59,573 nt of DNA, from positions 1-59,573 of IMG/VR virus record IMGVR_UViG_3300026125_000003; one strand, written 5' to 3'. Source of the DNA: a virus (Duplodnaviria > Caudoviricetes). The notes below the pieces were generated by a model. The model did not search any database. It saw only the letters and a program-made list of their open reading frames with translations, and had not been told where the DNA came from. The position numbers and the translations under genes were made by a program. Numbering within the stretch: position 1 is the first letter of the stretch; the number at the start of each line of letters is the position of its first letter. Below, one piece after another: positions 1 through 59,573 of this stretch.

Positions 1-45
1 ACTATATTGTTCGGTAAGTACTTCCAAAACCTATGGGATTAGGGT

Positions 46-321
46 ATGGCTGATATCATAAAATTTCCATTTAAGGAGCCTGAAGAACCTATGGACCATG
101 AGCTAGATATAGCTCGGGAATGTATGAAGGCTGTAGTCACAACGCTTATTGATTATCAATATTACCCTAATTTGGACGAGGGGCTTGAAAAAGATCTCGG
201 TTTAGTATATCATATACTATACGCCACGATGCTAAGGTATGATGGTCAGCACCACCAGTTCCACGAGATGATGGACGAAATTATGAATGAATTGGAGAAC
301 CAACGAAATGCTACTGATTGA
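46..321 (+). CDS. hypothetical protein
   Basis: 91-aa ORF, start preceded by AGGG, overlaps rnh start. Confidence 0.7.
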   Translation: MADIIKFPFKEPEEPMDHELDIARECMKAVVTTLIDYQYYPNLDEGLEKDLGLVYHILYATMLRYDGQHHQFHEMMDEIMNELENQRNATD

Positions 322-1159
322 TTTTAACGGAGTTGCCGTTGCTAACATTATGGCTATGAAAGGTCAGGATATGAACGAAGATCTTATTCGTCACACTATC
401 CTAAACTCTATCCGAATGTACAACCTTAAGTACCGTCATGAGTACGGAGAGGTCGTCATCGCTTGCGAAGGGCGTTCTTGGCGCAAAGACGTTTTCCCTC
501 AATATAAAGCCAATAGAGGTAAGAGCAGAGACGATTCTAAAGTTGACTGGGGCTTTATATTTGAATGTATCAATAAAGTGAAAGAAGAGATCAAAGCAAA
601 CTTTCACTATAAGGTTGTTCAGGTAGGCACTGCGGAGGCTGATGATATTATCGGCACCCTAGTTGAATACACCCAGGAGTTCGGGCAACACCAAGATGTT
701 ATGATTATTTCTGCTGACAAGGATTTTGTTCAACTGCAGAAATACGGTAACGTTAAACAATTCAGCCCATACACAAAGAAACTAGTAACGGAGAAAAACC
801 CACGTGCATACCTACTTGAACACATATTTAAAGGCGACAGTGGTGACGGTGTACCTAACGTCCTATCTGGCGACAATTACTTGGTTGATGGTATCAGACA
901 GTCACCCGTTACTAAAAAGAAAATAGAAGCTTGGATGGATAATATTGACTCCCTAGATACTATTATGGATCAGGATACGTACCGCAATTTCCAACGCAAT
1001 AAGCGCATGATAGACCTAAGTGAAACACCTAGTTCTGTGAAAGAAGAAATTATAAATACATATGAGTCAATAAAAGTTGCTCCGAAAATGAAGATCCTAA
1101 ATTACTTAATTAAGAACCGCTGCAGATTATTGGTTGAGAGCGTGGCGGACTTCCACTGA
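308..1159 (+). CDS. rnh: T4-type RNase H (5'-3' exonuclease)
   Basis: Motifs LLIDFN, SWRKDVFPQYKANR, EADDIIG, ISADKDFVQL, GDSGDGVPN; start moved to ATG 308 behind GGAG. Confidence 0.92.
   Translation: MLLIDFNGVAVANIMAMKGQDMNEDLIRHTILNSIRMYNLKYRHEYGEVVIACEGRSWRKDVFPQYKANRGKSRDDSKVDWGFIFECINKVKEEIKANFHYKVVQVGTAEADDIIGTLVEYTQEFGQHQDVMIISADKDFVQLQKYGNVKQFSPYTKKLVTEKNPRAYLLEHIFKGDSGDGVPNVLSGDNYLVDGIRQSPVTKKKIEAWMDNIDSLDTIMDQDTYRNFQRNKRMIDLSETPSSVKEEIINTYESIKVAPKMKILNYLIKNRCRLLVESVADFH
1051..1058 (+). promoter_or_regulatory. T4-type late promoter TATAAATA
   Basis: Exact consensus within the rnh 3' end, upstream of the next gene. Confidence 0.5.
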
Positions 1160-1166
1160 GGATGAT

Positions 1167-1595
1167 ATGAGTATTGATAAAAAATATGTCTACACAGTTC
1201 TAGAAGCCGTGGCAAAGGCGAAAAACAAAAAAGAACGGTTAGAAATTCTACAGTCAAACGTTTCCGGAGCCCTGTTGGGTATTCTACGCGGTTCGTTTGA
1301 TGAATCGTTAGAGTTTGCTCTACCTGAAGGCGAGCCTCCATACACCCCATTCGATTTCAAAGACGATAGTAAACCTATTCCTCTGGAATCTTATTTGCCC
1401 CAGTTCCCTAAGTTTATTAAGAGACAGGGCAAACAAGTCCCAACCCATTTGAGAGAAGGCACTTTCATAAAGGTGTTACAATCCATACACCCCGAAGACG
1501 CGAAGTTAATGCTTGCGATGAAAGACAAAAATCTCAAGGTGAAAGGTCTGACTCTTAAAGTAGTCAAAGATGCGTTTCCGGACTTAATCAAATGA
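1167..1595 (+). CDS. conserved T4-like phage protein (DUF6433-like) next to rnh
   Basis: LPEGEPPY, RE..FI..LQSIHPEDAKLMLAMKDK and VVKDAFPDLI motifs typical of marine T4-like phages. Confidence 0.7.
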   Translation: MSIDKKYVYTVLEAVAKAKNKKERLEILQSNVSGALLGILRGSFDESLEFALPEGEPPYTPFDFKDDSKPIPLESYLPQFPKFIKRQGKQVPTHLREGTFIKVLQSIHPEDAKLMLAMKDKNLKVKGLTLKVVKDAFPDLIK

Positions 1596-1626
1596 ATAAA
1601 AATAAAATCCAATAATAATAAACTTA

Positions 1627-1660
1627 GCCGAGCATTCGTTGAGAGTGACTCGGCATTTTT
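1627..1660 (+). terminator. hairpin / probable intrinsic terminator
   Basis: GCCGAGCATTC-GTTGA-GAGTG(A)CTCGGC followed by ATTTTT. Confidence 0.6.
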
Positions 1661-1736
1661 GTTAATAAGGAGGTGTAAACCTAGAAATCTTCGTTATGAT
1701 TAACTATTATGTTCATCTACAGAAGGTAGCAACCAT

Positions 1737-1901
1737 ATGTGTCCACAAATCGAACGTCTCAAGAAAGATTCTAAAGAGCTTAAGCATTACATGTACAGGC
1801 TAGAAAAATCGGGAAACACCCATGCCGCTCACAAGATGAAGGCAAAACTTGAGTATCTAAATTCGAAGATAACTGACATTGAAGGGGAATTACTACACTA
1901 G
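1737..1901 (+). CDS. small hypothetical protein (54 aa, MCPQIERLKKDSKEL...), not in ORF track
   Basis: Hand-translated open frame ATG1737-TAG1901, AAGG upstream, helical composition. Confidence 0.6.
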   Translation: MCPQIERLKKDSKELKHYMYRLEKSGNTHAAHKMKAKLEYLNSKITDIEGELLH

Positions 1902-1973
1902 GATACAAATAGCCAGGGACGGCAATTTATATAAATGCGGAATAAGCATATAACTAATTGATATAAAAACCGC

Positions 1974-2002
1974 TTTACTTTTTAGCTCCAATACTCTATA
2001 AT
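1974..2002 (+). promoter_or_regulatory. early (sigma70-like) promoter
   Basis: TTTACT-17 nt-TATAAT followed by the conserved leader ACATGTATAAATTGA and RBS GAGGA. Confidence 0.85.
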
Positions 2003-2031
2003 ACATGTATAAATTGAATGAGGAACTGAAA

Positions 2032-2229
2032 ATGAAAAATATGTCTAATCGTGCTATCTTCGCTAAAGCTACCCGTACTCTAGAGTCAGCTGGTTTCGAG
2101 CGTACATCTTCTCAGTTCGCGGCTCGTCGCGGCAACTCTGGTCTAGTGTTTGCTAAGAACATTAATGGCAAGAAAGAAGAAGTCGTCCTTACTTTCAAAC
2201 TGGCTAAAACAATCGTTGAGAACGTTTAA
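2032..2229 (+). CDS. early hypothetical protein
   Basis: ATG 2032 behind GAGGA, directly downstream of an early promoter. Confidence 0.7.
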   Translation: MKNMSNRAIFAKATRTLESAGFERTSSQFAARRGNSGLVFAKNINGKKEEVVLTFKLAKTIVENV

Positions 2230-2231
2230 AT

Positions 2232-2765
2232 ATGAATATCTTTGCTATCGATAAAGACCCAGTAATCGCTGCCCAACAGCAGTGCGACAAACACGTTGTT
2301 AAGATGATTCTAGAGAGCGCTCAGTTGCTCTCTACCGCTCATCGAGTTATTGACGGTAAAGAAGTTGTAGGTAAATCTCCATCAGGTCGCAAACAGAAAC
2401 AGTACCTGATTGGAGACGATCGCGACAACGTACTATATAAAGCAACCCACGTAAACCACCCATCAGCCATTTGGTGTCGTCAGACTAAAGGTAACTACAC
2501 TTGGTTGTATGTCCACTTCAAAGCTCTGTGTAAAGAGTACACCTCTAGATATGGTAAGGTACACTTGTGCGAAGAGAAGCTACTTAAGCAACTTGTTCGC
2601 CCTCCTGTAAATATTAAACAAGAAGGTTGTACTCCGGTCACACTAGCTATGCCTGACGAGTATAAGACAAGCGACTATGTTGAGTCATACCGCAAATACT
2701 ATAAATCCAAAGCAGCGACTATTGATATGCGCTGGACTAAACGTAACAAACCAGAGTGGTTCTAA
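2232..2765 (+). CDS. pyrimidine dimer DNA glycosylase / endonuclease V-like protein
   Basis: MNIF..D..P..AAQ..CDKHVVKMILESAQLLSTAHR and HxNHPSAIW motifs. Confidence 0.75.
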   Translation: MNIFAIDKDPVIAAQQQCDKHVVKMILESAQLLSTAHRVIDGKEVVGKSPSGRKQKQYLIGDDRDNVLYKATHVNHPSAIWCRQTKGNYTWLYVHFKALCKEYTSRYGKVHLCEEKLLKQLVRPPVNIKQEGCTPVTLAMPDEYKTSDYVESYRKYYKSKAATIDMRWTKRNKPEWF

Positions 2766-3007
2766 TGCCTCTATATAAATTTGAAAACACCGAAACAGGT
2801 GAACTTGTTGAAGAACTTATGTCTTGGGAAGAATCTAAAGTTTTTCTAGAAGAACACCCTGAATTAAAACGCATCATTGGTGCGCCAATGATTGTTTCGG
2901 GAGTTGGTTCCGGACCAAAGGTGACTAATTCCTTTAAAGAAACAATGAGTAAAATAAAAGAAGGTCACGCAGTTCGCGGACCTCAAATCGACAAATGGAC
3001 GAAATAG
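2765..3007 (+). CDS. FmdB-like small regulatory protein (conserved upstream of phoH)
   Basis: MPLYKFEN.ETGE N-terminus; TAATG coupling with the previous gene. Confidence 0.55.
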   Translation: MPLYKFENTETGELVEELMSWEESKVFLEEHPELKRIIGAPMIVSGVGSGPKVTNSFKETMSKIKEGHAVRGPQIDKWTK

Positions 3008-3010
3008 CGT

Positions 3011-3706
3011 ATGGCGATGAAACCTCGGCAACAATTAAAACTTAGGCTCGATGACTTAAAAGAAATTGAACCTATGACAAAGAACCAGGAGAAGGTCTGC
3101 AAGGCTTTCGGGAAGGGTGATAACATAGTCCTAGCAGGTTCAGCTGGTACTGGTAAAACCTTTCTAGCACTCGGTCTCGGTCTAGAGGAAGTGCTAGATA
3201 AGAACACCCCCTATCAAAAACTAATTGTTGTTCGATCTATTGTACCGACCCGAGATATCGGATTCCTTCCTGGTGATGAAGAAGAAAAGAAACTTGTGTA
3301 TGAGGCACCATATATCGGTATCTGCGCAAATCTTTTTGGTGTTAACGATGCTTGGGAAAAACTTAAACAATCAAACGACGTTGAGTTTATGACGACTTCG
3401 TTTATTCGTGGCGTAACCCTAGATGATTGTATTATTGTAGTTGATGAAATGCAGAACTTAACTGCCCACGAGCTCGACTCAGTCATTACTCGTGTTGGCG
3501 AAAACTGCCGCATCTTATTGTGTGGCGATTACTATCAGTCAGACTTCCACAAGAATAATGATAAGGACGGGATCCTTAAGTTCTTGGAAGTAGTGTCTCA
3601 CCTTACAGGATTCTCTATCATAGAGTTCAATTGGGAGGATATCGTCCGGAGCGGATTAGTTCGTGATTACATAATGACCAAAGAACAACTTGGAGTAAAA
3701 TTCTAA
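3011..3706 (+). CDS. phoH: PhoH-family ATPase
   Basis: Walker A GSAGTGKT, GFLPG, RGVTLD, DEMQN, GDYYQSD, DIVRSGLV. Confidence 0.93.
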   Translation: MAMKPRQQLKLRLDDLKEIEPMTKNQEKVCKAFGKGDNIVLAGSAGTGKTFLALGLGLEEVLDKNTPYQKLIVVRSIVPTRDIGFLPGDEEEKKLVYEAPYIGICANLFGVNDAWEKLKQSNDVEFMTTSFIRGVTLDDCIIVVDEMQNLTAHELDSVITRVGENCRILLCGDYYQSDFHKNNDKDGILKFLEVVSHLTGFSIIEFNWEDIVRSGLVRDYIMTKEQLGVKF

Positions 3707-3837
3707 TGGCTAAGTACACTCGTTTCGATCCAAGAAACAAGAAACGTAATAAGCACAAGAATCGCGTTAAACAGGGTCTTAACGACAAGAAAATTCATAT
3801 TGTAGGGAAAACGTATGACGAGGATATTCGAACATAA
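3706..3837 (+). CDS. small basic protein (43 aa, MAKYTRFDPRNKK...), not in ORF track
   Basis: Hand-translated; TAATG coupling with phoH and GGAG upstream. Confidence 0.6.
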   Translation: MAKYTRFDPRNKKRNKHKNRVKQGLNDKKIHIVGKTYDEDIRT

Positions 3838-4495
3838 GGAAAACTTGCTCGGATACGATGACCTAGAAGTAATAGAAAGTAAAGAAGTGGGGAGGCGTTA
3901 TGTCTCCCCTTCTTCTAATAAGTACCCTTCGATTACAACAGTATTATCTATCCTAAGCGAAGATCATATCAAGAAATGGCGTGAACGTGTTGGTGAAGAA
4001 GAAGCCAACAAAATATCGTACCGAGCTTCTACCCGAGGCACTGCGGTTCATGCTATTATTGAAGACTATATAAACAATAAATTACAACCAAACCGATTTA
4101 TGCCTAATATCTTGGCAAACTTCAAATCTGTCCAACCCATACTCGACGAGCGTATAGGTACTGTATATGCCCAGGAAGCTGCGCTGTATTCGGATTACCT
4201 TGGTGTGGCGGGAAGGGTCGACTGCGTTGCTGAGTTTGACGGCAAGCTTTCTATAATTGACTTTAAGACTAGCAAGAAACCTAAGAAACCTGAGTGGATC
4301 GAGAACTACTTCATTCAGGAGACATTCTATGCTATTGCTTGGGAAGAACGCACTAAGCTGCCTATAACCCAACTGGTCACTATTATAGCTGTTGATAATG
4401 AACCGCCTCAGGTGTTTATCGAGCATCGCGATAATTGGGATGATAAATTACTGGAGACTATACGTGAATACAAAAGAAGAAACGGCATCGAATGA
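3815..4495 (+). CDS. PD-(D/E)XK exonuclease
   Basis: YPSITTVLS, RGTAVH, AGRVDC, IIDFKTS, YFIQ..Y motifs. Confidence 0.85.
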   Translation: MTRIFEHKENLLGYDDLEVIESKEVGRRYVSPSSNKYPSITTVLSILSEDHIKKWRERVGEEEANKISYRASTRGTAVHAIIEDYINNKLQPNRFMPNILANFKSVQPILDERIGTVYAQEAALYSDYLGVAGRVDCVAEFDGKLSIIDFKTSKKPKKPEWIENYFIQETFYAIAWEERTKLPITQLVTIIAVDNEPPQVFIEHRDNWDDKLLETIREYKRRNGIE

Positions 4496-4622
4496 TGCCT
4501 ATCAACAAATAAGTTATTGCTGCCAAACGGTAGCTGAGATGGAGCCAGTCTTTGAATACATTAAATTACTTGAAGAAAAAATCGCACAACTTGAAGAGGA
4601 ACTCGAAAATGGAAGGGCTTGA
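4464..4622 (+). CDS. small coiled-coil hypothetical protein
   Basis: GTG start behind GGAG; fills the gap between the exonuclease and the ClpP-like gene. Confidence 0.4.
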   Translation: MNTKEETASNDAYQQISYCCQTVAEMEPVFEYIKLLEEKIAQLEEELENGRA

Positions 4623-5265
4623 GAATATCATTAAACTGGGTCAACCCAAAGGTGCGTTCACTCATCGACCTGCTGGATATACGCACGAATTTTACTTGAC
4701 CGGAACTATAACATCAGCTGAAGATTATATTGAATGGTTTGATACCATTCGTCATGCTGGCGAGAATGACCTAGTAAAGATCTATATCAACTCTGAGGGC
4801 GGTAACTTATTTACTGCTGTGCAGTTTATGCGAGTGCTCACCGACTGTCATGCTGACGTTTGGATTAGCGTAGAAGGTGCTTGTATGAGCGCTGCTACGA
4901 TGATTATGCTTTGTGGCGATGCTTATGAAATCTCCCCTCACTCTATGTTTATGTTCCATAATTACTCTGGTGGAACAGTAGGTAAGGGTGGCGAGATGTA
5001 CGACAATATTGTATATGAACGTAAATGGTCTGAGAGGTTATTGCGCGAAGTTTATAAGGATTTCTTGACCGAAGAAGAAATAGAGTCTATTCTAAATAAT
5101 AAAGACCTATGGATGGAAGGTGACGAGATTCTAGATCGCTTACGTGAAAAGGTTAAAAAGTACGAAGATCAAACTGAAGAGATTAATGGCGATGAAGGAC
5201 AACAAAGCGACCTGTTTGATGAGACCAGCGAAGAGGAGTTGTTGGGTTCTAGGGATACCAATTGA
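4609..5265 (+). CDS. ClpP-like (S14) serine protease
   Basis: INSEGG, catalytic Ser in CMSAA, His in FMFHN, Asp in KDLWM; GAGGA RBS before ATG 4609. Confidence 0.85.
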   Translation: MEGLENIIKLGQPKGAFTHRPAGYTHEFYLTGTITSAEDYIEWFDTIRHAGENDLVKIYINSEGGNLFTAVQFMRVLTDCHADVWISVEGACMSAATMIMLCGDAYEISPHSMFMFHNYSGGTVGKGGEMYDNIVYERKWSERLLREVYKDFLTEEEIESILNNKDLWMEGDEILDRLREKVKKYEDQTEEINGDEGQQSDLFDETSEEELLGSRDTN

Positions 5266-5455
5266 TGTAGTCGATAGGGAGTGGGTCTTTACGGAGACCC
5301 CCTTTGAAATTGAAGACCTAATATCGTTATACAACGAACAACTAGACTCACCTGAACCGGACTTTCAGAATATAATGCTTGCTGAGGATATCATAACGGC
5401 ATATTCAACTACTGAAACCGCTATCCGTAAGATGATCGAAGTCGTGCGAAAATAG
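5186..5455 (+). CDS. hypothetical protein
   Basis: ORF overlapping the ClpP-like 3' end; start uncertain. Confidence 0.45.
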   Translation: MAMKDNKATCLMRPAKRSCWVLGIPIDVVDREWVFTETPFEIEDLISLYNEQLDSPEPDFQNIMLAEDIITAYSTTETAIRKMIEVVRK

Positions 5456-5504
5456 TTGATAACTTAATAGAATATCTTTATTCCAAAACGATATTAAATA
5501 ACAC

Positions 5505-5533
5505 TTTACTTCCCTCATTTCATATGCTATAAT
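5505..5533 (+). promoter_or_regulatory. early promoter
   Basis: TTTACT-17-TATAAT. Confidence 0.85.
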
Positions 5534-5560
5534 TGGTGTATTGAAATTGAGGGATTTATC

Positions 5561-5689
5561 ATGTTAAACACACTTATAGAATTCGGCACCAACTACGGTT
5601 CAACAATTGAGGCGCTTTTGGTAGCTACCTTTGTTGGCATAATCATCACAACCGTAATCGTAGCGACTAAGGAGAGTAAGAATGTCTAA
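5561..5689 (+). CDS. small single-TM early protein (42 aa), not in ORF track
   Basis: MLNTLIEFGTNYGSTIEALLVATFVGIIITTVIVATKESKNV; GAGGG RBS; first gene after a promoter. Confidence 0.65.
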   Translation: MLNTLIEFGTNYGSTIEALLVATFVGIIITTVIVATKESKNV

Positions 5690-5870
5690 CCTACTTAAAG
5701 AAGGTACTACATTATTCTGCACATCTTGCGAAACTATTATTCGGGAAAACTGCGTCCCTGGAGAGCAGACGGATTGTGCCCATGTATGCGATAAATGTTG
5801 GTACCATATAGAAACATTGATCAATAAAGATAAACAGGAAAAGTTCGGTTCTAACCCGTTCGGAGCATAA
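5682..5870 (+). CDS. small Cys-rich (Zn-finger-like) protein
   Basis: CTSC ... CAHVCDKC; AGGAG RBS. Confidence 0.6.
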   Translation: MSNLLKEGTTLFCTSCETIIRENCVPGEQTDCAHVCDKCWYHIETLINKDKQEKFGSNPFGA

Positions 5871-5871
5871 G

Positions 5872-7692
5872 ATGAGTAAAGAAGATTTTAAAATTCTATC
5901 TGCGCGCGACCACGTTCGCATGCGCCCAGGAATGTACCTTGGTTCAACTTCGGTTGAGCAGGTAGAACGATTTGTCATGGGTAATTGGCAGAATGTCGAG
6001 TACGTTCCTGCCATAAACAAAATGATTGACGAAATCATTGACAACTCAATCGACGAAGCAATTCGAACTAACTATAAACACGCTAATCAGATCTCGGTTA
6101 CGATTAAAGGCGATACTGTAGAAATTAGCGATAATGGGCGCGGAATCCCTCAAGAAGAGGTTCTAGACGCTGAGGGTAACAAAGTCCTTCGCCCTGTTGC
6201 GGCATGGACTAAAACTAATGCGGGGACTTCTTTCAATGACGATCGAACCACTATTGGTGCCAACGGTGTTGGCTCTGCTTGTACTAACTTTATGTCAACG
6301 AGGTTTATCGGCACTACATGGCAGAATGGTAAATCTGTCACAGTCCAATGTAGCGACGGGGCGAATAAAATCTCAGTTAAAACAGGATCTAAATCTGATT
6401 CAGGTACTTCAGTCAAGTTCACTCCTGATTACAATCTGTTTAGTATTGATAGCATTTGTGACACTCACACGGTAGAACTGGTTGAAGATCGTCTGACTTC
6501 GCTTCAGATCGCCTTCCCAGAAATCAAGTTTAAGTTTAATGGGAAAAGAATCAATGCTTCGAATATTAAAAAATACGCTGGATTATTTGTGGAGGACGAT
6601 AGCGCTTCTGTTGTTGTCTCTTCTAGTGACAACGTTAGTTATTTCATTGCCAGTTCTCCTGATGGGTTCCGAACTACATCTTATATTAACGGTGTTAATA
6701 CTCGTCTCGGTGGAACCTATGTTGATTATATCGTCAATTCTGTCGTGGATATTCTTGTATCAATGGTTAAGAGAAGGCATAAGATCGATGTAGCAAAGTC
6801 TACCATAAAGAGTGGATTAACCTTCGTTCTATTTGCTCGTAACTTTAAAGATCCAAAGTATGACTCTCAAACTAAGGAAAGGCTCACGTCGAGTGTCACC
6901 GCTGTTAAAGAACACTACGATGCCGATGACTTTGAAAAGATTGCAAAGAAGATCATGGCTAGTGAGGACATCATTGGTCCGATCATCGAAGCCCAACTGG
7001 CCAAGAAGATGGCAGCTGACAAGCGGGCAGCTACGTTGGCTCAAAAGAAACTTAAGAAAGTCAAAGTCGCCAAGCATATTGCAGCTACGACTACGGATTC
7101 GACTTTGTTCTTATGTGAGGGGGACTCAGCCATTGGCTTTCTCCTTAAGGTTAGGGACCCGAAGAAAGTCGGTGGCTATCCACTACGCGGGGTAATCATG
7201 AACACCTGGGATATGAAACCCGCTGAAGTCCTTAAGAACAAAGAACTGAGCGAGCTTGTAGCGGTGCTGGGGCTTGATATCAACGACCCTGACTCAGTTG
7301 ATAATATGATTTACCAGAACGTGGCTACGCTTACTGATGCCGACCACGATGGTATCGGTCACATTATGCCTTTACTACTTGCGTTCTTCTATAAGTTCTG
7401 GCCAAGGCTGTACACTGAGAAGCGTATTCATATCGCTCGCACCCCTATCCTTATTGCTGAGAAAGGGAATAGCCAGAAGTGGTTCTACAGTTACGATGAA
7501 GCTAGTGAGTTCAAACAAACTCAGACAGGACACAAGCTGCGGTACATTAAGGGACTTGCTTCTCATACTGAAGAGGAGTACTCTAAGATAATCAACGAAC
7601 CTAATCTAGACACTGTCGTTATTGACGATGACTCCTGGTTTGATGTTGGTTACGGTAAAGATGTACAAAAACGAAAGGATTGGTTAACATAA
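5872..7692 (+). CDS. gp39: DNA topoisomerase II large subunit (gp39+gp60 fused)
   Basis: HVRMRPGMYLGS, EIIDNSIDE, DNGRGIP, GANGVG (GHKL); EGDSA, PLRG, DADHDG (TOPRIM); YIKGL. Confidence 0.95.
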   Translation: MSKEDFKILSARDHVRMRPGMYLGSTSVEQVERFVMGNWQNVEYVPAINKMIDEIIDNSIDEAIRTNYKHANQISVTIKGDTVEISDNGRGIPQEEVLDAEGNKVLRPVAAWTKTNAGTSFNDDRTTIGANGVGSACTNFMSTRFIGTTWQNGKSVTVQCSDGANKISVKTGSKSDSGTSVKFTPDYNLFSIDSICDTHTVELVEDRLTSLQIAFPEIKFKFNGKRINASNIKKYAGLFVEDDSASVVVSSSDNVSYFIASSPDGFRTTSYINGVNTRLGGTYVDYIVNSVVDILVSMVKRRHKIDVAKSTIKSGLTFVLFARNFKDPKYDSQTKERLTSSVTAVKEHYDADDFEKIAKKIMASEDIIGPIIEAQLAKKMAADKRAATLAQKKLKKVKVAKHIAATTTDSTLFLCEGDSAIGFLLKVRDPKKVGGYPLRGVIMNTWDMKPAEVLKNKELSELVAVLGLDINDPDSVDNMIYQNVATLTDADHDGIGHIMPLLLAFFYKFWPRLYTEKRIHIARTPILIAEKGNSQKWFYSYDEASEFKQTQTGHKLRYIKGLASHTEEEYSKIINEPNLDTVVIDDDSWFDVGYGKDVQKRKDWLT

Positions 7693-7695
7693 TGG

Positions 7696-7724
7696 TTTAC
7701 TTTCCATTCGATTTAGGGTACAAT
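7696..7724 (+). promoter_or_regulatory. early promoter
   Basis: GTTTACT-17-TACAAT upstream of gp52. Confidence 0.75.
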
Positions 7725-7752
7725 AGCACCCATATTTACTAAAGGATAAACT

Positions 7753-9069
7753 ATGAATCTCTATAATTTGTCAGAAATTGCGCAAAACGAAATGCGTGAC
7801 TTTGCGTTGTACACAGTCGAGTCTCGCGCTATTCCTAACATGATAGACGGGCTCAAGCCAGTCCAACGTTTCTATTTGTATAGTTCTATAGTGAACACGC
7901 CAAAGGACTTTAAGAAGGTCTCTGCGGTCTCTGGCGTTGTATCCGACTACGGTTATCAACACGGTGAGGCAAGTGCTGCTGGCGCTGGTCAGCTGATGGC
8001 AGCCACATGGAACAATAACATTTGTTTGGTTGAAGGGCGAGGTTCTTTTGGCACCCGCCAAGTACAAGCGGCAGGAGCAGCACGGTATGTTTACACTCGT
8101 TTACATTCTAACTTCTCAAAATATATTAAAGACATATCATTATCCCCAGTTCACGAGGATCCCGAGCACACTCCTCCTGCTTTCTACATTCCTGTCATAC
8201 CATTGGTTTTGGCTAACGGAACGAAAGGAATTGCTACAGGATTCGCTACGAATATTCTTCCGCGTTCCGAAAAGGACTTGATTGCGGCATGTAAAGAGTA
8301 CATTAAAACTGGTAAAATTAAGAAGCGTCTTGCGGTATCGTTCCCCGACTTTAACGGAACGACCGAGTATGATGCGGCTTCTGACCGTTTCCTTTGTCGC
8401 GGAGTATTCCAACGACCCACAAGCACTCGTATCATAATCACTGAGATTCCGTATGGTTATGACCGAGAGGCTTATGTAAAGATACTCGATAAACTTGAAG
8501 ACGATGGCGATATTATTGGCTATGAAGACGAGTGTTCTTCTGATGGGTTTAGGTTTGATATCAAGCTGCGCAACTCTACAGCAAAGGTACTCAACAGTGA
8601 CGCTAAGGTAATCTCCAAATTCAAGCTCGAGAAAGCTCACTCTGAAAACCTAACGGTAATCGATGAGAACGGCAAACTCAAAGAATACACGGATGAGCGC
8701 GACTTGATCAAAGACTTCTGCGATTACCGATCTGGCGTTTTGGATAAGCGTATCGCGCGCGAGCTCGAGAAAGCGCAGGAAAGCCAGCGTTGGTTATCAG
8801 TAAAGGCTGCCTTCATTACTGCCGTGTTAGACGATAAGATTATTTTTAAAGGTAAGACTAAAGACAAGGTAATTGATCAGATGGTGTCAGCGCAAGTGCC
8901 TATTCAGGGCGATGATGCTGAACGTTTGCTTCGTATGAATATAATGACCCTCACTAAAGAAATGGTCGACGACCTCAAGAAGCAGATTAAGGAAGCTAAA
9001 GATCAGGTGAAATATTGGGAAGGTACAGATACAACTGAGCAATTCCTTATAGACATAGATGAATTATAA
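7753..9069 (+). CDS. gp52: DNA topoisomerase II medium subunit
   Basis: RAIPNMIDGLKPVQR, YQHGEAS, catalytic AARY, NGTKGIATGFAT, ITEIPYG. Confidence 0.95.
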   Translation: MNLYNLSEIAQNEMRDFALYTVESRAIPNMIDGLKPVQRFYLYSSIVNTPKDFKKVSAVSGVVSDYGYQHGEASAAGAGQLMAATWNNNICLVEGRGSFGTRQVQAAGAARYVYTRLHSNFSKYIKDISLSPVHEDPEHTPPAFYIPVIPLVLANGTKGIATGFATNILPRSEKDLIAACKEYIKTGKIKKRLAVSFPDFNGTTEYDAASDRFLCRGVFQRPTSTRIIITEIPYGYDREAYVKILDKLEDDGDIIGYEDECSSDGFRFDIKLRNSTAKVLNSDAKVISKFKLEKAHSENLTVIDENGKLKEYTDERDLIKDFCDYRSGVLDKRIARELEKAQESQRWLSVKAAFITAVLDDKIIFKGKTKDKVIDQMVSAQVPIQGDDAERLLRMNIMTLTKEMVDDLKKQIKEAKDQVKYWEGTDTTEQFLIDIDEL

Positions 9070-9072
9070 ATA
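9065..9072 (+). promoter_or_regulatory. late promoter TATAAATA
   Basis: Exact consensus about 25 nt upstream of ATG 9098. Confidence 0.75.
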
Positions 9073-9097
9073 TCAGTAATTAATGAAGGGGATACCC

Positions 9098-10306
9098 ATG
9101 GCTAATAAAATTGTAAAATCGTTCGGACCATACGCTGTCCTCATTGACGAGAAAGGCGTAGAGCAAGAACTATTTGAAGGGATGGAAGTATATCCAACCG
9201 ATACTGTAATTGGTGACGTTGAATACGAAGAAGTTCCGGAAGAAGTCGATGCCGAGGTTGCGGCTTTACAAGAAGCCATTCTTGCTGGTATCGATCCGAC
9301 TGAAGTAACAGAACCAACTGCCGCAGGGGCACCAGCAGCAGGGGAAGGCGTTCAGGATAGCGGTGGATCTAGCTTCGTTACCCTTGATAGGACAAACGGT
9401 GAAATAGATCCATACGCAGGATATGAAACAACGACCTTCTCTAGTGAGTTTGATAACCCAGAGGAACAGCCTCCTTTGACCATTGCCTTAGAGGAAGTTG
9501 ATACCATACCTCTACCAGTTGAAGATGAGCCAACGATATCAATTACTCCTAAAGATGAAGAACCTCCTGTTGTTCCTGACGAGCCAGTTGATGAGCCTGA
9601 ACCAGAAGAGGAACCTCCTGTTGTAGAACCTGAGGAGGAACCTGAGGATGAGGACGAAGATGATCCAGTTGATCCGCCAGTCGTTGATCCTGAACCTGAA
9701 GACGAAGAAGATGATTCAACTGGTCAGAATCCTGGTAATGATAAGGATGTAGGCAACAGCCCTCACGATGGTAATAAAGGGAACTCTAACGACGATGAGT
9801 CTCCGCTTGATAATAAAGAGGATAAAGGCGATGAACAAAGCGATAACCCTGAAGACGAATCTAGCGAAGATGAGCCTAAAGAACCCGAATCTCCTGAGGA
9901 TGGAGATGGAAGCGAAGTGGGTGAAGACAACAATTCAGAAGAGGATATTCCTGACACTTCGACTGGCCAAAATCCAGGAAATGATAAGAACGTAGGCAAC
10001 AGTAAGTTTGATGGCAACAAAGGAGCCAGTAACGACGATGAAGGTCCAAGAGATACGGATAGCACTGATAGTGATAGTAGCGGAGATGACGATGTTCTAT
10101 CTCCATCTGACCTCTTAGACGATGAAGAAACCCTCGACGACCTACTCCCGAAAGGTAAGGATAAAGAAGACAATCCTAACAAGGGTAAAGACAATGGTTG
10201 GGGTAATGGCGACGATGAAGCTCCAGGCGGAAGCCTAGATCACAACAACGCTGAAAACAACCTAGATGGATTATTGAGCCCAACTGAACAATATTATGAC
10301 AACTGA
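9098..10306 (+). CDS. LapA-type retention-module-containing acidic protein (mini T1SS-adhesin-like)
   Basis: VAALQEAILAGIDPTEVTEPTAAG...GGSSFVTLDRT..EIDP.AGYET N-terminal module; Asp/Glu/Pro linker; 2x TGQNPGNDKxVGNSxxDGNKG; NGWGNGDDEAPGGSLDHNNAEN. Confidence 0.75.
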   Translation: MANKIVKSFGPYAVLIDEKGVEQELFEGMEVYPTDTVIGDVEYEEVPEEVDAEVAALQEAILAGIDPTEVTEPTAAGAPAAGEGVQDSGGSSFVTLDRTNGEIDPYAGYETTTFSSEFDNPEEQPPLTIALEEVDTIPLPVEDEPTISITPKDEEPPVVPDEPVDEPEPEEEPPVVEPEEEPEDEDEDDPVDPPVVDPEPEDEEDDSTGQNPGNDKDVGNSPHDGNKGNSNDDESPLDNKEDKGDEQSDNPEDESSEDEPKEPESPEDGDGSEVGEDNNSEEDIPDTSTGQNPGNDKNVGNSKFDGNKGASNDDEGPRDTDSTDSDSSGDDDVLSPSDLLDDEETLDDLLPKGKDKEDNPNKGKDNGWGNGDDEAPGGSLDHNNAENNLDGLLSPTEQYYDN

Positions 10307-10445
10307 GAAAGAAGAATATACTGGACCAGAAAGGCGGAGGCGGTCTACAGAAGTAGATCGTCGTCACCCTGTTGATAGGCGCAAAAGGGTTACTCTGTTC
10401 CCCGACCGCAGAAAAGGACCAGGAAGACGCCATTACGATAAATAA
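10296..10445 (+). CDS. 49-aa Arg-rich peptide with YTGPERR and DRR repeats (candidate c-di-GMP binder), not in ORF track
   Basis: Hand translation MTTEKEEYTGPERRRRSTEVDRRHPVDRRKRVTLFPDRRKGPGRRHYDK; overlaps the upstream gene by 11 nt and fills the gap to the next promoter. Confidence 0.65.
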   Translation: MTTEKEEYTGPERRRRSTEVDRRHPVDRRKRVTLFPDRRKGPGRRHYDK

Positions 10446-10457
10446 TTTTTAAAAAGC

Positions 10458-10486
10458 TTTACTTTTGAATTTCAATCAACTATAAT
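10458..10486 (+). promoter_or_regulatory. early promoter
   Basis: TTTACT-17-TATAAT. Confidence 0.85.
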
Positions 10487-10513
10487 TAGGGTATTGAAAT
10501 TGAGGATTATATT

Positions 10514-10690
10514 ATGCAAAAGCTACTTGAGACCACCGGAACTTTAGACGGATTCCGTTACCCATCAAACGTCTACTACCTAGACGAAGCGGGTAAGCTC
10601 GTTGGGTTTTTAAATGAGAAAGGCGAGGAGAAGTTATTCACCAAACCTATGATGTTTGATAAGCGTGGGCGCAAGTTCAAGAAAGTTTAA
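10514..10690 (+). CDS. early hypothetical protein (58 aa, ...FTKPMMFDKRGRKFKKV), not in ORF track
   Basis: GAGGA RBS, first ORF after the promoter; hand-translated. Confidence 0.7.
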   Translation: MQKLLETTGTLDGFRYPSNVYYLDEAGKLVGFLNEKGEEKLFTKPMMFDKRGRKFKKV

Positions 10691-10706
10691 TATTCATGGA
10701 GAGATT

Positions 10707-10877
10707 ATGAGTTGGGAATACGATTCTGGAGGTCACAAAAAAGACCAAAAGAAATATTCAGAGAACTACGAAAAGATATTTAACGTAGAATGGCCATGCC
10801 CAGAATGCGGTGGCTCTAGAGTGACAGGTCATCAGGGAGACTGTTCTAGGCATTGGCGAAACAAAAAAGGTACTTAA
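10707..10877 (+). CDS. small protein with CPEC...HxxxC Zn-ribbon-like motif
   Basis: GGAGAG RBS before ATG 10707; YSENYEKIF..WPCPECGG. Confidence 0.6.
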   Translation: MSWEYDSGGHKKDQKKYSENYEKIFNVEWPCPECGGSRVTGHQGDCSRHWRNKKGT

Positions 10878-11189
10878 ATGGAAAAGTCAACGGTCACTTA
10901 TTACGGTGAAAACCCTGTAATACATCTTCCAGAAAAACTTACAATGGCAAACTCTGCCCTTGTTAAAAAGCAGATAGCTTTACTTGGTAATGGAACCGAA
11001 TTGGTGGTGGTTGACTTAGCTGGAACGAATTTGGTGGATTCGTCTGGATTATCTGTACTAGTAGCGAATAAGGACGTTATTAAATGTTTGCTTTCGCCGA
11101 ACGTTAACGTGTTATCATTACTTGAATTGACTCGATTACACGAAATCTTTATTATTGTTAATAGCATTAAAGGGGCGTTGGATTTATAA
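10878..11189 (+). CDS. STAS-domain anti-sigma factor antagonist (SpoIIAA/RsbV-like)
   Basis: VVVDLAGTNLVDSSGLSVLV (phospho-Ser motif DSSGL) and LLELTRLHEIFII. Confidence 0.85.
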   Translation: MEKSTVTYYGENPVIHLPEKLTMANSALVKKQIALLGNGTELVVVDLAGTNLVDSSGLSVLVANKDVIKCLLSPNVNVLSLLELTRLHEIFIIVNSIKGALDL

Positions 11190-12028
11190 TGAAACTTATT
11201 GATTTTAGGGACTCTGTTTGGGGTGGTATCGTTGCCGATGCTTATGGTGCTGCCTTTGAATTTAAAGCCCCGCACCAAATACCTAAATTAGATTCTCTAG
11301 AGCAAATTAAGAGAACTCAAGTCAAGAACGTTTTCGGTCATGAGGTCGGGCAGTTCACTGACGACGGTATTCTTATGCTTTGCGCCATGAAGTCGTTCAT
11401 TGAAAGTAAAAAGTTTGAACGCAACTCTCAGATGAAACACATCGGCGACTATCTTGTCCGTGGTGTATTTACTCCGGATGGACGTTGCTTCGACGTTGGT
11501 ATGGCTACAAGCCAAGCATACAATATGTGGGAATACGGTGGTACTTATAACCCTCCGTACAACTCTGGGGGTAACGGTGTTCTTATGCGTTTGGCTCCAT
11601 ACGCATTTTGGTCTCTTCATAACGTAGCTGGCGAGGATAAAGCGGATTACTACGATAGCGTCACGACATTAACTCATGGCGGTATAGCTAACGACACCAC
11701 ATACAAGATGGGAATAATGCTCGAGTGCCTTTGGTCCGGAACTTTTAATTTCGAAGATATTGAGAATTTCCGTACCATGTCCGACGACCGAACTTCATCA
11801 GGATTCTGTGAGGGTTCTTGGAATATCGCTCTTGATATATTTGAAAAAGGTGAATCGTACGAACGTTCTGTTCTCGACGCTATTGCTAAAGGGTATGATA
11901 CAGACACAAACGCTTGTATAGTCGGGCAGCTAATTGGCACTGATATAGTACCAAGTTGTATACCTTATAAATATGAAATAGAGAACATTATTCAGGAATT
12001 TAAGGATGTCTGTACAGCAACTAATTGA
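11189..12028 (+). CDS. ADP-ribosylglycohydrolase (DraG/ARH family)
   Basis: G..ADAYGAAFEF, GQFTDDG, FDVGMAT, GNGVLMRLAP, TH, GYDTDTNACIVGQLIG. Confidence 0.9.
   Translation: MKLIDFRDSVWGGIVADAYGAAFEFKAPHQIPKLDSLEQIKRTQVKNVFGHEVGQFTDDGILMLCAMKSFIESKKFERNSQMKHIGDYLVRGVFTPDGRCFDVGMATSQAYNMWEYGGTYNPPYNSGGNGVLMRLAPYAFWSLHNVAGEDKADYYDSVTTLTHGGIANDTTYKMGIMLECLWSGTFNFEDIENFRTMSDDRTSSGFCEGSWNIALDIFEKGESYERSVLDAIAKGYDTDTNACIVGQLIGTDIVPSCIPYKYEIENIIQEFKDVCTATN
11966..11973 (+). promoter_or_regulatory. late promoter TATAAATA
   Basis: Exact consensus about 32 nt upstream of the ADP-ribosyltransferase start. Confidence 0.7.
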
Positions 12029-13772
12029 GAGCCTTGACCTTCAAAGCGTAAATGCTGCGCCAATGATGAAGGAAAAATGGACACCAACCCTTCAGTATTT
12101 TGGTGGTCATTACGAGAAAAGTGGGAAAGATTATTACTACATTTTCCGCTTTGAAAATAAATGGCATGAGGGTGGCGTAAAGATTGGCAAATATACGTGG
12201 AATATGACGTTCCATGAGATGAACCTTGGTGACCCCAAGAAGTCAACTTCCAAACGTATTTCCAAGATTAGGCACCCTCTTCAGTTTGTTGCTTGTGCGC
12301 TTAAGGCTCTTGAAAAGCACTACAATTACAATACTGTTGTATTTGGTTACATGACGTTCATGCCTCCAAAGGCTCAGAAGGTTACTAACTTCATCGGACG
12401 TGTGGCGAAGCGTTCTTCGGCTCTCCGCATTATGCAGTCTAAGACAATATCCCTTTCTGGAGTTGATGGCGGTAAACTAAACCCGAACGGAAGCATGATT
12501 TTCTTTAACACCAAAGCATTGGAAGCTGAACAAGTTTTCACTGGCGTCATGAAGAAGATCAAGAAGTTTGGTGTGTATAAGCTTGATGATATTGGCGAGA
12601 ACGATATGGCGGTCGCTGCCTTTGTTAATAATAACGAAAAAGCTGCGACCAAAACCCGAGCACTTCGTTTTAATTTCGAAGAGCTATACTACCCAGGAAC
12701 AACAACATCTTATAATAAAGAGTTTCGAGCTCCGCGCGACCATTCTCCGGATAAAATGCCTCCAGCTATGCAGGCTGGTTATGCTCAGTATGAATTCGAT
12801 AAGATGGATATACAGGATGAAGAAGCTAGGGCATATGCTATCTCAAGGTCGGTTTCTGATAATTGGTTGATCGAGGACGAGCTCCACACAGATATTAAAG
12901 ATATGGATCATATCAACGCAATCAAGGCGTTCACTGGTTCACAGTACGGAGATATGCGTAAGATGGTGTTTGGGGCATATTCTGATCCACCGTCAGGTTA
13001 TGATCAACAAACCGTTGACACCGCTATTCAAAATATGAAGCGTCTCGATTCTACGTTTGATAGTATCGGTCACAACCTTGAGTTTTACAAAGGGTATCTC
13101 TTCCGTGGCGTGGATATCAGCGGATACTCTGCTGAACAAGAATGGATTCGCCGTTTCTTGGTTGAGGATAAAACTGCTCTACCGACATATACTTCGTTCA
13201 CCACTCGAGTAGAAATTGCTTGCTCCTTTGGCAATTTCTCCGCAGGGGCAGCCCGTAACTTCTTTGGCGGTGATAAGGATAACTATCGCCAATTTAGTAG
13301 CGGTGCTGATGCCGTTGCTTGGATCGAGAGCCAGAGACCGGATAAAGAGTTGTGGAAAGGTACAACTCTGTCTTATGAAGTTAATTCTATGAATATTATC
13401 ATGTTCAGCCGTCAAGACTTTTCTCAGCTTCAGTGTGTAATACCAGGAGAGATTTCCCAATACGAAACTGAGCGAGAAATTATCCTTTCTCGAGGTACTA
13501 TGATGGAAGCTGTAAATTATTGGTTGTCTTTCTCCGATGATGGGCGGATTACAGGGTTTATTGAATATGATATTGTTGGACCACCTTCTCGCGCACGCAT
13601 GGAAGAGTTTAACTACACTGAGCCAAAAGGGTTCTCTCGCTTTATTGCTGAAGCTAAACGACCTAAGAAAGCGACTAAACCTAAGAAAGAAAAAGATCGT
13701 AAGTACACCAAAGAAGAGTTCGAAGAACTGAAGATAAAATTTGGTTCCAACCCATTCCATTATGATGGATAA
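12006..13772 (+). CDS. Alt-like ADP-ribosyltransferase (R-S-ExE class)
   Basis: C-terminal VIP2-like signature: AIKAFTGSQY, YLFRGV (R), YTSFTT (S), YETEREIILSRG (ExE). Confidence 0.75.
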   Translation: MSVQQLIESLDLQSVNAAPMMKEKWTPTLQYFGGHYEKSGKDYYYIFRFENKWHEGGVKIGKYTWNMTFHEMNLGDPKKSTSKRISKIRHPLQFVACALKALEKHYNYNTVVFGYMTFMPPKAQKVTNFIGRVAKRSSALRIMQSKTISLSGVDGGKLNPNGSMIFFNTKALEAEQVFTGVMKKIKKFGVYKLDDIGENDMAVAAFVNNNEKAATKTRALRFNFEELYYPGTTTSYNKEFRAPRDHSPDKMPPAMQAGYAQYEFDKMDIQDEEARAYAISRSVSDNWLIEDELHTDIKDMDHINAIKAFTGSQYGDMRKMVFGAYSDPPSGYDQQTVDTAIQNMKRLDSTFDSIGHNLEFYKGYLFRGVDISGYSAEQEWIRRFLVEDKTALPTYTSFTTRVEIACSFGNFSAGAARNFFGGDKDNYRQFSSGADAVAWIESQRPDKELWKGTTLSYEVNSMNIIMFSRQDFSQLQCVIPGEISQYETEREIILSRGTMMEAVNYWLSFSDDGRITGFIEYDIVGPPSRARMEEFNYTEPKGFSRFIAEAKRPKKATKPKKEKDRKYTKEEFEELKIKFGSNPFHYDG

Positions 13773-13804
13773 TATCGTTATTCTAAAATGATATAAAATA
13801 AGGG

Positions 13805-13833
13805 TTTACGCCAACACCAAAAGGCTATATAAT
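13805..13833 (+). promoter_or_regulatory. early promoter
   Basis: GTTTACG-17-TATAAT. Confidence 0.75.
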
Positions 13834-13861
13834 TGACCGTAAATTAATGGGAGATTAACGT

Positions 13862-14317
13862 ATGTCTTTTGGTGCTATGGCCACTTTTATTGTCGCTTCA
13901 ACCCTACACACTGGACCTGCCTTAGAGGTTTCTCTTAACGATTATGTGTGTATGGTTGAAGCGATTCATTTTGAAGCGAAAGGAGAAAATTATGAAGGTA
14001 AAGTCGCAGTTGCTAACGTCATTAAAAACCGTGTCGCTCATAGCGGTTTTCCTGGCGACGTGTGTGGTGTGGTAACTCAACGCAGGCAATTCTCATACCG
14101 CGATGACGGTAAACCAACCCTAGTATTGAAGAATAAAATTGAAGAAGAAAGTTTTAAAGAGTCCGCAAGGATTGCTTTACTTGCTGTTAACGATAGTCTT
14201 GCCGACAACACTGGCGGTGCTGACCACTACTATGCCCACAATAAAGTAGAACCGTATTGGAAAGATGCCGCAACTCATTCTAAAGTTCTGGGCAACCACA
14301 CCTTCGTTAGATTATAA
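13862..14317 (+). CDS. SleB-like cell wall hydrolase (Hydrolase_2)
   Basis: CMVEAIHFEAKGE..GKVAVANVIKNRV..FPGDVCGVV.Q..QFS, GADHYY, PYW, GNHTF. Confidence 0.9.
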   Translation: MSFGAMATFIVASTLHTGPALEVSLNDYVCMVEAIHFEAKGENYEGKVAVANVIKNRVAHSGFPGDVCGVVTQRRQFSYRDDGKPTLVLKNKIEEESFKESARIALLAVNDSLADNTGGADHYYAHNKVEPYWKDAATHSKVLGNHTFVRL

Positions 14318-14320
14318 ATA
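14313..14320 (+). promoter_or_regulatory. late promoter TATAAATA
   Basis: Exact consensus upstream of the membrane-protein genes. Confidence 0.7.
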
Positions 14321-14375
14321 TGAGTATTGAATTATAAACATCACATAATGACTAAAACCAAGAAGAGAAAATGTG

Positions 14376-14648
14376 ATGGACGAAAAAGATATTCGAGAAA
14401 GAATTCGTCGATTAGAATCGCGCGAACAAAAAATAGTCGATATGGTGAATACTCTAGAGAAGACTATCGACAGGTTGGGTGTACTGGTTGAAAACATGAA
14501 CGATATCGGTCCTCGGGTAAGAGACCTAGAGATTGATATGATAAACCAAAAAATATTAGGTAAAGCGGTTCAGTGGCTGGGTGTTGCTGTTGGCGGTACA
14601 GCTATCGTGATGGCGCTTACCTACTTGTTCGGGCAGGCACCAGTATGA
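14376..14648 (+). CDS. coiled-coil plus C-terminal TM protein (XhlA/holin-like)
   Basis: ERIRRLESRE coiled coil, then hydrophobic WLGVAVGGTAIVMALTYLF. Confidence 0.55.
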   Translation: MDEKDIRERIRRLESREQKIVDMVNTLEKTIDRLGVLVENMNDIGPRVRDLEIDMINQKILGKAVQWLGVAVGGTAIVMALTYLFGQAPV

Positions 14649-15082
14649 CCGTTTTAGAAGTTGCTCAGTGGTCTATCCTGGTAATCTTCGCCGCTTTAAT
14701 TTTCATAAATACCAAAACCCTCTATATTGCTTATACACAAAAGAAACGAATATTCTTTGACAGCACTGTAGGGGTTACGTTTGTATGGATAAAAGGTTTC
14801 AGTATGCTTTCCTTCGCTATTGGTATTATGTATTCGTACCTTCAAGTTAAATGGATACTTGACGGGCACGGTGAGGAAATAGGTAGCCTTGTTGACTTGA
14901 TGTGGTTGGTAGAAGAATATCTTGTGGCTTTTGCCCTATTATTCGCAAGTTTATTCTTTAGGTCAATATTGGATTGTCGGCACCGTTACCATAGGAGAAG
15001 GGTTGACATGGTAATTAGAGAAGAAAGACAAGGCGCAATATTATACGGTAGAAGGAAAGATGATTATGAGCGAAATGTTTGA
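14645..15082 (+). CDS. 3-TM membrane protein with basic C-terminal tail
   Basis: ATGA coupling at 14645; three hydrophobic segments; tail HRRRVD...YGRRKDD. Confidence 0.65.
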   Translation: MTVLEVAQWSILVIFAALIFINTKTLYIAYTQKKRIFFDSTVGVTFVWIKGFSMLSFAIGIMYSYLQVKWILDGHGEEIGSLVDLMWLVEEYLVAFALLFASLFFRSILDCRHRYHRRRVDMVIREERQGAILYGRRKDDYERNV

Positions 15083-15329
15083 TTTTGGCTTTACTGCCGT
15101 CGACGAAAATGAACTGGAAGCGGTACAGCAAGCGCAAGCGGCAATCACCGAAACTTCTAGCACGGCTGAAGAACTTCAAGAAAGGTTGGATAAACTGTAC
15201 AACGCAGTTCAACCGTTGTTAAATAACCTAAAAGCCAATCCAGAGAAAGAATATATCTATTGGCCAAATAGAACTGATAAAGTCGAACAATTCGAAACAG
15301 TTCTTTATAATCTGTATAAGGGGGAATAA
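15066..15329 (+). CDS. conserved T4-like phage hypothetical protein
   Basis: FDFGFTAVDENEL, PLLNNLKANPEKEYIYWPNR. Confidence 0.75.
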   Translation: MSEMFDFGFTAVDENELEAVQQAQAAITETSSTAEELQERLDKLYNAVQPLLNNLKANPEKEYIYWPNRTDKVEQFETVLYNLYKGE

Positions 15330-15673
15330 TGCTATATTTAAAATTCTATACCAATATGTTTGTTGGTAGAGGGTTTGCCGGAACAACATACGGACCATTT
15401 ATTTTTATCCGCCCAGAGTACAGGGATGACAAAGGTTTACTAGAACATGAGAAGGTTCATGTTAAACAGTTCTGGCGGTCTTTAGGTCTACACGGCATCT
15501 TCTACAATCTGTCGAAGAAATACCGTTTTAAATGTGAGGTTGAGGCATATCGTAAGCAGCTTGAGTATGTTGAATGGGGTGTAGAACCTATTCGCCGCAA
15601 GTTCGCTGAATTTATTGCTAATAAGTATAATTTGAACGTCTCAGTTGATGAGGCATATGAAAAACTGAAGTGA
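15329..15673 (+). CDS. HExxH metallopeptidase-like protein
   Basis: LLEHEKVHVKQ ... EVEAY. Confidence 0.65.
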   Translation: MLYLKFYTNMFVGRGFAGTTYGPFIFIRPEYRDDKGLLEHEKVHVKQFWRSLGLHGIFYNLSKKYRFKCEVEAYRKQLEYVEWGVEPIRRKFAEFIANKYNLNVSVDEAYEKLK

Positions 15674-15681
15674 GGTACACT

Positions 15682-15864
15682 ATGGAACAAAATGAAATTT
15701 ACACGAAGAAAATGCTACGCAAACTTGAAGCGCACCTTAAGGGTAAGCGCACCAAAGTGACTATCCCTAACTGGCGTGCTGATAAAGAGAAAAATCGCCA
15801 GTGGATTACCATGACCGGAATGGAGTTCTGGGGCGATCCAAAAGCCAAGCAATCGACCAAATAA
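15682..15864 (+). CDS. conserved hypothetical protein
   Basis: GAGG RBS; KGKRTKVTIPN..WG motif. Confidence 0.6.
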   Translation: MEQNEIYTKKMLRKLEAHLKGKRTKVTIPNWRADKEKNRQWITMTGMEFWGDPKAKQSTK

Positions 15865-15866
15865 CT

Positions 15867-15891
15867 AAAGGGAGCTTCGGCTCCCTTTTTT
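15867..15891 (+). terminator. intrinsic terminator with UUCG loop
   Basis: AAAGGGAGC-TTCG-GCTCCCTTTTTT. Confidence 0.9.
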
Positions 15892-15916
15892 ATTCCTAAT
15901 CGGTATAATAAAAAGC

Positions 15917-15945
15917 TTTACTTTTGATCAATCAATTGCTATAAT
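15917..15945 (+). promoter_or_regulatory. early promoter
   Basis: TTTACT-17-TATAAT plus ACATGTATAAATTGA leader. Confidence 0.85.
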
Positions 15946-15976
15946 ACATGTATAAATTGAATGAAGGAAATTTGTT

Positions 15977-16279
15977 ATGAATAATGTTAAAGCTGGTGAC
16001 CTGATCAAGTCTTACGATTTCTCTGCTGAACTGCAGCCAGGATGCTACATGGTTGGTCTAGTAAAAGAAATCGAAGCTGGTGGTATCATCGTTTGTGATA
16101 TGATCAAATCTTTCTTTGCTGGTGAGGAATATGCCCACCCTAACAAGGCAGATGGTTTCCGCACGCTGGCTCAGGGTTTGGGGTTCTTTGATGATGAAAG
16201 CACTCGTATCGAAATAATCGCTACAGCCGAAGAGCTTGCCCTAGTAATGTCTGAACTTTGCGATGAGGAGTTCCACTAA
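15977..16279 (+). CDS. early hypothetical protein
   Basis: AAGGA RBS; first ORF after the promoter. Confidence 0.7.
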   Translation: MNNVKAGDLIKSYDFSAELQPGCYMVGLVKEIEAGGIIVCDMIKSFFAGEEYAHPNKADGFRTLAQGLGFFDDESTRIEIIATAEELALVMSELCDEEFH

Positions 16280-16860
16280 TGCGTAGAGATAAAGTAATCC
16301 TGACTGACGTTGATGGCGTCCTTCTTGACTGGCAGTACCACTTTGAACAGTGGATGAATAAACATGAATATGTCCTTGTCAACCCAGACGTGTATTCTAT
16401 CATGGAGGCGTATGACCTGCAGCCCCTCGAGAAGAAACGTTTGACTCGTATGTTCAATGAGTCAGCAACGATTCGCAAGTTGTCTCCGTTACGGGATGCT
16501 GTTAAGTATGTCAAGAAACTACACGAAGAACACGGTTACATCTTTCATGTAATAAGTTCTTTGAGCACCGACGAATATGCCCAGCACCTTCGGACTAAGA
16601 ATCTTCGCGAGTTGTTTGGTAATGGTGTGTTCGATCAGTTTATCTACCTTGATACTGGGGCTGATAAAGATGAAGTTCTTGAGGCGTACAGAGATACCGA
16701 ATGCTACTGGATAGAAGATAAGCCAGAGAATGCTGACGTTGGTTGGGATCTTGGGTTAGACAGTATCCTTATGAGCCACAGCCATAATTCTGACTACAAT
16801 GGTGAAGCCAAAGTGGTCAACAACTGGAAAGAAATATACGATATTATCGTTGGAGAGTAA
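16279..16860 (+). CDS. HAD-family 5'(3')-deoxyribonucleotidase-like protein (T4 30.2-like)
   Basis: ILTDVDGVLLDW, K in DKDEVL, WIEDKPEN. Confidence 0.8.
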   Translation: MRRDKVILTDVDGVLLDWQYHFEQWMNKHEYVLVNPDVYSIMEAYDLQPLEKKRLTRMFNESATIRKLSPLRDAVKYVKKLHEEHGYIFHVISSLSTDEYAQHLRTKNLRELFGNGVFDQFIYLDTGADKDEVLEAYRDTECYWIEDKPENADVGWDLGLDSILMSHSHNSDYNGEAKVVNNWKEIYDIIVGE

Positions 16861-16863
16861 TAC

Positions 16864-17133
16864 ATGACACGATACGAAATGATCAAAGCTGCCGCGAAGA
16901 AAGTTCAGAAAGAGAACTTTAAGTCAAAGATGAAAAAGAAATCTGCTGGCGTGCGGAAGGCAAGCAAAAACGATCTAGAGCGTTATGAACGCGAACAACA
17001 AAAGATTGATAAGGCTCTCGAGAAGTTAAACGACAACACTCATATGTATTGGAACGACGCATCGAGTTACACCAAACAATATTATGGTGATGTGTACCAG
17101 GAAACCACAAAATTCGATAATGAGTGGAACTGA
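16864..17133 (+). CDS. hypothetical protein
   Basis: 89-aa basic/helical ORF with GGAG RBS. Confidence 0.65.
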   Translation: MTRYEMIKAAAKKVQKENFKSKMKKKSAGVRKASKNDLERYEREQQKIDKALEKLNDNTHMYWNDASSYTKQYYGDVYQETTKFDNEWN

Positions 17134-17141
17134 TATAAATA
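17134..17141 (+). promoter_or_regulatory. late promoter TATAAATA
   Basis: Exact consensus about 25 nt before ATG 17167. Confidence 0.7.
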
Positions 17142-17166
17142 CGACTAAACACCAAAGAGGATTATC

Positions 17167-17718
17167 ATGTTTAAAAAATTAGGAACTCATGACTTAACTA
17201 TATCTGAAGAAGACTACGGAGACAAGGTAGATTCTTACACTAAGGATTTTGATGGGGTTGAGCGAGGTTCACACTATTACGAATTCGCTGATCAAGATTA
17301 TGAGAAAGCGTTTATAGAGCGGTTCCTTCCAGAAGAACTAGTCGGGTTTTTTGATGCTAAGATAATGGTGTTAGATTACCCTAATATCCCACCTCATGTT
17401 GATAATGGCTCTAAAGTTACTATCAATATGTATGTCGAAACCGCTGGCGCGACCACAACTTTTTATAGCGACGACCCGAAATCGGCTGACATTGCCGAAA
17501 GGTTAGAAAATCAATCTGACGGTGGTGCTCTGTTTGATGCTTCAACGTTGAATGTTGATTCTTCCTTTGTTGCCGAAAAAGGCGATGTTTACTTGCTAGA
17601 CATCTCGAAAATTCATTCTGTTGATTTTGCTGACACAGAAGCGAAAAGGGTTGTAATCGTTATTCAGTCTTCGAGCCTTTCTTATGACGATGTAAAGGAT
17701 GCCGCGTTTAACTTCTAA
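17167..17718 (+). CDS. cupin / 2OG-Fe(II) oxygenase-like protein
   Basis: IPPHVD (HxD) ... IHSV and a downstream R, double-stranded beta-helix pattern. Confidence 0.6.
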   Translation: MFKKLGTHDLTISEEDYGDKVDSYTKDFDGVERGSHYYEFADQDYEKAFIERFLPEELVGFFDAKIMVLDYPNIPPHVDNGSKVTINMYVETAGATTTFYSDDPKSADIAERLENQSDGGALFDASTLNVDSSFVAEKGDVYLLDISKIHSVDFADTEAKRVVIVIQSSSLSYDDVKDAAFNF

Positions 17719-17741
17719 GCATATTCTAAAACGATATAAAA

Positions 17742-17767
17742 AAAGCCTCTTCGGAGGCTTTACTTTT
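17742..17767. terminator. intrinsic terminator (UUCG), probably bidirectional, overlapping a promoter -35
   Basis: AAAGCCTC-TTCG-GAGGCTTT with an upstream A-run and downstream T-rich tail. Confidence 0.8.
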
Positions 17768-17787
17768 GCCCAACTTTACTCTATAAT
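17759..17787 (+). promoter_or_regulatory. early promoter
   Basis: TTTACT-17-TATAAT plus ACATGTATAAATTGA leader. Confidence 0.85.
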
Positions 17788-17819
17788 ACATGTATAAATT
17801 GAGTGAAAGGAAATTTGTT

Positions 17820-17954
17820 ATGAAAACTTTTAAAATCAGCCTACAGAATCGCGCAATCGGAAAGATCGTTGAAGCAGATACTCGCGCGGAAGCAGTGAAG
17901 ATTGCTAAAGCGATCTACGGAACTTCTAAAGTGTCAGTTGTGTGTATTGATTAA
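17820..17954 (+). CDS. early micro-protein (44 aa), not in ORF track
   Basis: MKTFKISLQNRAIGKIVEADTRAEAVKIAKAIYG...; AAGGA RBS. Confidence 0.65.
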   Translation: MKTFKISLQNRAIGKIVEADTRAEAVKIAKAIYGTSKVSVVCID

Positions 17955-17969
17955 TAAGGAAACTATATT

Positions 17970-18125
17970 ATGTTTATGATGAAAAGAATTACATTGAAGT
18001 CTGGTGGTACATTAATCACTCGTAGTGAAGTTGCTTTAGAGCAAGTTAAGGAAACCTTTAAAGATCAGATCGTTAAGATCGAGGATACCAATTATTCTGA
18101 ATTGAACACTACAATGGAACAGTAA
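17970..18125 (+). CDS. early micro-protein (51 aa), not in ORF track
   Basis: MFMMKRITLKSGG...; TAAGGA RBS. Confidence 0.65.
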   Translation: MFMMKRITLKSGGTLITRSEVALEQVKETFKDQIVKIEDTNYSELNTTMEQ

Positions 18126-18133
18126 GGTGTTGA

Positions 18134-18241
18134 ATGACACGGATAGACAAAGAAGTAATTGCAAATGGTGTGTTCGAACTCATAAGACTCGTAGCATACA
18201 TTTTAATTTGCATAGCTACAATTAAGTACATTGCATATTAA
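18134..18241 (+). CDS. micro membrane protein (35 aa), not in ORF track
   Basis: MTRIDKEVIANGVFELIRLVAYILICIATIKYIAY; TAAGGT RBS. Confidence 0.5.
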   Translation: MTRIDKEVIANGVFELIRLVAYILICIATIKYIAY

Positions 18242-18246
18242 CAAAA

Positions 18247-18672
18247 GGATCCCTGAGTCCCCCATGTGTTGGTTGGCGTGAAGAGAAATCTTCCGAGAGG
18301 TTGGTGGGGACACGAGACGAAGATAGAGGTTGGTGTTTTAAAAGGGGTTAATATCCCCAATAGACCTGTGAGTCAACTTCTTATGTCGCAAATGAAGGAA
18401 CTGAAATCCGTATTGTCGACGGTGGGACGTTCCGGAAAACAGTCGTTCCGTATGGGTGTGGCCAATCACCCTATAAATAAAGCAGAGTGTAAGCGGTGGG
18501 CTTCAAACCCCATTTAAGGAAACAGGTAGACAAATAGCAACACCTCAGTGACATGTTGGCAAGTTAAAGTTAGTCGTAAAACGCCATAGACTATCTACTT
18601 AAGATCACTAGGTTGGGATTGGAAGTTGCGATGCTGATGACTCCCATAGGTCAGCACTATATCTCAGGGTCT
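18247..18672 (+). ncRNA. candidate large structured ncRNA (~425 nt)
   Basis: No credible ORF; closing helix GGATCCCTGAG/CTCAGGGTCT; many internal helices; GAAA tetraloop and a T-loop-like hairpin. Confidence 0.55.
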
Positions 18673-18677
18673 TAGTT

Positions 18678-19234
18678 GTTACGATCTCTCAGTTAAAAGC
18701 TGTCGTAACGTAAAGCGAAGTCCAATATGATTAGCTCCTAAGGGTGCCCTGAGGCCAATTTTAGAAAGCAGATTGGGTAAAGCGTGGAAAGTGTGCTAGC
18801 CTCCACAGCGAGAAGTACCGATACGGCTTCTCTCAGCCATGGTCCAGTCTGTTTTCTAAAGAGCATCACCCCAGTTAAGTCTGGAGCACATCTGATAAAG
18901 TGTGTGGTGCTCTTTCTAAAGTACATTGAAAACACAGCAACTAGATCCCCTTACATGGCTGCAGTTTGGGATGGTGTTCTAGGAAAGCGGATCAGTGTAC
19001 TTTCTAATTCACAGTGATGCTCAAATCAGGCTCCACTACTCCAGTGTATGGAAGATAGAGAGCCTAAGCCTATCCTGAGAAGAACCTCCTTGTAATTCCT
19101 ATGTGCACGTAGGTTGATAATACTGGATAAGGATCGAAAGGTCGGGAGCCAGTAACTTTTACAAAGCAGGCTGCGTAAAGCGTGGTAAGGTTCAGCGAGT
19201 ACGTAGAAGACCACGTACAGTCTGTTTTCTAAAA
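18678..19234 (+). ncRNA. candidate array of stem-closed small structured RNAs
   Basis: Four 12-17 bp closing stems, each ending at TTTCTAA; two modules share CAGTCTGTTTTCTAAA, GTAAAGCGTGG and CAGCGAG. Confidence 0.6.
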
Positions 19235-19247
19235 AGAGAAACCCCTA

Positions 19248-19610
19248 ATGAAAAAGAAAGTCCTAATAGTAGACGACGATTTAACAATCATTAATGTATA
19301 TAAACGAGTCCTCGCTAAGAACGGGTATGAACCAATAGTGATGCGTTCCCCTCGTAAAGCGGACCTTGAAAACATACCTGAAGTCGACATCGCGATAGTC
19401 GATATGGTAATGCCTTATGTAAGTGGATTTGATTTTGTGTTGTACTTACATGAAAAGAAAATCAATATACCAGTACTGATAGTGTCCGGCGATAAAGGAA
19501 TCGCCAGGATGGTTACAACTATCAGAAGGGGTGAACTAACCGATGGTTGGTTGTATAAACCTGTCGCAGGTCACCAACTAATCGCAAAGATTGAGGAAAT
19601 CCTTTCTTGA
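19248..19610 (+). CDS. stand-alone response regulator receiver (CheY-like) protein
   Basis: VLIVDDD, phospho-acceptor Asp in IVDMVMP..SGF, VSG, YKP. Confidence 0.9.
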   Translation: MKKKVLIVDDDLTIINVYKRVLAKNGYEPIVMRSPRKADLENIPEVDIAIVDMVMPYVSGFDFVLYLHEKKINIPVLIVSGDKGIARMVTTIRRGELTDGWLYKPVAGHQLIAKIEEILS

Positions 19611-19633
19611 TCTAACAAAATAGGAATTAAGTC

Positions 19634-19942
19634 ATGAAAAAACTAATCCTCGCTGCGGCATTGTTTTCTTCTGTAACATTTGCTTCTCAACCTAATGCTC
19701 AACTCCCCGCTGTTTGCATGCCCCTCGCCGACTTCCTAGAAGGGATGAAGAAGTATAACGAAGAGCCCGTATTCATGGGCGAAGTTATGATCGAGTCAGA
19801 CCATGAAATATTCAAGCTTGTATTTGTCAACGACGAAACTGGTTCTTGGACTTCTGCGCTTGTGAATAAAACTGTAAAGGCTGCGTGTGTCGAATCGACT
19901 GGCGTTGGGTTCAATAGCTTCGCTGTCGGGACCCGATTGTAA
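19634..19942 (+). CDS. exported hypothetical protein
   Basis: Signal peptide MKKLILAAALFSSVTFA; N.ETGSWT and a Cys pair. Confidence 0.7.
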   Translation: MKKLILAAALFSSVTFASQPNAQLPAVCMPLADFLEGMKKYNEEPVFMGEVMIESDHEIFKLVFVNDETGSWTSALVNKTVKAACVESTGVGFNSFAVGTRL

Positions 19943-19991
19943 CATATACTTAAATGTTATAACGATATTCTAAAATATTTTTAAAAATCGC

Positions 19992-20020
19992 TTTACTTTC
20001 CAGCAACCTTCAACTATAAT
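19992..20020 (+). promoter_or_regulatory. early promoter
   Basis: TTTACT-17-TATAAT plus ACATGTATAAATTGA leader. Confidence 0.85.
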
Positions 20021-20050
20021 ACATGTATAAATTGAGTTGAGGAATATATC

Positions 20051-20314
20051 ATGATTAACTTTGTAACTGGAAAACCTTACACTGGTGAAAACGCAATGAT
20101 CCTTGCGGAATCAGGTTTTTCTGACCAGCGTTTTATGACATTCAACCAAGCACGTAGCTGTGGACGCAAAGTCCTTAAAGGTTCTAAAGGCATTCAGCTG
20201 ATGCGCGTCATTGAGAAAGAAGTTCGAAACGAAAAGACTGGTAAGCTGGAAAAGAAAAAGCTGCCAAAACGTTTCACTGTATTCAATGTAGCCCAGACTG
20301 AAGAGGTGGCTTAA
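20051..20314 (+). CDS. ArdC-like ssDNA-binding N-terminal domain protein
   Basis: NFVTGKPYTGEN, FMTFNQA..GRKVLKGSKG, FTVFNVAQTE. Confidence 0.8.
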   Translation: MINFVTGKPYTGENAMILAESGFSDQRFMTFNQARSCGRKVLKGSKGIQLMRVIEKEVRNEKTGKLEKKKLPKRFTVFNVAQTEEVA

Positions 20315-20315
20315 T

Positions 20316-20627
20316 ATGAGCACCTCAGCCCGCAAGAAGGAGCAGCGGCAGCGAGAAATGAAAGCTGCAGCTGCTCGCGCCAAGTACGAAAAAACCCGTA
20401 TCAAAAAACGCAAAACGGAGTTCAAAGAATATGTGCCCACGGAGAGCTACGCTCGTGAAACGCCAAGCTACGAAAGCCTCAAGACAACGTTGTGCGATAC
20501 TTCTAGACCAGGAGATAAGCGATACACCGGAGACTACATCACCGGAATCACAATCGTCCACAAAAGCGGACTGGCTCCAGTTTCAAGAGGAATTGATCCG
20601 AAAGATTACGCAACGATGCGGAGGTGA
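20316..20627 (+). CDS. conserved hypothetical protein
   Basis: YTGDYITGITIVHKSGLAPV...ATMRR motif common in T4-like marine phages. Confidence 0.7.
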   Translation: MSTSARKKEQRQREMKAAAARAKYEKTRIKKRKTEFKEYVPTESYARETPSYESLKTTLCDTSRPGDKRYTGDYITGITIVHKSGLAPVSRGIDPKDYATMRR

Positions 20628-20682
20628 TAAATGAAACATATTATATTGACTGTATTCGAAACAACCAAAGGAGTGAATTGAA

Positions 20683-20937
20683 ATGTTTAACCGTGATGAA
20701 ATGTTTACTGCCCTCTCTACTGGAATTTACCGTGTAGTATTTGAGAAGGTTAATGGGGAAACTCGAGATATGACTTGTACTCGCCAACTTGATCGCATCC
20801 CTGAAGACAAACGTCCTAAAGGTGACGCTAATATCACCGCTCCAGGCGGACATGCAGTACCAGCGTTTGATACTAGCAAGCAGGAATGGCGTTCGTTCCG
20901 TGCTGACAAAGTAACAATCTTTGAGAAGAAAGGGTAA
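20683..20937 (+). CDS. SH3-like/WYL_2 small protein
   Basis: FEKVNGETRDMTCT ... FDTSKQEWRSFR. Confidence 0.75.
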   Translation: MFNRDEMFTALSTGIYRVVFEKVNGETRDMTCTRQLDRIPEDKRPKGDANITAPGGHAVPAFDTSKQEWRSFRADKVTIFEKKG

Positions 20938-20938
20938 A

Positions 20939-21163
20939 ATGGAAGAACAATTTCTCAATCCCAAGAAGTTCTCCATGTTAGTGGAACAGCGTGTCAAGGT
21001 TAGCTCTACTGGCTACCTTGATACCATTATGGAACTTTGCGACGAAATGAGCCTCGACTTTGAGGACATACCTTCCCTGATTACTAATGTGATCAAAGGT
21101 AAAATTGAAGCTGAGGCAATACAACTTAACTATATGAAGGGTGGTAACACTTTACCAATATGA
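20939..21163 (+). CDS. gp33: late transcription co-activator
   Basis: FSMLVEQRV..YLDTI..LCDE..IKGKIEAEAIQLNY..LPI; synteny 33-59-32. Confidence 0.88.
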   Translation: MEEQFLNPKKFSMLVEQRVKVSSTGYLDTIMELCDEMSLDFEDIPSLITNVIKGKIEAEAIQLNYMKGGNTLPI

Positions 21164-21756
21164 CTATGGCACTTGAACCTTTTGACGCTTACCGATTTTA
21201 CAACGCTCTCAAATTACATTTTGGTGGAACGTATGACGCCATAAAATATCAATACAAGACGAGCGCTAACCAGAAATCGTTTTGGAAGAGAAAGGACAAG
21301 TTCTTCTTCGCTAAAATTGCCAAGAAGTTCAACGATCCGCATGACCTGATCAACTACTATGTATCATTCTTCGTCAATGACTCAAAATGGGTCGGTGATA
21401 TGCTAAAGGACGAAGATACATATTTGAAATGGTTAAAGAAAGTTGAATCTCTTGGCTACTTGGTGGAACAAGATCTCTATACTCTAGAATCTTCGCACGG
21501 CTCGTTCGACGACTTATTCAAAGTTGAAGACGGTCAGTATCCCCCAATCATCCAGAGTTATCTCGCCGATGAAATCATGCTCGAGACTGTCGTAGTCTTA
21601 GATCAAATGCTTGGTTTCGTTAGGAAAGCCGATAAGAAGGTTACAGATACAATAATGTGGCCAGACATAAAGACCAAAATCGAAAAGTATAGTCCCTTCT
21701 TATCGGTGGACCAAAATAAAGTCAAAAAATCTATTCTAAAGGTATTTACTTCTTAA
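21160..21756 (+). CDS. gp59: helicase loader
   Basis: FDAYRFYNALKLHF..YDAIKY..F.KRKDKFFFAK, I.LET.V.LD, KYSPFL. Confidence 0.9.
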   Translation: MTMALEPFDAYRFYNALKLHFGGTYDAIKYQYKTSANQKSFWKRKDKFFFAKIAKKFNDPHDLINYYVSFFVNDSKWVGDMLKDEDTYLKWLKKVESLGYLVEQDLYTLESSHGSFDDLFKVEDGQYPPIIQSYLADEIMLETVVVLDQMLGFVRKADKKVTDTIMWPDIKTKIEKYSPFLSVDQNKVKKSILKVFTS

Positions 21757-21773
21757 TGAAAACCCTATATAAT
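21745..21773 (+). promoter_or_regulatory. early promoter for gp32
   Basis: TTTACT-17-TATAAT followed by an unstructured A-rich leader. Confidence 0.75.
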
Positions 21774-21836
21774 AGGCTCTCGTTATGAATAAAGTGGATA
21801 ATTAAAACATACTAAGCAATACAAGGATACATACAT

Positions 21837-22742
21837 ATGTCATTTGCATCTCTAAAAAAATCTCGCTCATCTTCTATGGACAAACTGCTTAAAGCGGCAG
21901 AAAAAGTAGGTGGTGGTGAAAAGAAATCTTATGGTGACGACCGTCAGTGGAAACCAACTCGCGATAAAAGCGGCAATGGTTACGCTGTAATCCGATTCCT
22001 ACCGCCAGCAGAAGGTGAAGACCTTCCATGGGTCCAGTACTGGTCACACGGCTTCCAAGGTCCAACTGGTAAATGGTACATCGAAAATTCTTTGACTTCA
22101 ATCGGTCAAACTGACCCAGTCTCTGAATACAACTCAACGCTTTGGAATAGCGGTTCTGAAGAGGACAAAGAACAGGCTCGTAAGCAGAAACGTCGACTAC
22201 ACTACGTAGCAAACGTTCTTGTTGTTTCCGACCCAGCTAATCCTCAGAATGAAGGTCAGGTAAAACTCTACACCTTTGGTAAGAAAATCTTTGATAAAAT
22301 CATGGATAAGATGCAGCCAGAGTTTGCGGGTGAAGAGCCAATGAACCCATTCGATATGTGGGAAGGTGCTGAATTTAAGATTAAGATTCGTCAGGTTTCC
22401 GGATACCCTAACTACGATTCTTCTGAATTTGCGGCTCCTTCTGAACTATTTGAAGGCGACGATGAGTCTAAAGAAGAAGTATACAACAAACTGTATAAAC
22501 TTTCTGAGTTCACCGACCCAGCTAATTACAAATCGTACAGTGAGTTGAAGAAGAAACTTGATCAGGTTCTCGGCGGTAACTCTACCCCAATGACTACTGC
22601 TGAGTCAATCGACCTTGATGAAGTTGCTCCTGCGCCAGTGCAAAAGGTAGCTGCCCCAAAACCAGCGCCAGCTGTTGAGGAAGAAGTTGAAGAAGACGAT
22701 GACACTCTATCGTACTTTGCTAAACTGGCTTCTGACAGTTAA
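21837..22742 (+). CDS. gp32: single-stranded DNA-binding protein
   Basis: DKSGNGYAVIRFLP, HGFQGPTGKWYIENSL, FGKKIFDKI, acidic tail DDTLSYFAKLA. Confidence 0.96.
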   Translation: MSFASLKKSRSSSMDKLLKAAEKVGGGEKKSYGDDRQWKPTRDKSGNGYAVIRFLPPAEGEDLPWVQYWSHGFQGPTGKWYIENSLTSIGQTDPVSEYNSTLWNSGSEEDKEQARKQKRRLHYVANVLVVSDPANPQNEGQVKLYTFGKKIFDKIMDKMQPEFAGEEPMNPFDMWEGAEFKIKIRQVSGYPNYDSSEFAAPSELFEGDDESKEEVYNKLYKLSEFTDPANYKSYSELKKKLDQVLGGNSTPMTTAESIDLDEVAPAPVQKVAAPKPAPAVEEEVEEDDDTLSYFAKLASDS

Positions 22743-22750
22743 GACTAGGA

Positions 22751-22774
22751 GGGAGCCCCAGTGGCTCCCATTTA
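22751..22774 (+). terminator. terminator after gp32
   Basis: GGGAGCC-CCAGT-GGCTCCC followed by ATTTA. Confidence 0.6.
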
Positions 22775-22784
22775 TCCGGAGGAT

Positions 22785-23309
22785 ATGATGGAATCAAATT
22801 TTAACAAATGCCTCGATATCATACTAAAGCACGAAGGGGGATATGTCAACCATCCATCCGATCCTGGCGGTATGACTAATCTTGGCGTGACTAAACGTGT
22901 ATATGAAGAGTGGGTCGGTCATGACGTTGATGAATCAGTAATGCGTTCATTGACTATTGATGATGTAGCACCAATCTATAAACGTAATTATTGGGATAAG
23001 GTGAAAGGTGATGAACTTCCTTCTGGGCTTGATCTTTGCGTGTTTGACTTTGGGGTCAACGCTGGCACTGGGCGTGCGGCTAAGTACCTCCAGTCAATTA
23101 TCGGGGCAACAGCTGATGGCGCTATCGGTCCTAGGACTATTAAGCTTTTGGGCGATTATCTTGATAAGCATACTGTAGAAGATCTTGTTGAACATTACCA
23201 AGCGGATCGTCAGTCTTATTATGAACGCCTAAAACATTTTGAAACCTTCGGTCGTGGTTGGACTCGTCGGGTTAACGAAACAACTGAACTAGCATTAGGA
23301 ATGATATGA
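22785..23309 (+). CDS. GH108 lysozyme (endolysin) with peptidoglycan-binding domain
   Basis: HEGGYVNHPSDPGGMTNLGVT, YW, FDFGVNAG, DG.IGP.T, FGRGWTRRV. Confidence 0.9.
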   Translation: MMESNFNKCLDIILKHEGGYVNHPSDPGGMTNLGVTKRVYEEWVGHDVDESVMRSLTIDDVAPIYKRNYWDKVKGDELPSGLDLCVFDFGVNAGTGRAAKYLQSIIGATADGAIGPRTIKLLGDYLDKHTVEDLVEHYQADRQSYYERLKHFETFGRGWTRRVNETTELALGMI

Positions 23310-23869
23310 GGCACACTCTAGACTTTATAATGGCAATTGAAAGGGCTCTTCCCGCTCGTGTGTGCGAATCCCTCATCAAAAAGTTTGAGAAATATTCAGA
23401 AGACCAAATCGATAGGGATGAGTCGTATTACAAGTTCAAAGAGATAAACCTCCATGAACACGGTGGGTTTGAGGAAGAAATTGAAGTCATCAAGAATAGC
23501 GCTGAACATGTATTAAAACATTACAAGCACGAACTTGGTATAAAGTATTTTCCTAAGGAATTCGACCTAGAACAATTTCGTATGAAGAGGTACGACCCCA
23601 ACGATGAAGACCAGTTTGACTGGCACGTTGACGTTGGCGACCGCGCTTCAGCAAAAAGGTTTATGGTGTGTTTGTTCTACTTGAACGATGTTGAGGAAGG
23701 CGGTGAAACCGCATTTGATTGGGACAATGATGAAGAGAGGGCGGTTGTATCACTTGCCCGTCAAGGCAACGTTGTATTATTCCCGCCATTGTGGATGTAC
23801 CCCCACAAAGGAACCAAACCTAAGTCTGGTCCGAAGTACATCCTTTCAACTTACGCACACTACTTATAA
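23306..23869 (+). CDS. 2OG-Fe(II) oxygenase (prolyl-hydroxylase-like)
   Basis: FDWHVD, FYLNDVEEGGET.F, FPPLWMYPHKG..KYI. Confidence 0.88.
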   Translation: MRHTLDFIMAIERALPARVCESLIKKFEKYSEDQIDRDESYYKFKEINLHEHGGFEEEIEVIKNSAEHVLKHYKHELGIKYFPKEFDLEQFRMKRYDPNDEDQFDWHVDVGDRASAKRFMVCLFYLNDVEEGGETAFDWDNDEERAVVSLARQGNVVLFPPLWMYPHKGTKPKSGPKYILSTYAHYL

Positions 23870-25927
23870 TATGCCATTAGCAAACGTTGATTGTTCTCTG
23901 AAGTAATCATCGTTATCGTTTGATGGCGTAGTGGTCATCTGTATGGTGGGGGCGCTAACTGAAGAGTTAGAGATTGTGTCCCCACCTCTATTCATTAGTA
24001 TTGCCCCGAGAATTCCCGTACCACTAAGGTCATTATTCTCTGCTTGGTTATCTCTCAAAGCACTATTCCCGCCAAGGTACTCCATCATAAGATCGTCAGC
24101 AGATTTGCCAATCATAGGCGATTCTATCTTAGGAATGCCCATTCTATTTTCAGCTTCAATAGCAGCTTTGTAATCAGCTTGTGCCGCATCATTTGCTGCC
24201 GCAATCTTAGCTCTTACAGAATCTTCTTCTAAGCTATTTCTTGCCATAGATTGCTCAATCGCAGCCATCTTGTCAGCAATTGAAGAAGCATTAGGATCTT
24301 CATATGTAAATCCGTCAGCCCCCATCTTATAGCCTTTAGCTTCCATTTCAGCTTCGAATGCTTTGAGTTCAGCAGACTCTTGTTCAGCTTTCTGACGTAG
24401 TCTGTTTTGTTCATCAATGGCTTTTTGATGTTTTTCTTGCTCTAGCCTAGCAGCTTCATTTTCAATAGCAATTTGCTCTAGTCGAGTAGCCTCAGCGGAA
24501 TTCAAACGATCCTGTTCGGCAGCAGCTTTAGCCGCTTCGCGTTCAGCTTTCTTAGCGATACGAGTCTGTTCAGCGGCAGCGCGACGAGCTTCCTCAGCCT
24601 CAATCTCTTCATCAGTTAAGCCACCCAACCAAGAAGGAGCTTTCTTACGGACATAGAAAATGACGTCATCGGCTAGTTGAGAAAAGTAATCAATAACATC
24701 GCTCATCATATCACTAATAGCACCAACTGGGTCCATAGCATCAAGTTCAGCTGCCAATTTATCAAACCCAAACATATCGAGGAAGTACACACTGACTTCT
24801 TTGAGTAGGTTTATTGGCCAACCTAGAAAATATCCAGTAAACTTACTAAACAGTGATTTTAACGCCTCGCCGATAGAACCCGTTTCTTTGAATGTATCGT
24901 AAGCATCTTGAACCGATTTTACCAAAGCTCCGAGGGTCAATGCTAAAAGTGCGCCAATAGCTACGAATGGCGCCATAGCTACGATGGCTGGCGCAATAGT
25001 AGTTGTTACTATACCCATCAGCCCTGAGATCAAGCTAGTAATCCCTGCCAATAGCGATGCGCTTAAAGTGGTTATCCCAGCCCAAATAGCAGGTATAATC
25101 GTCCTGAATAGCGTAGCAGCCATTGATTTGAATCCACCCCAAAGCGCTATAACGCCTGTGTACAGGGTAGTCGCTAGTGAAGCGACCGCACCCCAAAGTG
25201 CTGGCAAGATACGCATAAAGAAAAACTTGCCGATACTAAAAATCAATGACCCAAACTGGAATACCCTAAAACCAAGAGAACCGATGAATTTACCAACGTT
25301 GAGCAATAATGTTGAAACAAACGCAAACTTAGATACCACCCACAACGCAGAAAGTGAAGTCAAAATTACATTATCTTTCATGAATTGCATTGCGGGCTCT
25401 AGATCGCCAGCCAACGCTTGGTTGATGCTATCGAAAGCGCCAGTAAAGAAATCTCTAATTTCCACGATAGCATCGATAACTGTCATTGGATCAAAGAAAA
25501 GTGTCAATAGACCCAAACCTAAAGCAGCCTTTGCGCCTTGGTCCAAAAGATTGGATATTCCTTTCTCTATGTTTTGAACGCCTTTGACTAATCCATCAAA
25601 CCCTTTAGATATACCTTCGAAGAACTTGTTTTGCTCTCGCTTTTCTTCTTTGCTAGCAGGGTCGTTGTTTTCATTTTTAGGTTTCTCGAACTTATCGCCC
25701 AAATCTACGGTCATACCTGAGATAGCGGAAACTATCTCAGTTGTCTGATCGATGATCATTGTATTCAGCATCGAGAAGCTGTTACTCAAGACATTGGTTT
25801 GAGCCAATACTGCTTGCTTAACAGTCTTCAGCGAGTTGTCTTTACTGTTCCTGGTATAGCTGCCTTCTTTTCGAACACGTTCGATAAGTTCAGCCATTCC
25901 TGGCATATTAGTTGGATTGTTAGCCAT
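23864..25927 (-). CDS. tape-measure-like / baseplate hub (gp29-like) protein
   Basis: Long helical Ala/Gly-rich protein with hydrophobic repeats and a coiled coil, downstream of gp26/gp51. Confidence 0.6.
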   Translation of the reverse strand: MANNPTNMPGMAELIERVRKEGSYTRNSKDNSLKTVKQAVLAQTNVLSNSFSMLNTMIIDQTTEIVSAISGMTVDLGDKFEKPKNENNDPASKEEKREQNKFFEGISKGFDGLVKGVQNIEKGISNLLDQGAKAALGLGLLTLFFDPMTVIDAIVEIRDFFTGAFDSINQALAGDLEPAMQFMKDNVILTSLSALWVVSKFAFVSTLLLNVGKFIGSLGFRVFQFGSLIFSIGKFFFMRILPALWGAVASLATTLYTGVIALWGGFKSMAATLFRTIIPAIWAGITTLSASLLAGITSLISGLMGIVTTTIAPAIVAMAPFVAIGALLALTLGALVKSVQDAYDTFKETGSIGEALKSLFSKFTGYFLGWPINLLKEVSVYFLDMFGFDKLAAELDAMDPVGAISDMMSDVIDYFSQLADDVIFYVRKKAPSWLGGLTDEEIEAEEARRAAAEQTRIAKKAEREAAKAAAEQDRLNSAEATRLEQIAIENEAARLEQEKHQKAIDEQNRLRQKAEQESAELKAFEAEMEAKGYKMGADGFTYEDPNASSIADKMAAIEQSMARNSLEEDSVRAKIAAANDAAQADYKAAIEAENRMGIPKIESPMIGKSADDLMMEYLGGNSALRDNQAENNDLSGTGILGAILMNRGGDTISNSSVSAPTIQMTTTPSNDNDDYFREQSTFANGIL

Positions 25928-26194
25928 TTACTTCTTTCCCATCCAAGCAGACACACCAAAGAATGCCGCTACAATACCACCCATAGTGATATAAAACATT
26001 GAAAATATATCGGAAAGCGCGTCAACCCTTTCTACAGGAACGATCGGCGACATAAGAATTCCGGTGAACACGACCATAGCTATCACGGATCCACTTGCCA
26101 TCCGTCTCTTAGCCACAACCTTTCTTTCGTACATTTTAAATTCTTGTTCAGTCACTACACCATCACCATCTAAGTCAGGGTTAAAGTTTTCCAC
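25928..26194 (-). CDS. 2-TM membrane protein with N-terminal DLDGDG (EF-hand-like) motif
   Basis: DLDGDGVVTEQE; two hydrophobic helices; GTG start. Confidence 0.65.
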   Translation of the reverse strand: MENFNPDLDGDGVVTEQEFKMYERKVVAKRRMASGSVIAMVVFTGILMSPIVPVERVDALSDIFSMFYITMGGIVAAFFGVSAWMGKK

Positions 26195-26199
26195 TTCGC

Positions 26200-26334
26200 T
26201 TACCTTTTTTGTTGCTGTTTAATTCGCTCGTTTTCTTCTTTTATATGTTCAGTCAACAGAGCGACATAAATCTGCCTTTCCCACGGTATCATTCCTTCAA
26301 TTTCATCAAGCGAATACTTGTGGAATTGCATCAT
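26200..26334 (-). CDS. gp51: baseplate hub assembly protein (gp51-like), possibly translated as a gp26 -1 frameshift fusion; not in ORF track
   Basis: MMQFHKYSLDEIEGMIPWERQIYVALL..HIKEENER; the frame is open upstream to the gp26 end (LAHESIENYYKTNF). Confidence 0.75.
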   Translation of the reverse strand: MMQFHKYSLDEIEGMIPWERQIYVALLTEHIKEENERIKQQQKR

Positions 26335-26384
26335 TGCGAAGTTTGTTTTATAGTAGTTTTCTATGGACTCGTGGGCAAGGCCAA

Positions 26385-27089
26385 TTAGAAAAAATTATTC
26401 AGCCCCTCTACCGAAATGTCATTATCATGTCCACACTTCTCGCACTTAAAGTCGTGCTTAATAGCAACAGTCGGTAGATCTTGGAACATCTCTACAATCT
26501 GTTGGAAGCTTCTGGTCGATAGGGACTCAACGAATTCTACTAGTTCTTTTTGCGTTTGTTCTTCGGCAGGGTAAACATCGTCCGCATCATAGATAGATTC
26601 AATACAATTGGCAATAACCAGAATTGATCCTTCTGCTGATTCAGGGTTTACCTTACCTAAAGCATCCGCAATGTTGAATCGTGGGTAGCGTAAAACGATA
26701 CCAACTTCATCAGTAACTTTAATGCGCATAGACTTTTCTAGATCGCCTTTAATCTGCGCATCTTCTAGGTTGATAACTGCGTCATTCATGTGACCACATT
26801 CAGAACAACCTAATTTAATCTCTGAAGTTTCGCCGACCGACTTAGCTCGAATCTGTAGGAATACGTATTCAAAGTCGAACATAGTCAAATCGTTCGGATT
26901 AACTTTATTGAAAGTACAAGCTGAAATCAGGTCTCGAGTTGCCCGAATCATTTGTTTCTGATCGTCAGACTCTCGAGCCAATAGTAGAACTTTCTGCTCC
27001 TTAACTTCAAATGGTCGAAACTCAATTTCTTCTTTCGTTGAAGGAATAGTTAATACATATCTTGGGGCATTTAACTTAGGTAAAGCCAT
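26385..27089 (-). CDS. gp26: baseplate hub assembly chaperone
   Basis: MALPKL..P.Y.L.IPST, FRPFEVKEQKVLL, LQIRAKSVGE, CxxC pairs, GLNNFF end. Confidence 0.88.
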   Translation of the reverse strand: MALPKLNAPRYVLTIPSTKEEIEFRPFEVKEQKVLLLARESDDQKQMIRATRDLISACTFNKVNPNDLTMFDFEYVFLQIRAKSVGETSEIKLGCSECGHMNDAVINLEDAQIKGDLEKSMRIKVTDEVGIVLRYPRFNIADALGKVNPESAEGSILVIANCIESIYDADDVYPAEEQTQKELVEFVESLSTRSFQQIVEMFQDLPTVAIKHDFKCEKCGHDNDISVEGLNNFF

Positions 27090-27110
27090 TCATATCACCT
27101 CATGGTAGTT

Positions 27111-27653
27111 TCACTTCCCTTCGTATAGGGAAACATATTTGTCATATTTGAAAGTAACAGTCAATCTAGCAAATTCGTTTTCTGACGCATTACTTAGTTC
27201 TGTATCTGAAATTGTGGCAGGGTATGCGTTTTCCAACCTCATACCGTATTTATAGTTCCCTTCTGCGTCTAGCATATCGATGTAGACGTCGGATACATAT
27301 TCTTCTTTGTAGTTTAAGCGGTATGTCTCAGGGTCGCCAATGGCACGTTGCCAAGCATCAAATACCTTTCGGGCGTATGAGTCGTTGGTGACTAAAAAGG
27401 TAGCACTAACGTCACCGTCTATAAACGTATATGGTTGAGCTTTTTGGAAACCGCCTGCCTCGTACTCAAACGTCGAATAGTTCCTGCCTGGGAGCGTAAC
27501 CGATTCGCATAAAAACCTTAGATCCCTAGTGTTTTCACCACCAAGGTAAGAGTTGGCCAATGGCTTGAGCGCAAAACTCAATTGAAACCTATTTGACCGA
27601 GCGACACCATCGCGTCTGTTTATGACTGTTATAAGGTTATCTATTGAAGCCAT
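27111..27653 (-). CDS. tail tube-fold protein (gp54-like tube initiator)
   Basis: AR.NRF, LCESVTLPG, F..WQ, LENAYP, LTVTF.Y. Confidence 0.7.
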   Translation of the reverse strand: MASIDNLITVINRRDGVARSNRFQLSFALKPLANSYLGGENTRDLRFLCESVTLPGRNYSTFEYEAGGFQKAQPYTFIDGDVSATFLVTNDSYARKVFDAWQRAIGDPETYRLNYKEEYVSDVYIDMLDAEGNYKYGMRLENAYPATISDTELSNASENEFARLTVTFKYDKYVSLYEGK

Positions 27654-28237
27654 TAGATTTTCTTCCTAGAATCTGCCCATACGGTTCGAGTAGATTTTGT
27701 GAAGTGCTCTGTTGGCAAAAACACGGCAATCTCCCACTCAGGCGGTTCAACTAAAACGATAGACGAATCGACTTGAGACGTCAGGTAATGTTTAAAACAA
27801 GGTTTATATGCGCTCAATTTGTTAACCGACTGCAGTATCTGGTAATTCAATTTGAACTTTGTGGATTCGTCATACCGTTTGTTGTTAGTCGTTTCCAACA
27901 GTCTATCAAATAAAGTCGCACGGAGCTTGATCGGTAGATAGTGAAGGTTCAAACCATAGAACCCACCTGGAGCTGGACCAACCATAATAGTCAACGGAAA
28001 CATATCGTAATACGGCAAAGTCTTACGGTGCTTGGCATCGTAGAAAAACATATACATGTTTCCTATACCGAACCGCTGACGCTTCTTCAATGCTTCGTCT
28101 TTCAATAATGACTGACGGTTGATGTTCTTCATGTCTTTGAGGCGGTTTTGAAACCAATCCCTTGATTGCGCTGTGCGTGGGGCGATACCCTTACGGAACG
28201 CTTCATACTCTACTTTTTGGAAAATTGAATCAGCCAT
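27653..28237 (-). CDS. gp2: DNA end protector protein
   Basis: MYMFFYDAKH..TLPYYD.FPL, GLNLHYLP, CFKHYL. Confidence 0.9.
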   Translation of the reverse strand: MADSIFQKVEYEAFRKGIAPRTAQSRDWFQNRLKDMKNINRQSLLKDEALKKRQRFGIGNMYMFFYDAKHRKTLPYYDMFPLTIMVGPAPGGFYGLNLHYLPIKLRATLFDRLLETTNNKRYDESTKFKLNYQILQSVNKLSAYKPCFKHYLTSQVDSSIVLVEPPEWEIAVFLPTEHFTKSTRTVWADSRKKI

Positions 28238-28260
28238 ACAATACCTTAATTTCTTTTATA

Positions 28261-28268
28261 TATTTATA
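28261..28268 (-). promoter_or_regulatory. late promoter TATAAATA (minus strand)
   Basis: TATTTATA on the + strand, upstream of gp2. Confidence 0.75.
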
Positions 28269-28715
28269 CTACAGAATTTTAATTCCTAATGACTTCAACG
28301 TTTTTTCTGTCCATACGTAGAACTCTGCCCCATTATCTGCCGCGAATTCTCTCGCTGCCTTCCACTTGGATTGGTTCTTGACATAGGTTAGTTGTTCAGT
28401 GAGATAGCGTTTGGTCCTACGCTTTGGCGTCTTAGGTGGCATAGTCTCTTTGTCAGGTTTTATCTCTATCAAGTAAACTTTACCAGCCGTTGTTTTGAAG
28501 TATATGTCTATGAAATAACGGTGTCGCTTGCCATCAGTAGAACATATATATGGTATCACTATTTCTTCAGCAGCCCATTCTTTCACGTCTGGGTTGTCTT
28601 CGAGATACTTAAAGACTGCCCTCTCCCAGCTACTTCTGTAGACTACCTTATTTGGGTCGCCCTTGTACTTCTCGGGCTTCTTAAGTTTGTACGTACCTTT
28701 GTAATATTGTCCCAT
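28269..28715 (-). CDS. gp4: head completion nuclease
   Basis: KYKGDP..VYRSSWE, IPY, HRYF.D, IEIKP, N.SKWKAA, TEK.L. Confidence 0.92.
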   Translation of the reverse strand: MGQYYKGTYKLKKPEKYKGDPNKVVYRSSWERAVFKYLEDNPDVKEWAAEEIVIPYICSTDGKRHRYFIDIYFKTTAGKVYLIEIKPDKETMPPKTPKRRTKRYLTEQLTYVKNQSKWKAAREFAADNGAEFYVWTEKTLKSLGIKIL

Positions 28716-28743
28716 AACGAATCCTTTATTCTATATTTATCCT

Positions 28744-28751
28744 TATAAATA
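28744..28751 (+). promoter_or_regulatory. late promoter TATAAATA
   Basis: Exact consensus at the divergent gp4/gp48 junction. Confidence 0.8.
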
Positions 28752-28780
28752 AACAAAAGAACATTCAACGGATTCATAAA

Positions 28781-29524
28781 ATGTCAATTCTAAAATATCC
28801 GCTCAACCTTAGCGACTCTGCTGACCGAGTACAGATACTGGGCTTTGACCCAACAACAGGCGAGAATCAGTGGATTCACTTATACTGCCCCAACAACCTA
28901 CAAGTTGGAGACGGTGCTTCTTACGGTAACTTCGACCTCGGCGTACTCGGCGACGGAGTCGGGGAAGCGCTGTTGACCCAAGATTCTAAAGCTTTAGAGA
29001 ATACATTAAGAACCAAATTTGGTTCCGGTTCAAGTATGGACGCGGCAGTTCTTTCTAAGTCTTTCAGTAACTTTGGACTTGGTTCGAGCACAGTAGATAG
29101 AGCGCGAGACATGTACTTGTATGATCAAAAAAGGGCAATTAACCCTAACACCGTTCTACAGTACACCAACTCAGAGCTACGTTCGTTCTCCTTTGAGTTT
29201 AAAATGGTAGCCACTTCTTCAGACGAAGCCAAAGCAATAAAGAAAATTGTTGATTCTTTTAGGATAAACATGTATGCCGAAAAAGAAAATTTGACATTAA
29301 AATACCCTTGGCTTTGGGTTATTATGTTCTACAGTAACGGAGCACCAAATCCTTACTTGCCTATGATTTATGAATGTTATCTTTCCACGATGAATACAGT
29401 TTACAACGCAAGCGGTAATATGACCCACTATGATGGTGCGCCTACCGAAGTTTCATGTCAGCTTACTTTCCGTGAGTCTAAGGCATTGAGTCGTGATGAA
29501 ATTAGAACTTTGTCTGGAGTATAA
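28781..29524 (+). CDS. gp48: baseplate tail tube cap
   Basis: LKYP, INPN...LRSFSFEFKM...EAKAIKKIVDSFR..YP, C.L...VY, GAP...LTFRE. Confidence 0.8.
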   Translation: MSILKYPLNLSDSADRVQILGFDPTTGENQWIHLYCPNNLQVGDGASYGNFDLGVLGDGVGEALLTQDSKALENTLRTKFGSGSSMDAAVLSKSFSNFGLGSSTVDRARDMYLYDQKRAINPNTVLQYTNSELRSFSFEFKMVATSSDEAKAIKKIVDSFRINMYAEKENLTLKYPWLWVIMFYSNGAPNPYLPMIYECYLSTMNTVYNASGNMTHYDGAPTEVSCQLTFRESKALSRDEIRTLSGV

Positions 29525-29526
29525 CG

Positions 29527-30294
29527 ATGTCTTTTTTCAATAAATTTCCAACTACAGAGTACGACATCTTTGGGCGCAACCTGAAGAGCAAGATTCCGGA
29601 CATATTCAAACAAGTCAGGATTGTTGATAAAAGATTTGATTCTATAACGCCATATCGTTTGTTAGAAATAGCGGATCAGCGCCCAGACCAACTCTCGTAT
29701 GAACTTTACGGCACCACCGATTTTCATTGGACTTTCTTTATAATTAACAACCACTTGAAATATGGTCACACAGATTGGCCAATGACGGATAAACAATTTG
29801 AAGAGTATGTTAGCGAAAAGTATCAAGGGTATGCTATAACAGGACATCGCACTGTCGAAGATGATATGAACCTAAACTCAGTACAAGGTTTCTTTGCCAT
29901 AGGTTCTACTTTAAGTTATGATAATGCTGGTACGATAACGCCAAATGCTATTGTTACTGCGCGCAACGCAAAAGTGAATCAGATAGCGTTTAAATACACC
30001 GGAAATCACGTATTCACGCAAACGGAAAACATTTATGGTCCGAACACAACTTTCTTCGGTAATCCTGAAGGGACTGGGTTCACGATCCGCCCTTACGCTG
30101 AATCGGTTCACCACTATGAAGACGAAGATGGTAATTTAATCAGCAACTTTGAAAACTACCGTTTGCCTCTGCGAGAAATTTCTTATTATGATTATGAAAA
30201 AAGAATGAATGATGAAAGAAGATCTATTCGGGTTCTGAAGCGAGAGTACATAGAAGACTTCTCTATTGAATTCAGGAAGGCTGTAAATGCTTGA
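29527..30294 (+). CDS. gp53: baseplate wedge subunit
   Basis: FF..FP..EY, RPDQLSYELYG..DFHW..N, WP, YE...N...R.I.VL. Confidence 0.85.
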   Translation: MSFFNKFPTTEYDIFGRNLKSKIPDIFKQVRIVDKRFDSITPYRLLEIADQRPDQLSYELYGTTDFHWTFFIINNHLKYGHTDWPMTDKQFEEYVSEKYQGYAITGHRTVEDDMNLNSVQGFFAIGSTLSYDNAGTITPNAIVTARNAKVNQIAFKYTGNHVFTQTENIYGPNTTFFGNPEGTGFTIRPYAESVHHYEDEDGNLISNFENYRLPLREISYYDYEKRMNDERRSIRVLKREYIEDFSIEFRKAVNA

Positions 30295-31597
30295 TAAGTA
30301 TAAAATAACTCCTGGTCACTTTAAACTCCACGAAGCTGTGTTGGTCAATTACGCTGGCAAGCGTATAGACATTAGCAAAATAATTGATGAGTTTACTGTA
30401 ACCGAAGGAATAACATCGCTCTTCAGCCTTTATGAATTTACCATAGTTGATGCTGTAAACCTTATTGAAAAATACATCATAACAGGTAATGAAAAGATAG
30501 AGTTGACCTTGATTAAGGTTGATGAATATGACGGCAATCCGGTCCAAAAAACAAAACACCTAATTGTGCTGGGCATAGGCGCATACGCAAGACCAAGTAA
30601 TGAAGGTCAGGCGTACAAACTAAAAGCTATTTCTGAAGAATCATTTGCGGCTTCATCTAAACGTATCTCTCAGTCAGTCAACGGCAATTTAACTGATATA
30701 CTCAACACATTGTATGGACATATTAAAAATAAATTGGCGTTGAATGTTTTAGACGGTTCTATCGAAGGTAACTACAAAGCAGTTCTCCCTAATAAAACGT
30801 ACATCGACACATTTAAGATGCTTTTGTCTAGGGCACAAAAGAGCAACGGTTCTATGTTTTTCATGTACGAAACCTTGTGGAACGACATACAATTAAATTC
30901 GTATGACACCATGATATCCTCCGAACCAGTCAATAAGTATGAATTGCGCTCAGAAAATAGTTCCGACTCTGCTCATAATAAAAAGTCATACGACGATAAT
31001 AAGATACGAATAAAGTCTATAGACAGTAAACTTGGTTCTTCTCAATATAAGAATGTAAAGAACGGAGCTTACAATAGCATCATAAAAGAGGTCGACATCT
31101 CAACCAAAAAGTATACAAAGGTTGAATATAATGCGTTCTCGGAAAGTGTGCCCAAAATGGATAAGGAATACACCGGAACTTCAGCGCTAACTATTTCCGG
31201 AAAGTCGATGGGTGATTATATCAACCCAGTTGAGTTTTTTATAAACGAAAACACGATGGCGTTTGAAGGTGCGGATAACCTTAACAACAAAATTGCTGAT
31301 TCTATAGCCAAACAAAATACCATACGTCAAAACGCATTTGCTGTATCGCATACCGTAACCTTGCATGGTGACTCTAACCTGTCTGTCGGAAAGACGATAG
31401 AGATTAAAGTTCCGCCTGCGTTGGACCCTGGGACTGTCAGTGAACATGAAGATGCTTTGATGTCAGGTAAATATGTGGTATACAACATCGTACATAAGTT
31501 CAACCGAAAGGGGATTTATGACGTCGTACTAACAGTTCGAAAAGACTCAATCAATAGATCCTTGATTGAAGGTCGATATGATAATTTAGGTGGATAA
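30287..31597 (+). CDS. baseplate hub protein (gp27-like)
   Basis: Position between gp53 and gp5; GD..L.VG..I, SGKY.V..I.HKF. Confidence 0.65.
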   Translation: MLDKYKITPGHFKLHEAVLVNYAGKRIDISKIIDEFTVTEGITSLFSLYEFTIVDAVNLIEKYIITGNEKIELTLIKVDEYDGNPVQKTKHLIVLGIGAYARPSNEGQAYKLKAISEESFAASSKRISQSVNGNLTDILNTLYGHIKNKLALNVLDGSIEGNYKAVLPNKTYIDTFKMLLSRAQKSNGSMFFMYETLWNDIQLNSYDTMISSEPVNKYELRSENSSDSAHNKKSYDDNKIRIKSIDSKLGSSQYKNVKNGAYNSIIKEVDISTKKYTKVEYNAFSESVPKMDKEYTGTSALTISGKSMGDYINPVEFFINENTMAFEGADNLNNKIADSIAKQNTIRQNAFAVSHTVTLHGDSNLSVGKTIEIKVPPALDPGTVSEHEDALMSGKYVVYNIVHKFNRKGIYDVVLTVRKDSINRSLIEGRYDNLGG

Positions 31598-32541
31598 TGA
31601 ATAATTTTGAATGGTTTACTGGAGTTGTTGAAGATATTCACGACCCAGAAAAAATGAATAGGGTTCGCGTGCGCATGTTCGGTATCCATACTGAAGACAC
31701 CACTCTCATACCTACCGAAGATTTGCCTTGGTCAACTGTGATGATGCCCGCAACTTCTTCGGGTATATCCGGACTAATGGAATCTCCTCATGGGTTACTA
31801 CAAGGTTCTTGGGTAGTTGGTTTCTTCAGGGATAATGCGTATCAAGACGCAGTCGTCATGGGTTCTATTGCTTCTAAGTTTGAAGAGAAACCTAGTACAT
31901 CTGGGTTCAAAGACCCTGATGGCAATTACCCGAAAGAAAAGTATATCGGCGAGCCTGATGTTAACAAACTTGCTCGCGGTGAAGATACAGAAGATGAAAT
32001 AGTTAAGGCTAAGAAGGATGGTGTTGACAAATCAGTTAAAACTCCGGTCGGGACTTGGGATGAACCACCTACAGAGTTTGCTGCTGAATACCCCTACAAC
32101 CGTGTACACCAAACTACATCGGGTCACATATTTGAAGTAGACGATACCGAAGGCGCAGAGCGTATCCACGAATACCATAGAACAGGTACGTTCCGAGAAG
32201 TTCACCCAGATGGAACTATTGTCACTAAGATAGTCGCAGACAACTACACAATTGTGGCAAAGGATGATAATGTCCATGTGATGGGTAACGTCAATCTAAC
32301 AATAGACGCCAACTGTAATATGTACATTAAAAAGGATTGGAACATTGATGTGGACGGTAATGTAAATATCAATGTTAAGAAAAACTGGACTGAAAAAATC
32401 GACCAGAACGTAACTTCTAAAGTCGGTAAAAACGTCACCAAAAATATTGGCGGTTCACGTAAAACAGATATTGGATCCACTGAGACTCGAAACTCAGGCG
32501 GTAAAATGTCGGATAACGCACCAACAATTCACCACAACTAA
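31597..32541 (+). CDS. gp5: baseplate central spike (gp5-like; OB fold plus beta-helix, no lysozyme domain)
   Basis: WFTGVVEDIHDP..RVRVR.FG.H..LPW, YPYN.V..T.SGH..E.DDT.GAERI, VxGNxN repeats. Confidence 0.88.
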   Translation: MNNFEWFTGVVEDIHDPEKMNRVRVRMFGIHTEDTTLIPTEDLPWSTVMMPATSSGISGLMESPHGLLQGSWVVGFFRDNAYQDAVVMGSIASKFEEKPSTSGFKDPDGNYPKEKYIGEPDVNKLARGEDTEDEIVKAKKDGVDKSVKTPVGTWDEPPTEFAAEYPYNRVHQTTSGHIFEVDDTEGAERIHEYHRTGTFREVHPDGTIVTKIVADNYTIVAKDDNVHVMGNVNLTIDANCNMYIKKDWNIDVDGNVNINVKKNWTEKIDQNVTSKVGKNVTKNIGGSRKTDIGSTETRNSGGKMSDNAPTIHHN

Positions 32542-32551
32542 GAGGTACACT

Positions 32552-32854
32552 ATGCCAGCAACTGTAAGAATAGGCGACCCATTATCAACTGGTCACCCTT
32601 GTACTGGCTCAACAACCTTGGCGGGCGCAGCGCAAGGATCAGTCTACGCTAACGGTATCTTGATTGCTGTCCCTGGAGCACCAACTGCGGTACACACCAT
32701 TGGTGCTGATCCACCTTGTGTACCTCACGTTGCTGCTCTTAACGCTGGTTCACCTAACGTATTTTGCGAAGGTAGTCCGATGGGTAGAATAGGGGATAGT
32801 GCTGACGCTGGCGCTATGACTGGCGGTTCTCCAAACGTATTCGCAAATGGTTAA
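32552..32854 (+). CDS. gp5.4: PAAR spike-tip protein (gp5.4-like)
   Basis: MPATVRIGD..TGH.C, GSPNVF..G..GRIGD..D.G..TGGSPNVFANG. Confidence 0.88.
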   Translation: MPATVRIGDPLSTGHPCTGSTTLAGAAQGSVYANGILIAVPGAPTAVHTIGADPPCVPHVAALNAGSPNVFCEGSPMGRIGDSADAGAMTGGSPNVFANG

Positions 32855-32860
32855 TTAAGG

Positions 32861-32868
32861 TATAAATA
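32861..32868 (+). promoter_or_regulatory. late promoter TATAAATA
   Basis: Exact consensus immediately before gp25; implies a very short leader. Confidence 0.7.
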
Positions 32869-32873
32869 ACCGT

Positions 32874-33314
32874 ATGAGCATTAGAAACTTATCAGACGCT
32901 GTTAGTGACAGCAAGTCATCGGTCACGGGTCTTGTACAAGAATACAAAGACCTCAGCCTCGCATTTAAACTACATCCGGAGTTCGGTGACGTTCGTCCAG
33001 TAAAAGACTTGAACGCAATAAAGAATTCCGTTAAGAACATATTGCTAACCAAAAAAGGCGAACGTCCGTTTAATCCATTACTCGGATGTAACCTTAAGAA
33101 GTATTTGTTCGAACCTGCTGACGGCTTCACGAAGAATGCTATCGAACACGAGATCCGGACATCGATCGGCGAACAAGAACCAAGAGTCAAAATTATTGAT
33201 TTAATTGTAGCATATAATGCTGACAAAAACTCTTACGAAATTACAATAACGGTGTCTATTGTCGGTTCGTCACGCGAACTTGACATCGAACTTTACTTAG
33301 AGAGATTACGATAA
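32874..33314 (+). CDS. gp25: baseplate wedge subunit
   Basis: YKDLSL.F..HP, AIKNSVKNILLT.KGERPF.P.LG, EPRV, LERLR. Confidence 0.92.
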   Translation: MSIRNLSDAVSDSKSSVTGLVQEYKDLSLAFKLHPEFGDVRPVKDLNAIKNSVKNILLTKKGERPFNPLLGCNLKKYLFEPADGFTKNAIEHEIRTSIGEQEPRVKIIDLIVAYNADKNSYEITITVSIVGSSRELDIELYLERLR

Positions 33315-35156
33315 ATGAGTAACTTAACCGACCTATCAAAGCTAGACTTCGATTCCATAAAAACTAAATTAAAGGAATTCATGGAGTCTCAGGACGAGTT
33401 CACCGATTACGATTTTGATGGTTCGGGCTTGTCAGTTATGCTAGACGTGCTTGCTTACAATACGCAATATAATGCTATGTTGGCGCACATCAACTTAAAC
33501 GAAACCTTTCTGGATACCGCAAAGGTTCGCTCGAGCGTTGTTTCTCACGCACAACAACTAGGCTACATTCCCAAGTCAAGAACTTCCTCAGAAATATCTG
33601 TTGACGTCCACATTCAGGGGAACGAATCTTCTAATAGCCCCTTGACAATTAAACGTGGGCAAAAGTTTAGTGGTAAAATAAACAACCAGACATATACTTT
33701 TATCACCCTAACGCCATATTCAGCGATAAAGGCGACCGATAATTCATTCAAGTTTTCCAACGTTAATTTATACGAAGGTGAATTGAAAAGTATAAGTTAT
33801 CGAATAGACGGTCTCAATAAGTTCGCGAAATACGAAATCCCTTCCGATAACGTAGATATGACGACTTTGAGTGTTAAAGTGTTCCCCAACCCAAACACTG
33901 AAGAATTCTCTAGTTACACATATTATGAAGATATAACTGAAATAGGTTCTGATTCGGAAGCTTTCTATTACAGAGAAAACTCATTCGGGCGTTATGAGGT
34001 ATATTTCGGCGATAATTTCTTAGGCGGTACACCTCCTTCTGGTGCTGTTGTTAAAATTGAATACGTAGATTGTAATGGTAAAGAAGCTAACAATATCCGA
34101 ACACTTTCAGCAAACGATTCAATAGACGGTGAAAGTTCAATCGTTGTATCTTTGTCAGAAGGGTTTACAAAAACTTTCAATGGCGCAGAACGCGAGAATA
34201 TTGACTCTATACGTTTCAACGCTCCTATAAAATATTCTTCCCAGAACCGAGCAGTTACAGCAGACGATTACCGTTCATTAGTTCTAAACCAGTTTGAGAA
34301 TATTCAAGACGTTGCTGTTTGGGGTGGAGAAGATAACGATCCGCCAGCTTACGGTAAAGTCTTTATTGCTCCAGCACTAAAGAACGAAGAGCGTGTCACT
34401 TCGGCGTTTATGAATTCAATCAAAAACTTTTTGAAGACCAAAAATATAGGCGCGATTACAACTGAAGTAGTTCCTGCTGAATACACCAACCTAGCTATTA
34501 CAGTTCAATACAAATATGATTTGAACAAAACTGTAAAAACCGCTGGCGAGTTAAAATCTATTGTATACGACACTATTGTCGCTCATAACGATAAGAACTT
34601 GAATAGATTTAATGGGGTTTTGCGTTCATCAAACCTACTATGCGATATTGACGATGCTGATCCAGGCATACTCAACTCAATAATTAAACTTAAAATGTTT
34701 AAATCGTTTAGACCAAACCCATTAAAAAATGAAGATTATATTATTACATTCTCCAACCCAATTTACGTTTCTTCTGAAGAAGAATCAACCTTGGAATCTT
34801 CTACTTTCTTCTATAACGGAGTTTTGTGTGCGCTAAAAGACGAACCATTGGTCGGGCAAGAGCCTCTGCGCAATATCTATATGGTAGACACCACCACTGG
34901 TTATAAGGTCACTGGCGCAACTTCCATAGGTACTGTCAACCCATCCAAAGGTACTGTTACATTAAATAATTTGAAATTTGATTTGTCGAACGAAATAACA
35001 TTAACAGTCAAGCCAGATTCTTTTGATATCGCCCCTAAATATAAACAGCTAATTCGTATCGTTCCGGCTGAAATAGTTGTCGAAGGTGAATCTGATTCAG
35101 TATCTATCCTCGGCTCAACAGGCTTGTCGGGTTACACTACATTCTCGAGACATTAA
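33315..35156 (+). CDS. gp6: baseplate wedge subunit
   Basis: LDFDSIK..LK..EFTDYDFDGSGLS..LDVLAYNT, FGD..LG, QNRAVTADDY, WGGEDN.PP.YGKVFI. Confidence 0.93.
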   Translation: MSNLTDLSKLDFDSIKTKLKEFMESQDEFTDYDFDGSGLSVMLDVLAYNTQYNAMLAHINLNETFLDTAKVRSSVVSHAQQLGYIPKSRTSSEISVDVHIQGNESSNSPLTIKRGQKFSGKINNQTYTFITLTPYSAIKATDNSFKFSNVNLYEGELKSISYRIDGLNKFAKYEIPSDNVDMTTLSVKVFPNPNTEEFSSYTYYEDITEIGSDSEAFYYRENSFGRYEVYFGDNFLGGTPPSGAVVKIEYVDCNGKEANNIRTLSANDSIDGESSIVVSLSEGFTKTFNGAERENIDSIRFNAPIKYSSQNRAVTADDYRSLVLNQFENIQDVAVWGGEDNDPPAYGKVFIAPALKNEERVTSAFMNSIKNFLKTKNIGAITTEVVPAEYTNLAITVQYKYDLNKTVKTAGELKSIVYDTIVAHNDKNLNRFNGVLRSSNLLCDIDDADPGILNSIIKLKMFKSFRPNPLKNEDYIITFSNPIYVSSEEESTLESSTFFYNGVLCALKDEPLVGQEPLRNIYMVDTTTGYKVTGATSIGTVNPSKGTVTLNNLKFDLSNEITLTVKPDSFDIAPKYKQLIRIVPAEIVVEGESDSVSILGSTGLSGYTTFSRH

Positions 35157-35158
35157 TA

Positions 35159-38100
35159 ATGGCGAATAAAGAACAAAACCGAGTACCCTCAGTCATACCT
35201 GAAGACCTTGTCAATGTTGGCGGGTCTTTCGTTGAATTCATTAAGAAATATTATGAGTTCTTGAATCAAGATGGAATGCCTTCTGACATAATCAACTCCC
35301 CTTCTATACAGAGGGATTTGACGGATGCCGCTGACAATTTCTTAGATACGGTTCACGGAGAATTTGGTTTTGGATATCCGATCAACAAAGATTCTGATCG
35401 TGTAAATATTATTCAAAATATGTCTCGCATTTACGCGACGAAAGGTTCTCTAGATTCAGTCAAAATGCTTTTCCGAATTATGTTCGGAGAAGAAGTTGAA
35501 ATTACCCTACCAAAAGATTACATCCTAAAACCTTCTTCTGGTACATGGCTCAGCGAATATTCAATTATGGCTGACCTAGCCAGCGGAGACCCTTATGAGT
35601 TAATCGGTAAATTCGCTGAAGTTGAAACTAACTTTCCTGGTTCGCCTCCACAGACTTTTGAGGTTGAGGTAAACCGTGTTGTAAACAAAGGCAACAATAC
35701 TTACCAAATATTTTTCAACCGCTCGTTCGTCGGTTTCTTTTATAATGGGAGTATCATCCGTCTCGGCGATGTTAAATTAATCCATAAACCTTCATTGAGT
35801 AAAATCCTTTCCATTCAAGATGGGGGTTCAGGTTTCAGGGTTGGTGAAACGTTTGATGTAGTTTCTTACGAACGTGATAATGCGTACAATGACGTTCTTG
35901 GTATCCCTGACATTTACTTGCGAGAGAAAATAACCAGGAGATCTCGTTGGGGCAGACGTTCGCGCACGTACTATCGCCTAATCCCTGTTGAATATACAAG
36001 AGATATAACAAACGAAAGTGTTGATATTGACGTTCGTTCTGACGGTACGTTGACTGAACAGATTCAGATTGAAACTCGTTTGGGTACGGTTGAAGTCACT
36101 AACATCATTCGCGGTAATGATAAAACCGTTCGTGTAAAATACCCTAATGGTACAGTCACTGAAGTTAATGAAGAGTTGTCTGGATACTTCAGTTACGTCA
36201 AAGTTTTGGACGGAGGTACTGGCTATACAGTTCCGCCTGAAATTTCTATAACTGGTGGCGGGAATATAACCACGCCAGCTGAACTTGATTATACGCTTAA
36301 AGACGGTTCGTTGGATGAAGTTTTCATAGATAACGCTGGCGCAGGTTATAACGATTACCCAGAAGTCACAATAGATGCCCCGTATACAGCTGGCGCTACT
36401 GCCAATTCTTTTATCACGGGCGACGCTGTTACTAGTATTGCTGTTGTTGATGGCGGTTTCGGTTACAAATACCCACCTAATGTGAATATCACAGGGGACG
36501 GCATAGGCGCTCGCGCAGAGGCTGTAATTAACTCTAGAGGCGTTGTGACGGCAATTAACGTAACTGACGGTGGTAGTGGTTACAGTTCTGCTCCGACTGT
36601 TACAATGGCTCTGCCGACCGATCAACATAACGCTATCCTAGAGCCTGTTATTGTTGATGGTGAAATCACCAGCGTTGATATTGTATATCCAGGTTACAAT
36701 TATGACCTTAACAATAGAAGAAGCTATCGTGTCACATTCGTCAGAACTAGCGCTGTTACAGGTACAGTCGATGATGGCGTAACTGCTTCCGCTAAGGTGG
36801 AGTTCGACCTAAACGGCAGCGTGACCGCTGTGGTGATGGACACGTTCGGTACAAACTACGCTTCTGCGACCGCAGGCGTTTATATACCAGCACAAAACGT
36901 GTCAGGTGGCGTTCGAGCAACTGCTACATTAAACGTTGACCATTCTACTGGTGGTATTGCTTCATTATCTTCTATATCTACTGGATACGGGTACGAAGGC
37001 GTAGATGCTATTGAATCGGGTTCTGGTACTCCAACCCGAAGAGCTTCTTACAGTGTTGAAATTACTGGCGGTGTAATAAGCGCAGTTGAAGTTGATGAAG
37101 CTGGTTCTGGATATCTATACCCTGAATTGACAGTAGAAGATTCTGGCGCTAACCCAGGATCGGGTGCTAGAATATACCCAATCTACAAAAACGGTGGGTT
37201 AGATGAAATAATTGTATTAAATGGTGGTACAGGTTATAATGTAGGAAACACTGGCATTGCTGACATCCCAGGATTCACTGTTCAACCTTCACTATTCTTC
37301 AGTTACGATTCTAATGGAACAATCACAAACGTTGAGGTGACTGATCCAGGTTCTGGTTTAGACACCCCTTCTATTTCATTATATGATGGCGCAAGCACGC
37401 CTTTAGTAACAGCAGTCGTTTATCCTCGAGTTTATCTAGGCAGTATTCTCGATGTTGAAATTTCATCTGGAGGTTCAGGTTATTCATGCCCAGAAGCTGT
37501 TGTTTCAGGGTTCACAACCGACCCCGCTTTATTAGATGTAGTCACACTAAACGGATATGTAACAGACGTTGTTATTTCAGATCCTGGGAGCCTATACACC
37601 CCAGTAATAACACTAATCTCCGCAAATAAAGTCACAGGGACTGATGCTGTAATAGTTCCAGAAACTTCAGGCGGTTCCCTCGTTGGCACTACCATCGTTG
37701 AGCGCGGAACCAATTACTCCCCTAGAGCGGTAATTAGCGTTGGCGGAAATGTTGAAATAAACGAAGTTGCTTCAATCTACCCTGTCGTTTCTTCGGTCGA
37801 CTCTTCAATAGAATCTGTTGAGGTTGTTGTACGAGGTCAAGGTTACGACCCAGTTCGAACAACTGTGACTATCGAATCCGACCAAGGTGACGGTGCTGTA
37901 ATTCAAGCTATCGTTGTTCCTGAAGGTGGCTCTGTAACCCCTAACTTGGATATCAACTGGGATGCTATTGCAGACGCCTTAACAAGTTTGGCTAATTTTG
38001 ACCCAACTGGCGAAGGAATAGTTGACACAGGGTTTGCGAACGAATTTGCGGTATTCTTAGGAAGCTTAGATACATCGGTAGAACCTCCACGTAGATACGG

Positions 38101-40357
38101 TGACTTGAATAATAGTGGTAGTGTCAGTTCTTCCGATGCGCTTGCCGCCCTCAAAGCATTAGTTGGGCTAACAGTTACTGCGGAAGTTGCGACCAACGTA
38201 GCAAAAATACAGGCTGTGTATCCTAATGTCGGAGAGTTGTCTCTGGCATTGAGCATCCTTCGACTTGCGGTAGGTCTAGATGACGATACACCGCCAGAAC
38301 AAATAGTCAACGACTGGGTTACTGGAATTCCGGAAGGCGGTGTTTATCAACGTGCTGATATAAGTCAAAGCGGAAATATTGATGCCGACGACCTACAGAA
38401 GCTCGCATATTACGCTTATTATGAATACGATCAAGCAGGCGTACACACGTTTGATGGGTTCTACTCTCAAGCAGATAAAGATAATATTGAAACGTTTTTG
38501 TTAGCTGAAGGTGGACCATTCCAAGATTACTTAAACGTGACTGAAGTAGAGTTCACTAACTTAGTTCTTGCTTCACTCCCAGACTTTGAAGATACTTCTT
38601 CTGAAAAACTGAAATCGTTCCTACTACAAGAAGACGTGGACTTCCCAGGTTTCTGTCGAGGCGACATAAACAACGATGGATTTATCGGCACAGACGATAT
38701 GATTCTGTTGATGCGTCGAGCTTCAGGTTTAGAAGTTGAGCCTCAACAATTACGTTGGATCGACGAGACCATTGCCGAACCACTTATCGGTTCGATATGG
38801 AACCCATTGCTACAACAAGGTAATGGTAGCGGAGCGAAAGCTGTTGTCCGTTCAGTCGATGTTAATGGAGCAATAACTAGCCTAGATTTCAACTCTTTTG
38901 GTTGGGATTATCCCGAAACGTTTTCTTCAAGCGTTTCGCCTAAATTACTATCGGGCACCCCAGCAACAATAGCGTACAGTAATGATATTGTAGGTATAAC
39001 GAACCCAGCTTACGTTGACCGACAAGGTTTCTTGTCAGATATAGTAAAAATTCATGATAATTTCTATTACCAAGACTATTCTTATGTAATTGATACTTCG
39101 GTCGACTTTACTGACTTTGAAGATATTGTTCTTCGTTCAGTTCATCCGGCTGGTATGAAAGTGTTTGGTCAACAAAGCATAAACGAAAGCATTGACGTTG
39201 AAGTTGGTGTCGACGAGGCTTTGGCTTTCCATTACAACCTGTTGTTCACATACTCCAACCCACTAGAATTGCCTTTAGTTGATGGCGTCGATAGCTACGG
39301 TGAAGCAGTATTCTTTGACGATAACAATGACGATGAAACCTTTGCTATCTACAAAGATTTAACCCACACATATAATCGTGGGGACAACGTAGACAATATA
39401 GTTCAAGACGAAACTTGGTACTTCACCAAAGACCTCACTAAAGATTCCGGTCGCGGTGATAATGTAGACGACATAGTTCAAGACGAAACTTGGTACTTCA
39501 CGAAAGACCTGACCAAAGAATCTGGGCGTGGCGATAATGTAGATGATATCGTTCAAGACGAAACTTGGTACTTCACCAAAGACCTTACACAAGACACTGG
39601 GCGTGGTGACGAAGTAGATAACCCTGTCGACGACGATACATTAATTATCCTTAAGGACTTATCGGAGGCTTCTGGTCGAGGCGACCGTATAGCACCAGAA
39701 AGAGTTGTTCAAGACGAAACTTGGGAATTTGAGAAAGACCTTACTGAGGCAACCAACAGGGGCGACCGTATTGCCCCAGAAAGAGTTGTTCAAGACGAAA
39801 CTTGGGAATTTGAGAAAGAACTTACTCAAGCTACTGGTCGAGGAGACGAAGTAGATAATCCAGTACAAGAAGATTACTGGAGTATGGGTAAAGCCCTTGT
39901 TGACCCAGCTGTCCTAGTTCGTGTGGAAACTCAAACTAATTTCATAACATTCGGATTGAACCCAAGCGCCAATAGGGATTCAAAGGCTGTTACAGGTTCT
40001 GTTCTTGGGAAAGACTTCATATTTGCTGAAGATAAATCAGAATTTATAGATACAATTGATAATAGCAGGTTTGACGATGTCATTGCCTTCTATAGAACTA
40101 AACTTCTTGGTCCAGAATTAATAGATCCTACAAGATTCGTTGATAATGGAACATACAATTTTGTAAATAAACCGCTCGTTTCATCTACTTCAATCCCTGG
40201 AAGTGTTGCTGAAATGAGTATAAATAAACCATATAGCAGTCCAGCTGTTACGGCAGGAAGTTCTGTCGCTGGCACTAACTCTAGCCCCTATATACAATCA
40301 GGCGGATCGTATTTCGAAGATGTATTTGATTACGCGACCGACTACCAAAACTTTTAA
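35159..40357 (+). CDS. gp7: baseplate wedge initiator gp7-like protein, greatly expanded with repeats
   Basis: F++F++KYYEFL, Y.TKGS..S..MLFR..FGE, LKPSSG.W; IHDNFYYQDYSYVI..VHPAGMKVFG; GGSGY repeats; between gp6 and gp8. Confidence 0.8.
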   Translation: MANKEQNRVPSVIPEDLVNVGGSFVEFIKKYYEFLNQDGMPSDIINSPSIQRDLTDAADNFLDTVHGEFGFGYPINKDSDRVNIIQNMSRIYATKGSLDSVKMLFRIMFGEEVEITLPKDYILKPSSGTWLSEYSIMADLASGDPYELIGKFAEVETNFPGSPPQTFEVEVNRVVNKGNNTYQIFFNRSFVGFFYNGSIIRLGDVKLIHKPSLSKILSIQDGGSGFRVGETFDVVSYERDNAYNDVLGIPDIYLREKITRRSRWGRRSRTYYRLIPVEYTRDITNESVDIDVRSDGTLTEQIQIETRLGTVEVTNIIRGNDKTVRVKYPNGTVTEVNEELSGYFSYVKVLDGGTGYTVPPEISITGGGNITTPAELDYTLKDGSLDEVFIDNAGAGYNDYPEVTIDAPYTAGATANSFITGDAVTSIAVVDGGFGYKYPPNVNITGDGIGARAEAVINSRGVVTAINVTDGGSGYSSAPTVTMALPTDQHNAILEPVIVDGEITSVDIVYPGYNYDLNNRRSYRVTFVRTSAVTGTVDDGVTASAKVEFDLNGSVTAVVMDTFGTNYASATAGVYIPAQNVSGGVRATATLNVDHSTGGIASLSSISTGYGYEGVDAIESGSGTPTRRASYSVEITGGVISAVEVDEAGSGYLYPELTVEDSGANPGSGARIYPIYKNGGLDEIIVLNGGTGYNVGNTGIADIPGFTVQPSLFFSYDSNGTITNVEVTDPGSGLDTPSISLYDGASTPLVTAVVYPRVYLGSILDVEISSGGSGYSCPEAVVSGFTTDPALLDVVTLNGYVTDVVISDPGSLYTPVITLISANKVTGTDAVIVPETSGGSLVGTTIVERGTNYSPRAVISVGGNVEINEVASIYPVVSSVDSSIESVEVVVRGQGYDPVRTTVTIESDQGDGAVIQAIVVPEGGSVTPNLDINWDAIADALTSLANFDPTGEGIVDTGFANEFAVFLGSLDTSVEPPRRYGDLNNSGSVSSSDALAALKALVGLTVTAEVATNVAKIQAVYPNVGELSLALSILRLAVGLDDDTPPEQIVNDWVTGIPEGGVYQRADISQSGNIDADDLQKLAYYAYYEYDQAGVHTFDGFYSQADKDNIETFLLAEGGPFQDYLNVTEVEFTNLVLASLPDFEDTSSEKLKSFLLQEDVDFPGFCRGDINNDGFIGTDDMILLMRRASGLEVEPQQLRWIDETIAEPLIGSIWNPLLQQGNGSGAKAVVRSVDVNGAITSLDFNSFGWDYPETFSSSVSPKLLSGTPATIAYSNDIVGITNPAYVDRQGFLSDIVKIHDNFYYQDYSYVIDTSVDFTDFEDIVLRSVHPAGMKVFGQQSINESIDVEVGVDEALAFHYNLLFTYSNPLELPLVDGVDSYGEAVFFDDNNDDETFAIYKDLTHTYNRGDNVDNIVQDETWYFTKDLTKDSGRGDNVDDIVQDETWYFTKDLTKESGRGDNVDDIVQDETWYFTKDLTQDTGRGDEVDNPVDDDTLIILKDLSEASGRGDRIAPERVVQDETWEFEKDLTEATNRGDRIAPERVVQDETWEFEKELTQATGRGDEVDNPVQEDYWSMGKALVDPAVLVRVETQTNFITFGLNPSANRDSKAVTGSVLGKDFIFAEDKSEFIDTIDNSRFDDVIAFYRTKLLGPELIDPTRFVDNGTYNFVNKPLVSSTSIPGSVAEMSINKPYSSPAVTAGSSVAGTNSSPYIQSGGSYFEDVFDYATDYQNF
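39330..39880 (+). repeat. tandem 75-81 bp coding repeats (KDLTxxxGRGDxVDxxVQDETWxF)
   Basis: GTTCAAGACGAAACTTGG recurs at 39401, 39476, 39551 and later; seven RGD-containing units. Confidence 0.9.
40219..40226 (+). promoter_or_regulatory. late promoter TATAAATA
   Basis: Exact consensus within the gp7 3' end. Confidence 0.5.
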
Positions 40358-40375
40358 AACCGGAGTAATTCTTAA

Positions 40376-40870
40376 ATGAAAAAAGCAGAATTCGTAAGTG
40401 CTAATGGTAAACTTTCTATTAGCAAAACCAGTGGACGTACTGGCGAAACTGAAGTTGTTTACACAGAGAACCTTGTCGTTGATATAGGTCTTAAATGGAT
40501 CGCTGCGCGCATGACCACTGGTCTATCTTCTGCGGCAGATATCACAGCAATGGGGGTGGGGACAAGCGACGTTGAAGCAGCAAAAGGTCAGCAAAAACTT
40601 ATCGCTGAAGTTCACCGCAACTCTCTACAGTCACCTGTATCACTAACTGTCGACGATGACTTCACCATCATCGCTTCAGCACTTTTTGGTGTTGATGAAG
40701 CAAATGCTGCCCTAACAGAAGCTGGTCTATTTACTAGCACTACAGATAACGCTGGTGGCGCAACTGTAGATAACTGTATGGTTTGTCGTACTACTTTCCC
40801 TGTAGTAACTAAAGAGCAAGGCGATACTATCACTATCACTTGGACTATCCAGATTACTCCAAACCCATAA
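40376..40870 (+). CDS. virion structural protein (paralog of 55536..56021)
   Basis: NLVV..G..WIAARM, MGVGT, EAGLF, CRTTF..V.K..GDT..ITWT. Confidence 0.7.
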   Translation: MKKAEFVSANGKLSISKTSGRTGETEVVYTENLVVDIGLKWIAARMTTGLSSAADITAMGVGTSDVEAAKGQQKLIAEVHRNSLQSPVSLTVDDDFTIIASALFGVDEANAALTEAGLFTSTTDNAGGATVDNCMVCRTTFPVVTKEQGDTITITWTIQITPNP

Positions 40871-40891
40871 TTTAGATTGGAGTAAATAGTC

Positions 40892-42577
40892 ATGCCAACG
40901 GTACTAAAGAATGATATACATGCTAATATAGCATCTATCGTCTACGAAGGTATTCGAACAAACACGACTAGGGCTTTCTTCTTCCTGGGGCGTCCTTTGC
41001 CCTGGGAAGGGGATGGCGATCAACTAGCCCCCATACCAACAGCAGACCGAAAGTTTGAGTATGAAACACGTCAAGGTATAATTGGCATGCGTCCAATTAC
41101 ATCTACTGACGTCTCATTCGTTATCCCAAGGGAAGATTGGAAATCCGGTACAATATACGATATGTATGATACCAGATACTCGGCATCATTCCCAGCACCT
41201 TCTTTAGCCGAAGATATCGCTGACGCTAAAATGTTTGTTGTTACTGACGAATATAACATTTACAAATGTATATCAAACAACTACGGCAAACCATCGACTG
41301 TCAAACCTACAGGTACTGATACAGACTATATTGGTCCGTTTGAAGACGGGTACATTTGGAAGTACATGGCGACTATAGGTCTAATCCCTAGATCTAAATT
41401 CGCAACCTCAGAATATATTCCAGTAGAAAAAGCCGTTGCTGGTCGCTACCTAACTCAAAGGATTGAATTGGGCAGTTTTACTGGAGGTCAAGGATATCAG
41501 TCTGAACACACATATGTGACAGTTAGCGGTAATGCTGGAGCCTTCGGCGCTGAGATCTCTCTCACTATCGACGAATCTAACGGTCCTGGGGATCCAGGTA
41601 CTATAACAGCAGTAACAATTCTAAATCCTGGTGAAAACTATACTTCGGCAACAGCGAATATAAACCAAGACGAGGGGTTTGTCACTGGTACTGGCGGTAG
41701 CATAACGCTTGACCTCAATGAAGGTGATGTGACTAGCACTCAGGCTGGTGTTGAATTAGGTGCTGTTGATGGTGACATCAGTTTTGTTTACGTCAACGAT
41801 GGTGGTTCAGGTTATTCAAACCAAACAACCCTAACAATTGTAGGAAACGGTGTTAATGGTGCTTGTACCCCAGTTATAGACCCTGAAACTGGGACTATAA
41901 CTTCAGTGACAATCACCGATCATGGCGAAAAATACACTCAAGCGGAAGTTCAAATATATGACCCTCTTGGCACTGGATCTGGCGCTTCAATAGACGTTAT
42001 TATATCTCCGGTTGGCGGACATGGTCGAAACATCATAGAAGAGTCTTACGCATCAATACTTGGCTTCCAGGTTAGTACTGAAAACGACAGCAACCAAGGC
42101 GTTGCTTTGAGGAACGATTACCGTCAAAGCGGGTTGATATTTTATCCAAGGAAATATGTAGTTGCTGACGAGACGCAATTACCTGTTTATTCTGAAGGTT
42201 CTTGTTGTTTCCTACTTAACGTAGAAAGTCAATCACTATCAAAACAAGATTTTGAGCTTGATGAAATTCTATACGAATCCGCTACAAGAACGCCTTATAA
42301 CATTGTTGCGGTTGAAGACCTTAAGGATGGATCTTCAAATGTTATTGGTGTTAAATTACTTGTACAACAAGCTGATGATATTCCACCGGAAGCTGGAGAC
42401 GTCCTATTGAGGGACGACCTAACCACAATCGCTGTCACCGTTGGTTCTAATGAGGGTGATATTGTATACCCTCAGATTGATAAATTTTCAGGTTCGATGG
42501 TGTTTATAAATAACCGTACACCGTTCCGTAAAAGTGCGGCACAGATTGTAAACTTGAGAACATTCATCAAATTCTAA
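40892..42577 (+). CDS. gp8: baseplate wedge subunit (gp8-like)
   Basis: FLGRPLPW, VIPR.DW.SGT.YDMY, YKCISNN..STVKPT, DGYIWKYM, N.YRQ.GLI, SG....INNR. Confidence 0.88.
   Translation: MPTVLKNDIHANIASIVYEGIRTNTTRAFFFLGRPLPWEGDGDQLAPIPTADRKFEYETRQGIIGMRPITSTDVSFVIPREDWKSGTIYDMYDTRYSASFPAPSLAEDIADAKMFVVTDEYNIYKCISNNYGKPSTVKPTGTDTDYIGPFEDGYIWKYMATIGLIPRSKFATSEYIPVEKAVAGRYLTQRIELGSFTGGQGYQSEHTYVTVSGNAGAFGAEISLTIDESNGPGDPGTITAVTILNPGENYTSATANINQDEGFVTGTGGSITLDLNEGDVTSTQAGVELGAVDGDISFVYVNDGGSGYSNQTTLTIVGNGVNGACTPVIDPETGTITSVTITDHGEKYTQAEVQIYDPLGTGSGASIDVIISPVGGHGRNIIEESYASILGFQVSTENDSNQGVALRNDYRQSGLIFYPRKYVVADETQLPVYSEGSCCFLLNVESQSLSKQDFELDEILYESATRTPYNIVAVEDLKDGSSNVIGVKLLVQQADDIPPEAGDVLLRDDLTTIAVTVGSNEGDIVYPQIDKFSGSMVFINNRTPFRKSAAQIVNLRTFIKF
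42505..42512 (+). promoter_or_regulatory. late promoter TATAAATA
   Basis: Exact consensus about 90 nt upstream of the VrlC-like gene. Confidence 0.6.
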
Positions 42578-42600
42578 GATGAGCATTGGAGAAAATGTAG

Positions 42601-45600
42601 ATGGCAGTAAATTTAGAAGGTGCGCCATATTATGACGATTACTTAGAGGATAAACAGTTTTACCGAATTCTGTTTAAACCTGGAGTTTCCGTCCAAGCGC
42701 GAGAGCTTACCCAGATGCAAACGATCATACAAAAACAGATCGAGCGTCATGGTAGGCATATTTTCAAAGATGGTGCGGCTGTATTAGACGGCACCTTTTC
42801 GTATGTAAACAACTTTAATGCGGTAAAACTTAATCCCGCAAACGGTTCTTTTATCGTAAACGAATACCTTGATCAACTAGTCGGAAAGACTATTGTTGGT
42901 CGAGAAACTGGTATTGTTGCCCGAGTGATTACTTACGAAGAGCGCACCGAGACCGACCCACCAACAATATATGTTTCGTATGTCAACGCATCTAAAGACC
43001 GTGTAACATCTACATTTGCCGATAACGAAGAATTATATTCTACAAGCGAAACTACAATCAACGGTATCGCCAAAGGGTTTACTGTAGCGGTCACTGCTAC
43101 TAATAACGCAAAAGCGGTCGCTTCATCTGCTGCTATCACCAAAGGCGTTTACTTCGTAAAAGGTCACTTTGTACTAGTAGACGAACAGCGCATTGTAATT
43201 TCTAAGTATGACAATAAACCAAACGCAAGGATTGGTCTAAAGGTCGTAGAGTCTATTGTTACTGCTTCTGAGGACGATAGCCTTCTAGATAATGCTAGTG
43301 GTACTCCTAACAACTCTGCTATAGGCGCAGACCGTTACTCTTTAGATTTGGTGCTAACGCATATTCCTCTGGATTCCACTGATGATGCCGATTTTATCGA
43401 ACTATCTCGAGTTGTTAATGGTGTCCAACAAGCTAAAGCTAAACCAACTGAATATTCAGTACTTGAAGAAAACCTTGCTCGCCGAACTTTCGACGAATCA
43501 GGGGATTACATTGTCAAACCATTCTCGTACAAGATCAGAGAATCTTTGGACGACGGTATTAATGGCGGTGTATATGAAGTGGACCAGACTACTGAAGACG
43601 GGAATACGCCTTCGAACGATTTGATGACGCTTCAAATCTCTCCAGGTAAAGCGTATGTTCGAGGTTATGAAATCGAAACAGTTGTACCTCGTTTCATTGA
43701 TATCGAAAAACCTCGAGACACGAAACGTGTTGATGGCGCAATTTCTACTATGGAAGTCGGCAACTACATTCGAGTCAATAAAGTAGTTGGTATGCCTGAT
43801 ACTGTTGGCGCTTCTTCTGAGATTCAAGACTACCCAGTCGTGAACCTTTATGACCAACCTGGAGCAACTGGTGAAATAATCGGACAGGCGCGTGTACGTG
43901 GCTTTGAATTCGATAGCGGAAACCAAGCTTCCGACAACGATGTATTCGGCGAAAACGATCAGTTCAAGCTTTTCCTATTTGATGTTAAAATAGGCACTAA
44001 ACTTGTGATGAACGATTCTCTTGTTGCATCGCAGCTTACAGTCGGTTCTTACATTACTGGTGTCACTTCTAGGTCAAGTGGTTATGTCCGCGAGATCGAT
44101 ACTGACAACAACGTTATTTGGGTCAACTCAGCCACAGGTAAATTCATTACTGGTACTAATGGCGAGAACATAACTTCAAATAATAGCGCAGAAACTAATA
44201 ACCTAGTCACAAACTCCGGTTCAACAGCCTTGAAGATTTCTTCTGCTGTTTACAATACGTTTGAATATGTTAAAAGTTTTTCTCTTTCTGACGCAGAAGA
44301 CGTTGCTTCAGGCGGTCTTGGTGCTGGGGCAACAACATTCCAAGCTGATTCTGTACTAGAACGTTCAACTCAAATCTCAGGGTTTGTGTCAACCACGGCT
44401 GCTTCGGCAACAATCAACGGCTTCAATACCCTATTTGAGCAAGACCTTCGTGTCGGTGACGCAATTTCTATACCTTCTGGGGCTGGTGGCGTTAATCAGA
44501 TATTCTATATCTCTCAGATTAATTCTAACACCAGTTTGACAATTGATGCCGCAACATCAACTACTACCGAAAACCCAGACGGACTACCAGATGTAAGCGT
44601 ATCTTCTGTCGCTGCTTATCGCAGACGTTCAGTACTGAACGACCAAGATAAAAACATCTTGGTTCGCAAACTTGCTACCGATTACATCTCAACGCTTAAA
44701 CCAGACGGAATCAACGTAAATACAATTGCGGCTACAGTTCGCGAAGAATTCGTTGAATCTGCTAATGAAGGTAAAATTTCAATAAGCGCGGCAGGTAGAT
44801 TCTCTGCTGAATCCAACTACAACTACCAAGTTGTTGTATTAAATCCTGGTGTTGGGGCTTCTGCTTCTGCTGGCGATTATGTTAACATGGAAAATGCTGG
44901 TGTGTCAATTACTGGTGCCGATACTGGTAGCAGCAAAATTGAAATCAATGTACCAGTTAGCATTATCGGTTCTGGTTCTTCTGTACCAGTAAAAGTAATC
45001 GCAACTTACACCAAAACCAATGCTGCTCCGAAATCTAAGAGTGCAGCAATCAATAAACTATTGGTCCGTAACATCTCTGGAGTTGCTGACTATGGTACTA
45101 GCACAAACCATAGAGATTGGTCTCTTGGTACTGCTGACGTTTATAAGTTGTTGGCTGTGTATGATTCTGGTACTGTCGGAACTGCCCCTACTATTCCGAA
45201 CATCGTATACAACAATTTGTCTGGAAGTCAGTTCCAGCAAGGCGAGCTCCTTGTAGGTGAAGATTCTGGCGCAGTTGCTATGTACATTGAAAATGTCAAT
45301 AGTACATTAAGAGTTGTGCCTCAGAGTAACACCAGATTCGTTGCTGGCGAGTTAGTTACTGCCCAATCGAGCGGTATCACTTTCAACGTCACTTCTTACG
45401 AAAAGGGAAGTACTAATATTACTGGCCAGTTCCTTCTTGACACTGGACAGCGCGATAACATATACGATATAGCAAAACTTGTTAAGAAGAACGTTTCGTT
45501 CAAACCTACTGGCGATGTTGTTGTATTGTTTAAATCGTTCTCTCATGGTACTGGCGATTTCTTTACTGTCGACTCTTACTTCGGTTCTGTTGATTACTCT

Positions 45601-48600
45601 GAGATCCCTCAGTATAACTCGACTCGCGTTGATACCGAAACTCGTGACCCTGACGGTAACTATGACCTAGAATCTTGTGTTGACTTCCGCCCACGTGTTG
45701 CTGACGCTATTACTGCGGTGGATGGGACTAGCGGATTCAAATACGTAAATGCGCCTTCTTTGGACTTCAATAACCGTAACTTCTCAGGCTTGGGGTCTTC
45801 TGTAAGCCTAGTTCCTGCAGATAACTCAAACTTCTTGTACGATTATGAATACTATTTGCGTAGGAATGATTCAATTTTCTTGACTAAGAAAGGTAAATTC
45901 GTCCACGTAAAAGGTATACCAAGCGAACAACCTAACCGTCCTCTTGATATAGAGAATGCTATCCGCTTGATTGATATCGACATGGCTCCTTATGCTTCTG
46001 ATGTTTATAATGAAGTCCTTGTTAAAAAGACTAGACATAAACGTTATACAATGAAGGATATTAGTCGCCTTGAAGATCGAATCAGCACCCTTGAATATTA
46101 CACTTCTTTGACTCTACTTGAAAAAGACGCTGCTTCTCTACAGGTTAAAGACGCGAACGGTCTAGACCGTTTTAAATCTGGATTTGTAGTTGATAACTTT
46201 GCTGGTCATGCGACTGGTGACGTTCTAGCTCGCGATTACCGCTGTGCTATGGACATGTCTTCTCGAGTTTTGAGACCTAAGTATTCGATGCGAAATATAG
46301 CATTGACAGAAAATGATCTTGAAGGATCTAACTACAAGGTCACTGGCAATATCGCTACTCTCGATTACGAAAACGTTGTTTCTATAGAACAGGTTTATGC
46401 TTCTCGTATTGAAAACCTAAACCCAGTATTGAATTTCTCTTGGGCTGGACGAGTTAAATTAGAACCTTCTTCTGACGAATGGTTTGAAATTAACCGCCTA
46501 CCTGATATTACAATCAACCAGGAAGGTAACTTCAATACAGTTTTGGCTCAGAACGCGAATGCCCTTGGTACAATCTGGGATGCCCCAACACTACAATGGA
46601 GCGGAAATACCACAACATCTTCCACGGAATGGAGAGAAACACAGTTCGGTAATGGTCCTAACGGTGCGCGTGCCCCACGTCGAATATTGAGAACTACAAC
46701 TACTACAGAAACTGGTACCGCAACGCGGACTGGTGTTTCTACTCAGGTAGTGCAGCAGATCGATATTGAGTCTCAAGGCGATGCTCTGTTGTCATCTGAA
46801 CTTATCCCATACATGCGCTCTCGCGATATCTACTTTGAAGCAAATGGTCTTAAACCGTTCACTCGTGTTTACCCATTCTTCGATAAAGTTAATGTTAGCA
46901 ATTATGTACAACGTGCTACTGGCGCGTATGAACCTATAGATCCTAATGCAGTGAAAGTTGCTACTGTCGGCGATAAGAAGTGGACTAAGATATCTAAAGT
47001 CGAGATCTTCTATGACGGTAACAGAATTGTTAATACAATATACCTACAATGGAAACAGAACCCAGACGACGATTGGCGTCTGATTGGGCGTGTAGCTTCC
47101 GAAAACTCAGGCGGTGTCGCTTCTCCTAATGGATACAATGTTGCTGCGTTTAATCTGGGAACAGATAGCTATGTAGAACCAAACGAGAACGGGTTGGTCT
47201 ACTTCCGCGTACTTGTTAACCGTCGTAACATGAACATCCCTGCCTCAGACGGCAGCTATGGTGGCGCTTACACTGAGTACCTTTCCGTTCAGTTAAGTGA
47301 AATACGTTCTTATGCTGTATTGGAAAACCCTGCTGAAGCTGAAGAAGGCACTGATCCAAACTACTACTTGTTGGACAACCCTACTCGCGCTGAAGTTACT
47401 TCCACTTTCAATATATCGAAAAAGAGTTGGGAATGGATCGTACCATGGTACGATAGTTTCATTAGAGGATACCCAGGGGTTTCTAAACTTGCCGACCAGT
47501 CTGGTTCAGCTAAAAACTTGTTCGATGGCGTTGTAAACTATGACTCCAACCGTTCAAATTTATCTGAAGCCTATGCATCTAACTCTAGACATGATATCGT
47601 GGTTGAGTGGAAGATGCGCGGTGGCGTTTCTTCAAGCGGTGCTGCAGAAGAGTTGTTTATATCTCCAGATAATATTTCTCTCGACGATGGCGCACTGGTT
47701 ACTGACGGTGCCGGTCGAGTTGCTGGTGTATTCACAATCCCTGACTCTACTATAGCTGGTAATCCTGCGTTCTTGACAGGTGAACGTCTGTTCCGCCTAT
47801 CTTCATCTCCGACTAATGCCGATGAAGGTGTTGAAACATTCGCTCAGGCTCCATATACTGCTAAAGGTATTCTGGAAACGCGCCAAGAAACTTTCACAGC
47901 CACTCGTAACGGTGTTGTGACAACTAGGGACGTCAGTGAAACGGTGAACGTTTCTCGAGTAGTTGACAGAACTACTACCCAAATTGGTTGGTGGGACCCT
48001 CTAGCTCAGTCAATCATGCCTTCTACTGAAGGTGGCGAGTTCGTCACTAAGGTTGAAGTATTCTTCCATAGTAAAGACCCTAGCCTACCAGTAACATGTG
48101 AACTTCGCGAGATGGTTAATGGTTACCCAACAACCAAAGTTCTTCCAATGGCGTCTAAGACTCTTACTCCTGATGAAGTATATACTGACCCATTGAAAGG
48201 TGAAGTTGGTACGAGTTTCGTATTCGATTCTCCGATCTACCTACCTCAGAACGTAGAAGTTGCTATTGTACTTTGGACCGATTCCGACAAATACTTGACT
48301 TGGATTAGTCGAATGGGTGATAAGGATACTAATGGTCGTACGATTTCTGAACAGCCTTACCTTGGTGTGTTGTTTAAATCGCAGAACAACTCAACTTGGA
48401 CTGCTTATGATTATGAAGACCTCAAGTTTAGAGTATATCGCGCCAAGTTTGATATTTCTCAGCCTGCAACTATTGTCCTAGAAAACGATAGTGATAAAAT
48501 GGTCGAGCAAATTCGAAACTTTAACCCAATATCTCTTACTGCTGGAAGCACTGTGGTGAAAGTTAATCACAGCGACCACGGTATGTACAGCGGTAGCGAT

Positions 48601-49896
48601 TATGTGACGCTCTCTGGCTTGTCTTCTAACGTAGTTCAACAGATGATCACTGAAATCGACTCAGTATCTTCCGGAGTTTCTTTCTTTGTGGGTGACGCAA
48701 CTACTGTGACATCTCCTTGGAATGGAATGCCAGACCCTACTGATACAGTGACTGAACACTACTTTAAAATATACAATTTGGCTCAGTTTGAAGAACAACC
48801 TGAGATTATCAAAGGTACTGTTTCTTTGGATACTGAACCGACTAGTGGTCAGACTCGCTACAAGATTACAGCTACTCAACGTGGTCTATTCGGGACACTA
48901 GCATTAACATTCCCATTGATAGATGTTAATGGCGACGGTTCTTTGTACGCTGGATCTCCGGTTGAGCTTTATGAATATAATGGAATACCATTGTCAGATA
49001 TTAATGCGACGCATAAAATTATCGACCATGGTCTGGATTATTACACAATTGACATCTCAGACGTTGATTCTTATTCTGGCGCAGTTCCTTCTATCACTGA
49101 GAATATCGGTGGCGAAAGGGAAGTGAGAGCAACGTTTAATGCTATGGCTGACGCTTATCAGTTGATGATACCGATTATCAATTACCCTGAAACTTCTGTT
49201 CGCACAGAACTACAGATGGTAACGGCTACTTCACCGAGCGGCAATCAGGCGCCATACATAAGCACAGGATACTTTGAAACAACTGTCGGTGATCGTGTTG
49301 AGTTCGCTGATCCGCATATGATTGCTTCGACTACTAACGAAGCTAAATCAGCTGGCGGCAATAAGACGTTCAGAACCCGCATCACTCTTCAATCTACTGT
49401 AGATAACTTATCTCCAGTCGTTGACCTTGAGCGTAAATCTATCACCACGTACTCTAACCGTTTGGATAACATTAAGAGTGCTAATGATGTGTTCCCAGCA
49501 GAAAGTTTTGTTGAAGCAACTGAGCCAGAAGGCGATAGCGGCGAATCTATCTACATTACTAAACGAGTTCAGCTAGAAACTCCAGCAACTTCAATCAAGG
49601 TACTTCTTGATATTATTCGAGATGCTTCTGCTGAAGTTCAAGTTATGTACAAGATTCTACGTTCTGATGACTCTACTGACTTCGATGAAATCGGTTGGAC
49701 TTACTTCAACGGAACTGGTGGTCCTGATAAAAATGTATTGCCAGTAAGCGATCTTTTGACTTACAAAGAATATGAGTTCACAGAAGACGAACTTCCTGAA
49801 TTTATCTCTTTTGCTGTTAAGATCAAGATGAATGGTACTAACTCTGCTCGTCCTCCTCAATTGAAGAATTTACGAGCAATAGCATTGGCGGTATAA
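42601..49896 (+). CDS. large virion structural protein (VrlC/DUF4815-like)
   Basis: PYYDD...FYRILFKPG..VQARELTQ.Q, LARRTFDESGDY, RYTMKDI..LE.RI..LEYYTSL, DPLAQS, LRAIALA end. Confidence 0.85.
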   Translation: MAVNLEGAPYYDDYLEDKQFYRILFKPGVSVQARELTQMQTIIQKQIERHGRHIFKDGAAVLDGTFSYVNNFNAVKLNPANGSFIVNEYLDQLVGKTIVGRETGIVARVITYEERTETDPPTIYVSYVNASKDRVTSTFADNEELYSTSETTINGIAKGFTVAVTATNNAKAVASSAAITKGVYFVKGHFVLVDEQRIVISKYDNKPNARIGLKVVESIVTASEDDSLLDNASGTPNNSAIGADRYSLDLVLTHIPLDSTDDADFIELSRVVNGVQQAKAKPTEYSVLEENLARRTFDESGDYIVKPFSYKIRESLDDGINGGVYEVDQTTEDGNTPSNDLMTLQISPGKAYVRGYEIETVVPRFIDIEKPRDTKRVDGAISTMEVGNYIRVNKVVGMPDTVGASSEIQDYPVVNLYDQPGATGEIIGQARVRGFEFDSGNQASDNDVFGENDQFKLFLFDVKIGTKLVMNDSLVASQLTVGSYITGVTSRSSGYVREIDTDNNVIWVNSATGKFITGTNGENITSNNSAETNNLVTNSGSTALKISSAVYNTFEYVKSFSLSDAEDVASGGLGAGATTFQADSVLERSTQISGFVSTTAASATINGFNTLFEQDLRVGDAISIPSGAGGVNQIFYISQINSNTSLTIDAATSTTTENPDGLPDVSVSSVAAYRRRSVLNDQDKNILVRKLATDYISTLKPDGINVNTIAATVREEFVESANEGKISISAAGRFSAESNYNYQVVVLNPGVGASASAGDYVNMENAGVSITGADTGSSKIEINVPVSIIGSGSSVPVKVIATYTKTNAAPKSKSAAINKLLVRNISGVADYGTSTNHRDWSLGTADVYKLLAVYDSGTVGTAPTIPNIVYNNLSGSQFQQGELLVGEDSGAVAMYIENVNSTLRVVPQSNTRFVAGELVTAQSSGITFNVTSYEKGSTNITGQFLLDTGQRDNIYDIAKLVKKNVSFKPTGDVVVLFKSFSHGTGDFFTVDSYFGSVDYSEIPQYNSTRVDTETRDPDGNYDLESCVDFRPRVADAITAVDGTSGFKYVNAPSLDFNNRNFSGLGSSVSLVPADNSNFLYDYEYYLRRNDSIFLTKKGKFVHVKGIPSEQPNRPLDIENAIRLIDIDMAPYASDVYNEVLVKKTRHKRYTMKDISRLEDRISTLEYYTSLTLLEKDAASLQVKDANGLDRFKSGFVVDNFAGHATGDVLARDYRCAMDMSSRVLRPKYSMRNIALTENDLEGSNYKVTGNIATLDYENVVSIEQVYASRIENLNPVLNFSWAGRVKLEPSSDEWFEINRLPDITINQEGNFNTVLAQNANALGTIWDAPTLQWSGNTTTSSTEWRETQFGNGPNGARAPRRILRTTTTTETGTATRTGVSTQVVQQIDIESQGDALLSSELIPYMRSRDIYFEANGLKPFTRVYPFFDKVNVSNYVQRATGAYEPIDPNAVKVATVGDKKWTKISKVEIFYDGNRIVNTIYLQWKQNPDDDWRLIGRVASENSGGVASPNGYNVAAFNLGTDSYVEPNENGLVYFRVLVNRRNMNIPASDGSYGGAYTEYLSVQLSEIRSYAVLENPAEAEEGTDPNYYLLDNPTRAEVTSTFNISKKSWEWIVPWYDSFIRGYPGVSKLADQSGSAKNLFDGVVNYDSNRSNLSEAYASNSRHDIVVEWKMRGGVSSSGAAEELFISPDNISLDDGALVTDGAGRVAGVFTIPDSTIAGNPAFLTGERLFRLSSSPTNADEGVETFAQAPYTAKGILETRQETFTATRNGVVTTRDVSETVNVSRVVDRTTTQIGWWDPLAQSIMPSTEGGEFVTKVEVFFHSKDPSLPVTCELREMVNGYPTTKVLPMASKTLTPDEVYTDPLKGEVGTSFVFDSPIYLPQNVEVAIVLWTDSDKYLTWISRMGDKDTNGRTISEQPYLGVLFKSQNNSTWTAYDYEDLKFRVYRAKFDISQPATIVLENDSDKMVEQIRNFNPISLTAGSTVVKVNHSDHGMYSGSDYVTLSGLSSNVVQQMITEIDSVSSGVSFFVGDATTVTSPWNGMPDPTDTVTEHYFKIYNLAQFEEQPEIIKGTVSLDTEPTSGQTRYKITATQRGLFGTLALTFPLIDVNGDGSLYAGSPVELYEYNGIPLSDINATHKIIDHGLDYYTIDISDVDSYSGAVPSITENIGGEREVRATFNAMADAYQLMIPIINYPETSVRTELQMVTATSPSGNQAPYISTGYFETTVGDRVEFADPHMIASTTNEAKSAGGNKTFRTRITLQSTVDNLSPVVDLERKSITTYSNRLDNIKSANDVFPAESFVEATEPEGDSGESIYITKRVQLETPATSIKVLLDIIRDASAEVQVMYKILRSDDSTDFDEIGWTYFNGTGGPDKNVLPVSDLLTYKEYEFTEDELPEFISFAVKIKMNGTNSARPPQLKNLRAIALAV

Positions 49897-49897
49897 T

Positions 49898-50128
49898 ATG
49901 AAAAATAAAATACTACCAGTAAAGGAGCGCCCCGATCTGGGGCGCGACGTTAATTCCACTGCCATAATCAATACTGATAGAGAGGCATACCAAAAAGCTG
50001 TCGAGGAATATAAAATCGCAAAAGCTCGAGCCGAACGCGCAAAAGCTGTTGAAGAGGATATAAATAACCTAAAGACAGAATTAAGCGAGATAAAATGCTT
50101 GCTGAAGAATTTACTGGAAAAGGTATAG
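49898..50128 (+). CDS. conserved small coiled-coil protein
   Basis: V...PDL.RD.NS.AIINTD...Y; INNLK.ELSEIK.LL. Confidence 0.75.
   Translation: MKNKILPVKERPDLGRDVNSTAIINTDREAYQKAVEEYKIAKARAERAKAVEEDINNLKTELSEIKCLLKNLLEKV
50059..50066 (+). promoter_or_regulatory. late promoter TATAAATA
   Basis: Exact consensus upstream of the tail fibre gene. Confidence 0.55.
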
Positions 50129-50133
50129 ACTGA

Positions 50134-53100
50134 ATGGCAAATTTAACTTTAAGAAACTCAAAGGCAAATATTGAGGCGGAAATTGGGACTATATCCGATA
50201 CAACAGGATATACCTTTAAAACTACCCCATTGAATACTATCGAGATGGACGAAAACCTTATTGAGCTGGAAACAGATGTCTCAAATAGGGTTTCGAAGTC
50301 TTCGCCTTCAACAATAACCTTTACCGATAATGCTTCGCAGAACAACTTCACTGGTCTTACAATAGACCACAATATGAGTGGCTCAACTACCTTCACAGGC
50401 AACAGGGCTCACAAGTCTATATTCATTGACATTGATAGTTCGGCGACTGGCGGTACTACCGCAAACGAACATCAGATCTATGGTATTGATAAGAATATAT
50501 CAGTAACTGGTGACTCTGACCTAGTTATTGGTGATAACACATACCTATCATTAAACCAAGGTAACAATGCTATATCTGCGGTTTATGGTACAAAGGTCAG
50601 CATCGATTTGTCCGGAGACAACTTTACCGACGTTTATGGTACACAAGTAGTTGTTTCTAAGAAAGGTACGAACGCAGATATTGGAATCAACATCTACGGT
50701 GCGATGAACAATGTTGTACTTGAGGCGGGAACTGCTCAATCAACAAATGTTATTGGTACACTGTCAAGAATAACAAATAACTACAATGCTACTCCAGCTT
50801 CTTCACTCACAGCGTTGTTCTATGGCGATTTCGATGGTACTATAACCGATCTATCTAACGCCAATACATACGGCTTATACATCCCTGACAACGTTAAAAA
50901 CTACGTTGGTGGCAACCTAACAGTTGGCGGAGATCTCCTTGTAACGGGCGATATAAATCGCATAAACGTTACTGACTTATATGTATCTGATAGAAAGATC
51001 CTGTTAAATTCCGAATATACCGATGCTCCAGTCGACGCGAACGATGCGGGCATTGAAGTTGAGCGCGGAACTGGAACTAACACTTCAATCTATTGGGATG
51101 AAAGCGCTGACCGTTGGGTTTTCCAGGATATAAGCGGAACATCCGGAGCGGCTAAAGCATACAACATGTTCCGTCCAGGTTCAGATACTTCCATAACTAT
51201 CACTTCAGACGGAGCCGGAAGTACTGCGCTAAAAACCAGCGATACATTGACAGTTGCTGGCGGAAATGTGATAACCACGTCACATTCTGCTGGAACAATT
51301 ACAGTTAAACATGATGATGTATCAAGTAACCTAACTGGGACCACTACTTCAGCGCCATCCTTCGGTGGAACATTCACGGCTATCTCTGGGATAACTGTCA
51401 ACGCGCAAGGTCACGTAACAGCCGCAACAACTAAGACTGTTACTATTCCTTCACTACCAACCCTCGATAACTATGTTTCTTGGACGTTGTCTGGTGATAC
51501 AGGGTCTCAAACTATAGGTTCCGGAAACAATGCCAAGTTCCTTGGCGGGAATTCTATAACAACAGCCGCCAGCGCTACTGACACATTGACTATTGACCTA
51601 GACGATACGATCTATATCACTGACATTAAAGTTCCGGATACAACCGGAACTACTGTAGCGTCAGACTTAACTATTAATGGCGGGAAAAACATTGATTCAA
51701 CAAGGAATCATGGCGCAGGGCAGATTGTAATAACTGATGCGTACGCAACTGGTGGTTCTTCCTCAATTGCTGGCGGACGCACCCGAGTAGGTATTAATGG
51801 TGGCTCAGGAGCCCTTATCCAAGCTAGTGGGGCAGACCCAAATACTACCCCTAAAGGCGGTGCGGCATATATCGCTGCTGGTGCTGGTATCAATTCTTCC
51901 GGTTCAACAAGTCGGACGAATGCAGAAATATTGCTCGACGGTGGTCGTGCGGACGGAGCAGAAAGTGGTAGTGTAACCATCACCTCTAGTAGCGCATCAG
52001 GTGTCACTAACCAAGGTGGCGCTGATGTTATAGTCAACTGCGGGCAGGGTACTGGTACTCAGTTTGGCGGTGATTTTAAAGTATACTCATCCTATTCTGG
52101 ATCTTCAGGCAGCACAACAAATCCTCTCGAACTAGTTTTTGCTGCCAACGCTAGTGGCGGAATTGTTGTAAATAGGGGTGGTATATCTCTAAATGCTGTT
52201 GGTAGTGCGGATGCTAACATATACTCGGGGAGAGGCGACTTAACCCTAAATGCTGGTAAATTAAGGGTATTTGGCGGACAAGCAGCTGGGTCATCGGCAA
52301 ACGGTCAAGCTTCAACAATTTATGGTGAAGATGCGGTTGGAACGGACAAGACAGGCGGCGACATAGTTTTCCGCACAGGTCGAGGGACCGGAACTGCGGT
52401 TGGTTCAAAATACCAGTTCAATACTGTTATACCTTCAGGATCAAGCTCAAGCAGCCTGCAGGCTTTTAGTGTGGCAATGGAACTTGGGCATGGACAGCTT
52501 AAGTTCCCTGGTTTTGGTGGCGGTCTTGCTATACTAAATGGCGGAAGCCGTGCTAGTAGCGCCACTCTCGGTGGGCATACTCCAACCCTTACAAGTCATA
52601 TTAACCTCATTGACTACCTTGAAAATGGTAATCCTGGCGCGTTGATAATATCTCACGATAACACAACAGCTGAAGATGCCGATACTGAGCTTCTCTACAT
52701 CGACAAAGATTTCTTCGAATGGAAGGGCAGTAAAATATGGCATGCGGGTAACGATGGGTCAGGTTCGACACTAGATGCCGATACTGTAGACGGTGTCCAT
52801 GCCTCTTCTTTATTACGTTCAGATACAGCGGATACTAAAACCAGTGGCGCTTTAATATTTAATGATAATGTCAATGCTAATTTTGGTTCAGGTTCTGATA
52901 TTGAAATATTCTGTAATGGAAGTAACTTCTACACCGATATCAATAACGGTATGAATTGGTATCTACGTGATGGTAATAGCTCAAACGCTACAAGGTTCAC
53001 TTTTGATATTGATACCGGAGACTTGACTCTAGCGACTGGCGCTTTGATCGAATCTTCAGATGAACGCTTGAAGACTGATATTAAGCGTATAGATAATGCG

Positions 53101-53325
53101 TTGGATAAAGTATCTGAGCTTGCTGGTTACACCTTTATGAAGGAAGGTAGCAATGTTCGTCAAACAGGCGTAATCGCTCAAGAAGTCGAAAAGGTTCTAC
53201 CAGAAGCTGTAAGTGAAGGTGAAGATGGCTATAAGGGTGTTGCTTATGCCAATATGGTAGGTCTTTTGATTGAGGCAATTAATGAACTACGTGCTGAAGT
53301 AAACGATATTAAATCTAAAATCTAA
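50134..53325 (+). CDS. tail fibre protein with C-terminal intramolecular chaperone (peptidase S74)
   Basis: AGIEVERG..WDES.DRW, WHAGNDGSGS.LDAD..DG, SSDERLKTDI..IDNAL.KV, GVIAQEVEKVLPEAV, GLLIEAI.EL. Confidence 0.88.
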   Translation: MANLTLRNSKANIEAEIGTISDTTGYTFKTTPLNTIEMDENLIELETDVSNRVSKSSPSTITFTDNASQNNFTGLTIDHNMSGSTTFTGNRAHKSIFIDIDSSATGGTTANEHQIYGIDKNISVTGDSDLVIGDNTYLSLNQGNNAISAVYGTKVSIDLSGDNFTDVYGTQVVVSKKGTNADIGINIYGAMNNVVLEAGTAQSTNVIGTLSRITNNYNATPASSLTALFYGDFDGTITDLSNANTYGLYIPDNVKNYVGGNLTVGGDLLVTGDINRINVTDLYVSDRKILLNSEYTDAPVDANDAGIEVERGTGTNTSIYWDESADRWVFQDISGTSGAAKAYNMFRPGSDTSITITSDGAGSTALKTSDTLTVAGGNVITTSHSAGTITVKHDDVSSNLTGTTTSAPSFGGTFTAISGITVNAQGHVTAATTKTVTIPSLPTLDNYVSWTLSGDTGSQTIGSGNNAKFLGGNSITTAASATDTLTIDLDDTIYITDIKVPDTTGTTVASDLTINGGKNIDSTRNHGAGQIVITDAYATGGSSSIAGGRTRVGINGGSGALIQASGADPNTTPKGGAAYIAAGAGINSSGSTSRTNAEILLDGGRADGAESGSVTITSSSASGVTNQGGADVIVNCGQGTGTQFGGDFKVYSSYSGSSGSTTNPLELVFAANASGGIVVNRGGISLNAVGSADANIYSGRGDLTLNAGKLRVFGGQAAGSSANGQASTIYGEDAVGTDKTGGDIVFRTGRGTGTAVGSKYQFNTVIPSGSSSSSLQAFSVAMELGHGQLKFPGFGGGLAILNGGSRASSATLGGHTPTLTSHINLIDYLENGNPGALIISHDNTTAEDADTELLYIDKDFFEWKGSKIWHAGNDGSGSTLDADTVDGVHASSLLRSDTADTKTSGALIFNDNVNANFGSGSDIEIFCNGSNFYTDINNGMNWYLRDGNSSNATRFTFDIDTGDLTLATGALIESSDERLKTDIKRIDNALDKVSELAGYTFMKEGSNVRQTGVIAQEVEKVLPEAVSEGEDGYKGVAYANMVGLLIEAINELRAEVNDIKSKI

Positions 53326-53335
53326 TAGCGTAGCA

Positions 53336-53354
53336 GGGGTCGAAAGACCCCTTA
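53336..53354 (+). terminator. hairpin terminator with GAAA loop
   Basis: GGGGTC-GAAA-GACCCC followed by TTAT, just after the tail fibre stop. Confidence 0.65.
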
Positions 53355-53382
53355 TATTCACCCCGCCCCGAACAGTAGTTCT

Positions 53383-53411
53383 ATTATACTACGACTTTAA
53401 TGAAAAGTAAA
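53383..53411 (-). promoter_or_regulatory. early-type promoter on the minus strand (antisense to late genes)
   Basis: Reverse complement reads CTTTACT-17-TATAAT, the same consensus as the nine + strand early promoters. Confidence 0.7.
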
Positions 53412-53412
53412 G

Positions 53413-53420
53413 TATAAATA
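53413..53420 (+). promoter_or_regulatory. late promoter TATAAATA
   Basis: Exact consensus about 25 nt before ATG 53445. Confidence 0.8.
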
Positions 53421-53444
53421 TTAAAAACTTTAGAGAATAATTCG

Positions 53445-53780
53445 ATGGCAACAATCAGAAATCTAATAATCGATCAAGGTTCTACGTTCGGAGCCATTAT
53501 CACCATCTCAAACGATGCTGGAAACCCATTCGTCTTAACAGATTACACGGCAGAAGCTCAAATGAGGAGGTCTCCTACTTCCCAATCGCCTGCTGCGATA
53601 TTCACTTGTGATATTGTAACCCCAGAAGAAGGCAAAGTCGCTATATCATTGACGGATGAAGAGACTATGGTGTTAAAGCCTGGAAGGTATGTTTACGACC
53701 TTTATGTTGAAGATATTGATGGCAGAAGATATCGAGCAATCGAAGGGATTGTTACTGTAACACCTACCGTCACCAGATAA
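53445..53780 (+). CDS. virion structural/adaptor protein
   Basis: NL.IDQGSTF, LT.Y.AEAQMR, ISLT..ET..LKPGRYVYD, R.IEG.VTVTP.VTR. Confidence 0.75.
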   Translation: MATIRNLIIDQGSTFGAIITISNDAGNPFVLTDYTAEAQMRRSPTSQSPAAIFTCDIVTPEEGKVAISLTDEETMVLKPGRYVYDLYVEDIDGRRYRAIEGIVTVTPTVTR

Positions 53781-53783
53781 CCC

Positions 53784-55472
53784 ATGTCTATCAAAAAGAT
53801 TAAGGCAGCATTAGAGGTTCTAAATCCATTTGGTAATACGAGCGCTTCCGTAGACGTTTCATCATCTATAAAAAGCTCGTCAGAATATAATGACCCTATT
53901 CTTTTATCTGACATTGAAAATGAAAATGTAATAAGTTCATTATTGGTTGAAGGCGGCTTTCGTAAAATTCTGCCGTCCAGTTCTAATGTTGTTATTGACC
54001 TCAGCAACCTTAACTTCTTAAAAGAAATTACAAGCGCTTCATCCGCTGAAGACAGTATAATATTTGGGCAAGGGAAGGATGTTTCGTCGGAGATTGTTTC
54101 TGACAGTTTAACTACATTATACCTCGTTAGACCGGATTTGGCAAGCGATTCAAGTCCAGAAGACGTCAATACACTTTTATTCTCTAAGGAAATCGATAGT
54201 TCTGCGGTATCTTTAGATGTTGAAACCTTCGAGCTCTTTAAACCTGAATTTGATGAAGTTGAATCGTCAGACCTAAACACGCTCAGAATAACTGCGCCAA
54301 AATTTGATACCGCAAATACTGATGACTCTAATATATTTTCAGTCAGTGCCCCAAAATTTGATGATATAACCCCAGATTCTTTGGCGCAACTTGCGTACGG
54401 AAAACCTCTATTCGACGAGACTGATGGAACGCTTTCTGTTGCTTTATTGAAACCTATATTGTCTAAGCAATCTTCGACGTCGCCTTCTGATTCGCATATA
54501 TTTGACTTAACCAAGGTTTTCTTTAGTGACGTTAATGCTTTAGATTTGATAGGCGTTACTGATGGATTACAATATCAATTCAACGATACACAGAATTCTT
54601 CTAACACGAGCGCCTCAGACGAGTTTGTTAGGATATTCAATGCTGTAAGGGATTTCCCTGAGACGATAAACCCTTCTGATATAAATGTATTAGAAGTTCA
54701 AAAGTCAATAAACGATCCAGTTGTCGCTGATTCAACGCAAATATTTAATTTTAATAGACCGATAGCAGAAACTACTACGACTGCTAGTTTAGCTGAAATT
54801 GAATATCAGAAGCCTGTGGCCAGTTCTACTGCTGGGGCTGAATCGACTCATGCGTTGGACTTTAGGTCAACGGAATCTTCTTCTGTTGTAAATACTGACG
54901 ATAATATTATGTTGTTGTCAAAAGATATATCTTCCTCTGTAACGGTTGAAGACCTTTTGGCGTTTGGTGTCAAATTTGATTTAAGCCCAGCAAGCGCATC
55001 CGACGATAGTAATCTGTCTTTATCTAAAGAAGTTTCATCAGAACTTTCGGCAATATCTTCGTTAATCTTTAGTTTAGATACTAATCTAGATTCTTCTTCT
55101 ACGGCTTCTTCCCTTAATTCTATGGAATTGAGGAAACCTATCTCTTCTTCGAGTTCAGCTTCTTCTGCTATAGATTCAATGGGCATAGGCAAAGTAGAAT
55201 CTTCTATAGCTGTTAGCTCAGACTCTGACATATTTGAACTTACGAAGATATTTTCATCGGAACCTTCTGTAGAATCTTTCCCAGAGAAAGAGTTCGTGAC
55301 TAGTTACCAGTCTCAAACTGGAAATTCTAGCGATAACGCTACATTAAATGTTGGCTTGGTGCCAGTATCTGTCCAAACAACTTCGGACACAACTAGTGGC
55401 ATATATCAAGGGTATTCCGAAGATATGTCATACTGGGCTGAAGTTTACACTGGCGGAACATTTACAGTATAA
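53784..55472 (+). CDS. Ser/Asp-rich repeat structural protein
   Basis: 562-aa ORF with degenerate short repeats ending in K/KP, in a late operon. Confidence 0.65.
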   Translation: MSIKKIKAALEVLNPFGNTSASVDVSSSIKSSSEYNDPILLSDIENENVISSLLVEGGFRKILPSSSNVVIDLSNLNFLKEITSASSAEDSIIFGQGKDVSSEIVSDSLTTLYLVRPDLASDSSPEDVNTLLFSKEIDSSAVSLDVETFELFKPEFDEVESSDLNTLRITAPKFDTANTDDSNIFSVSAPKFDDITPDSLAQLAYGKPLFDETDGTLSVALLKPILSKQSSTSPSDSHIFDLTKVFFSDVNALDLIGVTDGLQYQFNDTQNSSNTSASDEFVRIFNAVRDFPETINPSDINVLEVQKSINDPVVADSTQIFNFNRPIAETTTTASLAEIEYQKPVASSTAGAESTHALDFRSTESSSVVNTDDNIMLLSKDISSSVTVEDLLAFGVKFDLSPASASDDSNLSLSKEVSSELSAISSLIFSLDTNLDSSSTASSLNSMELRKPISSSSSASSAIDSMGIGKVESSIAVSSDSDIFELTKIFSSEPSVESFPEKEFVTSYQSQTGNSSDNATLNVGLVPVSVQTTSDTTSGIYQGYSEDMSYWAEVYTGGTFTV

Positions 55473-55475
55473 ATA
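55468..55475 (+). promoter_or_regulatory. late promoter TATAAATA
   Basis: Exact consensus overlapping the upstream stop codon. Confidence 0.7.
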
Positions 55476-55535
55476 GTATTATGTTGACAACAACATGCGC
55501 ATGTTTTAAACAAATTTTTAATGGAGAAACCCATA

Positions 55536-56021
55536 ATGATTAACGATTTTCTAAAAGCTACTGGCGAACTTGACGTCAAGCTTATCGGACCAGACGGCAA
55601 CTTGAAGGAAGAAATTCATATTCCTAACACAGTTGTAACTGTTGGTAAAGAGTGGATTGCCGCTCGTATGAAAGACACTGGTATCACTACTCAGATGACT
55701 CATATGGCAGTTGGTACTAACGGTGGTTCTGTAGGCGATGTAGCTCAAACTGACCTACTTGCTGAAGTAGCTAGTTCACGTACAGCACTAGCAACTGCTG
55801 GCGGTACTGTTACTAATAACCAAGTTGTATACGAATGTACTTTCGCTCCAGGCGTTGGTGATGGCGTGCTTCAGGAAGCTGGTATTTTCAATGCTGCTAC
55901 CCCTGCTACGACTGTAGATTCAGTTGTTGGTGGTATCATGCTTTGTCGTACAACTTTCGGTTCAGTAACAAAAGGCTCAGGCGATACTCTAGTTATCACT
56001 TGGACTGTTACAATCAACTAA
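55536..56021 (+). CDS. virion structural protein (paralog of 40376..40870)
   Basis: NTVV.VGKEWIAARM, HMAVGT, EAGIFN, MLCRTTF..V.KG.GDTL.ITWTV. Confidence 0.75.
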   Translation: MINDFLKATGELDVKLIGPDGNLKEEIHIPNTVVTVGKEWIAARMKDTGITTQMTHMAVGTNGGSVGDVAQTDLLAEVASSRTALATAGGTVTNNQVVYECTFAPGVGDGVLQEAGIFNAATPATTVDSVVGGIMLCRTTFGSVTKGSGDTLVITWTVTIN

Positions 56022-56039
56022 TAGTATAGGGGCTTCCTA

Positions 56040-56264
56040 ATGGCAATCAAAACACGCGAAACAGACGCGACTGGGGTTACCAATAAGGGGGCTCCTCTTA
56101 CTAACGCTGAGGTCGATCAGAACTTCATCGATCTTCAGCAACTTAAATTAGATTTAACTGGGGGAACCCTTTCCGGAAATCTGGAAGCCCCGAGTTTTAC
56201 AGTCAATTCAGTGAATGTTGCAACAATAGACGATGCAACAGCTATGGCTATAGCATTAGGGTAA
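56040..56264 (+). CDS. small fibre-associated protein
   Basis: KGAPLTNAEVDQNF, GGTLSG.L, C-terminal ATAMAIALG. Confidence 0.7.
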   Translation: MAIKTRETDATGVTNKGAPLTNAEVDQNFIDLQQLKLDLTGGTLSGNLEAPSFTVNSVNVATIDDATAMAIALG

Positions 56265-56268
56265 TAAG

Positions 56269-56568
56269 ATGGCAAATACATTTACAAGGTACACAGGTTC
56301 AGGAATTACTACTGCGACAACTGTGTTGACTGCTACAACTACAACTACAGTCATAGGTCTTTCGATTGCTAACACAGGCGCTTCGGATGCTTCGGTTGAC
56401 GTACAATTGAATGGAACTTATTTGATAAAAGGTGCTGATGTTCCAGTTGGTTCTGCTGTGGTGGTGATCGGTGGTGACCAAAAGTTGGTTATGATCGACA
56501 CGGATACAATAGTTGTTACTTCTACCATATCAGTTGATGCTGTTATCAGCGTGTTGGAGATAACATAA
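56269..56568 (+). CDS. small structural protein
   Basis: MANTF, VIGLSIAN, YLIK...P.GS, GDQK.V, SVLEIT. Confidence 0.7.
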   Translation: MANTFTRYTGSGITTATTVLTATTTTTVIGLSIANTGASDASVDVQLNGTYLIKGADVPVGSAVVVIGGDQKLVMIDTDTIVVTSTISVDAVISVLEIT

Positions 56569-56569
56569 T

Positions 56570-58030
56570 ATGAGTTACATAGGCGTAGATAAGACCAAAG
56601 CCTTACAAGAAGGTAATTGGACGGTTGACCTCGGAGCTACCGATAATGCCGTCTTAGATTCAATCGCAACCAATACTGCGAATACAGCAACTGCGGTACA
56701 ATTAATCGACAACGCTATTTCTGGAAACGAAATGCAGGTGGACGTTGTCGGTTCGCTTCCAGCTGGTAATAATAACATTGGTAATGTTGACTTAGCTTCT
56801 GCTATTCCGGCTGGTTCTAACACAATAGGTTCGGTTAATCAAGCCGGAACTTGGACCACGACGGTAACTCAGGCGACAGCCTCAAACTTGAATGCTACTG
56901 TTACAGGTACAGTTGAACTAGGGGCAACGTCTCTTGAAGCTCTCGAGAATATCTCTGTAACAATTCCTGGCACGGTTGATATTGGCACAGTTTCCCTTGA
57001 AGCTCTTGAGACAATTACTGTTCAACAATCAACAGCTTCCAACTTCCTCAATAAACCTTATGGATCAGTTACAACAGCTGCGCCAGCATACACTAACGGT
57101 ACAGACAACGCCTTGAGCTTAACAACTCAGGGTTCGCTACGAACTGCAGTATCTGAGTCCCTCCCCTCTGGTAACAATAACATTGGTAATGTTGACCTAG
57201 CTTCTTCTATCCCAGCTGGCTCTAATGTTATAGGCGGTGTTACTCAATCTGGGTCATGGACTGTTACCGCTAACTTATCAGCAACTGATAATGCTGTACT
57301 GGACGATATCCTGGCGGATACCGCTTTGATGGTTCCAGACATTGATGCTATTAGAGTTGCGGTTGAAACAATCGATAATGCTATCTCCGGTAATGAGATG
57401 CAGGTCGACGTTGTAGCTTCTCTACCAGCTGGGGACAATAATATCGGTAATGTTGATATTGCCTCAGCACTTCCTACTGGTTCAAATGTTATTGGTGCTG
57501 TTACTCAATCTGGTACGTGGAATGTCAATATTTCAGACAATTCTGGTTCAATAACCGTTGACGGTACAGTCACAGCAAATCTATCAGCAACAGATAATGC
57601 TGTACTGGACGAGATCCTGGCGGATACCGCTTTGATGGTTCCAGACATTGATGCTATCAGAGTTTCTACTGCGGCTATTGATACATCACTGAATAACATC
57701 GAGGCTTGGGCTAAGGATTCTGGTACTACCGGAACAACTACGCTGCGGACGGTTGAAGCGGGTGCCGATACTTCTAGCGTGACGTCAGTTGCCTCTTCTG
57801 CTACAGTCGTAACCTTAAAGGCAGCTAATACATTGAGGAGAGGTTGTACTGTTTACAATAACAGCACACAGATTCTTTATGTCAAACTTGGTTCTTCGGC
57901 TTCAGCTTCCTCATTTACAGTTAAAATGCAACCTGATGATTATTATGAAGTCCCAGCAAAATACAACGGTATTATTACAGGAATATGGGCTGCTGCTAAC
58001 GGGGCTGCGCTAGTAACGGAGATCACCTAA
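56570..58030 (+). CDS. repeat-rich fibre-like structural protein
   Basis: Repeats LP.G.NNIGNVD.AS, LSATDNAVLD, NAISGNEMQVDVV. Confidence 0.7.
   Translation: MSYIGVDKTKALQEGNWTVDLGATDNAVLDSIATNTANTATAVQLIDNAISGNEMQVDVVGSLPAGNNNIGNVDLASAIPAGSNTIGSVNQAGTWTTTVTQATASNLNATVTGTVELGATSLEALENISVTIPGTVDIGTVSLEALETITVQQSTASNFLNKPYGSVTTAAPAYTNGTDNALSLTTQGSLRTAVSESLPSGNNNIGNVDLASSIPAGSNVIGGVTQSGSWTVTANLSATDNAVLDDILADTALMVPDIDAIRVAVETIDNAISGNEMQVDVVASLPAGDNNIGNVDIASALPTGSNVIGAVTQSGTWNVNISDNSGSITVDGTVTANLSATDNAVLDEILADTALMVPDIDAIRVSTAAIDTSLNNIEAWAKDSGTTGTTTLRTVEAGADTSSVTSVASSATVVTLKAANTLRRGCTVYNNSTQILYVKLGSSASASSFTVKMQPDDYYEVPAKYNGIITGIWAAANGAALVTEIT
57278..57664 (+). repeat. 81-bp near-identical direct repeat (57278-57358 and 57584-57664)
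   Basis: Three mismatches in 81 nt; offset 306 nt, in frame. Confidence 0.85.
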
Positions 58031-59573
58031 TGCCATTATACAGAAAGTCGTTCAATACAAGTAATGATGGATCTGGGTCAGGTTTAGACGCAGATAAACT
58101 AGACGGCTCAGAACTCTCGGCGATTACACATTCAGGGGATTCAGTAGCTCTTACTGGTGACGTCACAGGTTCTACTACTGTTGCTGCAGATGGTTCGATC
58201 AGTATTACTACAACTGTTGCTGATAACAGTCATGACCACACTCGCCTAATAGCAGTAGACGACCGAGACATGAAGCCTAATACTTCATTAATCTCCGGCA
58301 ACGTAAAAGGTGTGAAAGCGTTCTTCTCTAGCTTGGGTGGGATGACTAGCACTGCAAACACTGATTATCAAGACGTCTTAGTTTTAGATACTTATTCAGA
58401 CGCTAGTGGTGGTAATCCTAACGCAATTACCTTTGATAAATCTGAGATTGCTGTTCGTCTATGGCAAGGCGCATTTGATGGAACCACATGGGGGACTAGC
58501 CAGCGAGTATTTGCAGATAACTATCACCCCAATGCTGACAAATGGACTACTGCTAGAACTCATACAGTAACCCTGACAGGCGATGTAACTGGTACTGCTG
58601 GTGTATCAGTAGATGGTAGTGGTGATTGGACTAACACGATTACTACTACGGTTGCTGATAACAGTCACAACCACAATTCATCTTCTGGCGACTTTACTGT
58701 TAATGGTAAACTATTTGTTGATCAGATAAACTGTCGTACAGATCAAGATTTGACCATTACAACAGGCGAAGCCGATTCGGTTATGTCGGAAACTTCATTT
58801 AACGATGAAATTATTCGTCTTGCTGGTGAAAATGGCGTAAAAGTTTATGCATCTTCTGATAACTTAACTAGCGGTCTGAATAGAGAAACAACTCTTATTG
58901 ATCCCTCAGGTAATATGATTGTTGGAGGTGACCTAACAGTATCTGGCGGTAACATCTCCATCACTAACAACAATGGCGGTATTGATTTCAACGATGCAAA
59001 TAGTTATTGGCTAAGAACTGCCACTAACTGGGGTGTATATTGGGATACTACTAATAACACATTTGAGCTTCATGGAGCTGGTACTGATCGTTGGAACTGT
59101 GACCTTGACAATGGTAATACTGTACAAGCTGGTGATGCGTATATAAATGGTGGTAACGTATTTACTGGTACTAGTCAGCAACGCGTGAAACTATCTGTGT
59201 GGAATTCTACCACATATGGTATTGGTATGGGTGCGGGTTATACCTTTGGTGGTATCAATAATGAATATGTAATGTCATTCCAGATGAGTGATACTGCGGC
59301 TCGTGGTTTCTGGTGGGGCGACAGTGGACATAGTAATGCACAAGGTGCAATGGCACTAACTACTACTGGACTATTAACACTAGCTAATGGAGCTCGTATC
59401 GGGTTTGGAGAATCTGATACGACAACTCCTACCGCAGGTGTTGTAGAAATTAACGGTCTCTTAACAGCTACTACTAAGTCATTCACCATTGATCACCCAA
59501 CTAAAGAAGGTCACAAACTACGTTACGGATCTCTTGAGGGTCCAGAGAATGGTGTATACGTTCGTGGTCGTCT
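58030..59573 (+). CDS. tail fibre protein, 3'-truncated by the window edge; not in ORF track
   Basis: TAATG-coupled start MPLYRKSFNTSNDGSGSGLDADKLDG, LTGDVTG and DNSHxH repeats, ending ..KSFTIDHPTKEGHKLRYGSLEGPENGVYVRGR. Confidence 0.8.
   Translation, partial: MPLYRKSFNTSNDGSGSGLDADKLDGSELSAITHSGDSVALTGDVTGSTTVAADGSISITTTVADNSHDHTRLIAVDDRDMKPNTSLISGNVKGVKAFFSSLGGMTSTANTDYQDVLVLDTYSDASGGNPNAITFDKSEIAVRLWQGAFDGTTWGTSQRVFADNYHPNADKWTTARTHTVTLTGDVTGTAGVSVDGSGDWTNTITTTVADNSHNHNSSSGDFTVNGKLFVDQINCRTDQDLTITTGEADSVMSETSFNDEIIRLAGENGVKVYASSDNLTSGLNRETTLIDPSGNMIVGGDLTVSGGNISITNNNGGIDFNDANSYWLRTATNWGVYWDTTNNTFELHGAGTDRWNCDLDNGNTVQAGDAYINGGNVFTGTSQQRVKLSVWNSTTYGIGMGAGYTFGGINNEYVMSFQMSDTAARGFWWGDSGHSNAQGAMALTTTGLLTLANGARIGFGESDTTTPTAGVVEINGLLTATTKSFTIDHPTKEGHKLRYGSLEGPENGVYVRGR

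Follow-up and report, generated by a model that had tools for sequence, protein, structure and literature searches.

A short LapA-type retention module and an arginine-loop reading frame, probably of host origin, downstream of gp52 in an uncultured T4-like phage

In an uncultured T4-like phage, the topoisomerase gene gp52 is followed by two overlapping open reading frames, which raise the question of whether a phage can carry pieces of the machinery by which its host holds on to surfaces. The LapA/LapG/LapD system is the best-understood route of c-di-GMP control over attachment in Gram-negative bacteria, and an earlier note on this DNA had read the two frames as a candidate operon that hijacks it. 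In the window, by which we mean the whole 59,573-nt stretch analysed, the upstream frame encodes a 402-aa protein that, by its sequence, carries a LapA-type retention module with the conserved di-alanine site. The downstream frame of 49 aa reproduces, on profile evidence, just the arginine loop (Y.G.ERR..DRR..GRR..D) from a family of small host proteins that is linked with signalling genes. The locus and the neighbouring genes discussed below are laid out as follows.

9065..9072, + strand: late-promoter-like motif of T4 type, TATAAATA, 26 nt upstream of the ATG at 9098
9098 (or 9083)-10306, + strand: gene for the 402-aa acidic protein with LapA-type N-terminal retention module (ORF and NF033682 match)
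10296-10445, + strand: 49-aa arginine-rich ORF, pI 11.1, starting with ATG and overlapping the upstream gene by 11 nt
10458..10486, + strand: sigma-70-like promoter TTTACT-17-TATAAT, where the next transcription unit starts, the 3' boundary of the pair
10878-11189: STAS gene (Pfam PF01740, 32.8 bits against a cut-off of 22.6)
own late motif at 11966: neighbouring Alt-like ADP-ribosyltransferase gene (phrog_802 match)
19260-19595: stand-alone receiver gene (Pfam PF00072, 50.6 bits against a cut-off of 30.2)

The motif TATAAATA, which we take to be the T4 late-promoter consensus, overlaps the gp52 stop codon at 9065. It occurs 15 times in the window against 4.24 +/- 1.99 expected (0 of 100 shuffles reached 15), and 10 of the 15 copies stand at most 100 nt upstream of a same-strand ATG ORF of at least 45 aa. 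The copy at 9065, close upstream of the 402-aa gene, is a putative T4-type late promoter. The late promoter of the earlier note holds to that extent, as do its two overlapping genes, which lie inside a single unit running from this motif to the next promoter. No terminator-like site was seen between the two ORFs or before 10458, and Rfam gave no match at E <= 1 on 8900-11000. The ~40-nt element that includes TTTACT-17-TATAAT recurs on other contigs of the sequencing runs. A start at 9098 agrees with the homologue P0002, which begins MNKIVKSF, and the codon score for 9098-10306 is clearly positive in the gene's own frame only. The encoded protein is divided as follows.

9098..9232, + strand: residues 1-45, five-strand beta domain, the shortened adhesin 'plug' (AF2, homologue alignment, 5ix9)
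9236..9436, + strand: residues 47-113, the part matched to NF033682, with helix ALQEAILAG, DPT, TAAG and GGSSFVTLDRTNGEIDPYAGYETTTF
9317..9328, + strand: residues 74-77, TAAG, the type of di-alanine site cut by LapG in LapA (alignments)
9458..10087, + strand: residues 121-330, linker, acidic, Pro/Asp/Glu-rich and predicted to be disordered
10088..10303, + strand: residues 331-402, C-terminal module with DVLSPSDLLDDEETLDDLL, NGWGNGDDEAPGGSLDHNNAEN (about nt 10193-10258) and the tail NLDGLLSPTEQYYDN, kept in P0006 and P0002

The retention module takes up residues 1-113 of 402, at the extreme N-terminus. NF033682, the NCBIfam model of the LapA retention module, recognises it with 66 bits (E 4e-18; 64.1 bits in a genome-mode search) against a curated cut-off of 50 bits, pairing residues 47-113 with model positions 82-144 of 145 and leaving the first 81 positions unmatched. 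At E <= 0.001 an exhaustive HMMER search returned 258 proteins, mainly long and adhesin-like ones matched at residues ~80-240; a word-indexed protein search with the N-terminal 125 residues found only the query itself among 504 candidates. A75, A76 and G77 do not vary among the 50 aligned homologues, and T74 is invariant with them in all six sequences of the short-type family alignment. The module with its LapG-type TAAG site, as the earlier note had it, is borne out by the score and by the conservation of the site. LapA is cleaved by LapG at 108AA109, a cut that releases the adhesin (PMC10990149).

The plug differs from that of the bacterial proteins in length. Residues 1-40 were modelled by AF2 with pLDDT 91-97, and PDB 5ix9 is the top match both by fold (Foldseek E 0.045, prob 0.97, 69 columns; AF2 model) and, among PDB chains, by sequence (E 0.0023, query 31-83 to chain 75-127). 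At ~45 aa against the usual ~75 aa, the plug falls ~30 residues short of that in each bacterial homologue examined: among 30 alignment rows, the ~30-residue segment is absent from six short-type rows and present in 24 bacterial-type rows, and L104 and L147 are also full-size. With the plug so shortened, retention may work otherwise than in LapA. The short form is not confined to one sequence. P0002, P0005 and P0006 are homologues, family members are 41-59% identical with both ends conserved, and all five relatives tested (P0002, P0004, P0005, P0006 and the L082 protein) pass the NF033682 cut-off; the 402-aa protein belongs, on these alignments, to a small, real and selected family with the same ends. 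The short anchor is also found in two other phage lineages (loci L082-L084), there on a 946-aa protein with long Thr-rich repeats and a cadherin-like stretch, as recognised by eye.

Taken whole, the 402-aa protein is a miniature LapA-type cargo: short beta plug, conserved helix, TAAG and post-site segment, an acidic disordered chain of ~290 residues and a C-terminal module. A giant repetitive extracellular region is absent, the protein having 402 aa and its post-module part being predicted disordered. Within the linker, the repeat STGQNPGNDK(D/N)VGNS..DGNKG.SNDDE is present in two copies, at residues 207 and 288, and in one copy in P0002. The C-terminal module is 67% identical to that of P0006 and 57% to that of P0002, and its motif NGWGNGD..APG..NNAEN recurs in bacterial proteins of extracytoplasmic type, including TadE/TadG-like and giant RTX-type proteins. 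The tail motif, back-translated, had 0 matches in IMG/VR and three in metagenome contigs, all in unrelated proteins.

Several of these properties would fit export of the protein: no Cys, no hydrophobic segment or Sec-type N-terminus, a pI of 4.05 (127 D+E versus 19 K+R) and the shared C-terminal motif. Type I secretion (T1SS) signals show little conservation. A profile of 32 bacterial adhesin C-termini, representing the T1SS C-terminal domain, had no match at E <= 20 in the 402-aa protein, P0002, P0004, P0005 or P0006. NCBIfam at E <= 10 had nothing for the C-terminal 102 residues, and no RTX nonapeptide (GG.G.D) is found in the 402-aa protein. On visual comparison, DVLSPSDLL and the tail L.GLL......D resemble the bacterial pattern DVLDLSDLL ... 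LL..N..VD.

The 49-aa ORF contains the motifs that the earlier note had read from it, as YTGPERR..DRR..DRR..GRR. It matches the arginine-loop core of an unnamed bacterial family of ~105 aa, with 16.9 bits and E 3.7e-4 on a profile of 19 paralogues, and ranks first among 1186 ORFs of the window, the next best having E 0.8. In a shuffle control of this profile, 0 of 2000 shuffles reached the real score (16.3 bits against 11.6 for the best shuffle); with an earlier profile of four sequences the best shuffle had come near it (14.4 against 14.6 bits). All invariant core residues (Y.G.ERR, DRR, GRR..D) are kept, and R51, R52, D57, R59 and R82 stay invariant with the ORF included. The alignment covers profile positions 42-87 only, and compared with the family the ORF is without the N-terminal beta-hairpin and helix and the C-terminal strand and helix. 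A structure model of the family has pLDDT 80, and a fold search with it gave no fold match (best E 0.64). In the ESM Atlas, a bacterial family member had no usable feature match and structure rows of TM <= 0.43, and for the 49-aa ORF the only matches were small bacterial clusters without names, at 0.90 and with recognition under the bar. The family has no Pfam or NCBIfam model, and a word-indexed protein search with the ORF yielded no candidate.

The bacterial family is narrowly distributed, being present in 44 of 151 genomes of the Neptuniibacter/Marinobacterium family and in 0 of 400 other genomes of the class. The neighbours of its copies include PAS-GGDEF(-EAL), HD_5, MCP, cNMP-binding and receiver genes. 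Of 65 bacterial loci, four have a copy at most 3 kb away from the LapA-like gene, and all four belong to the 18 Neptuniibacter loci; this adjacency rests on orthologous loci in related strains, where a tRNA-like sequence separates the two genes. The nearest bacterial relatives of the phage retention module come from Marinobacterium (63% over residues 54-122), Oceanospirillaceae, Neptuniibacter and Neptunomonas, and a LapG-type PF06035 protease is encoded in 4 of 4 genomes of these lineages. Judging from both genes, the pair probably came from a gammaproteobacterial host belonging to the Neptuniibacter/Marinobacterium family. Genera of this type are marine, whereas the sequencing runs in which the DNA occurs carry freshwater and soil metagenome labels, which counts against the host assignment. 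No RNA run is listed among them. The four sequencing runs examined, as contigs only, contain two near-identical contigs, which may be the source of the DNA; short identical pieces are present in two soil-labelled runs.

Among phages the pair is rare. Neither gene was found in 80 related phage loci, so that the pair is present in only 1 of 81 related gp52 loci, and the closest phage relatives have different genes at the same spot after gp52; this points to an accessory insertion. Named phage genomes gave no match by blastn or tblastn with the region or the protein. IMG/VR searches gave 97 pattern matches for the 402-aa protein used as single query and 109 for the ERR/DRR family, with zero relatives in each. 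The three other phage loci with the short anchor (L082-L084) have no peptide-like ORF. Co-occurrence of the two genes across phages, which the earlier note had proposed as a check, was not found in the loci that could be searched.

How might such a pair act? The explanation that we find best, with chances as a whole that we judge about even, is a host-derived accessory insertion ('moron') in the hypervariable region after gp52, encoding a loop-mimic peptide and a miniature LapA cargo that would be exported and retained. The 402-aa protein would be made late and exported C-terminus first by a host type I secretion system of LapBCE type, until it stalled with the plug left at the periplasmic side of the TolC-like pore. 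This would coat the cell surface with an acidic tether that LapG could release. By competing with the giant adhesin of the host for pores and LapG, the phage protein could alter adhesion or mask the surface of infected cells and of their debris. The 49-aa peptide, if translated, would most likely mimic the arginine loop and compete for the partner of that loop. Against this explanation, a late promoter leaves little time before lysis, the T1SS C-terminal domain and RTX nonapeptides were not detected, and the plug is short. A more far-reaching version appears decidedly improbable to us: here a lytic T4-like phage would use the host T1SS pore and the c-di-GMP-gated LapG/LapD switch as an effector route, with the miniature LapA lodged in the pore, coating or masking the surface of the infected cell and so altering superinfection, attachment or how much progeny is lost on debris, the co-transcribed arginine-loop peptide biasing the same pathway by mimicry of a signalling-linked small protein of the host, and short-plug proteins serving as a recurrent tool in several phage lineages.

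The 402-aa protein could instead be a virion component, or be packaged and injected, with an adhesin-type N-terminus put to new use in structure or targeting, the Thr-rich relatives of 946 aa acting as surface-binding capsid or fibre decorations, and no host secretion involved. Its late-promoter motif is like that of structural genes, no T1SS signal was found, Thr-rich repeats with a cadherin-like stretch are typical of decoration proteins, and the neighbouring Alt-like gene has a late motif of its own. T4 Alt is packaged in the head. Structural re-use, however, would not need TAAG and the next 35 residues to be 50-63% identical to bacterial modules, with AAG invariant; moreover, the 402-aa protein has no match to a structural family in PHROG or Pfam, and its gene is surrounded by early and accessory genes, a long way from the structural block at 28-59 kb. 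We hold this reading to be unlikely. Somewhat less likely still is the strict decoy of the earlier note, in which a competing substrate at the periplasmic face of the pore keeps LapG busy, so that the native giant adhesin and the infected cell stay attached. The conserved di-alanine site and its flanks, the LapG-type proteases in all four genomes of candidate host lineages and the release of the adhesin by LapG cleavage at the di-alanine (PMC10990149) speak for it. It would require the same putative export step, nothing sets a decoy apart from pore competition or surface masking, and stoichiometric inhibition late in infection by a substrate that is itself consumed would seem inefficient.

For the 49-aa ORF there is a serious alternative, to which we give nearly, though not quite, an even chance: it may be no gene, and instead a decaying fragment of a captured host gene or the untranslated 3' sequence of a late transcript. 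No Shine-Dalgarno sequence is visible before it, its codon score is -0.14, the rare codons CGG and AGG make up 6 of its 13 Arg codons, the protein collection has no gene call for it, Pfam, NCBIfam and PHROG have no match, and the other phage loci have no such ORF. On the other hand, the ORF has an ATG and stays open over just the stretch of the conserved loop, none of the invariant core residues of the family is lost, and its own frame scores best of the three. The 11-nt overlap with the upstream stop could allow translational coupling, and a divergent contig of 151 nt spans the ORF junction (10193-10342) with 18 differences in 150 nt and no gaps. That the whole insert is recently captured, functionless host DNA is exceedingly improbable. 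Its presence in a single gp52 locus would agree with this, but the gene is no simple fragment, having a re-modelled plug and a chain of 402 aa. At least three further sequences of 41-59% identity share both conserved ends, two other phage lineages have the same short plug, and the GC content and codon score fit the phage.

We return to the reading of an exported and retained cargo with a loop-mimic peptide, and to the signalling theme in which the earlier note had placed the pair. PilZ motifs consist of RxxxR plus (D/N)xSxxG. The claimed likeness of the peptide to c-di-GMP-binding motifs proved weak, there being no Pfam or NCBIfam match at E <= 0.1, no RxxxR and a single RxxD, at residue 45. 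That both genes point to the same host pathway is borne out in part, in that both lead to one bacterial neighbourhood, in Neptuniibacter, where family copies adjoin LapA-like and c-di-GMP enzyme genes, and is weakened by a peptide without a PilZ-type motif. The STAS and receiver genes, cited as part of a wider signalling theme, are real, but nothing ties them to the pair. What the earlier note observed is confirmed and its interpretation is partly supported; decoy action, c-di-GMP hijack and dispersal control are conjectural.

The two host-derived genes amount to a host prediction for an uncultured phage clade. The analysis also defines two uncharacterised elements, a lineage-restricted family of arginine-loop small proteins next to signalling genes and a motif of 22-24 residues (NGWGNGDxxAPG..NNAEN) in proteins of extracytoplasmic type. 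If exported and retained, the 402-aa protein would be the first phage effector delivered by way of a type I secretion pore, and would offer a small natural 'minimal cargo' for work on retention and on recognition by LapG. Among the matches listed for literature on the retention module, LapG, LapA or type I secretion together with phage, a phage-encoded retention module was not found.

The closest known system is LapA of Pseudomonas fluorescens, whose retention module was reportedly described by Smith et al. in 2018. The phage protein shares with it the N-terminal position of the module, the helix ALQxAILAGxDPT, the (T)AAG site, the segment GGSxFVxLxRTxxExDPxAGYxT and a score above the NF033682 cut-off. 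Unlike LapA, it is encoded by a T4-like phage of lytic type and has 402 aa rather than thousands, with a plug of ~45 instead of ~75 aa and neither RTX repeats nor a T1SS C-terminal domain detected. In fold and sequence, its best PDB match is the Region I N-terminal anchoring domain of the ice-binding adhesin of Marinomonas primoryensis (PDB 5ix9). Among phage proteins, Llp of T5 is a lipoprotein made early that blocks FhuA. Llp has no sequence relation to the 402-aa protein, which has a promoter of late type and for which a type I secretion pore is the proposed route; the two may nevertheless be analogous in mechanism, as phage-made proteins that would act at an outer-membrane protein and protect the infected cell or the progeny.

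The LapA-like gene of the pair (window 9098-10306, plus strand) encodes a 402-aa protein that reaches 66 bits (E 4e-18; cut-off 50) with the NCBIfam profile NF033682 (retention_LapA), its residues 47-113 aligning with profile positions 82-144 of 145; Pfam and PHROGs gave no match. An exhaustive HMMER search with residues 1-120 against 1.84 billion representatives (E <= 0.001) matched 258 proteins. Most of the 150 matches listed are long proteins aligned at their own residues ~80-240, the pattern of giant adhesins. In five short proteins (P0002-P0006), the alignment begins at their own residue 2-6, and three of them, P0002 (280 aa), P0005 (384 aa) and P0006 (516 aa), have their whole architecture in common with the phage protein: a short N-terminal domain, a helix, TAAG, GGSxFVxLxRTxxExDPxAGYxTxTF and an acidic linker. 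Each of the three carries one or two NG(W/F/Y)GNGDxxAPGxSxxNNNAEN motifs, and the tail LDG(L/I)L..(P)EQ(Y/H)YD is common to P0002 and P0006. TAAG (residues 74-77), the type of di-alanine site that LapG cuts in LapA, is invariant in a six-sequence alignment of the short type, as is AAG in a 50-sequence alignment including bacterial homologues. These alignments show the 402-aa protein to be a homologue of LapA-type retention modules with a conserved putative LapG site, belonging to a short-type family.

As a whole, the protein is strongly acidic (pI 4.05; 127 acidic and 19 basic residues) and lacks Cys. It contains no hydrophobic segment, Sec-type N-terminus or RTX nonapeptides, and a profile of 32 bacterial adhesin C-termini matched neither it nor its relatives; by eye only, DVLSPSDLL and a terminal L.GLL......D recall the bacterial DVLDLSDLL ... 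LL..N..VD. Near the C-terminus lies a highly conserved motif of ~22-24 residues, NNGWGNGD(Q/D)(D/E)APG(N/G)S..NNNAEN (window 10193-10258), which no Pfam or NCBIfam model matched in either the phage protein or protein P0152. We found the NGWGNGD..APG..NNAEN motif in 108 genome stretches (L175-L282), mostly of Rhodobacteraceae, where the carriers look TadE/TadG pilus-assembly-like by eye. Further carriers are small proteins rich in Gly and Asn and a few giant proteins of the RTX type; beyond Rhodobacteraceae, the motif occurs in Verrucomicrobia and Bacteriovoracaceae. This company fits a predicted extracytoplasmic location of the 402-aa protein.

The window, a 59.6-kb piece of an IMG/VR virus record, is estimated to cover 33% of its genome and includes T4-type genes for RNase H, PhoH, a Clp-like protease and the large and medium subunits of topoisomerase II. 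Its gp52 homologue has at most 44% identity to named phages (2126 records matched, the best being Aeromonas phages), and 236 IMG/VR stretches encode a relative, with 61-74% identity in the best 80, so the phage belongs to an uncultured but common T4-like clade. In the loci of these best 80, neither gene of the pair was found at E <= 1e-3, and the two closest phage relatives have other, unrelated genes 3' of gp52, which makes the pair an accessory insertion within a variable region. Three more contigs with the short module (L082-L084) came from scanning IMG/VR with an alignment, two from the same phage (99.8% identity) and the third a variant. Their 946-aa protein (L082:8001-10841) combines this short module (NF033682, 65 bits; RTAAG site) with long repeats rich in Thr and a cadherin-like acidic stretch. 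One further gene is common to these contigs and the window (75% identity), and the contigs also have TATAAATA motifs. By eye, the ORFs beside the 946-aa gene resemble those for an SdhB-type iron-sulfur protein, an IscU-type scaffold and a MORN-repeat protein. No ORF resembling the 49-aa peptide was found in the 83 phage loci searched, including these three contigs (best E 0.6).

Further features of the window (nucleotide positions) and of a bacterial locus
3011-3706: PhoH, accessory gene
4552-5265: Clp-protease-like protein, accessory gene
10878-11189: stand-alone STAS protein (PF01740, 32.8 bits)
13862-14317: cell-wall hydrolase (Hydrolase_2), accessory gene
19248-19610: stand-alone receiver domain protein (PF00072, 50.6 bits)
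L091:1920-2320 (= L150:1880-2160): tRNA-like tandem stretch in Neptuniibacter, by eye from translations

The STAS and receiver proteins had been read in the earlier note as part of a wider signalling theme; both are present in this lytic-type phage, and nothing ties them to the pair. At 11189-13772, an ADP-ribosylglycohydrolase (PF03747, E 8e-36) is followed directly by an Alt-like ADP-ribosyltransferase (phrog_802, E 5e-15) with its own TATAAATA at 11966, and the two form an adjoining writer/eraser pair.

The T4-type late-promoter motif TATAAATA occurs 15 times in the window compared with 4.24 +/- 1.99 times in shuffled sequences, none of 100 shuffles reaching 15, and 10 of the 15 copies have a same-strand ATG ORF start within 100 nt downstream. 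One copy, at 9065-9072, precedes the 402-aa gene, whose most likely start is 9098 because AAGGGGA lies just upstream (by eye) and the homologue P0002 has the N-terminus MNKIVKSF. The gene ends at 10306 and the 49-codon ORF starts at 10296, an overlap of 11 nt. A sigma-70-like promoter, TTTACT-17-TATAAT, follows 3' of the pair at 10458-10486, with no terminator-like site in between. Given the overlap, the position of the next promoter and the lack of an intervening terminator-like site, the two ORFs form one late-promoter unit, as had been proposed from the sequence. Several further contigs from the same sequencing runs carry the early-type promoter element (10450-10489) at ~87-90% identity, with 4-5 differences over 37-40 nt; it may be a repeated promoter cassette bounding mobile gene modules.

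The 49-aa ORF has no family match in NCBIfam, Pfam or PHROGs, and the protein collection contains no gene call for it. Its codon score is negative (-0.14), yet the best of the three frames, and CGG and AGG, rare codons in this phage, make up six of its 13 Arg codons. A tblastn search of all fetched loci gave a weak match to a ~103-aa Neptuniibacter ORF, located ~850 nt upstream of a LapA-like gene in divergent orientation. This ORF belongs to an unnamed family (ERR/DRR; L150-L157, L162-L174, in genomes G001-G004) of ~105-aa proteins with the consensus MKLVKD..VFYW..SP..AEEWW..Y.G.ERR..DRR..GRR.(S/T)D..DL..K, present in multiple copies (9, 4, 8 and 2 matches in four genomes). With a profile of 19 paralogues, the 49-aa ORF ranks first of 1186 window ORFs (16.9 bits, E 3.7e-4; second-best E 0.8), and no composition-preserving shuffle out of 2000 scored as high (best shuffle 11.6 bits vs 16.3 for the ORF); a first four-sequence profile was less clear-cut (14.6 bits vs 14.4). 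In the joint alignment, it retains all invariant core residues, Y.G.ERR, DRR and GRR..D. Modelling of the family (pLDDT 80) gave a small alpha/beta domain in which the Arg segment is a low-confidence loop, and the family has no PDB fold match and no Pfam or NCBIfam match. The phage ORF is the Arg loop of the family alone. We consider its translation somewhat more likely than not, with a smaller but substantial chance that it is left untranslated.

Among sampled genomes, the ERR/DRR family was seen only in the bacterial family that includes Neptuniibacter and Marinobacterium, with members in 44 of 151 genomes there and in none of 400 others of the class. Its copies are often adjacent to signalling genes. 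A scan of ten neighbouring genes (nine with a Pfam match) found PAS-GGDEF(-EAL), HD_5, MCP, cNMP-binding, receiver and FapA genes beside the copies. The proposed resemblance of the peptide to c-di-GMP-binding motifs did not hold up: it has no PilZ match, no RxxxR and one RxxD. An ERR/DRR ORF lies beside a LapA-like gene in a few loci, some of them orthologous (4/65, all belonging to the 18 Neptuniibacter loci); as far as gene neighbourhoods in bacteria go, the link between the peptide and the LapA neighbourhood is nonetheless real. Tandem tRNA-gene-like sequences, seen by eye as a repeated GFESL-type reading, separate the two genes in Neptuniibacter.

The retention module points to the same lineage. 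Of 600 pattern matches, 66 were confirmed as bacterial modules, giving 65 loci. The nearest by tblastn are in a Marinobacterium MAG (63% over residues 54-122), an Oceanospirillaceae MAG, Neptuniibacter and Neptunomonas, followed by Methylophaga, Pseudomonas, Vibrio and Marinomonas. Two pieces, independent of each other and probably host-derived, indicate one bacterial family and the adhesin locus. The candidate host genera named here are marine, which fits poorly with the freshwater and soil labels of the sequencing runs.

LapG-type proteases (PF06035) are encoded in four of four genomes from the nearest bacterial lineages. As the leading reading, with about an even chance, we take the 402-aa protein to be a miniature LapA-type cargo. 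The host type I system would export it, the outer-membrane pore would hold it where LapG could release it, and once retained it would mask the surface or act as a competitor of the native adhesin; export, retention, cleavage and benefit to the phage are all inferred. Alternatively, the 402-aa protein could be a virion or packaged protein, which seems unlikely. More doubtful still is a strict LapG decoy, close to the LapA-like decoy of the earlier note, for which the conserved TAAG would be the relevant site. That the insert is a functionless capture is very improbable.

In LapA itself (PMC10990149), the retention module spans M1-S125, cleavage occurs at 108AA109, release proceeds through LapE, and retention modules are interchangeable; a swap involving LapA residues 1-125 was made there for DvhA. 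Among the papers listed by full-text literature searches, none describes a phage-encoded retention module. Of two phage-related papers with the term, one lists bacterial 'retention module-containing' genes in which a prophage-deletion mutant has SNPs, and the other only cites Smith et al. 2018. AlphaFold2, run with a 50-row alignment, confidently predicts a five-strand beta domain at residues 1-45 (pLDDT 91-97); a helix follows at 52-62, with disorder from there on. The plug of the phage-type family is ~30 residues, or two to three strands, shorter than that of bacterial modules.

Follow-up and report, generated by a model that had tools for sequence, protein, structure and literature searches.

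A marine T4-like phage protein with a cut-down adhesin anchor-and-release module suggests interference with host attachment machinery

Introduction

In many Proteobacteria, passage between an attached and a free-living state is governed by the Lap system, the best understood switch of this kind, which comprises a giant adhesin, the LapE channel, the LapG protease and the c-di-GMP receptor LapD. In a 59.6-kb viral record (the window hereafter, i.e. the whole stretch of 59,573 nt that was analysed), a sequence-only reading had drawn attention to an open reading frame whose product, P0001, begins like the retention module of such adhesins. What would a phage do with the anchor-and-release end of a bacterial adhesin, in a protein of 402 aa where LapA counts about 5,200 aa?

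The gene and its genomic setting

The gene for P0001 is genuine and belongs to a marine T4-like phage that has not been cultured (Table 1). Translation from 9098 gives the 402-aa protein, and the open reading frame listing has a longer entry (9083..10306, + strand, 407 aa); the ATG at 9098 is the preferred start since GAAGGGG lies 6 nt upstream and the homologue P0002 opens with MNKIVKSFGP at the equivalent site. On the same strand, the gene is immediately preceded by those of topoisomerase II, namely gp39-like (5872-7692) and gp52-like (7753-9069), and its surroundings in the window consist of replication and host-takeover genes, the baseplate block being located elsewhere. This setting, behind topoisomerase II and replication-type genes, suggests early or middle expression. 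Regarding the secretion and processing machinery, no T1SS component was present among the 53 ORFs scanned in the window, no LapG was found there and linkage to lapEBC or lapGD was not seen in the record, which represents about 33% of the phage genome. No tRNA gene, a potential host clue, was found in the window.

Table 1. Features of the P0001 gene and of its product, with their positions in the window
Feature	Residues	Position	Strand	Basis
P0001 gene, 402-aa phage protein		9098..10306	+	ORF listing; homologues P0002-P0006
Small all-beta domain matching the first beta unit in the plug (RIN-like) domain of adhesins; second unit missing	1-46	9098..9235	+	AlphaFold2, alignment, 5ix9 match
Predicted helix, counterpart of the LapG 'targeting helix'	48-62	9239..9283	+	Two AlphaFold2 models; Q58 and A60 conserved
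DP turn	D66-P67	9293..9298	+	Invariant 32/32
T74-A75-A76-G77, di-alanine LapG-type cleavage motif	74-77	9317..9328	+	A75, A76 and G77 invariant
Post-site conserved segment, GGSSFV..RT.GE.DP.AGY.T.TF, end of the NF033682 profile	89-114	9362..9439	+	Profile match, alignments
Pro/Glu-rich segment (22 P, 40 D+E in 90 aa), pLDDT <50	116-205	9443..9712	+	AlphaFold2, composition
Repeat copy 1, TGQNPGNDK.VGNS..DGNKG.SNDDE	208-234	9719..9799	+	Motif search
Repeat copy 2	289-315	9962..10042	+	Motif search
NGWGNGDDEAPGGSLDHNNAEN motif (NGWGNGDD...NNAEN)	366-387	10193..10258	+	Common to P0002, P0003, P0006 and two TadE/G-like proteins
Tail NLDGLLSPTEQYYDN, candidate secretion signal	388-402	10259..10303	+	Conserved in P0002 and P0006; family alignments, end pattern

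The N-terminal retention module

On sequence grounds, the N-terminus of P0001 is truly homologous to the retention module of LapA-type adhesins. The search against the retention-module HMM that the sequence-only reading had suggested was positive and above the curated cut-off, as the NCBIfam model NF033682 (retention_LapA) matches residues 47-113 with 66 bits for a cut-off of 50 (E 4e-18); in a six-frame search of the record, the same model scored 64.1 bits. In an alignment of 32 N-termini, 3 from phages and 29 from cellular adhesins (A4), A75, A76 and G77 are invariant in 32/32 rows, and so are D66 and P67. Taken together, this E-value, the score relative to the cut-off and the invariance of A75/A76/G77 put the resemblance beyond chance. 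Searching exhaustively with residues 1-121, phmmer returned 263 proteins at E<=1e-3, and most of the matches listed are the N-termini of proteins of up to 5,693 aa.

According to PMC13090378, LapG recognition involves a targeting helix, a DP and [T/A/P]AAG, and all three elements are present in P0001, the helix being delimited as 48-62 or 50-62 in the two AlphaFold2 models. The TAAG di-alanine site had been placed exactly by the sequence-only reading (9317-9328, residues 74-77), and an additional PAAG occurs at residues 79-82. As in LapA of Pseudomonas fluorescens, where the retention module spans residues 1-125 and operates with LapG, LapD and LapEBC, the module of P0001 lies at the extreme N-terminus, beginning at residue 4 and giving way to an unstructured stretch. 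Besides passing the same NCBIfam model, both proteins exhibit, in common, a beta unit, a helix, the DP, the TAAG, a Gly-rich and conserved segment and an unstructured stretch. Unlike LapA, P0001 is encoded by a phage, has no lap genes nearby in the record and is devoid of the second beta unit, of extender repeats, of RTX repeats and of a recognisable LapA-type C-terminal domain.

The resemblance pointed out by the sequence-only reading was confirmed, but the module is not complete: the NF033682 match is limited to positions 82-144 of the 145 in the profile, leaving positions 1-81 uncovered. Unit B, the plug's second beta unit (about 35-40 aa), is missing in 3/3 phage rows of A4; it is complete in 28/29 cellular rows and partial in L059. 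As aligned, the retention module of P0001 is partial, with a plug of about half size. The remaining half, residues 1-45, is confidently predicted to fold into five strands (AlphaFold2 pLDDT 89-94). The best structural match to residues 1-51 is the anchoring domain RIN of MpIBP from Marinomonas primoryensis (PDB 5ix9), and the match is weak: it came top in Foldseek with E 0.084 and, in the VIA comparison, was the sole chain of 492 with Z>=5 (Z 5.8, rmsd 3.1 Å, 51 residues aligned). The same entry was the only PDB sequence match to P0001 (E 0.012, residues 31-83).

The size of the plug matters for retention. In 10.1101/198937, deletion of D31-A95 from LapA abolished retention; PMC5550230 attributes the retention of RIN, which measures 24x28x26 Å, to its being larger than the roughly 20 Å pore. 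This 76-residue beta-sandwich is judged too big for the TolC pore, whereas the P0001 domain counts about 45 residues. The half-size plug might accordingly slip through the pore, which counts against retention of P0001.

The passenger and the C-terminus

Beyond the module, as had been read from the sequence, P0001 carries an acidic, Pro-rich passenger; the net charge of this passenger is about -108. P0001 as a whole comprises 127 D+E, 19 K+R, 44 P and no Cys. Past about residue 70, most residues (273 of 402) have an AlphaFold2 pLDDT of less than 50, which is consistent with disorder. Neither a signal peptide nor a hydrophobic segment was found in P0001, the highest 19-residue Kyte-Doolittle mean being 0.73. 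The absence of Ig-like stalk repeats and of GGxGxD nonapeptides, also noted at first reading, was corroborated in that P0001 contains 0 GGxGxD, gave no RTX match in Pfam or NCBIfam and shows no extender repeat by Pfam or AlphaFold2; it was assigned to no Pfam or PHROG family. Within the passenger, the Pro/Glu-rich segment (residues 116-205) is a candidate channel-spanning spacer, and Pro- or Thr-rich stretches occupy the equivalent position in the cellular adhesins L009, L037 and L016. Further downstream, the two TGQNPGNDKxVGNSxxDGNKG repeats are indeed present, their DNA copies being 84% identical over 9715-9759 / 9958-10002 and 78% identical over 9767-9798 / 10010-10041.

The NGWGNGDD motif is where it had been reported, but the proposed link to secreted Ca-binding proteins was not confirmed, the only carriers found outside the phage family being two TadE/TadG-like pilus-assembly proteins. 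This C-terminal motif was found in no protein longer than 704 aa, and a full-text literature search with its core returned only papers on the flavivirus fusion peptide. In the ESM Atlas, residues 200-402 gave no usable match, and a search for the last 72 aa of P0001 in 301 genomes of the order of genome G001 found none.

The conserved tail is possibly a type 1 secretion signal. The C-terminal 35 aa of 53 adhesins with RTX repeats were made into a profile HMM; run against the family and all ORFs of the window, this profile matched no family C-terminus, that of P0001 included. In Smith-Waterman comparisons of 5 family tails with the 53 adhesin ends, with 300 shuffles each, none scored above chance; for the P0001 tail, the observed maximum, top-10 and mean were reached by 161, 133 and 114 of 300 shuffles, respectively. 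An end-anchored pattern (regular expression) fits 42/53 RTX adhesin ends against 19/327 control ORF ends, as well as 4/6 family ends including P0001, with P0003 and P0005 failing; having been devised after both sets had been viewed, this pattern is a hint only.

A small phage family with cellular adhesin relatives

The family of P0001 is small, with variable passengers and with members found only on uncultured viral contigs, where an alignment-based scan recovered them and a scan with the single P0001 protein returned none. By tblastn, neither P0001 in full nor residues 1-121 had a match in 50,697 GenBank phage records, and a search of 72,556 plasmids gave none; PADLOC reported nothing. All of the other family members tested (7/7) pass NF033682, with 50.6-70.2 bits. 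What the family shares is the N-terminal module and not the acidic part, the other members being Thr-rich, and the LapG recognition elements are its best conserved portion. One lineage (L087, L138) has TSVG instead of TAAG but retains the helix, the DP and the post-site segment. Among the passengers there are Thr-rich repeats, a Big_9 Ig domain and, in the larger members, a beta-rich C-terminal domain; these larger members have neither RTX repeats nor the adhesin's own C-terminus.

The closest cellular modules belong to a 1,559-aa RTX adhesin of Neptuniibacter sp. QD37_6 (L082:1294-5973, - strand) and to an adhesin from a Marinobacterium MAG (L005), the latter reaching 63% identity. The same two adhesins are also closest to the Thr-rich repeats and Big_9 of a 946-aa phage protein of the family. 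This protein has a Big_9-type domain 46% identical to that of the Neptuniibacter adhesin, and the two also have the module and the Thr-rich repeats in common; judging from these shared domains, this 946-aa member clearly derives from a Neptuniibacter-type RTX adhesin. Both cellular proteins possess a complete module (NF033682 profile positions 2-144, 111-116 bits), RTX repeats and an end of the LLDNNNIDDGIN type, all of which are lacking in P0001; conversely, the acidic spacer and GN-rich motifs of P0001 have no counterpart in them.

In a tree based on a 67-column core with 9 phage and 18 cellular rows (11 cellular rows being left out), the phage rows group with Marinobacterium, Neptunomonas and Neptuniibacter; the tree leaves the branching open and neither shows nor excludes a single origin. 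For these uncultured T4-like phages, the family offers a host clue that points to Marinobacterium/Neptuniibacter-type Oceanospirillaceae. A LapG-type protease (PF06035) is encoded in 5/5 genomes with the closest modules, Marinobacterium and Neptuniibacter among them, and in G001 the LapG-type gene adjoins a LapD-like gene.

A proposed role in the host Lap system

The presence of a cut-down adhesin anchor-and-release module in P0001 suggests phage interference with the host attachment machinery. The reading we tentatively favour, at somewhat less than an even chance, is that P0001, derived from a host adhesin, interacts with the Lap system of the host, i.e. with LapG and a LapE-type channel. 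Pore plug, LapG decoy and surface display, the three functions put forward at first reading, are hypotheses. Acting on this system, P0001 would be taken in, C-terminus first, by the type 1 secretion system of the host adhesin; its Pro/Glu-rich spacer would sit inside the TolC-like (LapE-type) channel and its N-terminal module would remain periplasmic, open to LapG binding or cutting. P0001 may thereby occupy adhesin channels and/or LapG and give the infected cell an acidic brush, the outcome being altered holding or release of adhesin by that cell and altered access to its surface.

Several observations bear on this proposal. The variable passengers with Thr-rich repeats and Big_9 look extracellular from their domain content, which would fit a displayed protein and would be unneeded by a pure inhibitor. 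Regarding size, an engineered mini-LapA (N272+C235, about 10% of full length) is described in 10.1101/358705 as displayed and released by LapG, which shows display and release to be possible at a size of about 500 aa. P0001 resembles this construct, as presented there, in its size and in the association of an N-terminal retention module with a short cargo; mini-LapA keeps the 235-aa C-terminal secretion domain of LapA, to which P0001 has no demonstrable counterpart. A complex model of P0001 with the LapG of Marinobacterium scored 0.38 (runs of 0.36, 0.42 and 0.38), the best of 3 controls scoring 0.00. Of the solved complexes, 58/80 attained the pass mark, as did 2/110 mismatched pairs, and passes at a score of <=0.60 comprise 7 of the 80 solved complexes and both passing mismatches; the runs, for which self-built alignments were used, agree in at least 57% of contacts with a partner pLDDT of at least 58. 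Such a model lends weak support to binding of P0001 by LapG. Against the Lap-system reading point the TSVG lineage, the absence of RTX, the negative profile and shuffle tests for a secretion signal, the half plug and the absence of lap genes in the record.

In a bolder version, which we consider rather unlikely as a whole, lytic marine phages would have captured the anchor-and-release end of an adhesin and would gain control of the infected cell's surface by way of the host T1SS and LapG/c-di-GMP switch. Lodged in the LapE-type channel, the protein could keep the cell attached near fresh hosts, put an end to the export of adhesin or hide the channel from competing phages, with cleavable TAAG and uncleavable TSVG versions serving different outcomes.

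Alternative explanations

Of the other readings, the one that survives best, with a small probability, is that P0001 acts undisplayed as a trap for LapG or a jammer of the Lap system: the helix-DP-TAAG part would occupy LapG, or the post-site segment would block the secretion machinery, so that the host adhesin would stay on the surface or export would stop, the passenger being incidental. Strongest conservation of the recognition elements within the family speaks for it, as does the TSVG lineage, which with no scissile pair and an intact helix, DP and post-site segment has the expected look of an uncleavable binder; indeed, PMC13090378 reports that di-alanine substitution blocks cleavage of adhesin reporters. 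The LapG complex model also lends it weak support. However, a decoy would have no need of passengers that are 280-946 aa long and contain adhesin-type repeats and Ig domains and, LapG being periplasmic and P0001 having no signal peptide or hydrophobic segment, T1SS-type export would still be required for the two to meet.

That P0001 is instead a virion-borne or lysis-released adhesin, whose captured passenger sticks particles to the host habitat or decorates the virion and whose N-terminal remnant is an attachment piece with no Lap interplay, seems distinctly unlikely. The adhesin repeats, Big_9 and beta-rich C-terminal domain of the larger members, where RTX and the adhesin C-terminus are gone, would suit such a role, and the genes of L085 and L087 lie within a few kb of those for a head-tail adaptor (phrog_211) and a virion structural protein (phrog_3758). 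This reading nevertheless leaves unexplained the near-cellular conservation of the helix, DP, di-alanine and post-site segment; in the window, moreover, the gene stands among replication and host-takeover genes, outside the baseplate block, and a match to a PHROG structural family is absent.

There is little likelihood that P0001 is a cytoplasmic acidic protein, e.g. a DNA mimic or another host-takeover factor, with the decaying remnant of a captured adhesin gene at its N-terminus. Its extreme acidity (127 D+E vs 19 K+R), the position of the gene among early-type genes and the profile and shuffle tests, in which no export signal was found, go in this direction, but it is the N-terminal module that the family shares, the other members being Thr-rich and not acidic, and a remnant would not retain invariant residues over at least 9 diverged phage sequences. 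Finally, a chance TAAG within a BapA-type prefix domain is barely conceivable and was rejected, as no Pfam or NCBIfam match to this prefix (PF22783 / NF033677) was obtained even at E<=10, NF033682 itself was matched above its cut-off and the di-alanine column is invariant in 32 sequences.

Significance

In the literature, we found no virus described as encoding a component of the Lap system. A phage family keeping the LapG-recognition and channel-proximal parts of an adhesin would represent a novel type of auxiliary or host-takeover gene, through which infection by phages would be tied to the way marine bacteria attach to biofilms and disperse from them. Besides, with its half-size plug and its di-alanine-free variant, this family is a natural experiment on the minimal retention module.

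Identity and architecture of the phage protein

P0001, the 402-aa phage protein under study, matches the NCBIfam profile NF033682 ("retention module-containing protein"; curated cut-off 50 bits) with 66 bits (E 4e-18), and there is good support for homology between its N-terminus and the retention module. An exhaustive phmmer search with residues 1-121 against 1.84 billion representatives returned 263 proteins at E<=1e-3; among the matches listed, all but five small relatives had residues ~47-121 of P0001 aligned to positions ~80-150 or 157-224 of proteins of up to 5,693 aa, many with RTX repeats and typical adhesin ends. In an N-terminal alignment of 3 phage and 29 cellular sequences, the cellular module runs from beta units A and B of the adhesin plug (RIN-like) domain through an acidic linker, a helix, DP and [T/P]AAG to a Gly-rich stretch, and ends with a conserved GGxSF...RT..EVDP.AGY.T segment. 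The phage rows keep unit A, helix, DP, TAAG and the post-site segment and lack unit B (~35-40 residues), with G20, G28, Q58, G64, D66, P67, A75, A76, G77 and T111 invariant in 32/32 sequences. Because unit B is missing, coverage of NF033682 is partial: all eight phage-family proteins tested exceed the cut-off (50.6-70.2 bits), only from profile position 64-83 on, and two cellular controls match positions 2-144 with 111-116 bits. The resemblance to a LapA-like retention module noted in the sequence-only reading is thus confirmed as homology, the module being truncated by the loss of unit B; P0001 falls short of full membership of the RTX adhesin class.

The substrate signature of the protease LapG, described as a targeting helix, a conserved DP and a scissile di-alanine in [T/A/P]AAG (PMC13090378), is present in P0001 in all its elements, and TAAG lies exactly where it had been placed from the sequence. 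The alternative of a BapA-type prefix domain with a fortuitous TAAG is rejected: Pfam and NCBIfam gave no BapA match, NF033682 itself is matched above its cut-off, and the di-alanine column is invariant in the alignment. Regarding the structure, a second AlphaFold2 model (residues 1-125, 32-row alignment) folds residues 1-40 with confidence (pLDDT 89-94) as part of a domain of five strands and has a helix spanning residues 50-62. The only PDB sequence match is the MpIBP anchoring domain 5ix9 (E 0.012), which also came first among 350,542 chains in Foldseek with this model (E 0.084) and alone reached Z>=5 on re-alignment of 492 chains (Z 5.8, rmsd 3.1 A, 51 residues); weak when taken alone, this structural match agrees with the sequence evidence.

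Several features read from the sequence were borne out. The start at 9098 is preceded by GAAGGGG and corresponds to the first residue of the homologue P0002, an alternative ATG lying upstream at 9083. The two repeats measure 27 residues each and are visible in the DNA too (84% and 78% identity), GGxGxD nonapeptides number zero, as expected from the absence of clear RTX repeats, and the remainder is predicted to be disordered, as proposed, AlphaFold2 giving order only in residues 1-62 and pLDDT below 50 nearly throughout past ~70. P0001 contains 127 acidic, 19 basic, 44 Pro and no Cys residues. It lacks any hydrophobic stretch that could serve as a signal peptide or cross a membrane, and it matched neither a Pfam nor a PHROG family.

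Coordinates of features in the window (IMGVR_UViG_3300026125_000003), in P0001 and on related viral contigs
Feature	Location	Position (strand)	Description
ClpP-like protease	window	4609-5265 (+)	
Topoisomerase II large subunit	window	5872-7692	Pfam
Topoisomerase II medium subunit	window	7753-9069	Pfam
P0001	window	9098-10306 (+)	402 aa
TAAG site	P0001	residues 74-77	nt 9317-9328
Repeats	P0001	residues 208-234, 289-315	
GN-rich motif	P0001	residues 366-387	
Basic ORF	window	10296-10445 (+)	49 aa, 17 K+R, repeated ERR/DRR-type motifs
STAS domain protein	window	10878-11189 (+)	stand-alone, anti-sigma-antagonist type
ADP-ribosylglycohydrolase	window	11189-12028 (+)	PF03747
Alt-like ADP-ribosyltransferase	window	12006-13772 (+)	phrog_802, 588 aa
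Response-regulator receiver domain	window	19248-19610 (+)	stand-alone
ArdC N-terminal-like fragment	window	20051-20314 (+)	87 aa
TnsA-like endonuclease domain	window	28269-28715 (-)	
Baseplate/fibre-region protein	window	35159-40357 (+)	1,732 aa, baseplate-wedge match
Baseplate/fibre-region protein	window	42601-49896 (+)	2,431 aa, DUF4815
TSVG family member	L087	4291-5988	565 aa
TSVG family member	L138	1759-3567	602 aa
Sulfotransferase, NifU-like protein, succinate-dehydrogenase-type Fe-S protein, peroxiredoxin	L002	3388-7734, 12825-13376	contig with 946-aa member

A family with variable passengers

Few proteins carry the compact module at residue 1-5. Protein collections yielded P0002 (280 aa), P0003 (384 aa), P0004 (141 aa, possibly partial), P0005 (670 aa) and P0006 (516 aa), and IMG/VR and metagenome contigs further members of 946, 813, 565 and 602 aa. 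The compact form occurs at 0/65 genome loci, those of Pseudomonas and Nitrospira that align from residue 3-4 (L024, L067) having yet full-length modules, and P0001 has no match in 50,697 GenBank phage records or in PLSDB plasmids. The contigs bearing family members look viral: a head-tail adaptor, a virion structural protein family and an HNH endonuclease are encoded on them, alongside auxiliary genes of the NifU-like and Fe-S kinds. On the viral contigs of the 946-aa member, the sulfotransferase, NifU-like and peroxiredoxin genes, together with one for a succinate-dehydrogenase-type Fe-S protein (Fer2_3/Fer4), are auxiliary metabolic genes.

The passengers, i.e. the parts beyond the N-terminal module, vary from member to member. 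The GN-rich motif occurs in four acidic members, P0001, P0002, P0003 and P0006, and a ...LDG(L/I)L..(P)EQ.YD tail is common to P0001, P0002 and P0006. In larger members the passenger comprises Thr-rich repeats together with a Big_9 Ig domain and, at the C-terminus, a beta-rich domain. TAAG is replaced by TSVG in two members and kept in all others; this TSVG lineage, which retains helix, DP and post-site segment, may be a natural uncleavable variant.

The GN-rich motif, NGWGNGD(D/Q).APG.SL.HNNAEN, matches no recognised family. Beyond the phage family it was found only in P0151 (223 aa) and P0152 (691 aa), TadE/TadG-like Flp-pilus assembly proteins in which Cys replaces Asp; one carrier is from Thalassococcus, where the motif is also C-terminal, and the other adds vWA and Tad domains. 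The tie to secreted Ca-binding proteins suggested in the sequence-only reading is therefore not confirmed, and the motif looks like a short, unnamed module of exported proteins.

Origin and likely hosts

The nearest cellular modules are those of Marinobacterium (63% identity), other Oceanospirillaceae, Neptuniibacter and Neptunomonas, followed by Methylophaga, Pseudomonas, Vibrio and Marinomonas. A tree on a core of 67 columns, built from 9 phage and 18 cellular rows after the extraction pattern had dropped another 11 cellular ones, groups the phage rows with Marinobacterium, Neptuniibacter and Neptunomonas without resolving the branching, which is compatible with a single or several origins. 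A Neptuniibacter chromosomal adhesin of 1,559 aa combines a full module, RTX repeats and a typical adhesin end with six Thr-rich repeats resembling those of the 946-aa phage protein in type and a Big_9-type domain 46% identical to its counterpart there. Since module, Thr-rich repeats and Big_9-type domain are all found in this adhesin, at least the 946-aa branch is, judging from the sequences, a host adhesin that was captured and then shortened. A LapG-type protease (PF06035) is encoded in 5/5 genomes with the nearest modules, its gene adjoining a LapD-like gene in a Marinobacterium MAG; none was found in the 59,573-base phage record, itself estimated to be 33% complete.

The phage and its gene content

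By its Pfam content the window is a T4-like myovirus, encoding RNase H, PhoH, gp59, gp32 and a long baseplate block (gp5, PAAR, gp25, gp6, gp53, gp8); no tRNA genes were detected in it. Its gp32 is nearest to marine T4-like phages (54-57% identity to cyanophages and Methylophilales phage Melnitz) and its gp52 shares only 44% identity with the nearest cultured phages, which therefore points to an uncultured marine phage. The very basic 49-aa ORF, without PHROG or PADLOC match, may form a translationally coupled acid/base pair with the acidic P0001 gene, whose stop codon comes 8 nt after the ATG of the basic ORF. Besides, an ADP-ribosylation writer and eraser are paired in this single phage, the eraser gene overlapping the start of the writer by 23 nt. 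The stand-alone STAS and receiver domains lie amid early-type genes, and the TnsA-like domain immediately precedes the baseplate block of the plus strand.

A possible retention mechanism and its significance

In the published model, the adhesin exits C-terminus first via LapEBC, the folded N-terminal module is unable to get through the TolC-like pore, the unstructured stretch after it occupies the pore and, upon a drop in c-di-GMP, LapG cuts at the di-alanine (10.1101/198937, PMC5550230); an engineered mini-LapA of ~500 aa is described as showing the same retention and release behaviour (10.1101/358705). The homology, the conserved LapG signature, the small folded N-terminal domain and the disordered acidic remainder of P0001 are shown, and a similar mechanism is inferred. 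The parts of P0001 come in the order that this model calls for, and its Pro/Glu-rich spacer of 90 residues stands where Pro- or Thr-rich stretches are also found in cellular adhesins.

Given the adhesin-repeat passengers, a displayed protein would fit better than a pure inhibitor. Against this reading count the lack of RTX repeats in P0001 and two negative tests for a secretion signal at the family C-termini, namely a profile of 53 adhesin ends, which gave no match, and a shuffle-controlled alignment of family tails with adhesin ends, not above chance; the only enrichment is that of an end-anchored pattern drawn up post hoc, which occurs in 42/53 adhesin ends, 19/327 control ORF ends and 4/6 family ends. 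The plug also counts against this reading, being about half as large as the domain thought to be retained by bulk, so that it might slip through the pore or act only as a LapG docking surface. Modelled with the Marinobacterium LapG, P0001 residues 1-125 scored 0.38 (runs 0.36, 0.42, 0.38), graded as weak support, with 0.00 for the best of three controls; at least 57% of contacts agree between the runs, and partner pLDDT is at least 58 (custom alignments). The pass mark was reached by 58/80 solved complexes and 2/110 mismatched pairs, scores <=0.60 accounting for only 7/80 solved complexes and both passing mismatches, so that the model shifts the odds only slightly.

Among the titles and abstracts listed for the retention-module, LapG and phage literature there was no report of a virus-encoded retention module, and a 2026 review describes prophage-derived molecules acting on the LapG circuitry as neither built nor tested (PMC13603594). 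A putative action of P0001 on a host Lap system is plausible. P0001 is a virus-borne variant of a known adhesin retention module, and it is this virus-borne form that is new.

Follow-up and report, generated by a model that had tools for sequence, protein, structure and literature searches.

Clusters of tRNA genes in phages are now linked to escape from tRNA-attacking host defences. In phage T4, small non-tRNA RNAs lie head to tail with the tRNA genes, namely RNA C and RNA D (stable RNA species 1 and 2; rnaC, rnaD), whose 5' and 3' ends pair and of which rnaC folds strongly (z -4.6); their function is given as unknown in PMC3014915 and PMC9697503. GOLLD and ROOL are structured RNAs, likewise of unknown function, that are often found near tRNA genes in phages or prophages, and ROOL averages 581 nt (PMC5737381). 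T4-like genomes further contain PeSL motifs, short conserved stem-loops which serve as exchange sites for unrelated segments (PMC4122927). In addition, Fremin et al. (2023) reported 8,495 candidate structured RNAs from IMG/VR, tRNA-like ones included (PMC10690425), and the main text of that study does not mention a row of units such as the one described below.

The locus considered here lies in a 59.6-kb fragment (59,573 nt) of an uncultured T4-like phage, hereafter the window. Positions 18126-19247 form a gene-free gap of 1.12 kb, the largest of the window, and this gap is non-coding. Codon scores of the four ORFs inside it (62-83 aa) range from -0.03 to -0.26 bits/codon, against a reference of 34 training genes with a mean of +0.34 (sd 0.12, minimum 0.035), and a hidden protein gene is ruled out by these poor codon scores together with frame-breaking indels relative to a homologous metagenome locus (L015). 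Complete small ORFs flank the gap, the upstream one at 17970-18125. A first-pass annotation had correctly seen the start of a non-coding gap of about 1 kb and had proposed that it opens with a single ornate RNA of about 425 nt, either GOLLD/ROOL-like or of a new class, which it could match to no tmRNA, RNase P RNA or group I intron. The latter statement agrees with the Rfam and ARAGORN searches. ARAGORN calls no tRNA gene in the window and no tmRNA gene (tRNA-like domain plus tag reading frame). Rfam yields no match at the gathering score anywhere in the window and, at E≤10, six weak matches in 17700-19400, none of them inside 18126-19247 and none to GOLLD or ROOL. The models of the group I intron and RNase P RNA do not match in the gap. 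No GenBank phage matches the DNA of the gap.

The best explanation, to which we attach a probability of about 0.7, is that, instead of a single large RNA, the + strand of the gap (18126-19247) encodes some eight RNA modules in a row (A, B, C, D, H2, H3, F and G), which fold independently and are cassette-like units of the tRNA clusters of related aquatic T4-like phages. The row is laid out as follows:

18126..18246, + strand: spacer after ORF 17970-18125, with an A/T-rich -10-like element ATATTAACA directly 5' of module A
18247..18527, + strand: module A, structured RNA of about 280 nt with seven helices including a pseudoknot
18536..18659, + strand: module B, conserved unit of about 124 nt
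18660..18757, + strand: module C, closed RNA of about 96 nt
18758..18861, + strand: module D, closed hairpin of about 104 nt
18852..18920, + strand: module H2, inverted repeat with a 12-bp stem (AAAGAGCAUCAC / GUGGUGCUCUUU) around two small hairpins
18918..19006, + strand: module H3, inverted repeat (92%) with a 12-bp stem (AAAGUACAUUGA / UCAGUGUACUUU) and an interior of about 62 nt
19007..19156, + strand: module F, about 150 nt, with a conserved 5' block AUGCUCAAAUC
19157..19236, + strand: module G, closed hairpin of about 80 nt, a shorter relative of D

Relatives of the row were sought by exact-pattern scans. Four metagenome stretches were found (L014 to L017), of which L016 duplicates L014 at 99.95% and L017, a chance match in coding DNA, was dropped. 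In viral_contigs one of five patterns matched, its single match being L019, and the other four gave none; neither of the two patterns scanned in genome_contigs matched. The flanking proteins (a receiver domain and a 183-aa ORF) retrieved no close relative from viral_contigs, nothing around gp59 in 12 related IMG/VR loci resembled the gap, and the same held for four of five whole related IMG/VR records, the fifth being that of L019. At least part of the stretch is nevertheless present in 24 sequencing runs from 17 studies, with estuary, sea, river and single-organism samples among them. The comparison drew on contigs of four of these runs (X4, X6, X9 and X23), runs with only a small word share (0.04-0.13) being used within this set alone; 18920-19001 is uncovered in all four and was given no weight.

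These comparisons show that the gap is modular. Single modules occur on other metagenome contigs at 77-98% identity and with sharp borders, which fall at 18531/18536, 18658/18660, 18757/18758, 18861, 19006/19007, 19131 and 19156/19157; at three inter-module joints one of the two sides is shorter than 30 nt, and these joints may be artefactual. An X4 contig carries 18536-18658 of B with 9 differences and joins it directly to 18758-18861, i.e., to D; the 99 nt of C are skipped, and the shorter side of this joint measures 104 nt. In L014 the order is tRNA-Asn, C, H2, an F-like module, tRNA-Tyr and G. In L015 a promoter precedes C, which is followed by a new hairpin, by D, by an H3 stem that holds a G core and then by a gene; A lies 1.2 kb further on.

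On comparative grounds, module A is a genuine structured RNA with covariation, one helix of which is predicted to be pseudoknotted. Its helices, drawn from the alignment with L015, and one additional hairpin are:

18257-62/18306-11, + strand: helix P2
18280-93, + strand: GAAA-loop hairpin, specific to the window and absent from L015
18325-34/18372-81, + strand: helix P3
18344-46/18356-58, + strand: helix P3a
18364-69/18522-27, + strand: pseudoknot Pk
18397-401/18429-33, + strand: helix P4
18454-58/18467-71, + strand: helix P5
18495-500/18509-14, + strand: helix P6

The full-length comparison comprises one homologue (L015:145-420(-), 77% identical) plus partial contig variants. L015 keeps all 39 pairs of the seven helices (78 of 78 cells paired), and 13 of these pairs carry double compensatory changes, whereas slid controls give 0-3 double changes and 35-56% paired cells. 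Four helices contain at least two compensatory changes, where 0.37 are expected and 3 is the maximum in 100 shuffles. The RNAalifold consensus scores z -4.45 and -5.31 on the + strand and -3.76 on the - strand against a column-shuffle null; the fold of the single sequence is no better than that of shuffles (z +0.47). Indels of 14, 3, 2, 1 and 1 nt relative to L015 rule out a shared ORF in A. A pairing P1 of the 5' end (18247-55 with 18440-49) is possible but invariant and was hence omitted from the model.

The motifs listed in the first-pass annotation are all present, at or within 1-2 nt of the place given, and their fates differ. Comparison with L015 and with contig pieces upholds three of the proposed helices: GTCCCC/GGGGAC has two double changes and one single change, ACCTGT/ACAGGT has two double changes, and GGGTG/CACCC exists in three different paired versions (window, L015 and X4 contig). 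The T-arm-like GTGGG/CCCAT is conserved as a stem, but its loop CTTCAAAC reads AGCAGT in L015, and a T-loop in P6 was thus discarded. The internal TATAAATA is indeed found at 18472; it is replaced by TAGAAATA in L015 and altered in X4, and a late promoter at this position was rejected for lack of conservation. GAAGA-GAAA-TCTTC turns out to be an insertion absent from L015, and GGTGTT/AACACC falls away, its 3' arm being located in module B, which is absent beside A in L015 and X4. AGTGA/TCACT, TAGTC/GACTA and TGCTGA/TCAGCA are candidate helices that fall in B.

The same data bear on the proposal of one large ornate RNA of GOLLD/ROOL type at 18247-18672, closed by a long-range helix (18247-57/18663-72). 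Its arms are complementary over about 10 bp with one bulge and are used in the minimum free energy fold of the isolated interval. The interval, however, takes in the whole of A (about 280 nt) and of B (about 124 nt) plus 13 nt from the start of C, and folds no better than shuffled sequences: -118.9 kcal/mol compared to -118.5 +/- 6.6 in 100 shuffles, 51 of which are as good (z -0.06; z -0.43 on the minus strand). The 3' arm of the closing helix is the 5' strand of C, where CTCAGGG (18663) has a local partner in CCCTGAG (18747). This partner (18747-53) is conserved in L014 and L015, both of which have C without A upstream. Conversely, A in L015 and in the X4 contig is followed directly by a gene, with C absent downstream. 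A conserved multi-helix RNA does lie within the interval, but it is not one unit with the remainder, since the pieces occur separately elsewhere. GOLLD measures about 800 nt. Neither the GOLLD nor the ROOL model matches at E≤10, and A is half their size or less. What the locus shares with these RNAs is the proximity of its relatives to phage tRNA genes; it differs in being built of separate units, the largest of which is A. A single RNA of about 425 nt is therefore barely credible.

Modules C, D and G are closed hairpins. In C, a 7-bp acceptor-like stem (CUCAGGG/CCCUGAG), extended by 5-6 bp, is followed at the 3' end by G-CCA and encloses a 7+3-bp hairpin and a GUAAAGCG junction (fold z -3.12 on the + strand, -2.44 on the - strand). 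Its alignment of three sequences contains 34 pairs, none broken, with two double and three single changes; the first 60 aligned positions, loops and junctions included, are identical in all three, as is the terminal GCCA. In D, which folds at z -5.05 on + and -3.71 on -, three small hairpins meet at a junction closed by an 18-bp basal stem (UUUAGAAAGCAGAUUGG / CCAGUCUGUUUUCUAAA). The D copy in L015 is 87% identical, with 29 pairs, none broken, one double and one single change, and the borders of D are sharp in X4 and X9 contigs. Module G is built on a core CGUGG-(25-nt loop)-CCACG and ends 12 nt upstream of the ATG of the receiver-domain gene (z -3.38 on +, -1.96 on -). Its copy in L014 is 94% identical, and of the 29 aligned pairs none is broken, three single-sided changes being retained via G-U wobble; over the core (19174-19215), identity to L014, L015 and L019 is 95-98%.

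The remaining modules are more heterogeneous. H2 has a UUUCUAAAG junction in common with D, and its copy in L014 (2179-2247, 97% identical) lies between C and the F-like module. The H3 stem holds another interior in L015 and L019, namely a G core plus two hairpins. Folded together, H2 and H3 score z -0.66. In F, a 3' hairpin (19121-26/19149-54) encloses GGAUC-GAAA-GGUC, and in comparison with a longer relative in L014 (about 2248-2512) five of its ten pairs are changed on both sides with pairing kept. F as a whole is weak (z -2.7; an equal count of compensatory pairs in 23 of 200 shuffles) and is found at 95-98% in X4, X9 and the RNA-library run X23. An anti-Shine-Dalgarno mimic ACCUCCUU spotted by eye in F is not conserved in the L014 relative and was dropped. 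B does not fold better than expected when taken alone (MFE z +0.39); X9 contigs cover it at 90-97%, and none of the fetched loci contains a copy.

The tRNA context of the row is known from relatives only, the window itself being without a tRNA gene. L014 contains four true tRNAs according to the Rfam tRNA model, its only matches there, and L015 none. Relatives of C, H2, F and G in L014 are placed between or beside tRNA-Asn and tRNA-Tyr, on the same strand as the tRNAs: C follows tRNA-Asn after 3-4 nt and G begins at the base after the CCA of tRNA-Tyr. Compared with L014, the window lacks precisely the tRNA-Tyr gene between F and G, and in an X6 contig the same tRNA-Tyr 3' end precedes G.

Likeness to tRNA itself is limited to the 7-bp terminal stem and G-CCA of C and to the position of the units in tRNA-gene slots. 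An acceptor-type end (7-bp stem, discriminator G, CCA) is found in C only, the CCA being missing from D, H2, H3 and G. Models of tmRNA and YrlA are part of the Rfam library. Unlike tRNAs and tRNA-like RNAs (YrlA/Y RNA, tmRNA), the modules have no cloverleaf or T-loop and no match in Rfam or by default ARAGORN. The position of the row at a tRNA cluster site and the acceptor-like stem with CCA of C could suggest a graveyard of decayed tRNA genes devoid of present function. Moreover, when introns are allowed and the threshold is set to 90%, ARAGORN reads the H3-type unit of L015/L019 as a tRNA-Ser with a 16-nt intron; at or below 80% the program also reports tRNAs within coding DNA and on the opposite, wrong strand, so that these thresholds were not used and the single call is marginal. 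Pseudogenes, however, would drift, while conservation of C and of the G core exceeds that of coding DNA and pairs are maintained by compensation; in addition, no module matches the Rfam tRNA model (E≤1 to 10). Decayed tRNA genes are thus a highly improbable explanation.

For every module tested the + strand scores better than the - strand, and the orientation of the modules is that of the L014 tRNAs. These observations matter for the idea that the units are selfish or recombinogenic DNA cassettes (MITE, BIME or PeSL type), whose inverted repeats act as DNA and whose RNA folds are by-products. Units are indeed present or absent individually, their common basal sequences TTTAGAAAG...CTTTCTAAAG could be recombination points, and interiors and stems recombine, as illustrated by the G core inside the H3 stem in L015. 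PeSL motifs, which mediate such shuffling in T4-like phages (PMC4122927), resemble the basal motif here in bounding exchangeable units. However, they are composite terminator/promoter motifs flanking protein genes, whereas the exchanged units at this locus are folded RNAs and tRNA genes and no linker promoter was found. DNA cassettes also fit poorly with a single row per phage record and no further copy in the 59.6-kb window, with all units sharing one orientation that matches the tRNAs, and with stems that tolerate G-U but not A-C, so that the + strand folds better. Since A has 13 compensatory pairs without a simple inverted repeat and the unpaired loops are the most conserved parts, we regard this reading as very unlikely.

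A further possibility is that the modules are cis-acting punctuation, i.e., stable hairpins that steer RNase cleavage of the polycistronic transcript and shield neighbouring tRNA or mRNA ends but do nothing as free RNAs. In favour of this, closed stems alternate with A/U-rich linkers, and four of the six occurrences of TTTCTAAA in the window fall within 18760-19233. Furthermore, a G or H3-type unit always lies directly 5' of a gene start (19236/19248 in the window, 2674/2700 in L014, and likewise in L015). Punctuation, however, requires a stem and not a sequence. The neighbouring ORF is 80% identical and module A 77%, compared to identity in all three sequences over the first 60 nt of C and to 95-98% in the G core, whose 25-nt loop is invariant or almost so. 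Nor is the seven-helix pseudoknotted fold of A comparable to a protective hairpin, beyond which it goes by far. A pure punctuation role is rather unlikely. The stricter conservation of loops and junctions relative to neighbouring coding DNA points instead to recognition of the modules in a sequence-specific manner, probably by a protein or RNA partner.

The best reading of the row of modules is that they are putatively stable small RNAs of a phage tRNA cluster, comparable to T4 RNA C and RNA D. In the clusters of relatives, units and tRNA genes appear to lie head to tail with short A/U-rich linkers between them, the units being present or absent one by one and swapping places with tRNA genes. 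The row would be co-transcribed with the flanking + strand genes, and host tRNA-processing and RNA-decay enzymes would cut it into stable small RNAs, RNase E presumably acting at the A/U-rich linkers and RNase P at the acceptor-like end of C. In phage T4 the tRNAs, RNA C and RNA D are made by such cutting by host enzymes. The placement known from T4 is also seen in L014, where the modules share one strand and G and C abut tRNA-Tyr and tRNA-Asn, respectively. However, T4 has two such RNAs, whereas there are about eight here, of several types, one of them about 280 nt long and pseudoknotted, and their presence varies among phages. T4 RNA C also has a canonical T-arm, which no module here has. 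Homology to rnaC or rnaD was not detected: blastn-short gave best matches of 8-12 nt at E≥0.49 and nhmmer none in 9,944 nt of module rows. The string CCCUGAG was considered as homology to T4 RNA D and set aside as a mere 9-nt match (E 1.6).

As to what the modules might do, the best guess, though of low probability, is that they mimic, or are decoys for, factors acting on tRNA. A more far-reaching proposal is an undescribed system of interchangeable RNA cassettes in the tRNA clusters of aquatic T4-like phages. It would consist of a new pseudoknotted class of about 280 nt (A) and a closed-stem family (C, D, G, H-type) in tRNA-gene slots, cut by the tRNA-processing machinery, and it would supply decoys or inhibitors of tRNA-targeting host factors such as anticodon nucleases or other tRNA-directed defences. 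In its entirety this proposal is unlikely; if true, the decoy or inhibitor role would account for the gain and loss of units one by one. Such gain and loss among related phages could be matched to hosts or defence systems, and the locus offers a compact, comparable set of non-tRNA cluster RNAs with sharp borders, conserved loops, one tRNA-like end and one knotted fold of 280 nt. Were the modules only processing signals or selfish cassettes, it would still illustrate the rebuilding of tRNA clusters in T4-like phages.

Signals for transcription are sparse. A consensus promoter scan found no promoter-like site in the gap, 18126-18246 and the linkers included. The spacer 18126-18246 has no significant fold (z -0.27) and no coding signal. 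An A/T-rich TAtaAA-like string is present 4-6 nt 5' of AAAGGATCC in three independent contexts, i.e., the window, L015 (TATAAAACA) and an X6 contig (TTTAATAAACA), and the -10-like element ATATTAACA is accordingly placed as a possible candidate promoter. In L015, C follows a -10/-35-like promoter. One terminator-like site occurs on the + strand, at 19199-19218 within module G. Two of the 24 runs are metatranscriptomes; F, the G core and part of H2 are represented in their contigs, which are strandless and may contain DNA. Finally, sequencing runs labelled with a single organism also carry modules, so that a cultured system for experiments may exist.

The widest stretch of the window lying between plausible genes, 18126-19247, is non-coding and holds a modular set of conserved folds biased to the + strand, which in relatives stand in tRNA-equivalent slots. 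The first-pass annotation had singled out this gap as large and gene-free, and codon scores bear this out: its four ORFs (62-83 aa) give -0.03 to -0.26 bits per codon, against a mean of +0.34 and a minimum of 0.035 for the 34 long genes of the training set. An Rfam scan covering the whole window returned no match at gathering score, and at E<=10 nothing fell within the gap (six weak matches all fall at 17728-18092), so that at both thresholds the RNA is without a known family. ARAGORN found neither tRNA nor tmRNA in the window. The second half of the gap folds significantly (z -2.91 on the + strand, 0/100 shuffles as good).

Modules of the gap; in brackets, the recurring borders of matching pieces in contigs of four sequencing runs
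18247-18527, + strand: module A, structured RNA (~18247 to 18531)
18536-18659, + strand: module B (18536-18658)
18660-18757, + strand: module C, closed stem with branched interior (18660-18757)
18758-18861, + strand: module D, closed stem with branched interior (18758-18861)
18852-18920, + strand: H2, hairpin unit
18918-19006, + strand: H3, hairpin unit
19007-19156, + strand: module F (19007-19131/52)
19157-19236, + strand: module G, closed stem with branched interior (19157-19215)

A word-index search located parts of this stretch in 24 runs from 17 studies, with a word share of 0.85-0.87 in three freshwater runs, possibly from the source sample, and 0.04-0.13 in the other 21. Contigs aligned from four runs (estuary, sea, single-organism-labelled and estuary metatranscriptome) carry separate pieces at 80-99% identity. 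In one estuary contig 18658 is joined straight to 18758, with exactly the 99-nt module C missing, the shorter side of the joint being 104 nt. Three more joints (C to F, D to F and G to F) are taken as weak because one side is only 21-22 nt long or a few bases are unmatched. Contigs of two RNA libraries contain F, the G core and part of H2, which is compatible with expression but no proof of it. Many short contigs of A, B, C, D, F and G also occur in four small sister DNA runs labelled as a single organism (X9 and three others); the 32 contigs aligned, with word depths of about 8-50, suggest that an isolate has been sequenced whose row of units is larger or repeated.

The 5' part of the gap had been read as one RNA of about 425 nt, 18247-18672, enclosed by a long-range helix. 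All the motifs named for it are present, but as a single 426-nt molecule it folds at chance level (z -0.06 on the + strand, 51/100 shuffles as good; z -0.43 on the - strand). The closing helix 18247/18663 brings together the 5' end of module A and the 5' strand of module C, two separate units, and fails because C's own partner at 18747-53 is kept wherever C occurs without A. The loop of the supposed T-arm differs in L015, a related locus from another contig, the GAAA-loop hairpin is an insertion, and the internal TATAAATA at 18472 is not conserved. The pairing ACCTGT/ACAGGT survives as helix Pk of module A (18364-69/18522-27), its L015 version, ACCCUU/AAGGGU, carrying two double changes. The observation is partly confirmed and its interpretation partly supported: of the proposal of a GOLLD/ROOL-like RNA or a new class, what stands is a real, apparently undescribed structured RNA, which is only ~280 nt long and matches neither GOLLD nor ROOL. 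This RNA, module A, is the first unit of a tRNA-cluster RNA cassette row and not a 425-nt GOLLD-like molecule.

Between the window (18243-18540) and L015, module A is 77% identical, with indels of 14, 3, 2, 1 and 1 nt, and therefore no shared reading frame would survive. RNAalifold on these two sequences gives 56 pairs, 13 of them changed on both sides and none broken, compared with a mean of 3.1-3.3 and at most 8 compensatory pairs in column shuffles; the consensus energy reaches z -4.45 and -5.31 against 200 and 100 column-shuffled alignments, and the minus strand gives a weaker consensus (z -3.76). Of all helices that both sequences could form, listed exhaustively, four have at least two compensatory changes (shuffle mean 0.37, maximum 3). 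The resulting model comprises seven helices, P2, P3, P3a, P4, P5, P6 and Pk, with 39 pairs and 78/78 cells paired; in 13 pairs both bases differ, compared with 0-3 after the 3' partners are shifted by 1-3 columns, a control that flatters a model built from the same two sequences. Six of the seven helices vary between window and L015, none being broken. Pk, of 4 bp in the aligned register and 6 bp when read by eye, crosses P3, and module A is therefore pseudoknotted. In a partial third copy, read by hand from an estuary contig, P5 has AGUGC/GCACU in place of GGGUG/CACCC. Folded alone, module A does no better than shuffles (z +0.47), and support for the predicted structure is purely comparative. 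AGAGGTTGGT occurs twice within the module (18296-18305 and 18325-18334); the first copy could replace the second in pairing with the P3 3' strand (7 bp possible in window and L015), which may be an alternative conformer.

Modules C, D and G have MFE z scores of -3.12, -5.05 and -3.38 on the + strand, always weaker on the minus strand, and no broken pair in their alignments (34 pairs in three sequences, 29 pairs and 29 pairs, respectively). The G stem has changed on one side at a time, with pairing preserved through G-U wobble, as would fit an RNA read from the + strand. At its 3' end module C has a 7-bp stem followed by one unpaired G and CCA, kept in 3/3 sequences; across these three the first 60 positions of C do not vary, the neighbouring ORF being 80% identical. 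The G core keeps 95-98% identity across four sources. A basal motif, UUUAGAAAG...CUUUCUAAAG, is common to D, H2, H3, G and an extra L015 hairpin; four of the six window copies of TTTCTAAA lie within this 500-nt stretch of units, and GTAAAGCG has eight copies (1.75 expected), three of them in C, D and G. The 3' hairpin of F is well supported, with 5/10 pairs doubly changed; support for F as a whole is weak, and the same holds for B and for H2+H3.

Related loci came from pattern scans: one metagenome scan gave L014 and L015 (L016 being 99.95% the same as L014, and L017 a chance match that was dropped), and one of five viral_contigs scans gave L019; the other four, and two of genome_contigs, gave nothing. 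The L014 units lie within a tRNA cluster downstream of a sigma-70-like promoter.

Order of elements in two related loci
L014: tRNA-Met, tRNA-Leu, ORF, tRNA-Asn, C, H2, longer F relative, tRNA-Tyr, G, gene
L015: promoter, C, hairpin type absent from the window, D, H3-stem unit with G core inside, gene

The first base of G in L014 is the base after the tRNA-Tyr CCA, and compared with L014 the window lacks just tRNA-Tyr between F and G; in the sea contig, a tRNA 3' end precedes 19157. In L015, module A follows 1.2 kb further on, behind an ORF homologous to window ORF 17790-17954, with another gene directly 3'. From these orders it follows that tRNA genes and units fill equivalent slots, and that units were gained or lost one by one with relative order mostly conserved. 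Two further non-coding stretches unlike any window module, L014 1855-2000, adjoining the row before tRNA-Asn, and L019 9048-9130, which follows the H3-type unit where the contig ends, are candidates for additional unit types.

In T4, RNA C and RNA D are encoded beside tRNA-Arg; PMC3014915 and PMC9697503 describe their roles as unknown, and the modules share no sequence with either. GOLLD and ROOL have the same tRNA and phage context (PMC5737381); they are much larger. In T4-like phages, exchange at conserved stem-loops already has a known example in the PeSL motifs (PMC4122927). Under relaxed thresholds ARAGORN reads one unit of L015 and of L019 as a tRNA-Ser carrying a 16-nt intron, a hint only, since lower thresholds bring in coding DNA as well. 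The literature search turned up no account of a row like this, though the IMG/VR catalogue (PMC10690425) may list some of the motifs. The row would be co-transcribed with the flanking + strand genes, host enzymes presumably cutting it both in the A/U-rich linkers and where C ends in its acceptor-like stem, and the released units could accumulate as stable RNAs, as in T4. Because loops are more conserved than stems and than coding DNA, sequence-specific recognition by a partner is favoured over mere punctuation. tRNA mimicry or decoy action is the best guess at a role, though one of fairly low probability.

The window is the whole of an IMG/VR virus record (59,573 bases, completeness estimate 33%) and represents a T4-like phage that is distant and uncultured. 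A gp59 helicase loader of the T4 type is encoded at 21160-21756; tblastn matches it to 1,240 phage records, the best at only 42% identity. In T4-like phages the gp32 gene is next after gp59, and the 301-aa ORF in that place (21837-22742) is, from position and size alone, presumably gp32. No GenBank phage has DNA matching the region of interest, and over a 20-kb neighbouring stretch such matches cover only 134 nt. TATAAATA, the T4 late-promoter motif, has 15 window copies (4.2 expected), 13 on the + strand, at sites such as 17134, 14313 and 18472 and in some cases just upstream of ORF starts; given this over-representation, it is probably the late promoter motif of this phage. Directly 3' of the row, 19248-19610 (+) encodes a stand-alone response-regulator receiver domain (120 aa; Pfam PF00072, E 1.5e-13), an unusual gene in a T4-like phage and one with no relative in viral_contigs. 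An 87-aa protein at 20051-20314 (+) matches ArdC, an anti-restriction factor, over the latter's N-terminal domain (PF08401, E 1.8e-15), and 16279-16860 (+) encodes an NT5C-type 5'-nucleotidase of 193 aa (PF06941, E 5.4e-10).

Follow-up and report, generated by a model that had tools for sequence, protein, structure and literature searches.

The pseudo-ToxI RNA of phage PhiTE is an antitoxin mimic directed against ToxIN, and its logic is like the one proposed below; ToxI itself is a tandem array of identical 36-nt repeats that is cut by the toxin. The abiF RNA (RF03085) neutralises the AbiF HEPN RNase by direct binding, in the manner of a type III antitoxin (10.1101/2025.04.15.648962), and single-stranded bulge nucleotides of the RNA block the active site in the cryo-EM complex, as outlined in the relevant passage of a review (PMC12737573). 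In the estuarine T4-like cyanophage S-CREM1, wcaG, manA and abiF RNAs lie within ca 800 nt of each other, the abiF motif being listed without a functional reading in the sections of that paper that deal with these RNAs (PMC9964418). Two-piece tmRNA genes are known in marine myophages (PMC9004378), and T4 itself encodes the stable RNAs C and D, small non-tRNA RNAs that adjoin the tRNA genes of this phage (NC_000866). Clusters of structured RNAs and abiF motifs have been listed in phages before, and in the literature searched we found them unexplained, and came across no report of a conserved cargo in the intervening segments of phage two-piece tmRNA genes.

Here, we analyse computationally a non-coding array in an IMG/VR fragment of a distant T4-like phage (completeness estimate 33%). 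The whole stretch of 59,573 nt is referred to as the window. We document the structure and conservation of the cassettes that make up the array, their exchange as modules, the AAAG/CUUU helix base common to them, and the tRNA and tmRNA slots that they occupy in relatives. We will argue that the array is probably a + strand string of discrete structured-RNA cassettes, which host maturation nucleases would cut into small cargo RNAs.

PHROGs matches in the window are found for both topoisomerase II subunits, an Alt-like ADP-ribosyltransferase, a baseplate wedge protein and the long tail fibre, and the large topoisomerase subunit has a best identity to cultured phages of 53% (KVP40-like Vibrio phages). 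Between the end of a small ORF at 18241 and an ORF start at 19248 there is ca 1 kb without a credible gene, and the array takes up ca 18243-19234 of it. At least seven discrete non-coding cassettes can be distinguished, called X, module 0, M1, M2, M3, E and M4 (Table 1). All the genes flanking the array are on the + strand. Beyond the gene for a receiver-domain-only protein, which is not kept next to the arrays of relatives, the 3' side holds an ArdC-N-like ORF, a WYL_2 protein, the late-transcription coactivator, gp59 and gp32. No member of a toxin family was detected among the genes around the array. The window holds no tRNA or tmRNA gene (ARAGORN cloverleaf search and Rfam RF00005) and no wcaG or manA RNA match; no Rfam family reaches its gathering score in it, and between 18100 and 19400 none is matched at E up to 10. 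Several RNA families of the array are without an entry in Rfam 15.

Table 1. Positions in the window of the cassettes, one junction and the adjacent gene.
Feature	Position	Strand	Description
Element X	18243..18525	+	conserved non-coding, 5' of array; 77% identity over 232 nt to L038
Module 0	18662..18757	+	ca 13-bp closing helix (7 and 6 bp around a 3-nt bulge) enclosing two hairpins, 3' G-CCA
M1 (type B cassette)	18760..18860	+	17-bp closing helix, 12 bp of it the AAAG.../...UUUU base
Junction YUUU-CU-AAAG, M1/M2	18852..18861	+	direct sequence reading; identical junction M2/M3 at 18912-18921
M2 (type C cassette)	18858..18915	+	12-bp closing helix; core 18870-18903
M3	18918..19003	+	12-bp closing helix AAAGUACAUUGA/UCAGUGUACUUU, own core; weak energy signal
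Cassette E	19008..19152	+	5' domain 19008-19083 with abiF-like internal loop, permuted; 3' domain 19090-19152
M4 (type D cassette)	19157..19234	+	M1 paralogue; end 13 nt before next ORF
Receiver-domain-only protein gene	19248..19610	+	Pfam Response_reg, E 1.5e-13; 3' of array

The array is confirmed as a real feature, and as a richer one than in the account of the earlier note, which had named M1 to M4 and overlooked X, module 0 and E. The closing helices that it had assigned to the four modules are all present. In M1 the helix (18760-18776/18844-18860) consists of 15 Watson-Crick and 2 G-U positions, those of M2 (18858-18869/18904-18915) and M3 (18918-18929/18992-19003) have 12 bp each, and in M4 (19157-19173/19218-19234) 5 and 11 paired positions are separated by one mismatch. 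Folding energies were compared with 200 dinucleotide shuffles per module. The resulting z scores are -4.43 for M1 and -3.47 for M2 (0/200 shuffles in both cases) and -2.66 for M4 (3/200), while the value for M3, -1.27 (21/200), is not significant.

The 3' strands of the modules do run into TTTCTAA, with copies at 18853, 18913, 19001 and 19226 that each end a closing helix; they make up four of the nine copies on the + strand. Counted over the window and both strands there is no overall enrichment of this heptamer (15 seen, 15.86 expected). Also in place are the three copies of GTAAAGCG listed at 18710, 18777 and 19175. This sequence is enriched, with 8 copies in the window altogether against 1.75 expected, a number reached by 0 of 100 shuffles. 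The proposed paralogy of M1 and M4 stands as well, the two having 33 nt in common at 85% and 31 nt at 81%. The change from GATTG in the 5' strand of M1 to GGCTG in that of M4 preserves pairing opposite an identical 3' strand, as had been pointed out, and it does so through G-U wobble only, so that the pairing holds in + strand RNA only. Several other closing-helix pairs are also G-U and would be A-C on the opposite strand, which places the folds on the + strand.

Helices of 12 bp that read AAAG...YTTT occur three times in the 59.6 kb, both strands considered. All three abut one another in the array, joined by CU, while each of 20 shuffled windows contains 0-3 such helices (mean 0.8). The YUUU-CU-AAAG junction is also present in two of the related loci described below, L035 and L038. 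Further along the array, CUUUCUAA follows M3 at 19000-19007 and UUUUCUAA follows M4 at 19225-19232.

Pattern scans yielded relatives of the array, all from uncultured phages: L035, L041 and L154 in IMG/VR, and L037, with its twin L039, and L038 in metagenomes. A fourth metagenome locus, L040, is a chance match. A blastn search of 50,697 phage records with the region gave nothing at 1e-5; with E up to 10 it gave the M2 core in the Roseobacter podophage CRP-143 only, plus two chance matches, and against plasmids only chance matches inside coding genes. No relatives were found via the flank proteins. Several further patterns were tried and set aside. The 16-mer CAGTCTGTTTTCTAAA occurs at 33 IMG/VR loci, about the chance number, and a double-junction pattern at no fewer than 112 loci, where no related helix is seen among the matches listed and L052 consists of iterons. 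Patterns for M1/M4 and for module 0 gave 0 matches in the genome collection, and a looser M1/M4 pattern gave 9, all within GC-rich coding DNA.

In L037, tRNA-Met and tRNA-Leu are followed, after ca 650 nt, by tRNA-Asn, module 0, M2, E, tRNA-Tyr, M4 and an ORF. L038 has module 0, a cassette A, M1, and then the helix of M3 with the core of M4 and extra hairpins. The gp52 gene of L035 is followed by a truncated tRNA-Arg-like piece (32.4 bits, model positions 10-63, not called by ARAGORN), cassette A and M1 with an insertion, and in L154 tRNA-Arg and tRNA-Asn are separated from tRNA-Thr and tRNA-Ser by ca 560 nt of stem-closed elements, abiF among them. Cassette order and neighbours thus vary across L035, L037/L039, L038, L041 and L154, and the flanking protein genes differ in every case. 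The cores, in contrast, are 90-97% identical across phages with core proteins that are 74% identical; for M1, the figures are 93-94% nucleotide identity to L035 against 74% identity between the gp52 proteins of the two phages. That the modules are discrete + strand units, swapped between phages as such and conserved far better than the neighbouring protein genes, is supported by the analysis.

It should be kept in mind that covariation could be assessed on two to four closely related sequences per cassette. For module 0, M1 and M4 these small samples support the structure and do not prove it. Module 0, with a z of -3.07 (0/200 shuffles), is 91-92% identical in L037 and L038, and of its 34 predicted pairs 2 are compensatory, 3 have one-sided wobble changes and 0 are broken. 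It lies directly 3' of tRNA-Asn in L037. M1 has homologues in L038 and L035, the latter copy with an insertion of ca 55 nt in an apical hairpin; among its 30 pairs there are 2 compensatory ones and 3 with a broken or gapped cell. M4 is 93.6% identical in L037, where it lies directly 3' of tRNA-Tyr, and 3 of its 29 pairs have one-sided wobble changes, with 0 broken. A T-loop reading of M4 was dropped as unsupported. The identical M3 helix encloses a different core in L038 and L041, which in both loci is that of M4. M1, M3 and M4 remain without a known relative. In element X, the 83-aa ORF of the window (18266-18517) is not intact in L038, where five stops and a number of indels interrupt it; one hairpin reads GGGG/CCCC in the window and GCCU/AGGC in L038. 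X has no folding-energy signal (z of +0.2 to +0.3) and no Rfam match.

M2 is a widespread phage motif. Its core consists of the hairpin CCAG-UUAAGU-CUGG and a 4-bp stem with the loop AUCUGAUAAA. In addition to L037, M2 is found by relaxed blastn in CRP-143, at the gene-free right end of the genome; the core was detected by pattern scan in L168, and the covariance model R1 added L173 and L174, from the same assembly, G004. Among 151 genomes of the G004 family the same model matched G004 alone (0 of the 150 others), and it gave no further copies among the collected relative loci. In an alignment of four M2 sequences (A4), 96.2% of the cells in three helices are paired, and 5 pairs and 8 cells are compensatory. 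The covariation score is reached by 0 of 500 shuffles; slid controls are 28-53% paired. Both loops and the CCAG/CUGG stem are invariant, and the closing helix is wholly different in each lineage. An anticodon-loop reading of M2 was unsupported and was dropped.

The three G004 copies of M2 reside inside permuted tmRNA genes of the alphaproteobacterial type (ARAGORN, Rfam), where they lie exactly in the intervening segment that separates the acceptor piece, with its CCA end, from the coding piece, with its GGGG start. The label of G004 is that of a bacterial bin. With T4-type major capsid genes numbering at least seven, and with eight alpha_tmRNA matches, of which seven exceed the cut-off, it is largely a bin of T4-like phage contigs. 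The CCA-to-GGGG junction is present in seven of the eight matches, L191 being without it. The seven intervening segments measure 22, 25, 62, 64, 64, 94 and 150 nt. M2 is present in three of them and other cores in two, and the short ones are simple hairpins. Their cargo helices, like AAAGUACACUA..., read AAAGUACACUAUU.../...GGUAGUGUACUUUU or similar, and are nearly the same as the M3 closing helix of the window; in L186, for example, a near-identical M3-like helix closes the segment. The window resembles the permuted tmRNA genes in having the AAAG.../...CUUUU base and the M2 core of the three phage segments, and differs from them in that its cassettes are joined to each other and no tmRNA pieces are present.

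These similarities raise the question of whether the array is the decaying debris of a former tRNA/tmRNA cluster, without present function. The closing helices resemble tmRNA intervening hairpins, a truncated tRNA-Arg-like piece lies beside the cassettes of L035, and all tRNAs would have been lost from the window. We nevertheless consider this explanation unlikely, since the cores are far more alike between phages than the core proteins are, and since the M2 loops are invariant in four lineages while the stems covary.

Another possibility is that the whole region is one large multi-domain RNA of the GOLLD or ROOL type, known from phage tRNA neighbourhoods, which would act as a whole. The presence of tRNAs within the RNA region is a trait of GOLLD, and tRNAs do lie within the region in relatives; moreover, the stretch of ca 1 kb is gene-free and densely folded. 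The Rfam models of GOLLD and ROOL, however, give no match at E up to 10. Order and content of the array vary, and cassettes are found alone in CRP-143 and in tmRNA genes, which fits independent units better than one large RNA. We judge the large-RNA explanation to be quite unlikely.

The position and features of M4 suggest a third alternative, namely that the array is the cis-acting leader of the receiver-domain gene downstream, and consists of terminators, attenuators or stability elements. M4 ends just ahead of this ORF, and in it a U-rich run comes after a hairpin that resembles a terminator. A very low probability is assigned to the leader explanation, as the downstream gene is a different one in every relative and cassettes are also found far from any conserved gene. 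Least probable of the explanations considered is that the elements are miniature inverted-repeat mobile elements or sites of recombination and act as DNA, the folds being by-products: inverted termini, mosaic distribution and common junctions could promote exchange, but the pairing requires G-U and exists on one strand only, the conserved part is the cores and not the termini, and no transposase or target duplication is seen.

We now turn to cassette E, which bears on what the small RNAs might do if the array is indeed, as we favour, a string of cassettes to be cut. Its 5' domain reads GCU-CAAAUC-AGGCUC ... GAGCCU-A-AGC-CUAU at 19019-19076, with 26 nt between the two parts and a preceding GAU. 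Both abiF helices, namely the 3-bp helix GCU/AGC and the GC-rich second helix, are present together with the asymmetric internal loop CAAAUC/A (19019-19071), but the order of the strands is exchanged. A loop caps the outer helix, and the conserved abiF apical loop CUCU..ACGAU is opened and continued as a helix; of this loop, only CUAU and GAU are kept, flanking the added helix. We read the element, post hoc, as a circularly permuted abiF motif. The permuted topology is the minimum free energy fold, with a z of only -1.25. A motif search for this arrangement, under criteria looser than those to which the real site conforms, finds it once in the window versus 8 matches in 300 shuffled windows. 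RF03085, the gathering score of which is 37 bits, gives no match in the window at E up to 10.

The relatives provide the connection to abiF. L154 contains a canonical abiF motif (42.2 bits to RF03085) and L037 one with a 64-nt insertion in the loop (18 bits), in both cases at the 5' end of a cassette whose 3' domain is common to that of E. Across the window, L154 and L037, compensatory changes affect 5 of the 20 pairs of this 3' domain. E is homologous to the abiF-bearing cassettes of these relatives. An Abi_2 gene (PF07751) is found in 0 of the 4 phage records, all of which are fragments. E thus differs from abiF RNA in its permutation, its opened apical loop, its failure to match the Rfam model and the larger cassette, conserved in its 3' domain, that surrounds the motif, and no Abi_2 gene is nearby.

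Canonical abiF motifs are not confined to uncultured phages. The T4-like Acinetobacter phage Acj61 has one of 58 bits, intergenic and before a homing endonuclease gene, and CRP-143 has one of 50.8 bits between the scaffold and capsid genes. Both phages are cultured and lytic and, as with S-CREM1, have no abiF gene annotated beside the motif; being cultured, the two can serve as directly testable reagents. In the bacterial genome G020, which served as a positive control, an Abi_2 gene follows the abiF motif at a distance of ca 110 nt. The motif was detected in only 2/151 genomes searched of the G004 family, G004 included.

E is probably an antitoxin mimic that would counteract abortive infection. 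The earlier note had offered antitoxin mimics or protein sponges as examples of what its modules might be, an interpretation that is partly supported. It finds its footing in E, located between M3 and M4, through the bona fide abiF motif in homologous cassettes of relatives. It does not extend in the same way to M1-M4, which match no known antitoxin or decoy, and the abiF-like element of the window itself fails the Rfam model. The suggested processing site at TTTCTAA is a putative one.

Evidence at the RNA level comes from two estuary metatranscriptome runs, in which contigs match 18871-18902, 19007-19152 and 19174-19215, that is, pieces of M2, E and M4, at 90-99% identity. The contigs that match 19007-19152 diverge at both ends. 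This continuation into unlike sequence at the cassette boundaries is another instance of cassette shuffling. The contigs with the M2 core run on into the acceptor and coding pieces of tmRNA, and the CCACCA that precedes the helix in them, considered as a tRNA end or as part of a long helix, is neither of these; it is the acceptor end of the tmRNA. As the contigs show neither ends nor strand, and DNA may be present in the libraries, their support for transcription is weak and they lend none to processing.

On the basis of these results, the following mechanism can be suggested. Each cassette consists of a conserved core borne by a closing helix, which varies in sequence and, in most cassettes, retains the AAAG/CUUU base; neighbouring cassettes are joined by CU or CUAA. 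The slots that they occupy in related T4-like phages, between tRNA genes and within the two-piece tmRNA, are ones that host RNA-maturation enzymes cut. In the window, they would be strung together without tRNAs and transcribed with the flanking + strand genes as one precursor. As there is no tRNA or tmRNA in the window, the argument from maturation slots is borrowed from the relatives. Cleavage at the helix bases, for which RNase P, III or E are candidates, would then release stable small RNAs. In this reading at least one cassette, E, derives from abiF RNA, an antitoxin that silences the AbiF HEPN RNase by binding to it, and our leading guess for M1-M4 and module 0 is that they are decoys or sponges for other host factors.

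It is also conceivable that the common helix bases reflect recombination, as they could, rather than processing. Returning to the processed string of cassettes, a more far-reaching version can be formulated, which we put forward tentatively and regard as rather doubtful. According to it, the cassettes form a plug-in system of marine T4-like phages, in which diverse functional cores, antitoxin mimics such as abiF included, are attached to a standard AAAG/CUUU adaptor and can thereby ride in whatever slot is cut by the tRNA and tmRNA maturation enzymes of the host, and the window is a concatemer, a tRNA-free island of several anti-defence decoys that includes the permuted antitoxin. The locus links unnamed RNA families, conserved above the core phage proteins, to tRNA/tmRNA slots as a putative delivery route and to an antitoxin motif that lytic phages carry without its toxin. 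If the decoy reading holds, the tRNA clusters of phages would be anti-defence loci, beyond a role in tRNA replacement, and phage tmRNA genes would have cargo bays in the form of their variable intervening segments.

Finally, the array can be set against other known RNA loci. Unlike the repeats of a ToxI-like type III array, the modules of the window differ in length and core, and no toxin family is found next to them. S-CREM1 offers a parallel in that, according to the sections of the paper cited above that list its RNAs (PMC9964418), its abiF motif is part of a structured-RNA cluster in an estuarine T4-like phage, but the cassettes of the window belong to other, unnamed families with a common helix base. 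T4 rnaC differs from the cassettes in having a tRNA-like T arm, which none of them has, and there is no sequence in common. In the comparison with rnaC and rnaD, adjacency to tRNA genes is a property of the relatives only, and in module 0 a 7-bp stem precedes a terminal GCCA.

The assembly G004, which carries the M2 core of the array inside permuted tmRNA genes, is labelled as a Rhodobacteraceae bin; the loci L168, L173, L174 and L184-L191 belong to it. T4-type capsid genes occur there at least seven times. Eight matches to permuted tmRNA (alpha_tmRNA) are also present, of which seven exceed the cut-off, and the G+C content is 34-39%; the bin is made up largely of phage contigs. Other structured cores, mounted on a closing helix of the same kind, were found in the phage tmRNA intervening segments of L185 and L189 (G004:C69 and C174), which are 94 and 150 nt long. 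Furthermore, in L168 the tmRNA junction is present a second time (GCCUCCACCA-AAAG ... CUUCUGAUGAAG), around a different core and with no tmRNA body, and this copy looks like a detached cargo slot.

Coordinates of RNA elements and protein genes
Feature	Location	Remarks
Element X, conserved, non-coding	window 18243-18525	second copy in L038
Second tmRNA junction	L168 5487-5575	
abiF motif, CRP-143	L166 1997-2034	
M2 motif, CRP-143	L167 1485-1556	
Two further stem-closed elements	L154 3811-4073	between tRNA-Asn and abiF motif; closing helices 14-22 bp
tRNA-Arg(UCU)-like piece	L035 2459-2531	directly after gp52; Rfam 32.4 bits, model positions 10-63
Receiver domain, 120 aa	window 19248-19610	
ArdC-N-like ORF and WYL_2 gene	window 20051-20314 and 20683-20937	
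Giant ORF, 1732 aa	window 35159-40357	
Giant ORF, 2431 aa	window 42601-49896	

The M2 motif and the abiF motif, an RNA antitoxin family, both occur within a single podophage, the Roseobacter phage CRP-143. The former lies close to the right end of the genome; the latter is located in the leader of its capsid gene, with no abiF gene in the adjoining annotation. One of the two further elements in L154, a T4-like phage locus with related cassettes, has UAAAGCG followed by a hairpin, an arrangement common to modules M1, M4 and 0 of the array.

The tRNA-Arg(UCU)-like piece after the gp52 gene in L035, another such locus, has the D, anticodon and T arms but lacks a 5' strand that would match in the acceptor stem, and ARAGORN made no call for it. 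It is probably a decayed tRNA next to live cassettes.

Upstream of the array, element X matches no Rfam family and its folding energy gives no signal. Its copy in L038 is situated ca 1.2 kb away from the array of that locus. The window copy contains the T4 late-promoter consensus, TATAAATA (18472-18479), which is not kept in the L038 copy.

Immediately after the array, the phage encodes a stand-alone response-regulator receiver domain. Farther on is an ORF of 87 aa whose match to the ArdC N-terminal domain, an anti-restriction domain, is confined to the C-terminal two thirds of that domain. The ORF is close to a WYL_2 protein; these surroundings are possibly an anti-defence neighbourhood. The two giant ORFs are found amid baseplate and tail-fibre genes.
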